64,000 nt of DNA from Methanothrix sp. Lineage in GTDB: Archaea > Halobacteriota > Methanosarcinia > Methanotrichales > Methanotrichaceae. The translations under genes were made by a program, and so were the position numbers. Positions 1 through 64,000 of this stretch are shown piece by piece. Every line of letters begins with the position of its first letter. The stretch's first letter is position 1. Where the stretch lies: positions 1 through 64,000 of the forward strand of contig JAXGJB010000008.1 in assembly GCA_040770465.1 (NCBI GenBank), read 5' to 3'. The notes under the pieces are model-generated. The model was not told the DNA's origin, ran no database searches, and saw only the letters and a list, made by a program, of their open reading frames with translations.

Positions 1-9602: not shown

Positions 9603-11024
9603 ATGGTGGGGGTAAAGACAAAATTCAAGCTCATTTTGGCGCTCCTCGTTCTGACGGCGCTGGCGACACCAGCTGCCGCCGACGACGTGGACGATCTCAT
9701 CCTGGATCTCAAGTACGGGCAGGTCGAAGCCAGGGCCCACGCCGCCCGGTCTCTCGGCGAGATCGCCGATCCAAGAGGTGTCGATCCTCTCATCTCGGCC
9801 CTGGATGACGAGAACGAAACGATCCGATCGCTTGCAGCATCTGCCCTCGGAGAGATACGCGATCCCGGGGCTGTCGACCCCCTCATCGCCGCTCTGAAAG
9901 ATGAGAACGCTGGAGTCCGGGGAGAGGCAGCATCGGCCCTCGGAGAGATACGCGATCCAAGGGCTGTCGATCCCTTAATCTCCGCCGTCAAAGACGAGGA
10001 ACCTTCGGTTCGGACGAGGGCGGCTCTTGCTCTGGGCGAGATCGGTGATCCGGCCGCGATAGAGCCACTCGCCTATCTTGCGTTGAGGGATGCTGACGCT
10101 GGCGTTAGAGGGGGGGCCGTCGATGCCCTGGGCAGAATCAGCGATCCCGGGGCCGTCAACCCCCTGATCGCGGCTTTGAAAGATTGCAATCCGGAAGTTC
10201 GCGGAAAGGCCGCAGGGGCCCTCGCAAGGTCGGGCGACCCTGCCGCATTGAGCCCCCTCATCGAGGCCCACCGTTACGATGAGGCCATCAGCCTCGACCC
10301 AAACTCGTCTCTGGCCTGGGCGGGCAAGGGGCTCACCCTCTACGATCAGGGAATGTATGAGGAGGCGATCCAGGCCTACGACGTCGCCATCGCCCTCGAC
10401 CCAGCCGACCCCTATGCGTGGAACAACAAGGGAGTCGCCCTCAGGGACATGGGGAGGTACGAGGAGGCGATCCAGGCTTACGAGATGGCCATCAGCCTCG
10501 ACCCCGATTACTCCCACGCCTGGTACAACAAGGGGATCGCCCTCGACGAGCTGGGCAGGCACGAGGAAGCGGTCGTCGCCTTCAACCAAGCGATAAGCCT
10601 CGACCCGGAGGACGCCAACGCCTGGAACAACAAGGGGGTCGCCCTCTACGATCAGGGCAAGTACGACGAGGCGATCGAGGCTTACGACGCGGCAATCAGC
10701 CTCGACCCCGAGTATGCCCAGGCCATGAACAACAAGGGAGTCGCCCTCTACGATCAGGGCAGGTACGAGGAAGCGGTCCAGGCTTACGATGAGGCGATAT
10801 GCGCGGACCCCGAGTACGCCCACGCCTGGAAGAACAAAGGGCTCGCCCTCAGGAACCTGGGCAGATACGAAGAGGCGATCGTCGCTTACGACGAGGCGAT
10901 CCGTCTCAACCCCGACGATGCGGAAGCCTGGAAGAGCAAGGGCTTCGCCCTGCAGGCTTTGGGAAGAGACTCCGAAGCACAAGCCGCCTTCGCCCAAGCC
11001 CAGGAGCTTGGGCTGGGGTGCTAG
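9603..11024 (+). CDS. Signal-peptide-bearing HEAT (PBS-lyase-like) plus TPR repeat protein
   Basis: Six ~31-aa VR..AA.ALGEI.DP.AV.PLI repeats, then about seven 34-aa AWNNKG.AL...GRYEEA repeats. Confidence 0.9.
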   Translation: MVGVKTKFKLILALLVLTALATPAAADDVDDLILDLKYGQVEARAHAARSLGEIADPRGVDPLISALDDENETIRSLAASALGEIRDPGAVDPLIAALKDENAGVRGEAASALGEIRDPRAVDPLISAVKDEEPSVRTRAALALGEIGDPAAIEPLAYLALRDADAGVRGGAVDALGRISDPGAVNPLIAALKDCNPEVRGKAAGALARSGDPAALSPLIEAHRYDEAISLDPNSSLAWAGKGLTLYDQGMYEEAIQAYDVAIALDPADPYAWNNKGVALRDMGRYEEAIQAYEMAISLDPDYSHAWYNKGIALDELGRHEEAVVAFNQAISLDPEDANAWNNKGVALYDQGKYDEAIEAYDAAISLDPEYAQAMNNKGVALYDQGRYEEAVQAYDEAICADPEYAHAWKNKGLALRNLGRYEEAIVAYDEAIRLNPDDAEAWKSKGFALQALGRDSEAQAAFAQAQELGLGC

Positions 11025-11239
11025 AGGCGGTCTGCGTCACAAGACGCGGCTGAGGGGGTGTCCTGTGGGAGATGAAATGGCTCCATTCTTGCCCAGGTGG
11101 ACTGTAGATCTCCGGGCAGCGGAAATGGACGCCGGAGCGATGGTGGCGCCGGTCGGCAGGGTGTCTAATGGCAAACTAAACGAAAAAAACTTATACTTGA
11201 GAAATAAGAATAAAGTAAATCGTTGAGGGATGAAAAATC

Positions 11240-11862
11240 ATGAAATTAAAGGTTCTTGCCATATCGGACACCCATGTAGGGGAAGACACATCTCTTCTTT
11301 CATTTCCCAGAGGGCTACAGCATTTGTGGGACGTTCTTCGCAACAGCTTCAACCCGTCCAACCCCGAAGATAAGTTTGAAGTCGAAGAGATGATTTTGTT
11401 AGGAGATATCCCTGATAGAGCTCTCGCCTCTACTTCGCAAATTATTATGCACACGAACGCTTTGATTAAAACTCTGGACAACGTAGCTAATATTAAAAGA
11501 TGGGTATATATTCCAGGAAACCACGACCACACATTGTGGACAAAGTATTGTGAGAGTCGGCACAACGAAAATAGCGGCATTACTCCCCCATCAGGAGAGG
11601 ATATAATTAAAGGGGGTAACCGCTGCGATGATGAAAAGAATCCATGGGCCGAAGACCTATTGTCTCTTTTTTTCGGTTATCCCCACGGTGGCTTCTGGAG
11701 AAACAAGCAAGAAGATAAGGGAGAGGGCTTTGACTTTATTATTGCGAACCCATTGTACGCAAAGCACATCAAAAATCAAAATCTTGAAGACAGAACCTAC
11801 GTCTTCACCCATGGGACACATTTCAGATGGGATGTCAGCTCGCCGGAATGGAAAAAGAAAAT
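11240..11862 (+). pseudogene. Metallophosphoesterase (calcineurin-like), truncated by ISL3
   Basis: SDTH, LLGDIPD, PGNHD and THG motifs; AT-rich; frame runs into the IS left end at 11863. Confidence 0.8.
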
Positions 11863-13163
11863 GGCTCTTCGCTATTCCGTGTGGGTAATAGATAGCCATT
11901 TATCATCTCATGCTATCGAATAAAAAGCATGTCAATCTCACAAGAGGATCTTTTCAAGCAGGCACTGAACCTACAGCCTCCTTGGTTAATCGACTCAATC
12001 GACTTCGACGTGGAAGGGAAGCGACTCGACATCTACATAGATTTCGAACGTGGTGGCAAATTTCCATGTCCTAGATGCGGCAACTCTGAATGCGATGTTC
12101 ATGATACAATCGATAGGACTTGGCGTCATCTAAATTTCTTCCAGTTTAAAACCTACCTTCATTGTCGCGTTCCCAGAACGAAATGTGAAACCTGCGGAGT
12201 CAAACTTGTCAAGGTGCCTTGGGCAAGGAAGGGTAGCGTTTTTTCCCTCCTCATGGATTCCTTGATAATCTTAATGGCTCAGCATATGCCCGTTAAATCT
12301 GTTGCGGACCTGATCGAAGAATGCGATACCCGGATATGGCGAGTCCTGGAGCACTACGTACTAAAAGCAAGATCGGAAGAGGATTTCTCAGAGGTTGAAT
12401 CAGTAGGTGTTGATGAGACATCAAGAGCAAAAGGTCACAAATACGTATCAGTTTTCGTAGATTTGGATAAATCTAAAGTTTTATATGTATGTGAAGGAAA
12501 AGATGCTTCGGCAATTGAGTCGTTTAGAGATGACCTTGAGGATCATAATGGCTCTTTTAAAAATGTACGTAATTTCTGCTGTGATATGTCCCCCGCATTC
12601 ATATCTGGAGTCACTAGGAACTTCCCAGAAACATCAATAACATTCGATAAGTTCCATGTTATGAAGCTGATGAACCAAGCAGTGGATCAAGTGAGACGTG
12701 AAGAGCAATCCCATAACAGCAACTTGAAGCATACAAGATATATCTGGCTAAAAAATCCTGAGAAACTCACGAAAAAACAGAGATATGAATTGGGGTCTCT
12801 AAGAGATATGAGGTTAAAAACCTTGAGAGCTTACAACATCAAATTGAGCTTACGAGATTTCTGGAACTTCAAAGACCCGTTATTGGCCGAAGATTATCTG
12901 AAACGATGGTACTTCTGGGCGACACACAGCAGGTTAAACCCGGTTATTGATACCGCAAAAGCGATCAAGGGGCATTGGAAAGGAGTTCTGAACTATATAA
13001 ATACAAGGATAGATAATGGAATCTTAGAGGGAATAAATAGCCTCATTCAATCGGCAAAAGACGACGCGAGAGGATTCAGAACAACAAAGAATTTCGTCAT
13101 AACTATATATCTAAGATTAGGAAAACTCAAGTTCAACCTACCCACATGAAACAGCGAGGAGCC
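11863..13163 (+). mobile_element. ISL3-family insertion sequence, copy 1 (complete, no target duplication)
   Basis: Imperfect 23-bp IRs GGCTCTTCGCTATTCCGTGTGGG / CCCACATGAAACAGCGAGGAGCC; flanks AAGAAAAT vs TATTTATT. Confidence 0.95.
11929..13149 (+). CDS. ISL3 transposase
   Basis: CPRCG zinc finger, WRHLNFFQ, VPWA, GVDET, CCDMS, FDKFHV, NGILEGIN, ARGFR. Confidence 0.97.
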   Translation: MSISQEDLFKQALNLQPPWLIDSIDFDVEGKRLDIYIDFERGGKFPCPRCGNSECDVHDTIDRTWRHLNFFQFKTYLHCRVPRTKCETCGVKLVKVPWARKGSVFSLLMDSLIILMAQHMPVKSVADLIEECDTRIWRVLEHYVLKARSEEDFSEVESVGVDETSRAKGHKYVSVFVDLDKSKVLYVCEGKDASAIESFRDDLEDHNGSFKNVRNFCCDMSPAFISGVTRNFPETSITFDKFHVMKLMNQAVDQVRREEQSHNSNLKHTRYIWLKNPEKLTKKQRYELGSLRDMRLKTLRAYNIKLSLRDFWNFKDPLLAEDYLKRWYFWATHSRLNPVIDTAKAIKGHWKGVLNYINTRIDNGILEGINSLIQSAKDDARGFRTTKNFVITIYLRLGKLKFNLPT

Positions 13164-14339
13164 TATTTATTCCCTCTAAGATTCCGTTATCTATTCTGGT
13201 GTTAATATAGTTTATAATTCCTTTCCAATGCCCCTTGATCGCTTTTGCGGTATCAATAACCGGGTTTAACCTGCTGTGTGTCGCCCAGAAGTACCATCGT
13301 TTCAGATAATCTTCGGCCAATAACGGGTCTTTGAAGTTCCAGAAATCGCGTAGGCTCAATTTGATGTTGTAAGCTCTCATTGTTTTTAATCTCATATCTC
13401 TGAGAGATTCCAATTCATATCTCTGTTTTTTCGTAAGTTTCTCGGGATTTTTTAGCCAAATATATCTTGTATACTTCAGGTTGCTGTTATGAAATTGCTC
13501 TTCACGTCTCACTTGATCTACTGCTTGGTTCATCAGCTTCATAACATGGAACTTATCGAATGTTATTGAAGTTTCTGGGAAGTTCCTAGTGACTCCAGAT
13601 ATGAATGCGGGGGACATATCACAGCAGAAATTACGTACATTTTTAAAAGATCCTTTATGATCCTCAAGGTCATCTCTAAACGACTCAATTGCTGAAGCAT
13701 CTTTTCCTTCACATACATATAACACCTTGGATTTATCTAAATCTATGAAAACTGATACGTATTTGTGACCTTTTGCTCTGGATGTCTCGTCAACTCCTAC
13801 TGATTCAACCTCTGAGAAGTCCTCTTCCGATCTTGCTTCTAATACGTAGTATTCCAGGACTCGCCATATCCGAGTATCATGTTCTCCGATCAAGTCCGCT
13901 ACAGATTTTACGGGCATGTGCTGAGCCATTAAGATTATCAAGGAATCCATTAGGAGGGAAAAACCGCTACCTTTTCTTGCCCAAGGCACCTTGACAAGTT
14001 TGACTCCGCAAGTTTCGCATTTCGTTCTGGGAACGCGACAATGAAGGTAGGTCTTGAATTGGAAGAAGTTAAGATGACGCCAAGTCCTATCGATTGTATC
14101 ATGAACATCGCATTCAGAGTTGCCGCATCTAGGACATGGAAATTTACCACCACGTTCGAAATCTATGTGGATGTCGAGTCGCTTCCTTCCACGTCGAAGT
14201 CGATTGAGTCGATTAACCAGGGCGGCTGCAAGTTCAGTGCCTGCTTGAAAAGATCTCTTGTGAGATTGACATGCTTTTTATTCGGTAGCATGATTATGAT
14301 AAATGGCTATCTGTTACCCACACGGAATAGCGAAGAGCC
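13164..14339 (-). mobile_element. ISL3 copy 2, defective: last ~124 bp and right IR missing, two 1-bp deletions near the 5' end
   Basis: Left IR ends at 14339, ATG at 14272; CAAGAGAT vs CAAGAGGAT and GGAAGGAAG vs GGAAGGGAAG relative to copy 3; cut after GILEGIN by the right IR of copy 1. Confidence 0.93.
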
Positions 14340-14348
14340 AAAAAAAAG

Positions 14349-14867
14349 TCATGACGGCTCAGGAATCCCCTCGTCCCGCCTTCTTCGCCGCTCCATCATA
14401 TCGATGGCAATGAGAAAGCCGATGGCCCTCTCGGCCAGGGGGTACCTTCCCACAAGCTCCCTGAACCTTCTGTTGTGGCTCGGCTCCAAAAGGTGCGCCA
14501 GCTCGTGGACGACGACGTAGTCCTCGACCCACTGGGGCGCCTCTCTCATCCGGGAGCTGACCCTGATCGTCCCATCCTCGATGGTGCAGCTCCCAAACCT
14601 CTTCATCTGCCGGTCGGAATAGCCTATCGACTTCCAGCGGAGGAGGCCGTCGAAGAACTTCCGGTTCAGGTGCTCGGCCCTCCTCTCCAGATGGTTGTCG
14701 TCCCTCTCCCCCATCCTCTGCTCCATCCGAGCCCTGAGGCTTGATACGTGCTCTGCCAGCTCTCGATCCGAGATGGAGGCCGGCGCCATAATCACCAGGG
14801 TGCCGTCCACCATCCGCGCCTGGACCGTCTTCTTCCGCCGGGCCGACCTCTTGACTATCACTTCCAT
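14349..14867 (-). CDS. YgjP/DUF45-like zinc metallopeptidase family protein
   Basis: RSARRKKTV, FGSC, DYVVVHELAHL..HNRRF. Confidence 0.88.
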   Translation of the reverse strand: MEVIVKRSARRKKTVQARMVDGTLVIMAPASISDRELAEHVSSLRARMEQRMGERDDNHLERRAEHLNRKFFDGLLRWKSIGYSDRQMKRFGSCTIEDGTIRVSSRMREAPQWVEDYVVVHELAHLLEPSHNRRFRELVGRYPLAERAIGFLIAIDMMERRRRRDEGIPEPS

Positions 14868-15009
14868 CCCTACATCTCCATGAATCGGTCGATGTTCTCA
14901 TATGAATTTCTTTCGGATGGATGGGGTTTTTTGAGGCGCGATCAGTTCCCGAAGCCCGCAGGGAAGGTTTTGCGAGGCTGGCCCGGAGCCTCCATACCGC
15001 ACCATATGT

Positions 15010-15486
15010 CTAACCGAACGTGGCTCCTATCCAGCCGCCGACGAGATCGGTGGCTATCACCACCACCGCCAGGATCAACAGGTGTTCTGCCACCACCTTC
15101 CATGCGTCCTTCTCTTGATCTCTCGCCAAAAATATGCTCAGAACCCCCAGAACGAAAAAGCCCCATACGAGGCTCAAAACCACCGCAAAGGTGAGGTCGA
15201 AGAGGAGAACCGGCACGATGAAGGTCGATGCCACCAGGAACTTGGACGCGAAGGTGAAGACCGTCGCCTCCCAGACCTCCCGCGTCGAGTGAACGTTCTC
15301 AGCCTCCTCGGAGATGTGTATACCGAGAGCGTCAGAGAAGGCGTCGGCCACGGCTATCGTCAGTATGCCGCCGATCACCGCAAGCTTCGAGCCCGTGCCC
15401 GAGTTGAGCCCCACCATCAGACCCAGGGTGGTGATGATCCCCGAGGTCAGCCCGAAGCAGAACCCCGTCTTCAACGACTCCTTCAT
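15010..15486 (-). CDS. VIT1/CCC1-like membrane protein
   Basis: FGLTSGIITTLG, IAVADAFSDALGIHISEE; five hydrophobic segments; start moved to MKESLK. Confidence 0.8.
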   Translation of the reverse strand: MKESLKTGFCFGLTSGIITTLGLMVGLNSGTGSKLAVIGGILTIAVADAFSDALGIHISEEAENVHSTREVWEATVFTFASKFLVASTFIVPVLLFDLTFAVVLSLVWGFFVLGVLSIFLARDQEKDAWKVVAEHLLILAVVVIATDLVGGWIGATFG

Positions 15487-15686
15487 GGACCTCGCCGAAC
15501 ACCTAGGATTTGGAGAATAATTATAGCTGTCGCAAGAACTCGATCTCCAAACGCAAATCCCTGAATGTTGGAGGAACTCCACCAATCTTTGGTCTTTTCC
15601 AGCGGGATCCCGAAAGCTACTTCTACTATTAAATGATAATATGTTGTCGTGCAGGCTTTAAGGCCAGGAATAGGAGGAGGATTTTG

Positions 15687-15974
15687 ATGAAGAATTACAT
15701 AATGTTGACCACCCTCACCGAAGAGGGGAGCAGAACTGTGAAAAATCAACCGGAGAGGATCTTGCAGGTGAACAAGGCGGTGGAAAGCTGGGGCGCGAAG
15801 ATCGTCGGTCAGTTCGCCCTCTTCGGACCCTACGACTTCCTGACCCTTCTCCAGGCAGACGACGATATGACGATCCTCAAGATCGCAGCAGAGCTCGGCT
15901 CGAGGGGAACCCTCAAGACCATGACCCTGCCAGCCGTCCCCATCGACGAGTTCGTCAAGGGAATTTCAGAGTGA
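15687..15974 (+). CDS. GYD-domain protein
   Basis: GGAGG RBS; LTEEG..TVK..PER, GPYDF, T.TLPA. Confidence 0.85.
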   Translation: MKNYIMLTTLTEEGSRTVKNQPERILQVNKAVESWGAKIVGQFALFGPYDFLTLLQADDDMTILKIAAELGSRGTLKTMTLPAVPIDEFVKGISE

Positions 15975-16214
15975 TCTCCAACAAAAGCCAAAAATTCGGC
16001 ATTATCTGGGCGAGCCGGCAGAGGTCCATGCAGTGGCCGCCCAGATCGGATAAACGGAAAAGGCGGATGCAGGACGTCGCCGTCATGCCGTCGGAGTGCC
16101 TTTCTCTCCTTCCCGACGTTAAGATCTTTTCTTAGTATTTCATACCATTTGTGAAAGTATCTCAAACAGATACAAATCGTCTCGCTCCAAAATAAGCCTT
16201 CGAGGTGTTGAGAC

Positions 16215-16541
16215 GTGGAAGTTTTAGAGACGAGACTTTATAAAGGGGCTTCGGAGATCGACGAGGTCTTCGGCGTCGTATCGAACATGATCTTCGGCCC
16301 CAGCTTCGACTGGGAGATATCCGACTCGGCCGAAGATAAGCTGGTGATGAAGATCACCGGATGCCCCCTTCTGAAGGAGGCAAACGGGAAGGGACGAGAC
16401 CCCGAAGAGCTTTCCGAAGCTTGTCAGGCCTACTGCAGATCTGCCGTGAAGAACCTAAATCCCAGGTGCAGTCAGGTGTACACCAAGAGGATGTGCACCG
16501 GGGACGGCTACTGCGAAAACGTGATCTCCATCCGAGGATAG
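16215..16541 (+). CDS. Hypothetical Cys-containing protein (DUF6125/V4R-like, possibly a fragment)
   Basis: GAGGTG RBS with GTG start; ITGCP...CQAYC...KRMCTGDGYC. Confidence 0.55.
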   Translation: MEVLETRLYKGASEIDEVFGVVSNMIFGPSFDWEISDSAEDKLVMKITGCPLLKEANGKGRDPEELSEACQAYCRSAVKNLNPRCSQVYTKRMCTGDGYCENVISIRG

Positions 16542-16581
16542 ACGGCTCATTCGCACCCAAAAACCGCCAAAATGAAGGGAT

Positions 16582-16609
16582 GGCCGGGAGACCCAACGGG
16601 TCTCCGGCC
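16582..16609. terminator. GC-rich hairpin between convergent genes
   Basis: GGCCGGGAGACCC-AAC-GGGTCTCCGGCC followed by T-rich sequence. Confidence 0.5.
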
Positions 16610-16632
16610 GCGCATTTTCTTACAAATTTTGA

Positions 16633-17421
16633 CTATCGCGGGCGGCTGTATATGTACCAGTAGATAGCGCCCACGAACAGACCGCCGCCGACGATGTTAC
16701 CCAAGGTCACCGGGATCAGGTTGACGGTGAAGAACTGAGCCCATGTGACGTCGGCTCCGTACATTATCCCCGAGGGGATGAAGAACATGTTGGCGATGCT
16801 GTGCTCAAACCCGATGGCCACGAAGGCCATAATCGGAAACCAGATCCCCAGAACTTTGCTTACCACGTCGTCGGAGGCGATGGCGAGCCAGACCGAGAGG
16901 CAGACCAGCCAATTGCAGCCAACTCCCTTGAAGAAGAGGGGCCAAAAGCCCTGGGAGACCTTCGCCTCGGCTATTCCGGTTATGGTGCCAAGCCAGGGAT
17001 CAGAGGCCAAAAGGCCTGTGATATAGGTCAGGAAGAAGACCACAAATATCGAGCCTATGAAGTTTCCGACGTAAGATACCGTCCAGTTTCGAGCAAGCCC
17101 CGCCCACGAAGCCTTCCTGGAGAGGACCGCCGGAATGCAGCAGGCTGTATTGCCCGTAAAGAGCTCCGCTCCGGCCACCACCACCAGGATCAAACCCACG
17201 GGGAAGACCGCTCCGAAGATGAACTTCTGCAGTCCGGGGTTGTCAACCCGAAGGCCGGGAACTCCACCGCCGACGATGACCGCCAAAAGCCCGCCGAAGG
17301 CGATGAAGGCTCCGGCCAGAAAGCCGAGAGCCAGAAGTGGTCCAAAGGCCATCTCGATCTTGTTACATCCGATGTTGTCGACCGAGCAGGTCGTATCTTT
17401 TGGTGATTTGAATCCCATCAA
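16633..17421 (-). CDS. fdhC: Formate/nitrite transporter (FdhC/FocA family)
   Basis: LAGAFIAFG, FPVGL, GAELFTGN, GNFIG, GVGCNWLVCL, GFEHSIANMF, TLGNIVGG. Confidence 0.93.
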   Translation of the reverse strand: MMGFKSPKDTTCSVDNIGCNKIEMAFGPLLALGFLAGAFIAFGGLLAVIVGGGVPGLRVDNPGLQKFIFGAVFPVGLILVVVAGAELFTGNTACCIPAVLSRKASWAGLARNWTVSYVGNFIGSIFVVFFLTYITGLLASDPWLGTITGIAEAKVSQGFWPLFFKGVGCNWLVCLSVWLAIASDDVVSKVLGIWFPIMAFVAIGFEHSIANMFFIPSGIMYGADVTWAQFFTVNLIPVTLGNIVGGGLFVGAIYWYIYSRPR

Positions 17422-17548
17422 TCATTCTCCCTAAAGTCTCTGATAAAAATGAATCAATGGCGGCCTCCCCGCATTTTGAGAGGGCCAGAGGAGCCCAGAT
17501 ACGAGCCCTTGGCCAGGAACGTGCAGAGAACGCCAGCCAGGTGGGGCC

Positions 17549-18982
17549 TCAGCGGTTCCAAGACCCGTCCTCTCGGAGCCAACGATCGATATCTTCTGCA
17601 GACGTCTTCCCCGCCCCCATGGCGCTGATGACGGTGGCCCCGCCGGTGGTGATGTCCCCTCCGGCCCAGACGCCCTCCCGGGTGGTTCTGCCGTTCTCGT
17701 CCACCACCAGGGTGCCCCACTTTGTGATATCGAGACCCGGGGTGTTGGCAGGTACCAGGGGATTGGGGATCGTGCCCACGGCGATGATGACGGTGTCGAC
17801 GTCCACCACGTGCTCGGACCCCTTCTCGGCCACGGGCCTTCGCCTGCCGCTGGCGTCCGGCTCGCCCAGAACCATCTTCACCACCTCCATGCCAGCGACC
17901 CTTCCGCGGTCGTCTCCCAAAAATCGGGTGGGGTTAGTCAAAAAGTCGAAGATGACGCCCTCCTCTTTGGCGTTCTCGATCTCCTCGAGCCTTGCGGGCA
18001 TCTCCGCTTCGGATCGGCGGTAGACGACGTGAACCTCATCTGCTCCGAGCCTCACGGCACACCGAGCCGCGTCCATGGCTACGTTTCCGCCTCCGACCAC
18101 CGCCACCTTATTCCCCTGCCTGATGGGGGTGTCGTACTCGGGAAACTTGTAGGCCTTCATGAGGTTGACCCGGGTCAGATACTCGTTGGCGGAGTAGACC
18201 CCGTTGAGGTTCTCGCCGGGGACGTTGAGAAAACGCGGCGCTCCAGCGCCGATCCCGAGGAATACCGCGTCAAAATCGTTCTTCAGCAGCTCGTCGACCT
18301 GGACCAGCCTTCCTACCACCGAGTCCAGCTCGAACTCGACGCCCAGGCTCTTGACGTAATCGACCTCGGACCGAACGATATCTTTTGGGAGCCGAAACTC
18401 GGGAATCCCGTATATCAGAACCCCCCCGGCGTCGTGGAGCGCCTCGAAGACAGTGACATTGTGGCCCCTCTTGGCGAGATCGGCGGCGCAGGTGAGGCCA
18501 GCGGGTCCCGCCCCCACCACGGCCACCTTTTTTCCGGTGGGTGGCAAAGCTTCCGCCACCTGGCCTGACCCGCCCTCTTCCGGCGCATTTCTTGACTCCC
18601 AGTCGGCCACAAACCTCTCCAGACGGCCGATGGCGATGGGGGCCCCTTTCTTCCCCAGGACGCACAGGCTCTCGCACTGGACCTCCTGGGGGCAGACCCT
18701 TCCGCATATGCCTGGCAGGCTGTTTTTGGCCTTGATCGTCCTGACCGCATCTTCCATCTCGCCGTCCCGGACGGCCTTGATGAAAGCCGGGATGTCAATT
18801 CCCACGGGGCAGCCTTCCATGCATTTGGGCTTCTTACACTCTAGGCACCTATCGGCCTCTTCGATGGCCTGCTCTTCGGAATAACCACGAGCCACCTCGA
18901 GGAAGTTTCGACTTCTCACCTCGGGAGACTGCTTGGGCATGGAAACCCGATTCAATTTCAGCTTCTTTTCCTTACCAGACAT
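17549..18982 (-). CDS. NfnB/SudA-like (GltD-like) NADP(H)-binding FAD/2x[4Fe-4S] subunit
   Basis: RCLEC...CMEGCPV, CGRVCPQEVQCE, GAGPAG, YGIPEFRLPK, GGGNVAMD, YRRS, AGGD..TG..TV. Confidence 0.9.
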   Translation of the reverse strand: MSGKEKKLKLNRVSMPKQSPEVRSRNFLEVARGYSEEQAIEEADRCLECKKPKCMEGCPVGIDIPAFIKAVRDGEMEDAVRTIKAKNSLPGICGRVCPQEVQCESLCVLGKKGAPIAIGRLERFVADWESRNAPEEGGSGQVAEALPPTGKKVAVVGAGPAGLTCAADLAKRGHNVTVFEALHDAGGVLIYGIPEFRLPKDIVRSEVDYVKSLGVEFELDSVVGRLVQVDELLKNDFDAVFLGIGAGAPRFLNVPGENLNGVYSANEYLTRVNLMKAYKFPEYDTPIRQGNKVAVVGGGNVAMDAARCAVRLGADEVHVVYRRSEAEMPARLEEIENAKEEGVIFDFLTNPTRFLGDDRGRVAGMEVVKMVLGEPDASGRRRPVAEKGSEHVVDVDTVIIAVGTIPNPLVPANTPGLDITKWGTLVVDENGRTTREGVWAGGDITTGGATVISAMGAGKTSAEDIDRWLREDGSWNR

Positions 18983-19172
18983 CGTATCCCGCTTCGATAT
19001 TGTGGCTCAGTCGGCGTTTCAGATGACCCCGCGCTCCGACGTCAATTTCATGATGGCGCTTCAGTTCAGGGAGCCGGCATATCGCCGACCTTCAATCCAT
19101 CCGCCCCTCTGACGGAGACTGCCGCCATCGATATTTCTTCGTAAGGGCTGATGGATTCAACCTATGCCTCGA

Positions 19173-19190
19173 TATTTAAATCTTTTCGGT
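19173..19190 (-). promoter_or_regulatory. BRE-TATA promoter for the nfnB-like/fdhC unit
   Basis: ACCGAAAAGATTTAAATA on the minus strand. Confidence 0.65.
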
Positions 19191-19500
19191 TTGCTCTTCC
19201 GCCGGCATAACCCGATCCTTCAGCATGCTTTTGGCCGTCCGATCCATCTTTAATCGGACTGGACTGGCGTGATGGTTGCTTTCTTGAGGTTGTTGCATAA
19301 ATATCGATATCGTTTGTCACATTTAGATAATTCATTTGCCGTTTGCCGGACGGCTTTTTCCTATTCATTTATACATAAACTTTCGCATCCTGCTGCACGG
19401 ACCGCTCCATTTCTTCCAAATATGCCACCAATAAATCTCATTTCAGCTCTAAATTAGGAGCAACTTAGAAATATGACCTGCAATCTCCTAAAATAACGCG

Positions 19501-22260
19501 GTGGTGAAAGTGGACGAGATCACCCTAACCATTGATGGAAAAAAGGTCAGGACTCGGGAGGGTTCCACGGTTCTAGAAGCGGCCCGAAAGGCCGGGATAT
19601 ATATACCCGCCCTCTGCGACCATCCAGACTTGAAGCCTATCGGCTCATGTAAGCTCTGCATCGTCGAGATAGATGGGAAAGATGTCTATCCCACCTCCTG
19701 CACAGCCCTCGCCGAAGAGGGGATGGTGGTGAGGACGAAGACCGACGAGCTCCAGAAGATGCGGCGCCACACCCTCGAGATGCTCCTGGCCCTGACAAAC
19801 CACCCCACCAGCTGCCTCTTCTGCGACCGGAAGGACGAATGCACCGAGATGCGGGAGTGCATGAGAAAGTTCCCCATGGCGGTGGGGTGTAAATACTGTC
19901 CCAACGACGGCCGGTGCGAGCTTCAGACGGCTGTGGAGTATGTAGGGCTTGAGAGGATAAGATACGCCACCGAATATCGCAACCTTCCGGTTCTGAGGGA
20001 GCCCTTCTTCGACCGGGATTACAACCTCTGCATCCTCTGCAGCCGCTGCGTCAGGACCTGCCAGGAGGTGAGAGGGGAGGGGGTCCTCGTCTTCGATGTG
20101 AACTACCACCAGCAACATTCCATAGGACCGATATCCCTGACCGAGTCCGAATGCAAGTTCTGCGGAGCCTGTGTCGACGTCTGTCCCACCGGAGCCCTCT
20201 TCGCCAGGTCCGAGAGGTGGGGGAAGCCCGAAGAGTTCGTCACCACCACCTGCCCCTTCTGCGGCGTGGGCTGCATGATGGAGATCGGGGTACAGGACGG
20301 TCACATCGCCCAGATTAGGGGCAAGAGAGGGGAGACGCCGAACAACGGTCAGCTATGCGTCAAAGGGAGGTTCGGCCTCGACTTCGTAGAGAGCCCCGAA
20401 CGGCTGAAGACGCCTCTGATCCGCAAAGATGGCAAGCTCGTCCCCGCCACCTGGGAGGAGGCGATGGACCTCATCGTCGAGAGGTTCTCCCGATCCAAAG
20501 GCGACCGTTTTGCCCTCCTCTCCTCTGCCAAATGCACCAACGAGGAGAACTACCTCGCCCAGAAGCTCTCGCGTCTGGTGATGGAGACAAACAACGTCGA
20601 CCACTGCGCCCGGCTCTGTCACGCCTCCACCGTCGCGGCCTTGGCGACGGCCTTCGGGAGCGGGGCCATGACCAACTCCATCGAGGAGCTGAAGGACCCA
20701 GGCTGCATATTGATAATCGGATCCAACACCACCGAGCAGCATCCGGTGATCGCCCTCAAGATCAAAGAGGCGAAGAAGAGGGGCGCGAAGATCATCGTTG
20801 CCAACCCCCGATGGATCGAGCTCTGCAAGTTCGCCGACATCTGGCTGAGGCAGGAGCCCGGAACTGACGTCCCCCTGACCATGGGCATCTGCAAGGTCAT
20901 CCTGGATGGAGGGCTCATCGACGAGGAGTTCATCAAGGAGCGGTGTGAGGGGTTCGAAGAGTTCAGAGACTCTCTCGCCGACGTATCTCTGGAAGAGGTC
21001 GGAAGGATCACCGGCGTTGAGGTGGAGCTGCTGAGGAAGGCGGCCCGGATGTACGCCGAGAACGGCCCCTCTTCTATAGTCTACTCCATGGGCATAACCC
21101 AGCACTCTCACGGCACCGAGAACATCCTCGCCCTCGCCGACCTCGCGATGATGACCGGAAACCTCGGCAAGCCCGCCAGCGGGATAAATCCTCTCCGGGG
21201 CCAGAACAACGTCCAGGGAGCATGCGACATGGGCGCCCTTCCCAACGTCTTCCCCGGATATCAGGCGGTGAACAACGACGATCTCAGAGCGAAGTTTGAG
21301 GGAAGGTGGGGCAAAAAGCTCCAGAAGAAGCCAGGTCTTACTCTGATGGAGATCTTCAACGCAATCCACGACGACGAGATCGACGTCCTGTACATCATCG
21401 GCGAGAACCCCAGGATCAGCGATCCCGACTCGACCCACGTCACCGAGGCCCTGGAGAAGGTGGACTTTCTGGTGGTCCAGGAGATATTCCTCTCGGAGAC
21501 CGCAAGCCTTGCCGACGTGGTATTGCCCGCGACATCCTTCGCCGAAAAGGATGGGACCTTCACAAATACGGAACGAAGGGTCCAGCGGGTCAGAAAGGTG
21601 CTGGATCCTCCAGGAGAGGCCTGGCCCGACTGGATGATCATTTCGGAGATCGGGAGGAGGATGGGCTACGGAGAAGAGTTCTCCTATTCGGACCCCTCGG
21701 AGATCATGGACGAGATCGCCTCCCTCACCCCCAGCTACGGCGGGATAAATTATGGGAGGATCGACGAGGTCGGCCTCCAGTGGCCCTGCCCCACCCCTGA
21801 CCATCCCGGCACCCCTTACCTTCACAAAGCCGGATTCACGAGAGGAAAGGGTCTCTTTTCGGTGGTCGGTTACCGCCCCTCAACGGAGCTTCCCGACGAG
21901 GAGTACCCGTTCATCCTCACCACCGGAAGGGTCCTGTGCCACTTCCACACCGGCACCATGACCCGGAAGGTGCCGGGGCTGAACTATCTCCGCAACGAAG
22001 AGCTGGTGGAGATCAACCCCGCGGATGGGAAGGCTCTGGGGATAGAGGACGGCGATCTGGTGGAGGTGACCTCGAGGAGGGGGACGGTAAGGGCGAAGGC
22101 GAAGATGACGGAGAAGTCGTCGGAAGGCGTAGCCTTCATGACCTTCCACTTTGCCGAGACGCCCACCAACGTCCTCACCAACCCCGCCCTCGACCCCGTG
22201 GCCAAGATACCCGAGCTGAAAGTGTGTGCCGTAAAGCTCTCTAAAGCGGTTGGTGATTGA
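19501..22260 (+). CDS. fdhF: Formate dehydrogenase alpha subunit (Mo/W-bisPGD, Cys-type) with N-terminal [2Fe-2S] and [4Fe-4S] domains
   Basis: IPALC..CKLC, CILCSRCVRTC, CKFCGACVDVCP, TCPFCGVGC, LCVKG, DHCARLCH, PLRGQNNVQG, GTFTNTERRVQ, LTTGR..HFHTG. Confidence 0.93.
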   Translation: MVKVDEITLTIDGKKVRTREGSTVLEAARKAGIYIPALCDHPDLKPIGSCKLCIVEIDGKDVYPTSCTALAEEGMVVRTKTDELQKMRRHTLEMLLALTNHPTSCLFCDRKDECTEMRECMRKFPMAVGCKYCPNDGRCELQTAVEYVGLERIRYATEYRNLPVLREPFFDRDYNLCILCSRCVRTCQEVRGEGVLVFDVNYHQQHSIGPISLTESECKFCGACVDVCPTGALFARSERWGKPEEFVTTTCPFCGVGCMMEIGVQDGHIAQIRGKRGETPNNGQLCVKGRFGLDFVESPERLKTPLIRKDGKLVPATWEEAMDLIVERFSRSKGDRFALLSSAKCTNEENYLAQKLSRLVMETNNVDHCARLCHASTVAALATAFGSGAMTNSIEELKDPGCILIIGSNTTEQHPVIALKIKEAKKRGAKIIVANPRWIELCKFADIWLRQEPGTDVPLTMGICKVILDGGLIDEEFIKERCEGFEEFRDSLADVSLEEVGRITGVEVELLRKAARMYAENGPSSIVYSMGITQHSHGTENILALADLAMMTGNLGKPASGINPLRGQNNVQGACDMGALPNVFPGYQAVNNDDLRAKFEGRWGKKLQKKPGLTLMEIFNAIHDDEIDVLYIIGENPRISDPDSTHVTEALEKVDFLVVQEIFLSETASLADVVLPATSFAEKDGTFTNTERRVQRVRKVLDPPGEAWPDWMIISEIGRRMGYGEEFSYSDPSEIMDEIASLTPSYGGINYGRIDEVGLQWPCPTPDHPGTPYLHKAGFTRGKGLFSVVGYRPSTELPDEEYPFILTTGRVLCHFHTGTMTRKVPGLNYLRNEELVEINPADGKALGIEDGDLVEVTSRRGTVRAKAKMTEKSSEGVAFMTFHFAETPTNVLTNPALDPVAKIPELKVCAVKLSKAVGD

Positions 22261-23180
22261 ATATGTACCAGATAGTGGAGAAGGAGGTTCTCGTCCCCAA
22301 CATAATCCGCCTCAAGATAAAGGCCCCGAAGATCGCCCGAGCTGCCCGCCCCGGCCAGTTTGTGATCATCAGGGTGGACGAGACCGGCGAGAGGATGCCC
22401 ATGGGCCTCGCGGGCTGGGACGAGGAGGAAGGTACCATCGAGATCGTATTCTACGTCCTCGGGACCAGCACCATGAAGCTCGGCACTCTGAGGGAGGGCG
22501 ACTCCATAATGAACCTCGCAGGTCCTCTGGGCAAACCAACAGAGATCGAGAACTTCGGCACCGTGATCTGCGCCTGCGGCTGCTTCGGCATCGGACCCAC
22601 CATGCCTCTGCTAAAGGCCCTCAAGGAGGCCGGAAACCGCGTCATAACCGCGGTGGAGGGGCGGAGCCGGGAGTTCATCTTCTGGGAGGATAAGTTGAGG
22701 GCCGAAAGCGACGAGCTCTACGTCCTTGCGGGAAGCGGCGGCTGTGGCGAGGATGGGTGGACAAACGACTTCATAAGAAGGCGGCTTGAAGGGGGAGAGA
22801 AGGTCGACAGGATCTTCGTCCACGGCTGTCCCTTCATGATGATGGAGGTCTCCAAGGCCAGCGAGCCCTACGGCGTTAAGACGATCGTCAGCCTCACCCC
22901 CCTGATGGTGGACGGGACGGGGATGTGCGGAGCCTGCCGAGTCGAGGTCGGGGGCGAGACAAAGTTCGCCTGTGTCGACGGCCCCGACTTCGACGGCCAC
23001 CAGGTCAACTGGGAGACCCTCGCCCTAAGGCTTCGCCAGTTCATCCCCGAGGAGGATCGATCTGCCATGCTCTGGGAGCGGGATAACTGGCACAAGCTGG
23101 TGGAGGCGGCCCCCCAGGCTCTGAACCCCACCCTGGGCAGAAAAGAAGGGGAGAAGAAGAAAGCTGCCTTTTCAATCTAG
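22257..23180 (+). CDS. NfnA/SudB-like (PyrK family) FAD/[2Fe-2S] subunit, atypical
   Basis: PGQFVII, GPLGKP, MVDGTGMCGACRV..FACVDGP; directly follows the fdh stop. Confidence 0.88.
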   Translation: MNMYQIVEKEVLVPNIIRLKIKAPKIARAARPGQFVIIRVDETGERMPMGLAGWDEEEGTIEIVFYVLGTSTMKLGTLREGDSIMNLAGPLGKPTEIENFGTVICACGCFGIGPTMPLLKALKEAGNRVITAVEGRSREFIFWEDKLRAESDELYVLAGSGGCGEDGWTNDFIRRRLEGGEKVDRIFVHGCPFMMMEVSKASEPYGVKTIVSLTPLMVDGTGMCGACRVEVGGETKFACVDGPDFDGHQVNWETLALRLRQFIPEEDRSAMLWERDNWHKLVEAAPQALNPTLGRKEGEKKKAAFSI

Positions 23181-23289
23181 GTGCCCCGGGCGGTCCCCCA
23201 TTACGGGGATGATTCGGGCAGAAGATGCCTCATATTTGCTTCATCGACACCCAGGGGTTATGTGACCCGGCCGCCTGATATTAGATATT

Positions 23290-23523
23290 CTATCTGACGA
23301 GCTCGATCATCGAGGCGAACTTGTGGGGCGAAGCCGTGGCGGCCTCCACGTCGGCCATGATCCCCCTGCTTTCGGCATCGTTCAGGTAAAACCATGCCGC
23401 TTCCTCCAGGTTGTCTATCGCCTCTTCGGGAGTGGCACCAAAACTTGAGATTCCCAGCTCGGGGCATTTCGAGATGTAAGCTCGATCCCCTTCCCACACT
23501 TCAGCCGTCAGGTTAAGTCTCAT
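23290..23523 (-). CDS. hicB: HicB-family antitoxin (orphan)
   Basis: YISKCPELGISSFGATPEEAIDNLEEA. Confidence 0.8.
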   Translation of the reverse strand: MRLNLTAEVWEGDRAYISKCPELGISSFGATPEEAIDNLEEAAWFYLNDAESRGIMADVEAATASPHKFASMIELVR

Positions 23524-23671
23524 CTCTTCATTCCTCCAAATCGAACTTCAGCAATTATATGATGTGATTGTTTCGTTTATATATCCATTATCCATTTGAT
23601 GGCAGTCTTTGACCTCTCCGGTGCAATTTGGAGGGAAAAGGATATATTCACCCCATCAGGCACGAACTTTC

Positions 23672-23693
23672 CTTCGCGCCGATCGGCGCGAAG
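23672..23693. repeat. Perfect 22-bp palindrome
   Basis: CTTCGCGCCGATCGGCGCGAAG equals its own reverse complement. Confidence 0.9.
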
Positions 23694-23870
23694 CCTGGCT
23701 GCTGGGCGAGAAGAGAGGTTTCGCCGTAGAAAACGCATGATCCCAAAAGATTGGCTATGCTGCGCCGCAAATTGCCTTGAAAAAAGAGGTTATTGAGGGA
23801 GGAAGGATAGATCCTCCCCGGCCATATGCAAGGCCTTTCAGGATCGACTAAATGGACGAGATGGACGGAT

Positions 23871-25127
23871 CTAGGTCATCTTGATCCAGCCGCGGATCTT
23901 CATCGCCTCGACGACACGGTTTACGGCGACCACGTAAGCTGCCTGACGCATGTTTATGTCGTAAGCCTTGGATGTGTCGAGGACGTTGTGATAAGCTCTG
24001 GTCATCCTGTCGTCCAGGCGCTTGTAGACGTCTTCAACGTCCCAGCAGTACCGATCGATGTTCTGGACCATCTCGAAGTAGGAGACGGTGACGCCGCCGG
24101 CGTTGCAGAGGAAGTCGGGGATGACGTGCACGCCATTTTTGTGGAGGATATCGTCCGCCTCGGGGGTGGTCGGTCCGTTGGCCAGCTCTGCGACGATCTT
24201 CGCCTTGACGTTCGGCGCATTATCCTTGGTGATGACGTTCTCGAGGGCTGCGGTGATCAGGATATCCACGTCCAGCTCTATCAGCTCCTCGTTGGATATC
24301 TTCTGAATTCCCGGAGCGTTTACAACCGACTTGGTATCCGCCTTGACGCTGCAGGCGAGCTCGAGGTCCAGGCCGTCCTTGTTGTATATGCCGCCCTTGG
24401 AATCGCTGATGGCCACCACTTTGGAGCCGAAGAGGTTTCTGACGAGGAATCCTGCATGGCATCCGGCGTTTCCGTAGCCCTGGATGGCAACGGTCGCCTT
24501 GGAGAGGTCTATTCCGAGCTCCTTTGCCGCCTCCCGGATGGTGTACATGCCGCCGCGGGCCGTCGCATCGTCACGGCCGCAGGAGCCACCGATGCAGACC
24601 GGCTTTCCGGTGATGCAGCCGAACTCGTTGCTCCCGGTGAGCTTCGAGTACTCGTCCATCATCCAGGCCATCGTCTGGGGGGTGGTGTAAACGTCGGGGG
24701 CGGGGACGTCCTTGTTGGGACCTATGAACTGCCAGATCTTGTCGATGTAACCTCGGCTCAGACGTTCCAGCTCATTTTCTGAGAGCTCCTTGGGGTTGCA
24801 GATCACTCCGCCCTTTCCGCCGCCGAGGGGGAGATCAAGGAGAGAGCATTTCCAGGTCATCCATGCGGAAAGAGCTCTCACGGTGTCGATCGTCTCTTCG
24901 GGGTGGAACCTGATGCCGCCCTTGGTCGGTCCCTTGGCGTCGTTGTACTGGACCCTGAACCCCTTGAAGACCTTCGTGCTGCCGTCGTCCATCCTGACCG
25001 GAATGGAGACGTGGAGTTCACGCATGGGGTTTCGAAGTACCTCACGGACGTCGTCGTTCAACTTCAATATTTTTGCACAGTTGTCCAGCTGCTGTTGAGC
25101 TATTGCAAATGGGTTGAGTTCTGCCAT
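23871..25127 (-). CDS. gdhA: Glutamate dehydrogenase
   Basis: GPTKGGIRFHP, MTWKC, GGGKGG, DVPAPDV, TGKP, QGYGNAG, ELANGP, PDFLCNAGGVTVSYFE. Confidence 0.95.
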   Translation of the reverse strand: MAELNPFAIAQQQLDNCAKILKLNDDVREVLRNPMRELHVSIPVRMDDGSTKVFKGFRVQYNDAKGPTKGGIRFHPEETIDTVRALSAWMTWKCSLLDLPLGGGKGGVICNPKELSENELERLSRGYIDKIWQFIGPNKDVPAPDVYTTPQTMAWMMDEYSKLTGSNEFGCITGKPVCIGGSCGRDDATARGGMYTIREAAKELGIDLSKATVAIQGYGNAGCHAGFLVRNLFGSKVVAISDSKGGIYNKDGLDLELACSVKADTKSVVNAPGIQKISNEELIELDVDILITAALENVITKDNAPNVKAKIVAELANGPTTPEADDILHKNGVHVIPDFLCNAGGVTVSYFEMVQNIDRYCWDVEDVYKRLDDRMTRAYHNVLDTSKAYDINMRQAAYVVAVNRVVEAMKIRGWIKMT

Positions 25128-25264
25128 CCCTTTATCACCCTTTTAGGCTTCCGCCAAACACTAGATCACAACGGGTTAGGAGGAAGGCCATGTCAGCATC
25201 CAATAGTTAAATCTTATGAGTTACATTTATTTATGATCAATTGGACCATGCCGGCCGGACATTG

Positions 25265-25280
25265 ATATATAAAGGTTTCT
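25265..25280 (-). promoter_or_regulatory. BRE-TATA promoter of gdhA
   Basis: AGAAACCTTTATATAT on the minus strand ~140 bp upstream of the start. Confidence 0.6.
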
Positions 25281-25712
25281 GAACTCCGGCTCGCGACCTA
25301 TCGGTGCAAAAACTACCACAGAATTTTCGTATGTTTTTGTTACATCTATGCCAGATACTAGGAGAGATCGACCCCAAATTTCGGCAGAGATCCGGCGTGG
25401 ATTCTTTCTCAAATTTTCGGCTGGATGTTGTCCCCTGAAAAGTTCAATTCGAGGATGTTAAAGCTCTGATATTGAAGAAAGGCCGCTGAAATTGTCGGAT
25501 ACTAAATTTATATATGGCAGTCAAAGATGATGAAACTGTCCCCTCTCACGTCGAGAGGAGGTCCAAAAATTATGTTATTTTCCGTGGTCGGAACGAGCCC
25601 TCAATGTTGTTTATTGGTGTATGTGCCATCTCATCGCACATACACCTCTATTGGCGGGCTCTCAGAGCAGAAGCTTCCAACGCTTCAAAACCACTCCGGC
25701 TCAACCCCGGCC

Positions 25713-27302
25713 TCAGCCGTCTAGGATATCCTCGGCGACGTCCCGATAGGCGTCCATGACGTAAGGGATCCCGGAGACCTTGGCCGCCTCTTCGGTGAGG
25801 GCCATAACGTCGTTTCTGGATATGGTCTTCAGGCTGAAGTTCCTGCTTCCGGCCATCAGCTGCTGCAGGCCGATCGTGAACCTCTGGGTGTAGGTGTAGA
25901 TGCCCATGGCCCCAAGGGGTATCTTCTCCGCCTCTCTTCCATACTTATCGGCCAGCTCCTCATAGGTTACGAAGAGCTGCTTTGCCGTGGTTCCGTACTT
26001 GGAGACGGACTTTGGAAGCTCTCCCGCCTCGATCCACTTCTGGATGTTCTTTCCGACCATCCCCGGGATCATCAGGGCTCTGCCCATGCAGACAGCCTTG
26101 AAGTAGGGGGCGCCCATGGCCATGGCTTTGAAGACGCCGTCCTCGGAGGAGAAGCCGCCTGCCATGGCGAGGTCTGGCACCCTCATACCCTTCTTGCTGA
26201 GCTTCTCGGCGAATTCGTACGCCAGGGCCTGGAGATAGAAGGTGGGGATTCCCCACTCGTTCATCATGGGCCAGGGGCTCATCCCCGTCCCGCCCGGGGC
26301 GCCGTCGATGGTGAGAAGGTCGATCTTCGCCTCGGACCCGTAGCGGAGGGCCATGGCAAGCTCCGTCATGGAGTAAGCGCCGGTCTTGAGGGTGATCCTC
26401 TTGAACCCCAGGCCTCTGAGCCTGTCGACCTCCTCGAGGAATCCCTCTTTGGTGACGAAGCCGAGCCGGGAGTGCCTCTCGAACTCCTTGATGGCGCCGT
26501 CCTTGAAGGCCATCTGGACGTCCTTCTTGGAGGGGTCGGGCCTCACTATGTAGCCCCTCTTCTGCAGCTCCAGGGCCCTTTCCAGGGATCGAACCTTGAT
26601 CTCGCCTCCGATGCACTTTGCGCCCTGACCCCACTTCAGCTCCAGGGTGTCCAGCTCGTGCTTGGCGGAGACGTACTCGGCGGTGCCAAGCCTGGTGTCC
26701 TCGACGTTCATCTGGACCAGGATCTCGCCGTAACCCTCGTTGAACTGCTTGTAGGTCTCGATCCTTCTGTCCATCTCCGGAGACTTGGAGATCTTGCCCT
26801 TGCCGTCCAAAACAAGACCGGGGTCGACTCCGCAGACGTTCTCGCCGCAGACCAGGGTGATGCCGGATATGGCGGCACCGATGGCGAAGTGCTCCCAGTT
26901 GGCGCCGGCGATATCTGTGGAGCCGAGGGCTCCGGTGAAGATGGGGACCTTCATCTTGACCTTTCGATCCCATCCGTACTCGGTCTCGGTATCCACCTCG
27001 TTGAATACGGCGGTGTCAGGGTTTCCATCGACCCCTTCGGGCAGGCCCTTGGCGCCGACGGCGTAACCCTGGATGTTTATGTGGGAATAGTCAAGGGGAT
27101 AGTCCTTGTCTGCCCCCGCAGTGATCTCGCCGAAGGGACCGGGGTAAAGCACTTCCCGACCCCTGAACGAGGATAACCATATATCACAACCGCCCCTGCA
27201 GCCGTCGACACAGCGGGTGCAGATCCCTGACATGGGGGCGACGTTTCTCGACCGGTTGTAAGTCCCGATCGCTTCGTTGGCGTTTGGCTGTCGGAGATTC
27301 AT
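25713..27302 (-). CDS. FMN-binding glutamate synthase family protein
   Basis: N-terminal CTRCVDGCRGGC, ELKWGQGAK..GGE, IDGAPGGTG, AGG, MGRA. Confidence 0.88.
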   Translation of the reverse strand: MNLRQPNANEAIGTYNRSRNVAPMSGICTRCVDGCRGGCDIWLSSFRGREVLYPGPFGEITAGADKDYPLDYSHINIQGYAVGAKGLPEGVDGNPDTAVFNEVDTETEYGWDRKVKMKVPIFTGALGSTDIAGANWEHFAIGAAISGITLVCGENVCGVDPGLVLDGKGKISKSPEMDRRIETYKQFNEGYGEILVQMNVEDTRLGTAEYVSAKHELDTLELKWGQGAKCIGGEIKVRSLERALELQKRGYIVRPDPSKKDVQMAFKDGAIKEFERHSRLGFVTKEGFLEEVDRLRGLGFKRITLKTGAYSMTELAMALRYGSEAKIDLLTIDGAPGGTGMSPWPMMNEWGIPTFYLQALAYEFAEKLSKKGMRVPDLAMAGGFSSEDGVFKAMAMGAPYFKAVCMGRALMIPGMVGKNIQKWIEAGELPKSVSKYGTTAKQLFVTYEELADKYGREAEKIPLGAMGIYTYTQRFTIGLQQLMAGSRNFSLKTISRNDVMALTEEAAKVSGIPYVMDAYRDVAEDILDG

Positions 27303-27369
27303 AAAATGCCTCTTTATTATTTTAAATCATCCTCCACCCAGGCGGGATGCGCCCGGACGGCTTACCCTT

Positions 27370-27385
27370 CGGACGTGCTCTTCCG
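27370..27385 (-). promoter_or_regulatory. Possible NrpR-type operator
   Basis: CGGAA-GAGCAC-GTCCG, one mismatch from CGGAA-N6-TTCCG, between a TATA-like tract and the glutamate synthase-like start. Confidence 0.4.
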
Positions 27386-27667
27386 GCACTCTATTATATG
27401 AATTTTATCCCAGCAAGATATTGCCGACCTCATCATATAAATAGACACCGCAGGTTATGCTTCAGAGAGCAATACTTAGAATAATCTGAAAATAGTTAAA
27501 GTTTTTGATCAGTCGGTCCCGATAAATTGAACGAGGCAGATACCTCCCCACCAGGATGGTCGTCGGAGGGCCTGCCAAAAATCCGGCACTGACCAAGAGC
27601 CCAATGGTACCGACGAAGACGAGGCCGACCCGGCCCGGCCCGCCGACTTCCGCCTTCCACTAAAGGG

Positions 27668-28159
27668 TCAATGGAGATCCCCGTCCTTCAGCCCCACGAT
27701 CTTCTGGACATCAACGAGCTTCCATACCAGGGACCTCTCCTCCCGGGCGATGGAGTCGAGGGGGTCATCGGGGGAATGGCCCAGGGCCGAGAGGACGTTT
27801 CTTGAAAGGCTCTTTCTTCGGATCAGATCGACGAACCTCTCCTTCACAGCCCTCTTCTCCTCGGCGTCTGATACCTCGACGAGGCGGCCCCGCAACGTGA
27901 CGAACCTGTAGCTGGAAAGGTCGGGAGCGAACCGTTCTACCTCCACCGAGACGTGAGGGTCCTCCCGAAAGAGCTCGATCTTCTTGCCGTACTTTGTGGA
28001 TAGGAAGTACATGAAGTTCCCATCGAAGATGTAGATGAAGGGCGCCACGTAAGGGTACCTGTCCCCCTTGAAGGCGATCCTGCAGACGTGCTCGTCATCG
28101 ATCAGACGGTCGTACTCCCTCTTTTTCATGCTGGGGATCTTGACGGGTTCCAAGGCCAT
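27668..28159 (-). CDS. Pyridoxamine 5'-phosphate oxidase family flavin-binding protein
   Basis: CRIAF...YPYVAP, GKKIE...P.VSVEV, FVTLRG. Confidence 0.82.
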   Translation of the reverse strand: MALEPVKIPSMKKREYDRLIDDEHVCRIAFKGDRYPYVAPFIYIFDGNFMYFLSTKYGKKIELFREDPHVSVEVERFAPDLSSYRFVTLRGRLVEVSDAEEKRAVKERFVDLIRRKSLSRNVLSALGHSPDDPLDSIAREERSLVWKLVDVQKIVGLKDGDLH

Positions 28160-28189
28160 CTCCTCACGAAAAATTTGATCAGCTGAAGA

Positions 28190-28441
28190 TCAGAGGCCCG
28201 ATATCTTCTCATTTATCAGGGCTTTTAGGGCCTCTTCGGCCACTGGGCTCTCCTTCGGCTTGTGATACATGGTGCACCTTGAGGGCATGGGTATCAGCCC
28301 CTCGTCCAGCAGGGAATAGTGGAGCTCCTCCAAGTCCATCCCGCCAAGGGCGTACCTTTTCAGCATTGCGACCGCCTCGGTCCGCTCCCCCTCTTTCAGG
28401 CTCTCAAACCTCTCCACCAGCTTCTCGATCTGTTCCATCAT
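28190..28441 (-). CDS. Hypothetical protein
   Basis: Host-like codon usage; co-directional with the downstream gene. Confidence 0.65.
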   Translation of the reverse strand: MMEQIEKLVERFESLKEGERTEAVAMLKRYALGGMDLEELHYSLLDEGLIPMPSRCTMYHKPKESPVAEEALKALINEKISGL

Positions 28442-28569
28442 CGTCGACGCCTCGGAGAAGAGACGGCCGGATGAGATATAGATCTTGCCGGATGACGGAA
28501 CTAAACCCCAGGCAATAAATACGATCGATGCGAATCACCGCGAGCCTACCAACACCCGAGGAGATCACC

Positions 28570-29955
28570 ATGACCCAAACTCCAAAAACAGCCGTCGGTA
28601 TAGATGACATCGCAGTCCATGTGCCAAAGCTATTCATATCGACCCTCGGCGAGTTCGCGAGGGAGAGAGGGATCGAGCCAGCGAAGCTCGCAAGAGGGGT
28701 CGGCGTCGAGAAGATGGCGGTCCCCGACGCCCACGAGGACGCCGCCACCATGGCTGCATCCTCCATCCTGAATCTGATGCACAAAAACGACCTTCTCCCC
28801 GAGGAGGTCGGGAGAATTTACATCGGGACCGAGTCGGGGGTCGACGAGGCGAAGGCGATCGGAACCTACGTCATCGGGATGTTGGAGCGGATCTATGGCT
28901 CCGGGTCCTTCCAGGAGTGCGCCACCGTGGAGTTCAAGTCGGCCTGCATCGGAACGACCATCGCTCTTGAGAACGTCGCCGACTGGCTGAGGGCGGGAGG
29001 AGACGACGATCTCAGAGAGAACGCCGGCCGACGGCGGCGAAGGGTGGGGATCGTGGTGGCGACGGACGTCGCCCGCTACGAGCTGAACTCCCCCGGCGAG
29101 TACACCCAGGGAGCGGGCTCCGTCGCCCTCCTGGTCGATCGGGACCCGAGGATTCTGGCTCTCGATCCCGTCATGGGGGTCTATACAAGAGACGAGAACG
29201 ACTTCTTCAGGCCCATCGGGACGAGGTGCGCCGTCGTCAACGGCAAGTACAGCAACCAGTGCTACCTGGCGGCGATGGATGGAGCCTTCTCCTCTTACAG
29301 AAAACGGGCGATCGAAAGCGGGATGATCCGCCTCTCGGAGGGCGAGTGCGCAACAGACCATCTGGGCAAGATCATATTCCATATCCCTTACCCCCGGATG
29401 GCTGAGTACGCGGCAGCCTCGATATTCCGGTCCGAGTGGCGAGATCTGCCCCGGTGGCGGGACGTCGAAGAGGAGATCGGTCCCGAGCCGAGGTCCGAGG
29501 GGAACTTTGGTGAGAAGGAGCGGCTCTCGGCCGAGGAGGGTTACAGGAGGAGGTTCTCAAAGTCCGCACAATTTTTGGAGGCTTTCGAAAAGAAGGTGAA
29601 GCCCTCTACCCTGGCATCGTCGCTGGTCGGAAACATCTACACCGGATCGATTTATTTGGGGCTTGCAAGCCTTCTGGAAAAGGGGCTCCTCGTCCCCGGA
29701 GAGCGGGTCGGCTTCGGCTCCTACGGGAGCGGATGCTCTGCAGCCTTCTTCTCGGGAGTGGTCCCGGCCGGCGTCGAGTCGGTGGCCGCAGGCTATCTAT
29801 TCAAAAAGCTCGACGAGCGGGTAGAGATAGGCCTTGAGGACTATCGGCTCCTCCACGAGGGTGAGCGGCGCGATAGCGTGGTTCCGCCGTCGGGGGAGTT
29901 CGCCCTCGCCGAGATCGACGGGGACGGGTACAGGCACTACGACTTCGTGGGCTGA
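28570..29955 (+). CDS. Hydroxymethylglutaryl-CoA synthase (long, MvaS/haloarchaeal-like)
   Basis: GIDDI, EDAATMA, GTESGVDEAK, EFKSAC, DVARY..GEYTQGAG, FHIPY, GNIYTGS, SYGSG. Confidence 0.9.
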   Translation: MTQTPKTAVGIDDIAVHVPKLFISTLGEFARERGIEPAKLARGVGVEKMAVPDAHEDAATMAASSILNLMHKNDLLPEEVGRIYIGTESGVDEAKAIGTYVIGMLERIYGSGSFQECATVEFKSACIGTTIALENVADWLRAGGDDDLRENAGRRRRRVGIVVATDVARYELNSPGEYTQGAGSVALLVDRDPRILALDPVMGVYTRDENDFFRPIGTRCAVVNGKYSNQCYLAAMDGAFSSYRKRAIESGMIRLSEGECATDHLGKIIFHIPYPRMAEYAAASIFRSEWRDLPRWRDVEEEIGPEPRSEGNFGEKERLSAEEGYRRRFSKSAQFLEAFEKKVKPSTLASSLVGNIYTGSIYLGLASLLEKGLLVPGERVGFGSYGSGCSAAFFSGVVPAGVESVAAGYLFKKLDERVEIGLEDYRLLHEGERRDSVVPPSGEFALAEIDGDGYRHYDFVG

Positions 29956-30050
29956 GGATCTGGGGAGCTGAGGGGCGGGCCTGGGCCGATGAAAGATTGA
30001 CGGCGGCCAATTTCAAATATTTTATATAGGTTGGGCGACCATCAGTATTC

Positions 30051-30674
30051 ATGGGAAAGACGCTTGAACTGCTGGCCTCTCGGGATCGAAGAGAGTTCGT
30101 CCTACCCTTATCCATAGTGATTGCTGGATTTTTGATCTTCGCCTGGACCATCTTTTCTGGGATCTCGGGGATCGGCGGAGATCTGATCCAGGCGACGGCG
30201 CCGGGGACTGTTGACCTCGACCTTCAGGATGTCGGAGAGTACACCATCTTCTACGAGAACGTGAGCTTCGTCGACGGTCGGTTTTACTCGACGGGAGATG
30301 CGATTCCATCTGGTCTTGAGATGGAGGTGGTGGACCTATCTTCCGGGGAGAAAGCAGATCTCCACCCTTCGGTGGGAGGGTCCACCTACACCATCGGCGG
30401 CCGTTCGGGCAGGTCGATCGCGGCCTTTGTCATCGATCATCCCGGAGTCTACAGGATGACGAGCAGGTACTCGCCGGGGAGCGATGGGCCGGAGGTGGCC
30501 CTGGCGGTCGGCCATGACTTCGTAGGGAAGATGATATCGATGATGTTGGTCTCCTCCGCCGCGTTCTTTGGATCGATTATCATCGCAGCCATCATCCTGG
30601 TTTCGATCCAAAGAAAGAGGGGGAGGGAGGAGGAGCGGCTCCGGGAGGAAGCGCGGATGATTCGGGGCCGGTGA
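30051..30674 (+). CDS. Hypothetical membrane protein with two TM segments
   Basis: N- and C-terminal hydrophobic helices around a beta-rich domain; TTTATATA upstream. Confidence 0.7.
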   Translation: MGKTLELLASRDRREFVLPLSIVIAGFLIFAWTIFSGISGIGGDLIQATAPGTVDLDLQDVGEYTIFYENVSFVDGRFYSTGDAIPSGLEMEVVDLSSGEKADLHPSVGGSTYTIGGRSGRSIAAFVIDHPGVYRMTSRYSPGSDGPEVALAVGHDFVGKMISMMLVSSAAFFGSIIIAAIILVSIQRKRGREEERLREEARMIRGR

Positions 30675-30680
30675 CCTGAG

Positions 30681-31604
30681 TTGCCAGATCCAACTTGGAA
30701 GAAAAACAGGAATCGGTCCCCGAAATTCAAAGATGGGAGAAATGATGATTTGACACCACAAAAACCGCCTGCTATCGTCCTGGTGGCTTTCGGAAGCCTC
30801 GACCCCGAGGCGAGGAAGACCTACGGGAATATCAGAGACGCCTACCAGCAAAAGTTTCCCGGCTCGACGGTCCGGATCGCCTTCACCGCCGATTTCATCC
30901 GGCGGATTCTCGCAGAAAAAGAGGGGGTCTACGTCCACGGCCCCCTTGCAGCCCTGGCAGAGCTTTCCGACGAGGGCGAGACAAATGTGGTCGTCCAGTC
31001 GCTCCACGTCGCCCCCGGCTCCGAGTTCCACGATGCTGCATCCCTCGTCTCGGCCCTCAGGTCTGTCCGGGGAAAGTTCGGATTCCGGAATCTGGAGATG
31101 GGTCCGCCGCTGCTCGCAAGCGGCCGGGATTTCGATGCCGTCTCAAAGGCCCTGGCCTCGGAGTTCGATCGGCTCACCGTCGAGGGCGAAGTGGCGATTC
31201 GCCCAAGAAACCCGGAGGAGACGGCCGTCGTCCTGATGGGCCACGGGACCGACCACCCCGCAGACTCTGCCTACGCCCGGATGGCGCTCGTCCTCGAACG
31301 GGATCACAGGAACGTCTTTTTGGGGACGATCGACGGCTTTCCGGGGCTGGAGGAGGTGATGGCCGAGGTGAAGCTGGCGTCCGGCGTCGGGAGGGTGAGG
31401 CTCCTCCCCTTCCTCCTGGTGGCAGGAGGCCACGCCACGAAAGACCTGGCCGGGGACGACCCCACATCCTGGAAGAGCGCCTTCGAGGAGGCGGGCTTTG
31501 AGGTCGAAGTCCTTCTCCGAGGGATGGGCGAAAACCCCGGGGTGGTGGAGGTCTTCATCGAGCATTCGAAACAAGCGATCGAAGGCTTCCGGCAGACCTT
31601 ATGA
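30681..31604 (+). CDS. cbiK: Sirohydrochlorin cobaltochelatase, CbiK type (start uncertain)
   Basis: IVLVAFGS, AFTA..IR, VQSLHV.PG.EF, MGHGT.H, LVAGGHA..DLAG..SWKS. Confidence 0.85.
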   Translation: MPDPTWKKNRNRSPKFKDGRNDDLTPQKPPAIVLVAFGSLDPEARKTYGNIRDAYQQKFPGSTVRIAFTADFIRRILAEKEGVYVHGPLAALAELSDEGETNVVVQSLHVAPGSEFHDAASLVSALRSVRGKFGFRNLEMGPPLLASGRDFDAVSKALASEFDRLTVEGEVAIRPRNPEETAVVLMGHGTDHPADSAYARMALVLERDHRNVFLGTIDGFPGLEEVMAEVKLASGVGRVRLLPFLLVAGGHATKDLAGDDPTSWKSAFEEAGFEVEVLLRGMGENPGVVEVFIEHSKQAIEGFRQTL

Positions 31605-31682
31605 AACGAGGGTGCCCAGGCGGCGGCGCAGAACCTGAGGCTGCCGTAGGTGGACCCGCCGGGATGGCTGACGCCCGCGCCA

Positions 31683-32327
31683 TCAATCCGATTCCTTCCA
31701 GCCCTCCAGCCCCTCCTTATAGAGGAAGGCGACGATCAGAAGCCCCACAATGGGGTCGGCCTGCCAGAGGCCGAATAGGTAGTTTGCCCCAAGACCCACC
31801 AGCAGGGCAGCAGATAGGAGAGCGCAGGCGAGGGTCTCTTTTGAGTCGGCGATGAGGGCCCGGCTTCCGATCGCCACCCCCAGGTCCCGTTTTTTGCGGG
31901 CGATAATCGGCATTATCAATATCGAGAGGAGGGCTATCGCGATCCCCGGCGCCGATGGTTCGGAGACCTCATTGCCCGCCAGCTTTCCCATCGACTCGAT
32001 GAGGACGTAAGATCCGAGGAGAAAGAAGGTCACGGCGACGAACCTCTCGGCCCTCCTCTCGATCTCCTCCTCTTCCCCCTCAGAGCCCGACCGGTGCTTT
32101 CTGAGCCGCCATATCAAAATCAGGGCCGAGAGGGACTCGACGATGCTGTCGAGCCCAAAGCCGACGAGGGCGATGGACCCCGCGAGCCGTCCAAAGAATA
32201 TGGAGGCTATCGCCTCGGCGACGTTGTAGGCTAAATTGAAGTACTCCAGCCGGAGGGCTCTTTTGTAGGGATCTTTAGAGGCGTCCGTCTCAACCATGTC
32301 TGATGCCACCACTTTCGCGTTCTCCAC
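31683..32327 (-). CDS. Cation efflux family transporter (TM domain only)
   Basis: YNVAE, SIALVGFGLDS..E, ALIADSKET..C, WQADP. Confidence 0.82.
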   Translation of the reverse strand: MENAKVVASDMVETDASKDPYKRALRLEYFNLAYNVAEAIASIFFGRLAGSIALVGFGLDSIVESLSALILIWRLRKHRSGSEGEEEEIERRAERFVAVTFFLLGSYVLIESMGKLAGNEVSEPSAPGIAIALLSILIMPIIARKKRDLGVAIGSRALIADSKETLACALLSAALLVGLGANYLFGLWQADPIVGLLIVAFLYKEGLEGWKESD

Positions 32328-32482
32328 TTCACCAAATCTGGATGGAAATTTTGGCTTTCAACCATTTAGAACCATATGCTCTGGCTCTTCTCTGTTCTAG
32401 ATCGTCGTGATTCCTTTCCACATTTCTTGGCTGCTTTCCAGCACCAAAGCCCCAAATACCATCCCGACAAAATAAACTCCCA

Positions 32483-33097
32483 ATGTCCCCCCAAGAGAGC
32501 GCCCTCCTCCTCGTCGTCTACCTCGCCTGCTTCGCCGCCATCCACAGCCTCATGGCCAGCCTCCCCTTCAAGAGGAGGGCAGCGAAGATCCTCGGCCGCC
32601 GGACCGACCGGTGGTACCCGGCCATCTTCTCCCTCTCGGCCCTGGTGATGGTCCTGCCGCTGGTCTACCTCGTCTACCTATTCCCCGGAAAGGTCCTCTA
32701 CGTCGTCCCCTCGCCCTGGCGGTGGGCGATGGTGGCGGGGCAGGTCCTGGCGGGGCTTCTGTCCCTCAGGGCTTTTTCCGACGCGCCCCACCGGTTCCGG
32801 GTCCCGCTCCAGCTGGCGGGGGCGGGGGCCGCCGAGGCGAAGCCGCTGGCCCCGCGGGGTATCTACTGCTGGATAAGAGATCCGTTCCTCCTATCGGGCT
32901 TTCTCCTCATCTGGCTCACCCCCTTCATGACGACGAACATCCTCATCCTCTACGCCATCGTCACCGTCTACCTATACCTGGGGTCGCTCCACTGGGAGAA
33001 AAGGCTCCTCGCCCAGTTCGGGGGCGAGTACCGGGCGTACCAGAGAAGGGTTCCGAGGATGGTCCCCTGGCGGGGGAGGGTCTGCCCCGGCAGTTGA
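32483..33097 (+). CDS. ICMT/NnrU/MddA-like membrane methyltransferase, paralog 1
   Basis: HSLMAS..FK, GIYCWIRDP, EKRL..FG..Y..YQ..VP. Confidence 0.75.
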   Translation: MSPQESALLLVVYLACFAAIHSLMASLPFKRRAAKILGRRTDRWYPAIFSLSALVMVLPLVYLVYLFPGKVLYVVPSPWRWAMVAGQVLAGLLSLRAFSDAPHRFRVPLQLAGAGAAEAKPLAPRGIYCWIRDPFLLSGFLLIWLTPFMTTNILILYAIVTVYLYLGSLHWEKRLLAQFGGEYRAYQRRVPRMVPWRGRVCPGS

Positions 33098-33118
33098 CGG
33101 CAAACGGAGGAGAAGAAG

Positions 33119-33805
33119 ATGTTCTCGAACTCGACCCTCGTCCTCGCCCTCTACCTCATCGGCTATGCCAGCCTGCACAGCCTCCTCGCGGACAGCCGGA
33201 TCAAAAGACGAGCCCGGCGAGCCCTCGGCCCGAGAAAGATGAGGTGGTACCGGCTTTTCTTTTCGATAATGGCGGCCGCCACCCTCTCCCCGCTTCTGTA
33301 CCTCCTCTATCACTTCCCCGGAGAGACCCTTTACTTAGTCCCCTCCCCCTGGCGATGGGGGATGATCGCGGGGCAGCTGGCAGCGGCCCTCGCCTTCGGC
33401 AAGGCCTTCCTCGCCATGGGGCCCCTCCGATTTCTGGGGTTCCATCCCGATGACGGCGAAGGCGAGGGCGATCTGATCATCGAGGGCGTCTACTGCAGGA
33501 CGAGAAACCCCCTCTTCCTCTTCGCCCTGATCTTCCTCTGGCTCTCCCCAGTCATGACCGAGAACCTCCTCGTCCTCTACCTCATCGCCACCGTCTACTT
33601 CTATCTCGGATCGATCCACGAGGAGAGGATGCTGGCCGAGAAGTTCGGAGCCGCCTACCGCGACTACCAGAGGCGAGTGCCCAGGATCGTCCCCCGCCTG
33701 CGCTGCCGCTATCCCGAAACGCGAGTCGGAGGCGGGGGTCGGGACAGGGGGTCCGGCGCTGAAACGAGACCTGAGACGGACTCCGACGAAGCTCGCAACC
33801 TCTGA
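33119..33805 (+). CDS. ICMT/NnrU/MddA-like membrane methyltransferase, paralog 2
   Basis: HSLLA, GVYCRTRNP, EERML..FG..Y..YQ..VP; shares LY.VPSPWRW with paralog 1. Confidence 0.75.
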   Translation: MFSNSTLVLALYLIGYASLHSLLADSRIKRRARRALGPRKMRWYRLFFSIMAAATLSPLLYLLYHFPGETLYLVPSPWRWGMIAGQLAAALAFGKAFLAMGPLRFLGFHPDDGEGEGDLIIEGVYCRTRNPLFLFALIFLWLSPVMTENLLVLYLIATVYFYLGSIHEERMLAEKFGAAYRDYQRRVPRIVPRLRCRYPETRVGGGGRDRGSGAETRPETDSDEARNL

Positions 33806-33891
33806 TGACTGATGACCTCTGACGACGAGGGAGGCGGCGACATCCGACGACTTCTGATCTTAATCTCTGATCCCGAAAGGCCGGCGAAAGT

Positions 33892-34470
33892 TCACCGGCC
33901 GTAGGTCGCCGCGGCCTCGCCCGACGAGAGAATGTTCCCCTCCATCGCCGCCTCCAGGTCGGATCTATCGGAGCCGGCCGCGAGATCGAGCTTTGAATCC
34001 AGAGCATAAACCAAGAGGACGTACCGATGAGCAGGCCCCGACGGCGGGCATGGTCCAGCGTACCCGATCTCCCCGAAGCCGTTCGTCCCCTGAACCGCTC
34101 CCACCGGATCCGAGACCTCCCCCACCCGAGGGATCGCCTCGGGGACCGACTCCGCCGGCTCGAGGTTCCAGATCAGCCAGTGGACGAATGTCCCCCGGGG
34201 AGCGTCAGGGTCCTCCAGGATCATCGCCACCGACTCCGCCGATTCGACGATGCCGCTGATCTCGACGGGGGGAGATAGGTCCTCGCCGTCACAGGTGTAC
34301 CTCTCGGGGAAGGAATCTAATCCCAGGGAGACGTTAAGGCCGGCGAGAGCGTACTCTCCATCCGATCCGCCGCCGTCGCCACCGTCGCCATCGACATCTT
34401 CAGAGCATCCCGCCGTGGCCACCGACGCCAGTATCGCAATCACGATCAAGACCGATGGGAAGATCCTCAC
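33892..34470 (-). CDS. YbhB/YbcL (PEBP/RKIP-like) lipoprotein
   Basis: TAGC lipobox; YTCDGEDLSP, DPDAP..FVHW, GY.GPCPP..HRY. Confidence 0.9.
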   Translation of the reverse strand: MRIFPSVLIVIAILASVATAGCSEDVDGDGGDGGGSDGEYALAGLNVSLGLDSFPERYTCDGEDLSPPVEISGIVESAESVAMILEDPDAPRGTFVHWLIWNLEPAESVPEAIPRVGEVSDPVGAVQGTNGFGEIGYAGPCPPSGPAHRYVLLVYALDSKLDLAAGSDRSDLEAAMEGNILSSGEAAATYGR

Positions 34471-34898
34471 TCTTCCACCAGCTCGAAATCGATGCTCACC
34501 GAGGTGCTCATCGACCGGATGACCGGCACCCTCCCCGCAACGTCGGCGAACATCTCCATCAGGGTCTCGGGGTCGCCGTCCGCGGCCAGGCTGACCTTTA
34601 CCTCGATCCTGGTCACCTCCCGGCCGTCCGCCGACGTCTCTAAGACCCCCTCGGCTCTGGATCGATAAGACCGGAGGACGACGTCGTACTTTCTCGCCCT
34701 GGCGAGGGTGGTGGTGAGGACGCAGGCGTTGGCGGCGGCGACGAAGAGATCCTCCGGCGACGGATAGCCCCCGACTCCGCCGAACTCCGCCGGCAAGGCG
34801 ACCTCGATATTCGTGCCGGAAGCGGAAGGAAAGGCGATCTCGCCTTTCGCCCCACCGGTCCAGGTCACAAGGTTGTTGAAGGTGAGCTCTTCTGTCAT
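34467..34898 (-). CDS. OsmC/Ohr family protein
   Basis: PAEFGG...SPEDLFVAAANAC; second Cys replaced (VPVIRS). Confidence 0.8.
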   Translation of the reverse strand: MTEELTFNNLVTWTGGAKGEIAFPSASGTNIEVALPAEFGGVGGYPSPEDLFVAAANACVLTTTLARARKYDVVLRSYRSRAEGVLETSADGREVTRIEVKVSLAADGDPETLMEMFADVAGRVPVIRSMSTSVSIDFELVEE

Positions 34899-34957
34899 GG
34901 TCGGAGGTTTAGAACTTCTCGGCTATTATCACTTTCCGGAGAATGCCGATCAAGGGA

Positions 34958-36028
34958 TTAAGAGTGTGAGTGGTCGGGCAAGTCGCCGTGTCGGTGGTTT
35001 TCAACCCGATGATAAGCCTCCCCGGCGGCCCGAGGCGGATCGACGTGGACGGTGGCGTCGGAGATGTAGGGGAGGCTGTGATGGAGCATGTGGGTGACTT
35101 CCGCGGCTATCTCGTGCCCCCTCTCGACCGAGAGCTCAGGATCGACTATCACGTTGATCTCGGCGTGAAGCCTGATCCCCATCCACCTCACCTTCACCTC
35201 CGCCACATCCTCGACGCCGGGGGTCCGGGCCGCCGCCGCCCTCACCTCGTCTGCAACCTCCGGGTCGACTCCGTCTACGAGCCTGGTCAGGACCACCAGC
35301 CCAGACTTCCAGCCGATCTGGAGTATGACGGCGGCGATCAAAAGCCCCACCAGAGGGTCCGCCCTGGGGTATCCGGCAGCGACGCCGAGGGAGCCTAGGA
35401 GGACCGCGAGGCTCGTCAGGCCGTCGGCCCGGGCGTGGCGGCCGTCGGCCACCAGGGCGGCGCTGTTGATCTCTCGGCCCACCTTCATCCGGAAGACTGC
35501 CACCGCCTCGTTTCCGGCAAATCCGATCAGCGACGCCAGAATCACCGCCCAAAGAAACTCAATGGATCGGGGCTGAAAGAGCCTCGAAAGGGACTCGTAA
35601 CCGGTGAAGACGGCGCTGGCGACAATCATCAGGACGACGACCAGCCCCGCCAGGTCCTCGGCCCGGCCGTATCCGTAGGTGAACCTCCTCGTGGGAGGAC
35701 GCTGGCCCAGCCTGAAGGCGACCCAGAGGGGGACGGCCGTCGCCGCGTCTCCCAGGTTGTGGACGGTGTCGGCGAGGAGGGCCATGCTCCCGGAGAAGAA
35801 GACTATCGCCACCTGAAGGAGGGCAGTTGCCAGAAGAGCGACGAAGGAGACCTTGACGGCCCAGATCCCCCTCTCTGCCGCCAGGAGCGCGGGGTCGGCG
35901 GGGGCGTGGGCGTGGAGGTGGAGATGATTTGAGCCGTGGTGATGCTGGTGATGCCTGCCATCCGTGCCGTGGTGGTCGTCGTTCTTCGAGATCATGCTCG
36001 GATCGGAATTGAATCTCTCTTCTGCCAA
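34958..36028 (-). CDS. Cation diffusion facilitator with His-rich termini
   Basis: LADTVHNLGD, FTYGYGRAE, SAALVADGRHARAD, TVHVDP. Confidence 0.9.
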   Translation of the reverse strand: MAEERFNSDPSMISKNDDHHGTDGRHHQHHHGSNHLHLHAHAPADPALLAAERGIWAVKVSFVALLATALLQVAIVFFSGSMALLADTVHNLGDAATAVPLWVAFRLGQRPPTRRFTYGYGRAEDLAGLVVVLMIVASAVFTGYESLSRLFQPRSIEFLWAVILASLIGFAGNEAVAVFRMKVGREINSAALVADGRHARADGLTSLAVLLGSLGVAAGYPRADPLVGLLIAAVILQIGWKSGLVVLTRLVDGVDPEVADEVRAAAARTPGVEDVAEVKVRWMGIRLHAEINVIVDPELSVERGHEIAAEVTHMLHHSLPYISDATVHVDPPRAAGEAYHRVENHRHGDLPDHSHS

Positions 36029-36198
36029 TTTAAATTTGACCCGTGCCGACCCCCGAAGACGAAGGAGACGGCGAAGAAGACGGCAAAGTGACGACGAAGA
36101 TGACGATGAAGATGAGAATGGTGACGAGGATGATTGTGATCAAGAGAACAGAGAATCCAACGTAAAGTATATCGAAGTCGAGGCCCAAAAAACCCGGC

Positions 36199-36594
36199 AT
36201 GGACCCGACCCTGTTTCTCCTCTTCGGCTTCGTCCTGGCGTCGGCCGTCATCCTTGCCGCGGTCAAGAGGTTCATCATCGACAACTCGGACTTCTGGATG
36301 TCCATGGGCATCATCCTCGCCGACCGGGGCAGCTACGAATGGGCCGCCCGATGCTGCGGAAGGGCCGTCGGGATATACCCCTTCTACGTCCACGCCTGGA
36401 ACAACTGGGGGCTCTCCCTCTACGAGCTGGGAAGGTACGAGGAGGCTCTCGAACGGATCGACGAGGCCCTGGCCCTGAACCCGGACCTCGGCGAGGCCTG
36501 GCATAACAGGGGTCTGATCCTGGAGAAGCTCGGCAGGAAGGCGGAGGCTGAGGAGGCTTTCGCGAGGGCCAGAGGCTTGGGTGCCGGTCTTTGA
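36199..36594 (+). CDS. Membrane-anchored TPR protein
   Basis: N-terminal TM helix; AWNNWG and AWHNRG repeats. Confidence 0.8.
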   Translation: MDPTLFLLFGFVLASAVILAAVKRFIIDNSDFWMSMGIILADRGSYEWAARCCGRAVGIYPFYVHAWNNWGLSLYELGRYEEALERIDEALALNPDLGEAWHNRGLILEKLGRKAEAEEAFARARGLGAGL

Positions 36595-36636
36595 TGGGTG
36601 GTCAAAAGCTTTGTTAAAGGTTTAAAAAGAATAAAT

Positions 36637-36897
36637 ATGATGAATGCATATAGCCAGGCCATGACCTGGAAGAAGATCACCGACTATTGGGCAGAATGGA
36701 TGATGGGAGAGAAGAAAAGGGGCAACATCGGCCTCCTCTTCGAAGACGATGGGCGGGTTCTGTACGACCTCTCCCACGAGAACTTCATCACCGTCCTGAA
36801 CCTGCTCCAGGGCAAAAAACAGGTATGGTTCGACGACGCGGAAGAGAGCTTCAGGGCCAGCAACGAGGTGCCGAAGTATTCCTTGGTGGATAAATAG
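36637..36897 (+). CDS. Hypothetical protein
   Basis: ATG just after a TTTAAAAA TATA-like site; host-like codon usage. Confidence 0.5.
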   Translation: MMNAYSQAMTWKKITDYWAEWMMGEKKRGNIGLLFEDDGRVLYDLSHENFITVLNLLQGKKQVWFDDAEESFRASNEVPKYSLVDK

Positions 36898-37021
36898 GGC
36901 CGATTCCGCCCTTCCTCCCGGCTGCCCAGCAGACTTTCCCACCAGCGGCGATCCGCATTTCTGGCAGGTCATCGTCCGGCAGGGAACGCCGGCCACCAGC
37001 CGCGTCTCAAGCCGCCATATT

Positions 37022-37567
37022 TCAGATGCCCACCTCCACCCCGGCCCCCTTCAGGAGGACCCGACACCGCTCGCAAAACCGGGAGCTTTTGAAGTCGGTC
37101 TCGTCGATGGAGTTTGAGAAGGCCATGACACACCCCCGGTCTGGACAGTGGGGAAGGCCGAAGACGTGGCCAAGCTCGTGGACCGCCTCCTTTTTTGCCC
37201 TCTCTCTGAAGAGCTCGGGGTTGGGGGATAAGCCATAGAACTCCTGCCGGAGCCTCGCCAGAGATATTATCGCCCGGCTCCCGCAGGCGAGGCCGAAGAT
37301 GAAGTTTGTGTCGGCGACGAACATGTCCTCGTCGATCACCCCCAGGACGGCGTCCTCCTCCCCGGCCTTGGGCGCCGGAAGGGCCGCGAGGACCAACCCT
37401 CCCACCAGCTGGCCCCTCTCGGGAACGCAGGCTTTTCCTGGAACGTCGATAGCCGGCCTCAGCTCGACGACGCCGAAGATCGATCCCAGCTCGCAATCGA
37501 GAAAGGCGATGGCGTTCGGGTCGACGGCTCCGACGGGATGAAGGATTATGGTGGTCACGTCCCTCAC
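37022..37567 (-). CDS. amzA: Archaemetzincin zinc metalloprotease
   Basis: NFIFGLA, KEAVHELGHVFGLPHC...CVM.FSNS...D.K...FC..C. Confidence 0.92.
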   Translation of the reverse strand: MRDVTTIILHPVGAVDPNAIAFLDCELGSIFGVVELRPAIDVPGKACVPERGQLVGGLVLAALPAPKAGEEDAVLGVIDEDMFVADTNFIFGLACGSRAIISLARLRQEFYGLSPNPELFRERAKKEAVHELGHVFGLPHCPDRGCVMAFSNSIDETDFKSSRFCERCRVLLKGAGVEVGI

Positions 37568-37673
37568 CGCGTCTTATTATTGACCAGAAAAGATGAGAAC
37601 GCAGAGATGATCGCACCTCGATCTCCAATTTCTCCGAGCCTCCGAGTCTCAGATTTCTCCAGCTTTATCCCGC

Positions 37674-37814
37674 CTATTTCTCGGAGAGGGACTTCTGGTA
37701 GGCCTTCCAGCCGGGGCACCAGCCGGTGTGCCACTTCCAGATTCTGGCGATCAGGGAATCCGGCTTCGCCTCGGCCCGCCGCCTGATGGGGCATCTATCG
37801 CATGTTGATGACAT
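37674..37814 (-). CDS. Small (46 aa) Cys/Trp-rich protein
   Basis: MSSTCDRCPIRRRAEAKPDSLIARIWKWHTGWCPGWKAYQKSLSEK; TTATA upstream. Confidence 0.7.
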   Translation of the reverse strand: MSSTCDRCPIRRRAEAKPDSLIARIWKWHTGWCPGWKAYQKSLSEK

Positions 37815-37935
37815 GATATGATGATGGCGCAAATGGTATAAGGAATTTGCGAAGGAAGGTCTGAAAGGCAAGAGCCAGGAGGCTCGCCCTGAATAGATCG
37901 GGAGACGAATTGTCATGATAAGCGTATAAGCGGGG

Positions 37936-38349
37936 TCATGGGAAGTACTCGGCGGGAAGCCTGAGGATGCCAGATGCAGCCAGAACCACCACGATCATTG
38001 TGTATATCACGGAGACGCAGAGGTCTTTGATCATATCGCCCTTCGAGTATCCCGTCTCCTGCTTCCCCGAGACCGCCTCCTTTACGCCCCTGTGCATCAA
38101 TACGAAGCCCAGAATGTTTGTCATCCAGTAGCCTGCAACCATGGCGGGGAGAAAGAGCTCCTCGGAGACGAGGCCGAAGAGGGCCCCGAAGGCGTAGGCG
38201 AGGGGTATGTTCACGAAGAGGTCGTTCCACCAAGAGACGGGCGAGAGCAGATAGCCCACCGTGGCCATAAGGCCCCCCTTGACCCTATGCTTCCCGATCT
38301 CGCGGCCGGCGATCTCGATGGAATCGTTCTCGCTTTCCCCATCCTTCAT
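37936..38349 (-). CDS. Hypothetical membrane protein
   Basis: GYLLSPVSWWNDLFVNIPLA and GYWMTNILG hydrophobic segments. Confidence 0.75.
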   Translation of the reverse strand: MKDGESENDSIEIAGREIGKHRVKGGLMATVGYLLSPVSWWNDLFVNIPLAYAFGALFGLVSEELFLPAMVAGYWMTNILGFVLMHRGVKEAVSGKQETGYSKGDMIKDLCVSVIYTMIVVVLAASGILRLPAEYFP

Positions 38350-38510
38350 CTCTGAGATTTAGGAGGACTTCCCATTTATTCTTTCGTTTCAAAATGCTCG
38401 CGGATCAAGCGATCGAAAGAGTTATTGCCGAATATCCCGAAATTCGGAGGAGGTAAGGCGATCTATTCCCATTGAGACGAATGCAGCATCATCACCTGTG
38501 AGCTGAGACC

Positions 38511-39098
38511 ATGTTTGAGATCTCTAAAGTCCAGATGGTGGCCGCCGCGATCCTGGCGGCTCTACTTCTCTGGACCCTTTACGGAGCGTTCATGTCCATG
38601 AGCGTCAAAGAGCCCCCCTACCAGGTCATCCAGACCCTCGAAGACGGCATCGAGATCAGAGAGTACTCCGACCAGATCTGGGCAATAACCCTCGCCGAAG
38701 ACCAGAACCGGGGGTTTGGCCGCCTTTTCAGCTACATCACCGGCGCCAACGATGAGGAGAAGAAGATCGATATGACCGCCCCGGTGGTCACCGGGAGCGA
38801 AGGCAAAGAGGCGTTCGTGGCCTTCATCATGCCCGAAGGCTTCGATCTTGAGGGGACTCCCCGGCCCAGCGACGAGAGGGTGAAGATAAAGCTTGTGAAA
38901 GGAAGGAGGATGGCGGTCGTCGCCTTCTCAGGATACGCCACCGATGAGAGCCGGAATAGGCACCTCGCCGCCCTCGAAGAGACCCTGGAGGTCAACGGGA
39001 TAAAGACTCGAGGCGACCCGATCCTCATGCAGTACAACGACCCCTGGACCCCGCCCTTCATGCGCCGAAACGAGGTGGGGCTGGAGGTTGGCCTCTGA
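38511..39098 (+). CDS. SOUL heme-binding family protein
   Basis: EPPY, EIREY, GF.RLFSYI.GAN, IDMTAPV, YNDPWTPPFMRRNEV. Confidence 0.92.
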   Translation: MFEISKVQMVAAAILAALLLWTLYGAFMSMSVKEPPYQVIQTLEDGIEIREYSDQIWAITLAEDQNRGFGRLFSYITGANDEEKKIDMTAPVVTGSEGKEAFVAFIMPEGFDLEGTPRPSDERVKIKLVKGRRMAVVAFSGYATDESRNRHLAALEETLEVNGIKTRGDPILMQYNDPWTPPFMRRNEVGLEVGL

Positions 39099-39157
39099 TC
39101 GTATTTTTCAACCGAAATTCGAGATTGAAGTTTGCGACCGGGCAAGAAAGATCGGGG

Positions 39158-39319
39158 TCAGGACTTTTTCAGCCCACCGAACAGGTTTCCCACCGCCGAA
39201 AAGGCCGACTTGACCGAAGAGACGACCTGGTCGTAGAGAAAGACGCCGAAGATTCCGATCAACATGGCCAGGACCACGATTCCTATCAAGATTGCTATCA
39301 CCAAGCTTATCAGGGTCAA
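39158..39319 (-). CDS. Small (53 aa) single-TM protein, not in ORF track
   Basis: GAGGTG RBS then TTG: MTLISLVIAILIGIVVLAMLIGIFGVFLYDQVVSSVKSAFSAVGNLFGGLKKS. Confidence 0.6.
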   Translation of the reverse strand: MTLISLVIAILIGIVVLAMLIGIFGVFLYDQVVSSVKSAFSAVGNLFGGLKKS

Positions 39320-39609
39320 CTCTTTTTCACCTCGTTGAAGCTTCGTCAGCTATGCGCTCGCGGGAGCGATCCGCCCTTCCGGGCCGAAAGGGCTTCGTCT
39401 CTTTGCCGCCCGGAAAAACGGATCACGAGATTCATAATCGCGACCATCCGAGCCAGAGCCACGGGGTTTCCTTCGCCCTTATGCCCTCATCCGATAAAAA
39501 GGTTTGATGGTACGGCAGTTATCAGCATTACGATCTGCAGTCAGACCGCGTTCTCACCAAAAGCCCGATATACGACCTGGGTCATGCGGTCGCCCTAGGC
39601 GATAAAATC

Positions 39610-41289
39610 ATGTTGATCGGAATCGATGTCGGCGGAACCACTACAGACGCGGTTCTAATAGACAATGGAAAGGTAATAAAAACGTCAAAAGTCCCGACCG
39701 ACCACGACCACCTCCTGGAGTGCCTGATGAGCGCCCTCGACGAGATCGTCCGGGGCGTCTCGCCGAAGATGATCGAACGGGTCGTTCTCAGCACCACCCT
39801 CATCACAAACCTCATCGCCGAGGGGAAGACCGACCCCGTGGCCCTGATCATCGAGCCAGGCCCCGGAATGAACCCCGAAGGCTACAACCTGGAGGGCGAG
39901 GTTCAGATCGTCCGGGGGGCCATCGACTACCGGGGACGAGAGATCCAGCCCCTGGACGAAGGCCAGGTCAAAGACGCGGCGGCCAAGATCTCCGAGCGGG
40001 GGTACAGGAAGGTGGCGGTGGCGAGCAAGTTCGGGCAGAGAAACCACGCCCACGAGGAGAGGATGCGAGAGATCGTCCTGGAGGCGAGCCCCGGCTCTAC
40101 GGTGGAGATGGGCCACCAGGCCTCAGGACGGCTGAACTTTCCAAGAAGGGCGGCGACGACGATGCTGAAGGTCGCAGCCCAGGATAGATATCGGGAGTTT
40201 GCCGACCAGATAGCCAAGGCCATCACCAGCAGGAAGATCGAGGCTCCGATCTACATCCTCAAGGCCGACGGGGGGACGCTTCCTCTGGAGACGTCCGTCG
40301 AGTACCCCGTGGAGACTATATTCTCGGGGCCTGCGGCCAGCACCATGGGAGTTCTCGCCCTCACGCCCCCCGGCCAGACCTCCGTCGTCGTCGACATCGG
40401 CGGGACGACGACCGACCTCGCCCTGATCCTGGACGGGGTTCCGTTGATGTCCTCGGAGGGGGCGAAGGTGAACAGCTACCTCACCCACATCAGGGCTTTT
40501 GCGGTCAAGTCCGTCGCCCTGGGCGGCGATAGCAGAGTGAGAGCCGCAGATGGCGAGGTCACCCTCGGGCCGGAGAGGGCGGGTCCCGCCCGCTGCCTCG
40601 GCGGGCCTGAGCCCACCCCCACCGACGCCATGAGGCTCTTGAACCTGATCTCCATAGGCGAGCGGTCTCTGGCTGAAGAGGCGATGACGAACCTTGGCAG
40701 AGACCTCGGCTGCTCCGCCGGCGAGGCGGCCCAGAAGGTGGTGGACGAGGCCGTCGATATGCTCCTCAGCGAGATCAACGGCATGTTCCTCGCCTGGGAG
40801 GAGGAGCCCGCCTACCGGGTCTGGGAGATCCTCCAGAAGGAGAAGATCAGGCCCCAGAACGTCGTCGGGGTCGGCGGCGGGTCCCTGGGGCTCGTCCCCC
40901 TGGTGGCAGAGAAGCTCGGCGCCAGAGGGATCATCCCCGAGAACGCCACCGTCGCCAACGCCATCGGAGCCGCCGTGGCAAGGCCCACCCTCACCCTCAC
41001 CTTCAGGGCCGATACCGAACGGGGCTTTTACACCGTCGCCGAGGACGGGACGACCGGAGAGGTCAAGGACCGGAAGTTCGGCCAGAAGGAGGCGGAGGCT
41101 CTGGCAAAGAAGCTGATAATCGAGCGGGCCGAAAAGATGGGGATCGGTGAGTACGCCTCGGAGGCAGAGGTGACCGCCAGCGAGGTCTTCAACATGGTCC
41201 GGGGCTGGTCAACCAGCGGCCGGATCCTGGACGTGGGCATGCAGATTCCGGCGGGGCTCATCCCCGAGTGGACGGGAGGTGGACGTTGA
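39610..41289 (+). CDS. Hydantoinase A/5-oxoprolinase family protein
   Basis: GIDVGGTTTDA, STT..TN, SGPAAS, DIGGTTTD, GGPEPTPTDA, ANAIGAA. Confidence 0.9.
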   Translation: MLIGIDVGGTTTDAVLIDNGKVIKTSKVPTDHDHLLECLMSALDEIVRGVSPKMIERVVLSTTLITNLIAEGKTDPVALIIEPGPGMNPEGYNLEGEVQIVRGAIDYRGREIQPLDEGQVKDAAAKISERGYRKVAVASKFGQRNHAHEERMREIVLEASPGSTVEMGHQASGRLNFPRRAATTMLKVAAQDRYREFADQIAKAITSRKIEAPIYILKADGGTLPLETSVEYPVETIFSGPAASTMGVLALTPPGQTSVVVDIGGTTTDLALILDGVPLMSSEGAKVNSYLTHIRAFAVKSVALGGDSRVRAADGEVTLGPERAGPARCLGGPEPTPTDAMRLLNLISIGERSLAEEAMTNLGRDLGCSAGEAAQKVVDEAVDMLLSEINGMFLAWEEEPAYRVWEILQKEKIRPQNVVGVGGGSLGLVPLVAEKLGARGIIPENATVANAIGAAVARPTLTLTFRADTERGFYTVAEDGTTGEVKDRKFGQKEAEALAKKLIIERAEKMGIGEYASEAEVTASEVFNMVRGWSTSGRILDVGMQIPAGLIPEWTGGGR

Positions 41290-42674
41290 TGACGACTTTG
41301 AGAGAGGAAAATAGGGATCGGGCGCGGAAGATGGGGCTGATATTCTTCCCAGCCTTCGACTGGGCGATAACCCCGACCCACCCGGAGAGGGAGGAGAGGC
41401 TCCTCTACACAAGAGACCAGATCTTCGAGGAGGGGCTGATGGACCTCCCGGAGGTCGAGGAGTTCAAGCCCCGCCTCGCGGAGCTGAAGGACATCGCTCG
41501 GGTCCACTTCTGCATACCCTCCGTCGAGTCTCTGGTCACCGAGGCTCACCTCATCGCCGCGGGGTCGACCCTCGTCCTCGCCGACGCCTACATGAAAAAA
41601 GAGATCACCAACGCCTTCGCCCTGGTGAGGCCGCCGGGCCATCACTCCATGAGGGTCGCCCACGGGAACCGCGGGTTCTGCAACGTCAACAACGAGGCGA
41701 TAATGGTCGAGTACATCCGCCGAAAGTACGGGATCAGGCGGGTGGCGATCATCGACACCGACGTCCACCACGGCGACGGGACCCAGGAGATCTTCTACCA
41801 CGACCCCGACGTCCTCTTCATATCCTTCCACCAGGACGGAAGGACCCTCTATCCGGGGTCGGGGTTCGTCGACGAGCAGGGCGGCCCCAAGGCGATCGGA
41901 AGGACGATCAACATACCCCTCCCCCCCGAGACCCCCGACGAGGGGATCCACTACGTCCTGGAGGAGCTTGTCCTACCGATCCTGAAGGAGTTTCGGCCCC
42001 AGCTGGTCGTCAACTCCGCAGGCCAGGACAACCACTACACCGACCCCCTGGCCAACATGCGGTTTTCAGCCCAGGGGTACGCGAAGCTGAACGAGATGCT
42101 CGCCCCCGACATCGCCGTCCTGGAGGGGGGGTACGCCATCGAGTCGGCCCTCCCCTACGTCAACTGCGGGATAATCCTGGCCATGGCCGGTCTCGACTAC
42201 TCGAACGTGAGGGAGCCCGACTACGTCCCCGGAAGGTTTTCGATGTCGAGGACCATGGAGGCGAATATCACGGGGACGGTCGAGTACCTCCAGGGGATCT
42301 GGGATGCAAGAGAAGAATTGACTGCGACGGCCGTCGAGAGGGCGGGGCCCTTCTTCCGGAGGCGGAAGAACATCTTCTACGACACCGACGGGATCCGGGA
42401 GAAGCAGACCGAGTCGGTGAAGATGTGCCCCGACAAGAGCTGTCCCGGCTACATGACCATCGACACCGACGCCGTCAGGGGTTACGGGTCGTCAGATAGC
42501 GGGTTTGGGGTCTTTGTTCCCCTATTCGCCTGCAAGCGGTGTCGCGAGGAGGCGAGGGAGGAGTACGAGGCCCACAAGACCGACTCCCGGTACAACTACA
42601 TCTACTTCCAGGACAAGAACACCGACAACTTCCGGCTCTACAGTACCAGGATGCACAACGAGCGGGTCTATTGA
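41289..42674 (+). CDS. Histone deacetylase/AcuC family amidohydrolase with C-terminal extension
   Basis: HPE, RPPGHH, GFC..NN, DTDVHHGDGTQ, SAGQD, LEGGY; ATG overlaps the upstream TGA. Confidence 0.9.
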   Translation: MTTLREENRDRARKMGLIFFPAFDWAITPTHPEREERLLYTRDQIFEEGLMDLPEVEEFKPRLAELKDIARVHFCIPSVESLVTEAHLIAAGSTLVLADAYMKKEITNAFALVRPPGHHSMRVAHGNRGFCNVNNEAIMVEYIRRKYGIRRVAIIDTDVHHGDGTQEIFYHDPDVLFISFHQDGRTLYPGSGFVDEQGGPKAIGRTINIPLPPETPDEGIHYVLEELVLPILKEFRPQLVVNSAGQDNHYTDPLANMRFSAQGYAKLNEMLAPDIAVLEGGYAIESALPYVNCGIILAMAGLDYSNVREPDYVPGRFSMSRTMEANITGTVEYLQGIWDAREELTATAVERAGPFFRRRKNIFYDTDGIREKQTESVKMCPDKSCPGYMTIDTDAVRGYGSSDSGFGVFVPLFACKRCREEAREEYEAHKTDSRYNYIYFQDKNTDNFRLYSTRMHNERVY

Positions 42675-42969
42675 AGTAGAGAAGTAGAGGCAGCGGGAAA
42701 AATCCCGCCCGGTCGGGGGGCGGGATGAGGTGAGGGCCACGGGCGGCGGGGCCGAGTCCGGCGCCCTTCGGCCTCACACCACCCGCCGCCAAATCTGCCA
42801 ACTGCGACAAGATGCACTACGATTTAGCAGTCTTCGACCCGTCCATCTCCGTCCATCTAATTCTGATGAGATCGGATGCTCCAACTTGTTCTTCTTCGCT
42901 GAACCGCAAAGGTGGAAAACGGCCCAAAGCTCTATAATCTGCGAAGCTAAAATATATAGACTGATCAGC

Positions 42970-43242
42970 ATGGCGAAACTACAAGGCGAGGCTGGAAAGA
43001 CCTCCATGAAATTCAGCCCGGAGAAGGGCTTCAAAGAGTTTAAACAGAAGTTCACCCTGACCAACTCTGAGGCGGCAGCTTTTCTCAGGGATCTCGCCAA
43101 GGAGATGGAAGCGGGAGGCGAAGTGGAGATCTCTCACCACGGCGCGTCCATTTCCGTCGATCCTGAGTCCCCCATAAAGCTTGAAGTGGAACTGGAGGAC
43201 GATGAGATTGAGATCGAGATAAAGCTCAGGGCGAGATCGTGA
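42970..43242 (+). CDS. Amphi-Trp domain-like small protein
   Basis: EAAAFLRDLA....G, P..I.LEVE...EIEI; paralog of 57326-57676. Confidence 0.7.
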   Translation: MAKLQGEAGKTSMKFSPEKGFKEFKQKFTLTNSEAAAFLRDLAKEMEAGGEVEISHHGASISVDPESPIKLEVELEDDEIEIEIKLRARS

Positions 43243-43272
43243 AGATGTGGCGCTGCAGCGAGAACGCTGACT

Positions 43273-43791
43273 ATGGCTGGTGATGATGTGAAGGAAAAAG
43301 AAGGCGAGATCAGGGAGATTCGGATCGCCTCCTGGCGGCGGAGGCTGGGGGCCTGGCTGATCGACATAATCCTGGTGGGAATTCTGTGGGACGTTCTGGC
43401 GGGCGTAGCCGGCATCGCCGGAGCATTTCACGTCTTCGGCTTTTGGCCCATGCACGGCCCCTTCTTCCACCACTGGTTCGTGAACATCGGGTCTGACGAC
43501 GCCCTCGTCCTCTTCGTCTACTGGACGCTGATGGAGGGGTATCGGGGCCAGTCCATCGGGAAGATGGCTCTGGGGCTGAAGGTCACCGACAGAAAGGGAG
43601 ACGAGATCGACATCCCGCGGGCCGCCATCGAGAGCTTCGGGAAGGTCTTCCTCCTGCCCCTGGACTGCCTCATCGGCTGGATTGCGGTTCCGGGGTCGGG
43701 GCAGAGGCTCTTCAACCGGCTCTCGGAGACTATCGTCGTCCTCGTCAACGAGGCGGCGCCGGAGGGGGTCCGCTACGTGAGGCCGGAGTAG
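43273..43791 (+). CDS. RDD family membrane protein
   Basis: ASWRRRLGAWLID, GQSIGKMALGLKV, QRLFN. Confidence 0.88.
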   Translation: MAGDDVKEKEGEIREIRIASWRRRLGAWLIDIILVGILWDVLAGVAGIAGAFHVFGFWPMHGPFFHHWFVNIGSDDALVLFVYWTLMEGYRGQSIGKMALGLKVTDRKGDEIDIPRAAIESFGKVFLLPLDCLIGWIAVPGSGQRLFNRLSETIVVLVNEAAPEGVRYVRPE

Positions 43792-43897
43792 CGGGCGTTT
43801 TCCCCTTGGCCCCACCTCGCCTTCCTCCCCCTCCATCTCGCATTTCTGTTCGTGATGCCTGGTGGGCTTCTAATACTATAAACGAGCAGTAATCTTC

Positions 43898-44131
43898 ATG
43901 GGAACACTGACCTACAGGATCCTTCTCAAAAAGGAGTCGGAAGGCGGCTACACCGTCACCGTCCCATCCCTTCCAGGGTGCGTCACCTATGGTGACGCCA
44001 TCGAGGAGGCGGTGGAGATGGCAAGAGAGGCGATTGAGCTCTATCTTGAGAGCCTCAGAGAGCACGGTGAAGAGATTCCGACCGAAGAGGAGACTCTGGA
44101 GCGAATCCTATCGGTAGAGGCCCATGCCTAA
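43898..44131 (+). CDS. hicB: HicB antitoxin
   Basis: GGYTVTVPSLPGCVTYGD..EEA..MAREAI. Confidence 0.92.
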   Translation: MGTLTYRILLKKESEGGYTVTVPSLPGCVTYGDAIEEAVEMAREAIELYLESLREHGEEIPTEEETLERILSVEAHA

Positions 44132-44348
44132 AGTGCCAGCCCTCACACCTCAGAAGATAGCGAAGGTGCTGGAGAAGAAAGGTTTCGTCCTCGACAGGAC
44201 AAGCGGAAGCCACCGCATTTATTACAATCCCGAGGCGAAGTGCAGAGTTGTGGTTCCTTTCCACAAAAAAGATCTTCCAAGGGGAACCGCCCTCGCCATT
44301 CTAAAACAGGCAGGCATCAGCAGAGAAGATCTGGATGACCTGCTCTAA
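44124..44348 (+). CDS. hicA: HicA toxin (mRNA interferase)
   Basis: L.K.GF...R..GSH...VVVPFH.KDL..GT...ILKQAG; overlaps hicB. Confidence 0.92.
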   Translation: MPKVPALTPQKIAKVLEKKGFVLDRTSGSHRIYYNPEAKCRVVVPFHKKDLPRGTALAILKQAGISREDLDDLL

Positions 44349-44388
44349 GCGCTCAAATATTCAAAGTTGATCGCCGAGCCCCGCTTAC

Positions 44389-44808
44389 TCAGCCCAGCGT
44401 CTCCTCGATCCATGCCTCGATCGCGTCCCTCACGTCCCGGAAGGCACAGAGCCGCTCCTCCTCGGTCCCGGCGGCGGCAGCGGGGTCGGGGAAGCTCTGG
44501 TGGACCCGCTTCCCGCCGCCGGGGAAGAAGGGGCAGGCCTCCCTCGCCCGATCGCAGACCGTCACCACCAGGTCGAACTCGGCGCCCCGAAACTCATCCA
44601 GGCTCTTGGACCGGTGGCCCGAGATGTCGACGCCCCGCTCCGCCATCGCCCTGATGGCGAGGGGGTGGACCTCGGTCGGGAAGGTTCCGGCGCTGAACAC
44701 CTCGTAGCGATCGCCGTGCAGGTGGCGCAGCAGCCCCTCGGCCATCTGGGAGCGGGCCGAGTTGTTGGTGCAGACGAAGAGGACGCGGGGTTTGGTGGTG
44801 GGGGACAT
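44389..44808 (-). CDS. arsC: Arsenate reductase (thioredoxin/LMW-PTP type)
   Basis: [24 protein letters not shown]...CP, FPDP. Confidence 0.9.
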
Positions 44809-44836
44809 AATTTGAGCCTACTGATAACGTCTCGTC

Positions 44837-45025
44837 TTAGTCTTGCTTATTCCGATTATACAACGTCTCTTCAGAAAGAGATTCGAGGCAGCCCTCTATC
44901 GCCTCGTTGATGTTCTCCAGAGCCTCCTCGGCGGTATCCCCCTGAGAATGGCAGCCCGGCAGCGCCGGACAACTGACGATGTACCCCCCTTCCTCGGCCT
45001 CTTCGAGAGTCACCTTGAGTTTCAT
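44837..45025 (-). CDS. hicB: HicB-family antitoxin (orphan)
   Basis: EEGGYIVSCPALPGCHSQGDT.EEALENI.EAI. Confidence 0.88.
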   Translation of the reverse strand: MKLKVTLEEAEEGGYIVSCPALPGCHSQGDTAEEALENINEAIEGCLESLSEETLYNRNKQD

Positions 45026-45189
45026 GGAAGAGGGTTGGCGTCTGAGGTTGAAAACGTTTTCTTGCGGCCGCCGGGAATGGGCGCGGATGGCTACCTATAC
45101 CTTTTATTCTCGAAGGGGAGGATTAGGGGTCTAGCACTGGTGGCACCAAATTTGAAGGACAAAAAGCAGTTGGGGGAAGAACGAGAATA

Positions 45190-45324
45190 CTATAGAGCTA
45201 TATCCTTTTCGATCTCGGCGATGGCCTCCTCGAAAGAGATCGCCTCTTCGCAGGATGCTTTGGCAGCATCATAGGCTCGAATGGATTCAAGCTTCTCCAG
45301 CTCGATTAGAAGATAGAGTGTCAT
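45190..45324 (-). pseudogene. Antitoxin-like remnant (44 aa), not in ORF track
   Basis: MTLYLLIELEKLESIRAYDAAKASCEEAISFEEAIAEIEKDIAL resembles the C-terminus of RelE-associated antitoxins; abuts ISL3 copy 3. Confidence 0.5.
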
Positions 45325-45347
45325 CCTGCTTAAACGTTAATTTTATT

Positions 45348-46649
45348 GGCTCTTCACTATTCCGTGTGGGTAACAGATAGCCATTTATCATAATCATGCT
45401 ACCGAATAAAAAGCATGTCAATCTCACAAGAGGATCTTTTCAAGCAGGCACTGAACTTGCAGCCGCCCTGGTTAATCGACTCAATCGACTTCGACGTGGA
45501 AGGGAAGCGACTCGACATCCACATAGATTTCGAACGTGGTGGTAAATTTCCATGTCCTAGATGCGGCAACTCTGAATGCGATGTTCATGATACAATCGAT
45601 AGGACTTGGCGTCATCTTAACTTCTTCCAATTCAAGACCTACCTTCATTGTCGCGTTCCCAGAACGAAATGCGAAACTTGCGGAGTCAAACTTGTCAAGG
45701 TGCCTTGGGCAAGAAAAGGTAGCGGTTTTTCCCTCCTAATGGATTCCTTGATAATCTTAATGGCTCAGCACATGCCCGTAAAATCTGTAGCGGACTTGAT
45801 CGGAGAACATGATACTCGGATATGGCGAGTCCTGGAATACTACGTATTAGAAGCAAGATCGGAAGAGGACTTCTCAGAGGTTGAATCAGTAGGAGTTGAC
45901 GAGACATCCAGAGCAAAAGGTCACAAATACGTATCAGTTTTCATAGATTTAGATAAATCCAAGGTGTTATATGTATGTGAAGGAAAAGATGCTTCAGCAA
46001 TTGAGTCGTTTAGAGATGACCTTGAGGATCATAAAGGATCTTTTAAAAATGTACGTAATTTCTGCTGTGATATGTCCCCCGCATTCATATCTGGAGTCAC
46101 TAGGAACTTCCCAGAAACTTCAATAACATTCGATAAGTTCCATGTTATGAAGCTGATGAACCAAGCAGTAGATCAAGTGAGACGTGAAGAGCAATTTCAT
46201 AACAGCAACCTGAAGTATACAAGATATATTTGGCTAAAAAATCCCGAGAAACTTACGAAAAAACAGAGATATGAATTGGGATCTCTCAGAGATATGAGAT
46301 TAAAAACAATGAGAGCTTACAACATCAAATTGAGCCTACGCGATTTCTGGAACTTCAAAGACCAGCTATTGGCGGAAGATTATCTAAAACGTTGGTACTT
46401 TTGGGCGACACACAGCAGATTAAAACCAGTTATTGATACCGCAAAAGCGATCAAGGGGCATTGGAAAGGAATTATAAACTATATTAACACCAGAATAGAT
46501 AACGGAATCTTAGAGGGAATAAATAGCCTCATTCAATCAGCAAAAGACGACGCAAGAGGATTCAGGACGACAAAGAATTTTGTTATAACTATATATCTTA
46601 GATTAGGAAAACTCAAGTTCAATCTACCCACATAAAACAGCGAGGAGCC
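45348..46649 (+). mobile_element. ISL3 copy 3 (complete; flanks do not match each other)
   Basis: IRs GGCTCTTCACTATTCCGTGTGGG / CCCACATAAAACAGCGAGGAGCC; flanks ATTTTATT vs TTTTTTTT. Confidence 0.95.
45415..46635 (+). CDS. ISL3 transposase
   Basis: 406 aa, near-identical to 11929-13149. Confidence 0.97.
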   Translation: MSISQEDLFKQALNLQPPWLIDSIDFDVEGKRLDIHIDFERGGKFPCPRCGNSECDVHDTIDRTWRHLNFFQFKTYLHCRVPRTKCETCGVKLVKVPWARKGSGFSLLMDSLIILMAQHMPVKSVADLIGEHDTRIWRVLEYYVLEARSEEDFSEVESVGVDETSRAKGHKYVSVFIDLDKSKVLYVCEGKDASAIESFRDDLEDHKGSFKNVRNFCCDMSPAFISGVTRNFPETSITFDKFHVMKLMNQAVDQVRREEQFHNSNLKYTRYIWLKNPEKLTKKQRYELGSLRDMRLKTMRAYNIKLSLRDFWNFKDQLLAEDYLKRWYFWATHSRLKPVIDTAKAIKGHWKGIINYINTRIDNGILEGINSLIQSAKDDARGFRTTKNFVITIYLRLGKLKFNLPT

Positions 46650-46785
46650 TTTTTTTTGCTTTCCCAAAATGTGCGGGTTTTAGCATATGAAGGGAATTTC
46701 CCGCATTCCAGCTTCCACCGGGCATCAGCCTCGGGCTTAACTATTTTATCTCCCTCCTCCAAAGGGGGCGGAAAAGGAGGTCCTG

Positions 46786-47892
46786 ATGATGAAGTTTGCA
46801 AGCCACGTCGAGGGGATCGACATATCAGGGATAAGAAAGAGCTTCGAGGGGGCGGGTCCGGGAGCGATAAACCTGGGCCTCGGCCAGCCCGACTTCGACA
46901 CTCCCGATCACATCAAGCGAGCGGCGATTGAGGCGATCGAGGAGGGGTTCACGGGGTACACCATGAACCTGGGCACCGCCGAGCTGAGGGAGGCCCTCTC
47001 CGAGAAGTTCAGGCGGGATAACGGCCTCGATTACGCGCCGGGCGAGATCATGGTCACGAGCGGCGCAAGCGAAGCCCTATTTCTCGCCATCGCCGCCGTC
47101 GTCGAGAAGGAGGACGAGGTTCTTTTGGGCGACCCGGGTTTCGTATCCTACGCTGCCCTCACCCGGGTCGCTCAGGGAAGGCCCGTCGCCGTCCCCATGG
47201 ACGAGAGGTTCCGCCTCACCCCCGAGGCCGTCGCCGAGAAGATAACGTCGAGGACTCGGGCCCTCGTCGTCAACTCCCCCAACAACCCCACCGGCTCGGT
47301 CCAGACGAATGAGGAGCTGCGGGCCCTGGCAGAGCTTGCCGAGGATCATGGCTTCGCCCTCATTTCCGACGAGGTCTACGAGCACTTCATCTACGAGGGA
47401 GAGCATGTGAGCCCCGCCCTCTACTCCGATAACGTCATCACCATCAACGCCGTATCCAAGACCTACGCCATGACCGGCTGGAGGCTCGGCTACCTGGCGG
47501 CTCGGGGCGAGGCCCTGGAGAACATGCTGAAGGTCCACCAGTACATCCAGGCCTGCGCTTCGTCCATCAGCCAGAGGGCGGCCCTGGCCGCCGTCAGCGG
47601 TCCTCAGGAATGCGTCGGCGAGATGAAGGCCGAGTTTCTGAGGAGAAGGGACGTTTTGGTTTCGGGGCTCCGGTCGATGGGGCTGGAGATCGAAGAGCCG
47701 CCAGGAGCGTTCTACGCATTCCCAAAAGTGGGGGATGGAAACGACGTTGCCGCCCGGCTGATCAAGGGCGGGGTGGTGACGGTTCCGGGGTCCGCCTTCG
47801 GATCGGCGGCAAAAGATCACATAAGGATATCTTACGCCGCCTCCATGGGGGATATAAAAACGGCTCTCGCGCGGATGAGAGAAATTCTTTAA
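46786..47892 (+). CDS. Class I/II PLP-dependent (aspartate-type) aminotransferase
   Basis: GQPDFDTP, NSPNNPTG, SDEVYE, SKTYAMTGWRLG, GAFY. Confidence 0.92.
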   Translation: MMKFASHVEGIDISGIRKSFEGAGPGAINLGLGQPDFDTPDHIKRAAIEAIEEGFTGYTMNLGTAELREALSEKFRRDNGLDYAPGEIMVTSGASEALFLAIAAVVEKEDEVLLGDPGFVSYAALTRVAQGRPVAVPMDERFRLTPEAVAEKITSRTRALVVNSPNNPTGSVQTNEELRALAELAEDHGFALISDEVYEHFIYEGEHVSPALYSDNVITINAVSKTYAMTGWRLGYLAARGEALENMLKVHQYIQACASSISQRAALAAVSGPQECVGEMKAEFLRRRDVLVSGLRSMGLEIEEPPGAFYAFPKVGDGNDVAARLIKGGVVTVPGSAFGSAAKDHIRISYAASMGDIKTALARMREIL

Positions 47893-47927
47893 ATAGGAGC
47901 TGCTGCATTCGTCGGGAAGGTGACGAG

Positions 47928-48311
47928 ATGAAAGAGCAGGTGGAGACGAGAGAGCTTAAAGAGGGAAGGTACGTGATCATCGACGAAGAGCCGTGCGTCA
48001 TCAAGAGCATAGCCAAGTCAAAGCCGGGTAAGCACGGCGCCGCCAAGGCGAGGGTTGACGCCGTCGGGATCTTCGACGGCCAGAAGAGGTCCATCGTCCA
48101 GCCGGTGACGGCCAAAGTCTACGTTCCGATTGTGGAGAGGAAGTCAGGCCAGGTTCTGACGATCGGCGATACCTCGGCACAGCTGATGGATCTTGGCGAC
48201 TACAGCACCATCGACGTTCCCATCACCGAGGATGACCGGCCAAAGCTGGAAGAGGGGAAGGAAGTCCCCTATCTGCTCGTCATGGGCAGGACAAAGATGG
48301 ATATACGTTAA
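47928..48311 (+). CDS. eif5A: Translation factor aIF5A
   Basis: Hypusine motif KSKPGKHGAAKAR; start MKEQVE after GGTGA. Confidence 0.96.
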   Translation: MKEQVETRELKEGRYVIIDEEPCVIKSIAKSKPGKHGAAKARVDAVGIFDGQKRSIVQPVTAKVYVPIVERKSGQVLTIGDTSAQLMDLGDYSTIDVPITEDDRPKLEEGKEVPYLLVMGRTKMDIR

Positions 48312-48316
48312 CCTCG

Positions 48317-49282
48317 ATGTTCAACAGATCCAATTTTGCGGACGCCGACGCCGACCCTGAGGAGGCGGAGTTTGTCATCGTGGGTGCTCCCTTCGATGCC
48401 ACGACCTGCTTTCGGTCCGGGACCCGAGAGGGGCCGGGAGCCGTGCGGCGGGCGTCTTACAACTTCGAGACCTACGTTCACCGGCACGGCATAGATTTCA
48501 GGGATATCACCGTCGCCGATCTCGGAGACCTCGATCTGGGGGCCGACCCAGCCTACGCCCGGCAGACGATCCGGGAGAGCTTTGCTTTCATCCCGGAGGT
48601 GGCGATCCCGATATTCATCGGAGGCGAGCATTCCATCACCCCGCCGATAGTCGCCGAGGTGGCCCGGCGGCACGGAAACATCGGGGCCGGAAACGGAGTC
48701 GGCGCCGGCAGCGGTGGTGGCGTTAGCAACGTTAGCAACGTTAGCAACGGCAGCAACGGCAGCAGCGGCAAGAGCGGCATCGGAGTCCTCGTCCTGGACG
48801 CACACCTGGACTTGCGGAAGGAGTACGGCGGGACGAAGCTGAGCCACGCCTGCGCCAGCCGCACCATCCTCGAGACCGACGGGGTCGCAGGTTACGCCTC
48901 GATAGGGATCAGGTCAGGCGACCTGGAGGAGTACATCTGGGCCGAGGAGAACGGCGTCCATTACCATTCGAGCGACGAGGTGAGAGAGAGGGGGATTGAG
49001 GCGGTCCTGAAGGACGCCCTGAAAGAGGTGGGGTGCGAGAAGATCTATCTCTCCATCGACTTCGACGCCCTCGACCCCGCCTACGCTCCGGGGGTCGGGA
49101 CCCCCGAGCCCTTCGGCCTATCGTCCTGGGACGTTCGGTACATCGTCGAGAAGGTGGCACCAAAAGCCATCGGCCTGGACGTCAACGAGATCGCGCCTCA
49201 GTTCGACGGGGGCCAGACAGCGTCCCTGGGCGCGAAACTGATCAGGGAGTTCATCGCCGCAAAAGCTGCGGCGAACAGGTAA
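48317..49282 (+). CDS. speB: Agmatinase (ureohydrolase)
   Basis: PFD.T..FRSG.REGP, GGEHSIT, DAHLD, SHAC, SIDFDALDPAYAPGVGTPEPFG. Confidence 0.93.
   Translation: MFNRSNFADADADPEEAEFVIVGAPFDATTCFRSGTREGPGAVRRASYNFETYVHRHGIDFRDITVADLGDLDLGADPAYARQTIRESFAFIPEVAIPIFIGGEHSITPPIVAEVARRHGNIGAGNGVGAGSGGGVSNVSNVSNGSNGSSGKSGIGVLVLDAHLDLRKEYGGTKLSHACASRTILETDGVAGYASIGIRSGDLEEYIWAEENGVHYHSSDEVRERGIEAVLKDALKEVGCEKIYLSIDFDALDPAYAPGVGTPEPFGLSSWDVRYIVEKVAPKAIGLDVNEIAPQFDGGQTASLGAKLIREFIAAKAAANR
48722..48766 (+). repeat. In-frame 9-bp tandem repeat inside speB
   Basis: (GTTAGCAAC)3 GGCAGCAAC GGCAGCAGC encoding VSNVSNVSNGSNGSS. Confidence 0.9.
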
Positions 49283-49321
49283 ATTTCCGAGCGGGATCGA
49301 TAGGCGATCCTGGTATTCTTC

Positions 49322-49504
49322 TCAAAATCTCGGTTTCTGGAGACTTGATCCTCTGATTTTCCTGGAGTCCTCTTCAAGCCCTCTCAGGAGATCTTCGTCC
49401 TTGATGGCGCCGAAGTAGTCTGCGAGGTTGGGCTTTTCCCGCTCCTCCAGCACGTCGATGGCGTTGCTGAAGCTGTCGTCCTCGTTCATCTTTTTCTTCA
49501 GCAT
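49322..49504 (-). pseudogene. Archaeal VapB-like antitoxin fragment (orphan)
   Basis: LKKK....SFS..I...L.DYFG; usual N-terminal beta-strand absent; no vapC follows. Confidence 0.55.
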
Positions 49505-49615
49505 CTCGTTGTCTCCATTATGATGGAAGGGTCTTGGTTCTCATGCTTCTGTGAAGTGGTATACTTCGCCTTCGAGAGTTCGAGCATCGGATCATTCTGC
49601 GATCTCGATCTCGTC

Positions 49616-50530
49616 TTACTCCTCCCCAAAGTAGTCCAGATCGACCCTCTTGACTCTGTAGGTGGCGACGTCGGCGACGCCGATGTCGTGGTCTATCATG
49701 AACTGGGCGAGCTGCTCCCCATCGATCAGGACGATCTTTGGCTGCTGGATGGATCTGACGTAATCTTTCGCGTCTTTGGAGAATTGTGAGGTTGTGATCA
49801 TAACGCCTTTTCCGGCCCTGTTTCCCATCAGGCTGCCGGCGAAGGCCTGGACCGTCGGCCTCCCCACCGTTCCCTCCCATCTCTTGGCCTGGATGTAGAC
49901 GGCGTCGAGGCCGAGCTTATCCTCTTTTATAATGCCGTCAATGCCACCGTCGCCGCTCCTGCCGACGGCTTCACCAGCGTCCTTTCGGGAGCCTCCATAT
50001 CCCATCGCCACAAGCAGGTCCACCACAAGTCTCTCGAAGAACTCGGGAGAGCACCCCATTATCCGGTCGAGGAGATCCTGAGCCAGGTCTTTTCTCAGGT
50101 TCTGATAGCTGGTCTCCAAGACCTCTTCAGGGGTTTTTGTCTTGTCGGCGGTGTCATTTTCAGTATCGGTGTTGACATCTTTGGACGCCCCATCTCGAAA
50201 CTCCAGAAATTCTGGGAATTGTTCCAGAAACTTGACGTTGATCTCCGGCGGATTCTCTCTCAGGACTGCCAGACCTCGATCGTTTATCCGGAACTTTCCT
50301 CTTCCCGTGCTCTCCAATAGTCCGGCCTTTTTCATGTACGTCCTAGCCCATGCAACTCTGTTGTCGAGCTTGGCCTGCCTGCCGCTGGGAAGTAGCTCAC
50401 GCCTCTCGTCGTCGTTAAGCTCAAATTGATCCGCCAAAGTCTCTATGACCTGGTGAAGGCTGTGCTCTTCTCCATCTCTCAATACCTTCAAGAGCGGGAG
50501 CATCAGGCTCTGGTAATCTGGAACTGTCAT
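49616..50530 (-). CDS. mrr: Mrr-like type IV restriction endonuclease
   Basis: PDYQSLMLPLL, NRVAWARTY, FFERLVVDLL..MGYG, DGGIDG, YIQAKRW, LIDGEQL. Confidence 0.95.
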   Translation of the reverse strand: MTVPDYQSLMLPLLKVLRDGEEHSLHQVIETLADQFELNDDERRELLPSGRQAKLDNRVAWARTYMKKAGLLESTGRGKFRINDRGLAVLRENPPEINVKFLEQFPEFLEFRDGASKDVNTDTENDTADKTKTPEEVLETSYQNLRKDLAQDLLDRIMGCSPEFFERLVVDLLVAMGYGGSRKDAGEAVGRSGDGGIDGIIKEDKLGLDAVYIQAKRWEGTVGRPTVQAFAGSLMGNRAGKGVMITTSQFSKDAKDYVRSIQQPKIVLIDGEQLAQFMIDHDIGVADVATYRVKRVDLDYFGEE

Positions 50531-50587
50531 CTCCGCCGACCTCGCCGCTTTCCTATTTCAGTCCAGATAATTAAGTCCTGTGCTCTT

Positions 50588-51481
50588 TTATCCTCTCTTT
50601 TCTCCCATCAGAGCCTCAAACCCCACCAGAACGTCCTGCATCTCCGAGGATATCGCCTCCTGACGCCTTTTCCGGTACTGGCTGGATAGCTCGCTCAGGT
50701 GCTCCTCAATGTTCCTCTCCGCCGCCTGCATCGACGAGAGCCTGCTGGCGTTCTCGCTTGCCAGAGACTCCACGAAGGCCCGGTAAAGGGAGGTGAAGAT
50801 ATGCTCCCGGACCAGGGAGGAGAAGAGCCGCTCCGGCTCCATGGAGAAGGTGGGCAGAGATCGGGAGGGCCATTTTCTTTCGGCGAGATCGGCCAGCCAT
50901 GCGGGGTCGAGGGGAAGGAGCCGGGCCATGGATGGGCGGAAGGCCGCCAGAGGTCCCGGCACCGGCCGGTTGTAGAAGAGGACGATCCGGTCCAGGCCGC
51001 CCTCCCTCCGCCACTCCTCGATCTTGACCAGCACCTCCCCCATCACCTCGGCTATGCCCAGAAAGTCGCCGGAGAAGGAGAACCTTCCTTCGACCTCAAG
51101 GCCTCCATCTTCCAGGTGGCCGAGGACCCGATCGCCGACGGCCACGGCCCTCGTCTCCTCGGGTTTCATCTCGGCGATCTCGCCCAGGGCGTAGCTTGCG
51201 ATCTGTGGGTTGAACTTTCCGCAGAGCCCCTGCTCGGAGCCGAAGATCACCGTCCCCAAAAGCTCTGGCTTCTCCGATGGAAACGGAGCCAGAACGATCT
51301 TTCCGCTCTTCATCACCACCGTAAGCCCCATCTCGATGCTCCTCGCGTACTCGCCCAGGGACTGGACCGCCCTCTCATACTCGCGAATGTTCGTCGAGCT
51401 GATGGCCTTCATTATCCTGACCACCGACTGCAGCCCCCGGGCGTTCTTGATCTTCCTTTTAACCCGCTCCAGATCTTCCAC
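50588..51481 (-). CDS. atpG: N-ATPase gamma subunit
   Basis: VV..MK, GSEQGLCGKFN, SLASENASRL..MQ.A..NI, RQ..I. Confidence 0.93.
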   Translation of the reverse strand: MEDLERVKRKIKNARGLQSVVRIMKAISSTNIREYERAVQSLGEYARSIEMGLTVVMKSGKIVLAPFPSEKPELLGTVIFGSEQGLCGKFNPQIASYALGEIAEMKPEETRAVAVGDRVLGHLEDGGLEVEGRFSFSGDFLGIAEVMGEVLVKIEEWRREGGLDRIVLFYNRPVPGPLAAFRPSMARLLPLDPAWLADLAERKWPSRSLPTFSMEPERLFSSLVREHIFTSLYRAFVESLASENASRLSSMQAAERNIEEHLSELSSQYRKRRQEAISSEMQDVLVGFEALMGEKRG

Positions 51482-51494
51482 GACCCGTCCTCCC

Positions 51495-53018
51495 TCAACC
51501 CTGAAGTGCCTCTTTGAAGATCTTCAAAAGGAGATCGCGATCTTCACTGGTCAGCTCCTCGCCCGACCCGATCCTCTGAATGATCTCCGGCTGCCTTTCC
51601 CGAAGGGCCTTTCTTATCGCCTCCTTGGCCGAGGCGACCTCTCCCAGGGGAACTTTGTCCAGAAGCCCCGAAGTCACCGCCAGGAGGACCGCGATCTGCT
51701 CGGGGGCGGGGATCGGCTCGAACTGGGGCTGCTTCAGAACCTCCCGGATCCGTTGCCCCCGCTCCAGGGTCTTTCTCGTATCCTCGTCCAGCCTGGTCCC
51801 AAACCGGGTATAGGCCTCCAGGTCCTCGAACTGCGAGTAGGTGAGGCGGAGGTCGCCTGCCACTTTGGAGTACGCCGGAAGCTGGCTTTTTCCTCCCACC
51901 CGAGAGACGGACATGCCCACGTCGACCGCCGGAAGGACCCCCTTCCCGTAAAGCTCGGGGGAGAGGTAGATCTGGCCGTCGGTGATGGAGATGAGGTTTG
52001 TGGGGATGTAGGCGGAGATGTCTTGGGCCTGGGTCTCGATGATGGGAAGGGCGGTGAGGGAGCCTCCCTCTTTGAGGTTTGTGGCCCTCTCCAGGAGCCT
52101 GGAATGGATGTAGAAGATGTCCCCCGGAAAAGCCTCCCTCCCCGGCGGGCGGCGGAGGAGGAGGGAGAGCTCCCGGTAGGATCGGGCGTGGCGGGTCAGA
52201 TCGTCGTATACGATCAATACGTCCCGCCCCCCCTCCACGAAGTGCTCGGCGATGGTGGTGGCGGAGTAGGGGGCTATGTAGTTGATCCCGGGCGGATCGT
52301 CGCCGGTGGCCACTACGGCGACTGAGTTCTCCATGGCCCCGTTCTTGCGGAGATCTGCGATCGTCTTCGCCACCTCCGACTTCTCCTGGCCGATGGAGGA
52401 GTAGACGCAAACTACGTCCTTGTCCCTCTGGTTGATGATGGCGTCGACGGCGAAGGCGGTCTTCCCGGTCTGTCGGTCGCCGAGGATCAGCTCCCTCTGG
52501 CCCCGGCCGATGGGGACCATGGCGTCCACCGCCATCACCCCCGTCTCCAGGGGGACGTTCACCGGAGCCCGATCCATGATCGCCGGGGCCTCTCGCTCGA
52601 CGGACCTTCTCTCCGAGGTCGAGATCGGCTCGCCCTCGTCCAAGGGATCGCCCAGAACATTCACCACCCTGCCCAGGAGCTCATCTCCCACCGGCACCTC
52701 CATCACCTTTCCGGTCCGGTGGACCACCTGCCCGGCCCTGACCTTCTCGCTCTTGTCGAGGAGGATGACCGCCACCTCCTCGGGGTCGAGGTTGAAGGCG
52801 ATCCCCAGCCGATCGCCGGGAAAGACGACCACCTCCTCAGACCGAACGTGAGGCAGCCCCCTGATCCGGGCGATCCCCTTTCCCACGAAGGATACGACCC
52901 CGATCTCCTCGAACTTCAGCTGGAGCTTTTTTCTCTCCAGAGTATGGCTTACGGCGCTGAAGGCGTAGTTCAGGGCATCGCCGACCGCCTCGTCCCCCTT
53001 CTTCTTCCTCTCCATCAT
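51495..53018 (-). CDS. atpA: N-ATPase alpha subunit
   Basis: [54 protein letters not shown]. Confidence 0.97.
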
Positions 53019-53797
53019 CTTGCTCGCTTCTCTTTTGGAGTTCTCTCTTCGATGACCCGGGAGAAGTCGGCCTCCAGGGAGTCGAGGTATCCGGCGATGC
53101 TCCAGGAGATCTCCGCGTTTCTTGCGTAGATCTCAATCCCGGAGATCAGATCCTCGTCGATCTCGAAATGGACCCTCACCTCGGCCCCGGTCTGTTCCCG
53201 CAAGACCTCCTTGATCTTCTCCTGGACGTTTTCGGGGATCTCAAAGGCGCTTCGGACAACGATCAGCTGCTCAGGATATTTATAAAACTCCTTGAATGCC
53301 TCCTTCTCCGAATCGTCCATTCCCTCCAGCCGATCGATGAAGGTCCTGATCATCTGCCGTTCCAGCTCCTCGTCGGCCAGGTCCCGGAGGACGCGGCGGG
53401 ATATGGCGTAGACCTGCCTTCCGGTCCTCTCTTTGAGATCGTCGAGGAAGGCCTTCTTCGAGCTCTCCACTGCCCCGTACCACTCGGCCTTGCTCCTCTC
53501 GACATCGGCCTCCGCCTTCTTTTCGAGGTCGGCCCTGAAGTTCTTGGCGTCCTCCTTCGCCTTTATCAGCATCTCCTCGTGCTCCGCCGAGATCTCCTGC
53601 TTCTTTTTCCGATAGGTCTCCCGCTCCTCCTCGGCTGCCCTCTTCTTCTCTTCAACCTCCTCCAGCCGGGAGGCGATCACCCGCTCCCGCTCGTCCATCA
53701 GCTTCAGGACCGGTGCGTAGAGGAGGTGCTTCAGGAGGAGCACCAGGATCAGAAAGTTCACCATCTGGGCCAGGGTGGTGAAGTAGTCGATCTGCAA
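53015..53797 (-). CDS. atpF: N-ATPase b subunit with fused delta-like domain
   Basis: [17 protein letters not shown] helix, coiled coil, C-terminal LISGIE..WS..YL. Confidence 0.9.
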
Positions 53798-53799
53798 CG

Positions 53800-54075
53800 C
53801 TATCCACCCATTCCGATCACGTAGTCCCAGAACGGATTGGAGAAGATCAGGATTATCGATATCACGAAACAGTAGATGGCGGTGGACTCGATCATCGCGA
53901 GGCCCACAAAGAGGGTCCGCGTGATGGTGTTCGCCTCGTCGGGCTGCTGGGCGATGGCGCTGAGGGCGCGGGATAGGGCCCAGCTCTCACCCACTGCGGG
54001 GCCAATCGAGCCTATGGCGATGGTCAGGCCGGCTATGATTATGGAAGCGGTGCCTATGGTATCTATCGCAGCCAT
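53800..54075 (-). CDS. atpE: N-ATPase c subunit
   Basis: GPAVGE, QQP loop, IESTAIY Na+-type motif. Confidence 0.95.
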   Translation of the reverse strand: MAAIDTIGTASIIIAGLTIAIGSIGPAVGESWALSRALSAIAQQPDEANTITRTLFVGLAMIESTAIYCFVISIILIFSNPFWDYVIGMGG

Positions 54076-54076
54076 G

Positions 54077-54820
54077 TCAGTTTTCTCCTTCAGTTCTCGC
54101 TTCGTTTTCTCCTTCAGTTTCCTCTTCTTTTTCAGTCTCCTCTTCGACCGCCTTATCGTTTGAGCTGGCCGATACTATGTATACCGTGGCCAGAACTGCG
54201 AAGATGTAGGCCTGGACCTGGCCGATCAAGAGCCCGAAGAGGTCCATTATCACTGGCAGAAATAGGGGGGCTAGGGCGATCAGGACGGCCACCAGGAGGG
54301 TCTGGCTCATCATGTTCCCAAAGAGCCTCAGGGCCAGAGCCACCGTCCGAGAGATCTCCCCTATGACGTTGAAGGGGAGCATCAGCGGCGTCGGCTGGAC
54401 GTACCGCCTGAAGTAGCCGGATGCGCCCTGCTGCAGGATCCCAAAGACCGGGACCGCAAAGAAGACGCAGGCGGCCAAAGCCGTCGTGGTGGAGAGGGAG
54501 CTGGTCGGCGACCTGTAGCCGGGCACAATCCCCAGGATGCTGGAGAGGGAGAGGAATAGGAAGAGGGTGCCGGAGAAGGGGAGGAAGGGGTCGGATTCTC
54601 TGCGGGCTATCTCCCGGATCTCCTTTCTCATGTAGCTGATTACCGTCTCCAGGGCGACCTGCCTCCTGGTGAAGGGGGGGGTCGCCGAGAGCCCCCAGGT
54701 CGATACCCAGGCAAGAATGACCAGGATTCCGATCACAACCCAGGTGAAGACGATCGTCTCGTTGATGGTGACGACCCCCCACCTCCAGAGGACCGCCTGG
54801 TCGGGGCTCAGCTCCACCAT
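54077..54820 (-). CDS. atpB: N-ATPase a subunit
   Basis: SPTS.LSTT, PFN..GE.SRT.ALALRLFGNMM, QAYIF. Confidence 0.95.
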   Translation of the reverse strand: MVELSPDQAVLWRWGVVTINETIVFTWVVIGILVILAWVSTWGLSATPPFTRRQVALETVISYMRKEIREIARRESDPFLPFSGTLFLFLSLSSILGIVPGYRSPTSSLSTTTALAACVFFAVPVFGILQQGASGYFRRYVQPTPLMLPFNVIGEISRTVALALRLFGNMMSQTLLVAVLIALAPLFLPVIMDLFGLLIGQVQAYIFAVLATVYIVSASSNDKAVEEETEKEEETEGENEARTEGEN

Positions 54821-54822
54821 CT

Positions 54823-55110
54823 CTAGACCTCCCTCCTCTCAGGGTGGCGGCCGAGCCGGCCGACCATGACCATCTTAGTGATGATGAAGCCCACAAGGGC
54901 GAAGGCGAGCGCTTCAAGGCCAATCTCGACCAGTAGATAGAAGCCGAGGATGCAGATCAAAGATCGGAAGAGGAAGCTTCCCAGGGTCAGAAGCTCTGGC
55001 CTCTGAGAGCGCTGGAGCCGGTTCATGGTCAGCCAGAGGCCTCCGAAGAAGAAGACTCCAAGGCCAATCCCAAAGGTGAAGCTGAAGATAGGCAGAAGAT
55101 GCTCATTCAT
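54823..55110 (-). CDS. atpR: N-ATPase AtpR
   Basis: G..LG.FFFGGLW.T, SF..R; lies between atpQ and atpB. Confidence 0.85.
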   Translation of the reverse strand: MNEHLLPIFSFTFGIGLGVFFFGGLWLTMNRLQRSQRPELLTLGSFLFRSLICILGFYLLVEIGLEALAFALVGFIITKMVMVGRLGRHPERREV

Positions 55111-55475
55111 CCGGCTTTCTCCCCCTCGATCATCGGCTCTCTCTCCTCGATTTCTGTTTTTCTCTCCTCGATCACCGGCTTTCTACCCTCGATCTCAGAC
55201 TGCTCCTTTCTGACCCAATACCAGGCGTTGGCGCATCCCACGATCAGGCCGGCGGAGAGGAAGACGAGGGTCCAGGAGATGGGGCCGGGGTATCGTCTGT
55301 CGATCCAGACGCCGATAGCCACCCCGATGAGGGTGGGAACCGCCACCGACCAGCCGACAACGCCCATCATCCCCAGGCCAAACCATACGCCTCTGGCCCG
55401 CTCCCTCCGAGCCTTGATCTTCCGCTCCTCTTTTGCGCCGATCTCCTCTTCAAAATCCTCTCGACCTCTATCCAT
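55107..55475 (-). CDS. atpQ: N-ATPase AtpQ (AtpZ/AtpI family); start uncertain
   Basis: K..RK.KAR, WFGLGMMG.VGWSV..PTL.G..G.W.D, GC.NAW.W. Confidence 0.85.
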   Translation of the reverse strand: MDRGREDFEEEIGAKEERKIKARRERARGVWFGLGMMGVVGWSVAVPTLIGVAIGVWIDRRYPGPISWTLVFLSAGLIVGCANAWYWVRKEQSEIEGRKPVIEERKTEIEEREPMIEGEKAG

Positions 55476-55527
55476 CGTCTCTTCCTTGTCTCTCGTCTCT
55501 TCCTTGTATCTCGTCACTTTTCCCGGA

Positions 55528-57275
<1,748 letters not shown>

Positions 57276-57325
57276 TCATCTCACCCCGGATCCATCCTGG
57301 TTCAAAGCCGCTACCACCTCGGGTC

Positions 57326-57676
57326 TCATCTCACCGTCGGCCTTCCGCCCTCTTTTCCCGCGGCGCCGAAGTGCTCTTCTATCTCCAGCTCCACCTCCAG
57401 CTTCTTCTTTTTCTGGTCTTCCTTGTAGCTGATCTCCAGGGTGATCGGCTCCTCGGGGTGGAGTTGGATCTTCTGCTGAGAGAGGCCCATCTCCACCGTC
57501 CCTCCCTTCTCCAGGGTATCCGCCAGCTCCCGGAGGAAGGCCGAGGTCTCGGCGAGGCTGAGGGGGTATTCCTCCTCGAAACTGCTCCCATCGGCCTTCT
57601 CCTCGGCCTCGGGCTTTCTCTCTTTCTCGGGTCCTTTCTCAGCTTCTCTTCCGGAGGCGTGCTCTATCATGGGCAT
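57326..57676 (-). CDS. Amphi-Trp domain-like protein
   Basis: LS..E.SAFLRELADTL..G, P...TLEI, KLEVELE; just upstream of atpD. Confidence 0.7.
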   Translation of the reverse strand: MPMIEHASGREAEKGPEKERKPEAEEKADGSSFEEEYPLSLAETSAFLRELADTLEKGGTVEMGLSQQKIQLHPEEPITLEISYKEDQKKKKLEVELEIEEHFGAAGKEGGRPTVR

Positions 57677-57893
57677 CAGAATCGCTCCTTTGATTAAACA
57701 GATATTTATTTAGAGCTGCATAATTAATAAATTTATCCCTCGATCGAGATCAGTTGAAAAAATTAATTTTCAAAAAGGGACGCCCAATCAATCTGGTTAT
57801 TCCGTCCCTCACCGCTTCTCTCCAAGAATCTCATCCGATTGGGCAAAGGCGCTTGATGATGGAGGGATCGTTTGTCCGGATTCTTTCTGTCCA

Positions 57894-58046
57894 TTACTCT
57901 CTATCATTCGTGATCTTCTGCAGCTTTCTCCTCCGTCGATGGTTCATGATGTCCTTCATGATGTACTCTCGCCAGGTTCGGTCTCCTTTGGCCATTGAGA
58001 GCTGCTCGAACTCTTCATCGTCGAGGTTGATGGTGATGTATCTCAT
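57894..58046 (-). CDS. Small (50 aa) ribbon-helix-helix-like protein, not in ORF track
   Basis: GAGGT RBS; MRYITINLDDEEFEQLSMAKGDRTWREYIMKDIMNHRRRRKLQKITNDRE. Confidence 0.7.
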   Translation of the reverse strand: MRYITINLDDEEFEQLSMAKGDRTWREYIMKDIMNHRRRRKLQKITNDRE

Positions 58047-58076
58047 TAATTTACCTCTTACTTTTGAGCGGAAAGC

Positions 58077-58883
58077 TCACCTGGTGGTGTAACCGCCGTC
58101 TATGATCAGCTCCGATCCGGTCACGAACTTAGCCTGGTCCGAGACCAGGTAGAGGACGCCGTAGGCGATGTCGTCCGGCTCGCCGATGTGGCCAATGGGG
58201 TGGATTCTGTCCAGCTCTCTTCTGAGATCCTCAGCGGGGACGTTCAGCTTCTTGGACTGATCGTTGAGGAAGTCTTCCACCATGGGGGTCCAGATGAAGC
58301 CGGGATGGACTGAGTTCACCCTGATGTTGTCTTTAGCGTAGAAGAGAGCCCCCGTCTTGGCCATGATCCTGTTGGCTGCCTTGGTGGCGTGGTAGGCGGG
58401 GACGTCCTGGGCTCCGACGATTCCGTATATCGAGGATATGTAGACGATGTTCCCTCCCCCGCTCTTCTTCATGTAGGGGACGACGTACTTGGTGCAGAGG
58501 AAGGCTCCGGTGACGTTGACGTCGAATACCTTCTCCCACTCCGCTTTCGAATATTCGTGGATGGGCTTGTTGGGGCCGGAGATCCCGGCGTTGTTCACCA
58601 GGATGTCCATCCTGCCGAACTTCTCGTAGACTGCTCGCACCACCTCTTCGACCCTCTTCTCGTCGGTCACGTCCAGCTGGTGGTACTCTGCAGATCCCCC
58701 GGCGGATTTGATCTCCTCGGCGACCCTTTCCCCCTCGTCCTCGGTCCTTCCGGTGATGATCGAGATCGCGCCCTCGTCGGCCAGGACCTTTGCGATCGCC
58801 TCGCCTATGCCATAAGTCGAGCCGGTGACTATCGCCGTCCTGCCCTCCAGCCGTCCTTTCTTGCCTTCTTTCATCTCCTCCAC
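58077..58883 (-). CDS. Short-chain dehydrogenase/reductase
   Basis: TGSTYGIG, DILVNNAG, SS, Y...K, IRVNSVHPG, DGG. Confidence 0.93.
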   Translation of the reverse strand: MEEMKEGKKGRLEGRTAIVTGSTYGIGEAIAKVLADEGAISIITGRTEDEGERVAEEIKSAGGSAEYHQLDVTDEKRVEEVVRAVYEKFGRMDILVNNAGISGPNKPIHEYSKAEWEKVFDVNVTGAFLCTKYVVPYMKKSGGGNIVYISSIYGIVGAQDVPAYHATKAANRIMAKTGALFYAKDNIRVNSVHPGFIWTPMVEDFLNDQSKKLNVPAEDLRRELDRIHPIGHIGEPDDIAYGVLYLVSDQAKFVTGSELIIDGGYTTR

Positions 58884-58930
58884 CTCCGCTCATTTTCACG
58901 AATTTTCGGGGATTGCGACTTTGTTCATTA

Positions 58931-59161
58931 CTACTTCTTCTTCCATCTGCCGCTGTCCTCATCCTTCTCGTAAACCTTCTTCACCGCGGCCCAGGCGACC
59001 TTGTGGGCGGTCTCCTCCCGGGAGGCTTCCCCTCGGCGATCTTCGGGATCGGCGTACTCGTCCCAGGCGTTGTTGAAGGCCTTCATGTAGATCTCCTGGG
59101 CGTGGTTGGGCAGGTTATCTCTGACGCTCTGGGGAAGCTCGTCCGGGCTTTCATAGGGCAT
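58931..59161 (-). CDS. chaB: ChaB family protein
   Basis: MPY...ELP.SVR..LP.HAQEIY..AFN.AW, AHKVAWAAVK. Confidence 0.93.
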   Translation of the reverse strand: MPYESPDELPQSVRDNLPNHAQEIYMKAFNNAWDEYADPEDRRGEASREETAHKVAWAAVKKVYEKDEDSGRWKKK

Positions 59162-59370
59162 TTTTTCTCACCGGAATTATATTCTGATCCAAGATTATTT
59201 AAGCTTTCCCTTACCAAATAAATTCCATCCGAATTGCCGCCCCGAGGGCGAGCGTCCGATGGAAGGTACGGATCCGGGCCACAAGGCCTTTTATAGAAGA
59301 TCGAGCGTGGACAAAAATTTAATCTGGGAAGTAAATATATTCGGCTACAAATGATGGTGAGGATGTGTGG

Positions 59371-59994
59371 ATGGTATCAGTACTTGATCTTGAAAGGCTC
59401 CTCCAAAATCTGAAGGATTCGGATTTGGACGAGCTGGTGCGGATAGCAAAGGAGATGGACTGGAATGCTCTGATATATTCGTCTGAAGAGCAGGAGGACT
59501 GGGAGAGGCTGAAGCAGAGTCTTGGGGAGGGTGATCTGAGAGAGACGATATCGCTGTTAAAGGGGATGGATCTGGAAGGGCTGATCGATAGCTCCAAAAG
59601 CTCAAGCCTGGACGAATTTAAGGAAAGGCTGAAGAGCCTCGACCTGAAGAAGGCGATGATAGCCCTCGGCCTGATCTTGATGGCCAGGAAGGCTCTGGCA
59701 GAGGTCGGCGGCGAGGATGCCGGGAATGAGGGGGCCGAAGCGACCTCGGCTGAAGAGACCAAGATCAGGGTCGAAGCTAAAACCGTGGAGATGGAAGCGT
59801 TTCCCGAAGATGAAAATGAAAGAGAAGAAGAAGACAAAGATAATTTCGTCGGCTCCAATGGCTCTGACAAATATCATCGGCCGGATTGCGGCCTGGCCAA
59901 GAGGATTTCGCCGAAAAACAGGGTCTGGTTTTCCAGTGTCGAGGATGCAAAGTCCCTGGGGTACAGGCCCTGCGCCCTCTGCAGCCCATCGTGA
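59371..59994 (+). CDS. Protein with C-terminal Ada-type metal-binding domain
   Basis: FVGS..SDKYHRPDC..AKRI..N..F....A...GYRPC..C.P. Confidence 0.75.
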   Translation: MVSVLDLERLLQNLKDSDLDELVRIAKEMDWNALIYSSEEQEDWERLKQSLGEGDLRETISLLKGMDLEGLIDSSKSSSLDEFKERLKSLDLKKAMIALGLILMARKALAEVGGEDAGNEGAEATSAEETKIRVEAKTVEMEAFPEDENEREEEDKDNFVGSNGSDKYHRPDCGLAKRISPKNRVWFSSVEDAKSLGYRPCALCSPS

Positions 59995-60025
59995 TGTTAT
60001 TTTGAGCTGATGGAGAAACGGCTTT

Positions 60026-60676
60026 ATGTCTTGGATCAAGGAGCCTCTGATGACCCGCCCCGAAGATCGAGCGAGGGCAGCCGCCACCATCGACCCCGAG
60101 TCCCTGGATGAGGCCAGGAGAGCGATCGCCGCCAGCTGCCAATTGTTTCTCAAACGGCTCGACCGGCTCGAACGGGGCCTCGCAAACGTCCGGACGGCCC
60201 CGGACGCGGGCCGGTTCGCCAGGGCCCTCTCGATGTACCTTCTCGCCTCTCTCCCCCTGAGACCCGAGACCTGCCCCTTCTGCGTCCAGCATTCCGGCGG
60301 GAACCGCTGCCAGGGTTGCGGCTACGCCGAGACCCACGGCGGGAGGTGCGACGCCGAGACCAGCGCCTTCGGCCAGCTCATCGAATCGGTCTACGACCTC
60401 GCTGGACTGATCCATGCGATCCGGGAGGATCCGCCCGCCGAGGCCGTCGATCCCGAAGATGCGAAGGAGGGGCTGGGAGGATCCATCGCCCGGTCGCGGG
60501 AGGCGGCGGATCGGCTCCTGGCTGAATTGGCCGGGGCCGACGTCACCGGGCTGATGGTGGCGAAGAGGGGTTACATCGGAGCGATCCTGGAGGCGCTGCC
60601 CGCCGGGATCATCGGATCGCAGGAGGTCGATCGGGCCATCGAGGACGTCAAATCGAAGCTGGAGCGGTACTGGTGA
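60026..60676 (+). CDS. Hypothetical protein with Cys cluster
   Basis: CPFC...CQGC.Y...HG.RC; host-like codon usage. Confidence 0.7.
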   Translation: MSWIKEPLMTRPEDRARAAATIDPESLDEARRAIAASCQLFLKRLDRLERGLANVRTAPDAGRFARALSMYLLASLPLRPETCPFCVQHSGGNRCQGCGYAETHGGRCDAETSAFGQLIESVYDLAGLIHAIREDPPAEAVDPEDAKEGLGGSIARSREAADRLLAELAGADVTGLMVAKRGYIGAILEALPAGIIGSQEVDRAIEDVKSKLERYW

Positions 60677-60737
60677 GAAACACTCGCTTGAAAAGCTATA
60701 AATCAAACCTAAGTCAAGATATAGGGAAGGTGTTGTC

Positions 60738-60833
60738 ATGGACATAAAAGAGACCCTCCGCCAGTATCCCTGCATCGTCGTCTTCAGCCTGTTCTTGCTG
60801 ATCATGCTGATCGTGGTATTCTACACCAGATGA
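60738..60833 (+). CDS. Small (31 aa) single-TM peptide, not in ORF track
   Basis: AAAAGCTATAAA promoter, AGGTG RBS; MDIKETLRQYPCIVVFSLFLLIMLIVVFYTR; T-rich tract after stop. Confidence 0.55.
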   Translation: MDIKETLRQYPCIVVFSLFLLIMLIVVFYTR

Positions 60834-60889
60834 CTTCTACTTCTCTTTTCTGGCCTTCAGCCAGCTATTTAAGCTGAGACGTCGAATAT

Positions 60890-61357
60890 ATGACCATGAA
60901 ATGCAGCGAGCCTTGCCGCGGATTCTGTCGCTGGATAGAGACGCTGCCCCATCACAAGAAGTTCGTCCTCAAAAAGGAGGAGCATCCGGAGCTTCCAGGC
61001 TGCTTCAAGGAGACGATCCTCGGCGAGTCGGTCCCCGGCTCGGTCCGCCAGCTCCGGGGGCCCAACGGGTCCCACGTCCACGAGTTCCCCGACCGATGGG
61101 TCCTCCATCGGGACATCGTCGACGCCGAGTCCGACCCCCTGGGCCACCTCCTCAGCGACGCCCCCGAGTACCTCGTCTCGGCCCTGGCGGGGCTGGCGAC
61201 GGGGCTGATAGCGAGAAAGCAGCGGGACGGCAACGGCAAGAACGCCCTCCTCGCCGGATGGTCGATGACCGCCTTCATGCTCCTTCTGGGGAAGATGGGA
61301 AAGACGATCGGTGAGGACGATTCTGAGAACGAGGTCAAAGCGCCCCGCCTCTCCTGA
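60890..61357 (+). CDS. Hypothetical membrane-associated protein
   Basis: HVHEF..W..H.D...DPLGHL..DAPE followed by hydrophobic helices. Confidence 0.7.
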   Translation: MTMKCSEPCRGFCRWIETLPHHKKFVLKKEEHPELPGCFKETILGESVPGSVRQLRGPNGSHVHEFPDRWVLHRDIVDAESDPLGHLLSDAPEYLVSALAGLATGLIARKQRDGNGKNALLAGWSMTAFMLLLGKMGKTIGEDDSENEVKAPRLS

Positions 61358-61483
61358 AGGCGACGGGTGACGGGCGACAGGCAACGTGCGGCGTCGGGGC
61401 TGGGCCACTTCCCCCTCTCAGGCGGTTATCGTCCCGGCTCAGTTTCGTTAATCGAATATGGAAAAGTTTGTGAGGGATAGTCG

Positions 61484-62134
61484 ATGGTGGAGGTCGCAGG
61501 TCTAGTCGCTTACTTCTTCTATGCCTTCGCCTCGGTCTTCATCATCGTGAACCCGGTGGAGGCGACGATGGTCTTCGTCTCCCTCACCCCGGACGCCACC
61601 GCCAGGGAGCGGGCCAGGATCTCCTTTCGGGCGGCTGCTGTCGCCTACGTCGTCGCCCTCCTCTTCGCCCTCAGCGGCGACATGGTCCTCCGGTTCTTCG
61701 GGGCGACCGTAGACTCCCTCCGGGTCGCCGGAGGCATCCTCCTCTTCATCATGGCGATCGAGATGCTGAAGGCGAAGCCCCGAAGGAAGGTGACGGCGGC
61801 CGAGCTGGCGGACGCCAGCGACCGGGAGGACGTCTCGGTCTTCCCCCTGGCGACGCCCCTCCTGACCGGCCCCGGCGCCATCACCACCGTCATCGTCCTG
61901 ATGGGGTCGGCGGCGGGAGCCGTCGAGAAAGGGGCAGTCCTCGTAGCTTTGACGGCGACCTTCGTCGCCACCTACCTGATCCTCAGGTCTTCGGAGTACG
62001 TCGGACGGATCCTGGGAGTGACCGGCATCCTGGTGATGACCAGGATCATGGGCCTCTTGCTCGGAGCCATCGCCGTCAACTTCGTCGCCGTCGGCGCCTG
62101 GAACATCTACTCCGCCATGGCGGGGCTTTCTTGA
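61484..62134 (+). CDS. MarC family membrane protein
   Basis: IIVNP, AGGILLF..AIEML, VFPLATPL..GPGAIT, RIMGLLL. Confidence 0.93.
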   Translation: MVEVAGLVAYFFYAFASVFIIVNPVEATMVFVSLTPDATARERARISFRAAAVAYVVALLFALSGDMVLRFFGATVDSLRVAGGILLFIMAIEMLKAKPRRKVTAAELADASDREDVSVFPLATPLLTGPGAITTVIVLMGSAAGAVEKGAVLVALTATFVATYLILRSSEYVGRILGVTGILVMTRIMGLLLGAIAVNFVAVGAWNIYSAMAGLS

Positions 62135-62163
62135 CGGCTTGATCTCGCGCCGAGCAGCAGTCC

Positions 62164-63372
62164 TTAATCCGTCGGTCTCTCATCCGTCTGGCTCTTATCC
62201 GTCGGGCTCTCGTATCGGGAAGACGGATCCGGGTCTGGGTCCTGCTCCAACGCTCTTCCGACCAGGTCCATCAGGTCGATCACCTCGACCTCGCTATCCG
62301 CATCCCTCAGGTTTCTGATGCAGAGGGGGCAGCAGGATACGATGGCATCTACCCCCGGCGGGACGTCTGAGAGCCTCCGTCTTGCGATCTCGAGGGATAG
62401 GTCCGGGTATCCGGCCCGGACCCCGCCCCCGCCGCCGCAGCACCGGGCGTCCTCCCGGCTGTTCTTCATCTCGACGAGCCGGCAGATCGCCTTTATGACC
62501 TCCCTGGGGGGGTCGTAGATCCCGCAGTGCCGTCCCATGTGGCAGGGGTCGTGGTAGGTGACGGTCAGATCGAGCCGTTTCAGATCCAGCTCCGAGAGGC
62601 GCTCGGCGAGAAACTCGGGGACGCTCAAGACTTCGAGATCCGGCGGGTAGTATTTTTTGAGGGTGGAGTAGCAGCCGGCGCATCCCGTGATTACGGTCTT
62701 CGCCCCGATCCTCCTTATCTGGTCGAGGTTTCTGTCGACGAGCTTTCTCGCGTCCGATCCCGTCCTGATGAGGGGGGAGCCGCAACACTCTTCATCGGGA
62801 AGGAGGGTGACCCCGAACCGGCGGAGGATCTCGAAGGTCTTTTTTGCCACATCGGGGTAGCGGTAAGAGTCGAGGCAGCCGACGAAGTAAACGCTCTCGG
62901 CCCTCTCTTTGACGGCGCCGGGGTCCGGGAGCCAGCCGAGCCGGTCCCCCGGCTCGCCGAAGGTGTTGCCGCTGGCGTTCACCTTCCTCTTCAGCCCGGC
63001 CTGGGCCTCGGTCATGACGCCCTGGGAGACGAGCCTCGTTCGTGCCTTCTGGACGATCTCGGGGGGGTTTGCCCCGGCGGGGCATTTGGCGGCGCAGATC
63101 CCGCAGGTGGTGCAGGTGTTGAGGCTGTCGAGGACGTTGGAGTCGGGGGCGAGCCCTTGGCCGAGGGCCTTGACGACCATCACCCGGCCCCTGGAGTTCC
63201 GAGACTCCCAGCCCAGGATCTCGAAGGCGGGGCAGACCGACCGGCAGGTCCCGCACCGAACGCAGAGCTCGATGGCTCTCGGGTCGATGGAGATCTCGGC
63301 CGAATCGGTCGTCGTCGTCTCGGCCTTTCTCTCGGTCTTCGTCTCCTTCTTCAAATCCTCCGACCCGGTCAT
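62164..63372 (-). CDS. GlcF/HdrD-like Fe-S oxidoreductase with CCG domains
   Basis: CVRCGTCRSVCP, CTTCGIC...CP, YFVGC, CCG, YHDPCH, CCGGGGG; start overlaps the glcD-like stop. Confidence 0.9.
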   Translation of the reverse strand: MTGSEDLKKETKTERKAETTTTDSAEISIDPRAIELCVRCGTCRSVCPAFEILGWESRNSRGRVMVVKALGQGLAPDSNVLDSLNTCTTCGICAAKCPAGANPPEIVQKARTRLVSQGVMTEAQAGLKRKVNASGNTFGEPGDRLGWLPDPGAVKERAESVYFVGCLDSYRYPDVAKKTFEILRRFGVTLLPDEECCGSPLIRTGSDARKLVDRNLDQIRRIGAKTVITGCAGCYSTLKKYYPPDLEVLSVPEFLAERLSELDLKRLDLTVTYHDPCHMGRHCGIYDPPREVIKAICRLVEMKNSREDARCCGGGGGVRAGYPDLSLEIARRRLSDVPPGVDAIVSCCPLCIRNLRDADSEVEVIDLMDLVGRALEQDPDPDPSSRYESPTDKSQTDERPTD

Positions 63373-64000
63373 CCCCTCTCGCCTCCTGGTGTTGGGATTT
63401 CGAGGCCGAGCTTTCCGGGGTTGAGGATCCCCTTCGGATCGAGGGCATCCTTTATCGCCCTCATCACCGACAGCGCCCCGCAGCCGAGCTGTTCGTTCAT
63501 GTACGCCGCCCGGGCCGCCCCGATGCCGTGCTCGGAGCTGACCGTCCCCCCGAGCCGGATCGCCGCCCGGTGGATGGCGTCGGCGGCGGCGAGGAGCCTC
63601 GTCCACTCCTCCGAGTCCAGAACGTCGATGAAGAGGGCGACGTGGAGGTTTCCGTCGCCGATGTGGCCGTACTTCATCGCCGGGAGACGGAACCTCTCGG
63701 TGATCGAGCATATCTCCCGGATCAGGGCCGGGATCTCCTTCATGGGGACGCCGACGTCCTCGCCGACGTAGATCCGGCTCTTGGTCGGGTCGAGGCGGGA
63801 GACGGCCGCTCCGACGAGGCGGCGGGCCGCCCAGATCTCCTCCATCTCGTCCTCGCCCGACGCGATCTCCACCCGCCGGGCCGTCGGCGAGCAGACTGAG
63901 GCGATCTCCCCGGCCAGCTCGGCGGTCGAATGATCGGTCCCGTCCACCTCGAATAAGATGACGTCGCCGTCAGGAGGCAGGGCGAGAGCGGGGTCGCACC
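63369..64000 (-). CDS. GlcD-like FAD-linked oxidase, C-terminal part
   Basis: W.ARR, EDVGVP, GHIGDGNLH, GGTVSSEHGIG, K..LDPKGILNPGK. Confidence 0.92.
   Translation of the reverse strand, partial: CDPALALPPDGDVILFEVDGTDHSTAELAGEIASVCSPTARRVEIASGEDEMEEIWAARRLVGAAVSRLDPTKSRIYVGEDVGVPMKEIPALIREICSITERFRLPAMKYGHIGDGNLHVALFIDVLDSEEWTRLLAAADAIHRAAIRLGGTVSSEHGIGAARAAYMNEQLGCGALSVMRAIKDALDPKGILNPGKLGLEIPTPGGERG

Follow-up and report, generated by a model that had tools for sequence, protein, structure and literature searches.

A formate dehydrogenase gene linked to a dedicated NfnAB-type pair and a formate channel in Methanothrix: a candidate NADP(H)-linked enzyme system

Why does a methanogen that lives on acetate and does not grow on formate carry a formate dehydrogenase (FDH) gene beside a formate channel gene, and which proteins take up the electrons? 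The question is raised by four genes in the window, that is, the whole analysed stretch of 64,000 nucleotides from contig JAXGJB010000008.1 of Methanothrix sp. (assembly GCA_040770465.1). Methanothrix and its relatives account for a large share of biogenic methane and are the dominant organisms converting acetate to methane. Their use of formate has been termed controversial (PMC7382037), and the balancing of NADPH, F420 and ferredoxin is described as unsettled, the F420 dehydrogenases being missing (PMC9304861). In the original prediction, the locus was proposed to encode an undescribed electron-bifurcating complex coupling formate/CO2 to NADP(H) and ferredoxin. The reading that we favour, with confidence just short of even, is that the four genes encode one cytoplasmic NADP(H)-linked FDH-Nfn enzyme system, probably with a third partner other than NAD.

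Genes were named using Pfam and NCBIfam profile searches (Table 1). The names agree with the open reading frame coordinates, and the predicted gene set and its divergent arrangement are borne out. The units [nfnB-like -> fdhC] and [fdhA -> nfnA-like] are separated by a gap of 518 bases; on its strand, the nfnB-like gene is followed after 127 bases by fdhC. With the NCBIfam models, the channel scored above the cut-off of TIGR00790 (269.7 vs 232.3) and under that of the FocA equivalog (196 vs 290), the NfnB-like protein scored 602 with TIGR01316 (cut-off 471.75), and FdhA scored 830.3 bits with TIGR01591 (cut-off 666.25). The splitting of the two Nfn subunits around fdhA holds in the window but not as a general trait: relatives carry the genes in a single string, either FdhC-FdhA-NfnA-NfnB or FdhA-NfnA-NfnB (loci L012, L031 and L039), so the split pair is a local arrangement.

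Table 1. Features of the locus (positions in the window).
Feature	Coordinates	Strand	Description
FdhC-type formate channel (FNT family)	16633..17421	-	262 aa; PF01226 295.5 bits
NfnB/SudA-like large subunit	17549..18982	-	477 aa; Fer4_20 + Pyr_redox_2; two 4Fe-4S, FAD, NADP(H) site
TATA-like block	19171..19182		within a 39-base conserved stretch, ~19153-19191
Second TATA-like block	19368..19380		120 bases 5' of fdhA
Long-form FDH alpha (FdhA), Cys type	19501..22260	+	919 aa; TIGR01591
NfnA/SudB-like small subunit	22257..23180	+	307 aa from first start; NF004862 360 vs cut-off 220

Residues 1-245 of FdhA form an N-terminal 2Fe-2S and 4Fe-4S chain (a NuoG-like Fe-S module), after which the molybdo/tungstopterin domain follows. 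The active site is intact, in agreement with the original prediction: Cys373-His374, aligned with the Sec/Cys-His pair of 9t1s_L, and Arg566 (in RGQNNVQG) are both present, and the frame contains no stop. Over its full length (residues 7-916) FdhA matches FdsA of Rhodobacter capsulatus (6tg9_A) with 718 bits, and the top PDB match of the catalytic domain (residues 245-915, 738 bits) is the F420-dependent FdhAB 9T1S. FdsABG and HylABC-FdhF2 have the same long-form alpha subunit with the N-terminal 2Fe-2S/4Fe-4S module but dock a NuoE/NuoF-type FMN module, and the window encodes none. The enzyme 9T1S is alike in the catalytic domain but has no N-terminal Fe-S module and needs FdhB. A second long FdhA (FdhA2) is encoded alone on contig C11; the two proteins are 69% identical in the Fe-S module and 54% identical in the catalytic part.

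The statement that the window contains no FdhB, NuoF/HylB or hydrogenase gene holds, and it extends to the whole assembly (completeness 94.85%), which was searched with profiles. The NuoF-like FMN subunit (PF01512) had no match in this assembly, while control genomes did match. PF02906 also had no match in the assembly, and PF00374 had one weak partial match, on contig C1. The only member of the FrhB/FdhB family (PF04432) is encoded on contig C20 between a pyruvyl transferase gene and a polysaccharide synthesis gene; no FdhB (PF04422/PF04432) is encoded with FdhA. Hence the concern that FdhA is served by an FdhB or HylB encoded elsewhere found no support, as neither NuoF nor an FDH-type FdhB was detected in the assembly. 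No stand-alone Fe-S protein resembling Fdh3G1 or Fdh3G2 of Thermococcus onnurineus is present among the four genes.

The NfnB-like protein matches NfnB of Thermotoga maritima (4ylf_B) with 587 bits and the large subunit of Pyrococcus furiosus NfnI (5jca_L) with 534 bits. Both of its 4Fe-4S motifs are found (RCx2Cx4Cx3CPV and GRVCPQExQCx3C, the latter with a Glu ligand), and such motifs, including the Glu ligand, are hallmarks of NfnL (PMC6405883). RCx2Cx4Cx3CPV, CPQE and YRRS are kept in 25 of 25 aligned rows of FDH-linked NfnB-like proteins, and the Arg bonding N5 of the bifurcating FAD is part of PEFRLP in 24 rows and of PEFRMP in the remaining one. YRRS provides two Arg at the NADP 2'-phosphate; residues were assigned by alignment to 5jca_L and 4ylf_B. 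CPQE is absent from the GltD-like partners of Dehalococcoidales FdhA (22/22 rows). Since the NfnB-like protein retains the crossed-potential FAD site and the NADP(H) pocket, NADP(H) is, judging from these residues, most likely one substrate of the FDH-linked pair.

The small subunit is less conventional. The NfnA-like protein matches the small subunit of P. furiosus NfnI (5jca_S) with 283 bits, keeps the 2Fe-2S motif DGTGMCGxCRx10CV with its Asp ligand in all 27 FDH-linked rows, and has a conserved C-terminal WERxNWHKL extension. Its nucleotide loop reads CGCFG in 26 and AGCFG in one of these 27 rows, as opposed to GGGVG in 26 of 32 other rows; we take GGGxG, by its role in the Fnr family, to be the glycine-rich loop of the NAD(H) domain. 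The Thr of ERxPxT, which bonds N5 of the small-subunit FAD in NfnS (PMC6405883), is present in 30 of 32 other rows but in none of the 27 FDH-linked ones, where it is replaced by Gly (25 rows) or Ser (2 rows). The pair thus cannot be regarded as a plain NfnAB, as was assumed originally. With the flavin-N5 Thr lost and the nucleotide loop altered, NADH is an unlikely substrate.

A canonical adjacent nfnA-nfnB pair is encoded on contig C37, with 46% and 61% identity to the FDH-linked pair, and the latter therefore reads as an extra, dedicated copy rather than the housekeeping pair. In the NfnA tree, obtained by a quick search, the 27 FDH-type rows formed one clade (SH-aLRT 97), and in the NfnB tree so did 24 NfnB-like rows together with that of locus L059 (support 0.968); clade labels were assigned via identity to the query and not independently. 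The separate clades and the C37 pair oppose the view, considered in the original prediction as a counter-case, that an ordinary housekeeping transhydrogenase lies beside fdhA. In loci L142 and L143 the gene before the sister NfnA paralogue encodes a dead FdhA-like scaffold, and the order fdhA-like, then nfnA-like, is seen in three paralogue lineages.

A survey of gene neighbourhoods found the linkage conserved in close loci and across the family. In all 21 loci where FdhA is at least 70% identical, the NfnA-like gene is directly downstream of it. The NfnB-like gene is present in 19 of these loci, the other two being without upstream DNA, and an FNT gene in 15. By coordinate comparison, 59 of 104 other family genomes have an NfnA-like gene at most 200 bases from an FdhA of the class with at least 63% identity, and in a further 4 the FdhA ahead of it belongs to the 57-58% class. 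The linkage of FdhA and the NfnA-like gene far exceeds chance. Five family genomes retain an NfnA-like gene without an adjacent FdhA, and all five have a long FdhA elsewhere, which shows that Nfn-like genes can persist unlinked. In three of them (G032, G034 and G045) the NfnB-like and NfnA-like genes are still divergent with FdhA missing from between; in G036 FdhC adjoins the NfnA-like gene, with no FdhA upstream and no NfnB-like gene in the fetched stretch; in G077 the NfnA-like gene is solitary. In one more genome (G083) FdhA is spread over three reading frames.

The genes fdhA, nfnA and nfnB have also moved jointly into bacteria. An Ammonifex MAG (L039) and a Dehalococcoidia MAG (L031) each carry FdhA-NfnA-NfnB as one string with bacterial flanking genes, and in a third bacterial case (L131) FdhA lies 544 bases from NfnA-NfnB. 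Locus L059 is a bacterial hybrid of NuoE-NuoF-FdhA with a divergent NfnB-NfnA, and in about 24 bacterial loci FdhA is paired with a GltD-like protein only. Among 400 sampled genomes of its phylum, the Ammonifex MAG alone has the FDH-linked type, and the other fetched loci of this phylum are plain nfnAB pairs (29/29). Among 400 sampled Chloroflexota, FdhA stands beside the pair only in G106 and G758.

Gene expression and the fdhA/nfnA junction were considered as well. The first start of the nfnA-like gene is a TTG at 22257; the likely start is the alternative ATG at 22263, two bases past the fdhA stop. The sequence GGTGAT at 22251-22256 is the putative nfnA ribosome site, and since it lies within the end of fdhA, the two genes are predicted to be translationally coupled. 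All four genes are represented among the RNA contigs of a single digester study, whereas coverage of the transposase stretch is near zero. One of them (X1 record 2, 17369-18140) spans the nfnB/fdhC gap, and another (X2 record 13) covers 21677-23015; runs X5-X11 contained next to none of the words of the locus.

Comparison with known systems places the locus near several of them. The FDH-linked pair resembles NfnAB (NfnI) in the close homology of both subunits, the cluster motifs, the FAD Arg and the NADP Arg-Arg. It differs by the missing ERxPxT Thr and by CGCFG in place of GGGxG; moreover, its genes are non-adjacent and linked with those of a catalytic FDH and a formate channel, with a separate canonical nfnAB in the genome. 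NfnII/Xfn of P. furiosus (5VJ7) matches the window proteins at 511 and 182 bits, the small subunit thus being closer to NfnI. This Nfn paralogue has a divergent small-subunit nucleotide domain and no NAD-dependent activity (PMC6405883); in contrast to the window, no linked FDH was found described in the available portion of the source.

Fdh3 of T. onnurineus (TON_0538-0543) is a purified cytoplasmic NADP-dependent tungsten FDH of Cys type; its operon also encodes a formate transporter and an NfnB-like subunit for FAD and NADP, and the enzyme reacts with ferredoxin too (PMC8965080). The likeness, judged by description, is that an FDH alpha is encoded with an NfnB-like subunit and a formate transporter. 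In the available part of its description, Fdh3 has the separate Fe-S proteins Fdh3G1 and Fdh3G2, no NfnA-like subunit and no mention of an N-terminal NuoG-like module, whereas the Fe-S module of the window is the FdhA N-terminus. SfrB is a GltD-like protein, and the Dehalococcoidales loci, where a GltD-like protein with an FdhA-like Fe-S module precedes FdhA, resemble the Moorella type. The NADP-dependent FDH of Moorella thermoacetica is encoded by sfrB2, sfrA2 and fdhF3 (PMC13040438); it likewise combines an FDH with an NADPH-binding beta subunit but has no NfnA-like subunit. In Stn/NfnABC (Nfn-Bfu; Sporomusa ovata 8OH5, 9BOV, 9N5U) a NuoG/FDH-like Fe-S scaffold carries an NfnB-like domain (PMC10482914), so these two folds can be wired together. 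According to the same source, Stn is fused, its FDH-like part is non-catalytic, its flavin is non-bifurcating and a HydBC-type core is required, whereas in the window the FDH site is intact and each protein has its own gene, and the genome search for a NuoF-type gene gave no match.

An FdhA with a complete NfnAB was not found described in the literature searched, and a literature search for Moth_2314 gave no matches. To this extent the claim of an undescribed system stands; however, NADP-dependent FDHs with an NfnB/GltD-like subunit are known (PMC8965080, PMC13040438), so the locus is less distant from known systems than was first thought.

From these features we infer how FdhA would bind the Nfn pair, as well as the substrates, wiring and direction of the enzyme. 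Formate would pass in or out through FdhC and would be interconverted with CO2 by FdhA at a Mo or W pterin site with Cys373. Electrons would run along the N-terminal 2Fe-2S/4Fe-4S chain to the dedicated NfnAB-type pair, which would stand in for a partner of NuoF or F420 type. That the small subunit is complete and has its 2Fe-2S site points to three partners rather than to a two-partner dehydrogenase: besides formate/CO2 and NADP(H), a third carrier would take part, for which ferredoxin at the NfnB clusters is the likeliest candidate. Its role would likely be the supply of NADPH from formate, or of formate for purine synthesis. Docking of FdhA at or beside the small subunit, in the place of NAD(H), is possible though on balance doubtful; it is suggested by the changes, all of which are on the small subunit, and by the fdhA-like/nfnA-like gene order in three paralogue lineages. 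A prediction of the complex (NfnB-like 10-472, NfnA-like 1-290, FdhA 1-247; 20-21 orthologue rows each) scored 0.04 and 0.00, the mark being 0.32, and tips the question of binding neither way.

We consider a bolder form of the proposal unlikely, if attractive: a fourth kind of Nfn-family bifurcating enzyme, in which a live W/Mo FDH takes over from NAD(H) one arm of the crossed-potential flavin. A single reaction would then connect formate/CO2 and NADP(H) with ferredoxin or some other carrier, and Methanothrix-type methanogens would use it as their principal path between formate and anabolic NADPH.

Some points count against the three-partner enzyme that we favour. At potentials of -430 mV for formate (PMC5861303), -500 mV for ferredoxin and -370 mV for NADPH (PMC6405883), confurcation of ferredoxin and formate to NADPH would be downhill on both arms, so no energetic gain from coupling would be obvious. 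The 2Fe-2S cluster of P. furiosus NfnI has a reported potential of +80 mV (PMC6405883, PMC5861303), and a similar cluster would be ill suited to CO2 reduction. Fdh3 of T. onnurineus has NADP activity without an NfnA-like subunit.

Other readings have to be weighed against the three-partner enzyme. One complex may be a plain two-partner NADP-dependent FDH, with electrons passing from FdhA to the FAD of the NfnB-like subunit and on to NADP+, the NfnA-like subunit serving only as an Fe-S/flavin wire or structural element, and no bifurcation. We consider this unlikely. Fdh3 uses its NfnB/GltD-like subunit without bifurcation (PMC8965080), the Moorella enzyme, with its beta subunit from sfrB2, is likewise non-bifurcating (PMC13040438), and StnC illustrates an NfnB-like fold able to lose bifurcation (PMC10482914). 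The altered loop and flavin contact of the NfnA-like subunit are expected of a site that is no longer catalytic, and FdhA does occur with a GltD-like protein only in the bacterial loci mentioned above. Such an enzyme does not account for the bifurcation-tied CPQE and PEFRLP Arg kept in every FDH-linked NfnB-like row, for the absence of CPQE from the Dehalococcoidales partners, or for the entire small subunit, 2Fe-2S motif included, that selection has kept in all 27 FDH-linked rows. Quite unlikely, in our estimation, is the absence of any stable complex, with FdhA by itself exchanging electrons with ferredoxin, the Nfn pair acting on the ferredoxin and NADP pools, and the linkage reflecting a common pathway from formate to NADPH. 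The five genomes with unlinked NfnA-like genes (three of them with an NfnB-like gene beside) and the solitary FdhA2 fit this reading, and T. onnurineus Fdh3A reacts with ferredoxin by itself (PMC8965080). It is opposed by the NuoG-type N-terminal module of FdhA, which docks a flavoprotein in solved relatives (6tg9 FdsA), by fdhA/nfnA translational coupling, by the joint movement of three genes into bacteria, and by the remodelling of the small subunit that is specific to the FDH-linked clade; the dead scaffold before the sister NfnA paralogue would have no use as a free enzyme.

Two further readings are less probable. FdhA might occupy the low-potential arm, that of ferredoxin, in an Nfn core that still bifurcates. 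NADPH would then drive the reduction of CO2 to formate, the cost being covered as an acceptor of higher potential is reduced downhill at the small subunit. The structure 8oh5_C matches both the NfnB-like protein and FdhA of the window, and the genome has two genes of the PurP family, which is presumably formate-dependent. The NfnB clusters (-513 and -718 mV) are nearer to formate/CO2 (-430 mV) than is the 2Fe-2S cluster at +80 mV (PMC6405883, PMC5861303), and StnC fuses an NfnB-like part to a NuoG/FDH-like domain, feeding its cluster chain (PMC10482914). Yet it is NfnA, not NfnB, that shows the sequence changes and is tightly coupled to fdhA at the gene level, no candidate high-potential acceptor was identified, and an internal formate supply needs no formate channel, which makes this arrangement improbable. 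Finally, the NfnB-like protein might be the small subunit of an archaeal glutamate synthase that adjoins fdhA by an accident of synteny. The above-cut-off model TIGR01316 is indeed named 'NADPH-dependent glutamate synthase', and a glutamate dehydrogenase gene (23871-25127) and a Glu_synthase-domain gene (25713-27302) are located just downstream, the former being syntenic in 11 loci and the latter in 7. This synteny ends beyond the genus and near relatives, whereas FdhA-NfnA-NfnB spans the family and bacteria; the NfnB-like protein scores 587 bits with true NfnB vs 287 with true GltD (6s6s_G) and is always accompanied by an NfnA-like partner. The glutamate synthase reading is therefore disfavoured as very improbable.

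The module is a conserved, expressed candidate link from formate to NADPH, present in roughly three of every four family genomes searched. If the three-partner enzyme is real, it would be the first Nfn-type core carrying a catalytic metalloenzyme and a natural experiment on the role of the small subunit after NAD binding is lost. NADPH-linked CO2/formate enzymes are also of practical interest (PMC8965080).

Several minor candidates were discarded. An insertion of 29 residues with four Cys, located in the His-cluster region of FdhA, was weighed as a possible marker of the Nfn partner, but it is also present in FdhAs paired with GltD-like proteins. No natural FdhA fusion (Rosetta-stone) was found: in G005, an open frame of 1325 aa consists of FdhA2 with an aminotransferase behind it, and in G021 a frame of 542 aa encodes an NfnA paralogue whose N-terminal extension has no family match. 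An Rfam scan of positions 16000-24000 yielded no riboswitch, the only match being a weak SECIS_3 at 20614-20672, starting three bases before the Cys373 codon (21.2 bits vs a gathering score of 63, E 0.54). Its fold is no better than that of shuffled sequences (z -0.25), and we read it as a likeness of the coding sequence and not as a working element. Aligned across 10 loci, the intergenic region of 518 bases has no shared palindrome or operator but does have two TATA-like blocks and conserved leaders. The block nearer to the nfnB-like gene is invariant in 10 of 10 aligned regions, and RNA contigs end at 19137 (three runs) and 19132 (a fourth run); it is likely the promoter of the nfnB-fdhC unit. 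The second block is partially conserved in the same alignment and is likely the promoter of the fdhA-nfnA unit.

The four genes that the original prediction combined into a formate dehydrogenase (FDH)-Nfn module with its own formate channel are present as open reading frames exactly where it had placed them. FdhA is of the long form: residues 1-245 contain a 2Fe-2S domain and a NuoG-like 4Fe-4S chain ahead of the pterin domain. R. capsulatus FdsA matches it over the full length, and the F420-type FDH 9t1s matches its catalytic part. Since Cys373-His374 and Arg566 of the catalytic site are intact and the window fdhA has no in-frame stop, the protein is, judging by its residues, a live Cys-type enzyme. 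The ATG of the nfnA-like gene starts two bases past the fdhA stop, and its ribosome site GGTGAT sits within the fdhA 3' end. The weak SECIS_3 match was rejected as a working element, given that its predicted fold is no better than that of shuffled sequence (z -0.25); it probably reflects homologous coding sequence resembling Sec-type fdhA genes. No Rfam family matches the conserved leaders.

Features of the window and related loci (G000, the window's own genome; C1, C11, C13 and C35, its contigs; L-numbers, fetched homologous loci)
Feature	Coordinates	Strand	Evidence or remark
FNT formate channel	16633-17421	-	Pfam and NCBIfam
NfnB/SudA/GltD-type flavoprotein (NfnB-like)	17549-18982	-	Pfam and NCBIfam
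FDH alpha subunit, 919 residues (FdhA1)	19501-22260	+	Pfam and NCBIfam
NfnA/SudB-type small subunit (NfnA-like)	22257-23180	+	Pfam and NCBIfam
nfnB-like leader, next to start codon	18983-19045		strong conservation among 10 loci
TATA-like block, intergenic	19171-19182		conserved in 10/10 loci
TATA-like block, intergenic	19368-19380		partly conserved
fdhA leader, next to start codon	19458-19500		strong conservation among 10 loci
SECIS_3 match	20614-20672		21.2 bits, E 0.54; begins 3 bases ahead of Cys373 codon
Glutamate dehydrogenase	23871-25127	-	syntenic in 11 loci (own genus and close relatives)
Glu_synthase-domain (archaeal GltB-like) gene	25713-27302	-	syntenic in 7 loci
ISL3-family transposase	11929-13149	+	406 aa
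ISL3-family transposase	13138-13989	-	shorter; antisense overlap with end of the preceding
ISL3-family transposase	45415-46635	+	406 aa
ATP synthase alpha/beta-family gene	51495-53018	-	
ATP synthase alpha/beta-family gene	55899-57272	-	
Second long FdhA (FdhA2)	G000:C11:16319-19126 (L007:7320-10127)		Cys-His intact; flanked by Ogg glycosylase and Cdd1-family gene
Short FdhA-like genes	G000:C1:89238-96039; G000:C13:29827-37832		about 680-760 aa
C35-type NfnA loci	G000:C35:11942-12895; L142:3985-7036; L143:5199-8379		FdhA-like protein about 740-800 aa

The neighbourhood survey proposed along with the module bore out the linkage. A scan at one genome per species yielded 80 loci, which were then compared by tblastn with the four window proteins. 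Wherever FdhA was at least 70% identical, the NfnA-like gene lay directly downstream of it (21/21 loci). The NfnB-like gene was present in 19 of these loci (upstream and divergent in 17, downstream and collinear in 2), the remaining two beginning at FdhA without upstream DNA, and an FNT gene in 15. Among 105 genomes of the family, about 78 encode an NfnA-like orthologue (at least 62% identity) and 80 a long FdhA. Comparison of coordinate tables placed the orthologue less than 200 bases from an FdhA of the at least 63% class in 59 genomes beyond the window's own; in a further 4 genomes it adjoins an FdhA from the 57-58% class, and in another 3 the distance to one is 830-1800 bases. The largest genus has both long FdhA paralogues in tandem ahead of the NfnA-like gene (e.g. 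locus L035). In many Methanothrix genomes an FdhA2-type paralogue is immediately upstream of FdhA1, and a single partner may be served by either of them as catalytic subunit.

Among the apparent exceptions to this arrangement, FdhA is lost from between the divergent NfnB-like and NfnA-like genes in genomes G032, G034 and G045, is absent upstream of NfnA-like in G036, and in G077 NfnA-like stands alone; all five encode a long FdhA elsewhere. In G083 FdhA is split over three frames, and G042 has the ordinary arrangement cut by a contig end. Orthologous fdhA genes also carry in-frame stops in L024:6001-6765 (N-terminal module) and G025:C54:77080-79833 (one TAA), or lie in three frames (L095:4483-7121); the cause is either decay or misassembly.

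Both Nfn-type subunits form lineages of their own. In a quick IQ-TREE of 59 NfnA rows, 27 rows of the FDH-linked type, labelled so, as in the NfnB tree below, by identity to the query (L093, L094 and L096 have no adjacent FdhA, and L095 a broken one), make one clade (SH-aLRT 97). Ammonifex and Dehalococcoidia rows branch first within it, its sisters are an orphan NfnA from contig C35 and then locus L059, and the C37 NfnA of the same assembly falls outside together with 29 bacterial NfnA. The NfnB FastTree was built from 58 of 74 rows, with 16 GltD-like rows dropped and 6 retained as an outgroup; the matching clade contains 24 rows and L059 (support 0.968).

Motifs were counted after an Nfn review (PMC6405883), according to which the Thr of ERxPxT bonds N5 of the small-subunit FAD. 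In all 25 large-subunit rows the two cluster motifs are intact, with the CPQE Glu, and so are the PEFRLP Arg and the Arg-Arg for NADP; the 2Fe-2S motif is likewise intact in all 27 FDH-linked small subunits. The Thr is replaced in the latter by Gly (25) or Ser (2) vs Thr in 30/32 other rows; at the GGGxG loop, 26/27 have CGCFG vs GGGVG in 26/32 others, and the small subunit has an extra conserved C-terminal extension, WERxNWHKL. These counts suggest a remodelled NAD(H) side and an unaltered NADP(H)/bifurcating side. The situation is similar to that of P. furiosus NfnII, for which the same review reports no NAD-dependent activity.

FdhA and the NfnB-like and NfnA-like subunits would constitute one enzyme linking formate/CO2 to NADP(H). 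For a plain NADP-dependent FDH there is good precedent in T. onnurineus Fdh3 (PMC8965080) and Moorella (PMC13040438). Because the full small subunit is retained, we favour a three-partner reaction, with ferredoxin acting at the large-subunit clusters and FdhA replacing NAD(H). Given potentials of -430 mV for formate (PMC5861303), near -500 mV for ferredoxin and near -370 mV for NADPH (PMC6405883), both arms would run downhill to NADPH, which makes the three-partner reaction thermodynamically awkward. An alternative wiring, where FdhA is on the low-potential arm and NADPH drives CO2 reduction, would fit the potentials better but the sequence changes worse.

Several observations hint that the FDH touches the small subunit. 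One is the translational coupling of fdhA and the nfnA-like gene. Another comes from two Methanothrix genomes (L142, L143), where a C35-type NfnA paralogue is preceded by an FdhA-like protein with the N-terminal Fe-S module intact and the Cys-His active-site segment deleted; such a dead scaffold would be useless as a free enzyme. No NfnB-type partner of the C35-type paralogue was found. FdhA1 and FdhA2 are 69% identical in the Fe-S module and 54% in the catalytic part, which weakly backs a shared docking partner. The solved StnC structure (8OH5) matches both the window NfnB-like protein and FdhA residues 134-591; its NfnB-like domain feeds a NuoG-like cluster chain (PMC10482914), a structural precedent for wiring the two folds.

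On C37 the own assembly (2.54 Mb, 94.85% complete) has a second, canonical nfnA-nfnB pair with the two genes adjacent (46% and 61% identical to the FDH-linked subunits); it also encodes the C35 orphan (53%) and FdhA2 on C11 (58%), the last with no Nfn gene nearby. C1 and C13 carry three short FdhA-like genes amid formylmethanofuran dehydrogenase genes, with GXGXG FwdC-like, FwdB/D-like, amidohydrolase FwdA-like and FdhD neighbours, clusters that resemble an Fdh-Hdr-Fmd type of arrangement. The lack of FdhB, NuoF and hydrogenase genes originally noted for the window extends largely to the whole assembly: no NuoF-type gene (PF01512) and no FeFe hydrogenase were found, the sole FrhB/FdhB-family gene (C20) lies between polysaccharide genes, and the NiFe hydrogenase search gave one weak partial match (C1). 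No conventional diaphorase for the long-form FdhA was found in the genome, except the adjoining Nfn-like pair. NADPH made from external formate would explain the formate channel. PurP presumably uses formate, and two PurP-family genes with no PurT found in the genome leave room for a formate-supply role.

Outside the family, an Ammonifex MAG (L039) and a Dehalococcoidia MAG (L031) carry FdhA, NfnA and NfnB consecutively, both with bacterial flanks (NusB, Asp23, UvrD/PcrA, RNase PH). The linkage is mobile as well as conserved. No further FDH-linked case occurred in 400 sampled genomes of the Ammonifex MAG's phylum, all 29 other loci fetched from it being plain nfnAB pairs, and 400 sampled Chloroflexota gave one additional case (G758). 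In L059, NuoE-NuoF-FdhA is divergent from NfnB-NfnA. About 24 Dehalococcoidales-type loci have no NfnA; ahead of their FdhA is a GltD-like protein, 40-45% identical to NfnB-like and often fused to an Fe-S module of FdhA type. In L042, L049, L051, L061, L066, L069, L076 and other Dehalococcoidales loci this NADPH protein is without CPQE, is joined to either a 2Fe-2S or a complete FdhA-like Fe-S module, and directly precedes FdhA. Several of these FdhAs (L047, L048, L051, L059, L066, L070 and L076) are gapped in the alignment where the catalytic residue belongs, which we interpret, from the alignment, as Sec encoded by a stop codon.

A search of the main text of open-access papers and preprints turned up no account of an FDH encoded alongside both subunits of NfnAB, whether from Methanothrix or another organism; PMC7382037 discusses another fdhA cluster of Methanothrix, which includes hdrABC. 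Each component is already known, as is the idea of an FDH with an NfnB-like module for NADP. New is the combination of an FDH with an NfnAB-type pair whose small subunit appears remodelled; it is common across one important family of methanogens and seldom met outside it.

The module is present in RNA libraries. Of the sampled words, 45-73% were present in four metatranscriptome runs from a single anaerobic-digester study. The contigs of these runs cover all four genes, one stretch (21677-23015) bridging the fdhA/nfnA junction and another (17369-18140) the gap between nfnB and fdhC. Contigs end at 19137 in three runs and at 19132 in the fourth; they attest presence, rather than transcript structure or level. 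RNA contig cover is near zero over the transposase stretch (12534-14135); G+C content at 12-14 kb is 40.6% vs 55-65% around.

The glutamate dehydrogenase and GltB-like genes just downstream of the module, neither of which is syntenic in Methanothrix proper, are presumably NADPH users, and such neighbours would suit an NADPH-supplying module. One of the two ATP synthase alpha/beta-family genes has an ATP-synt_ab_C domain, and the other, a V/A-type C-terminal domain.
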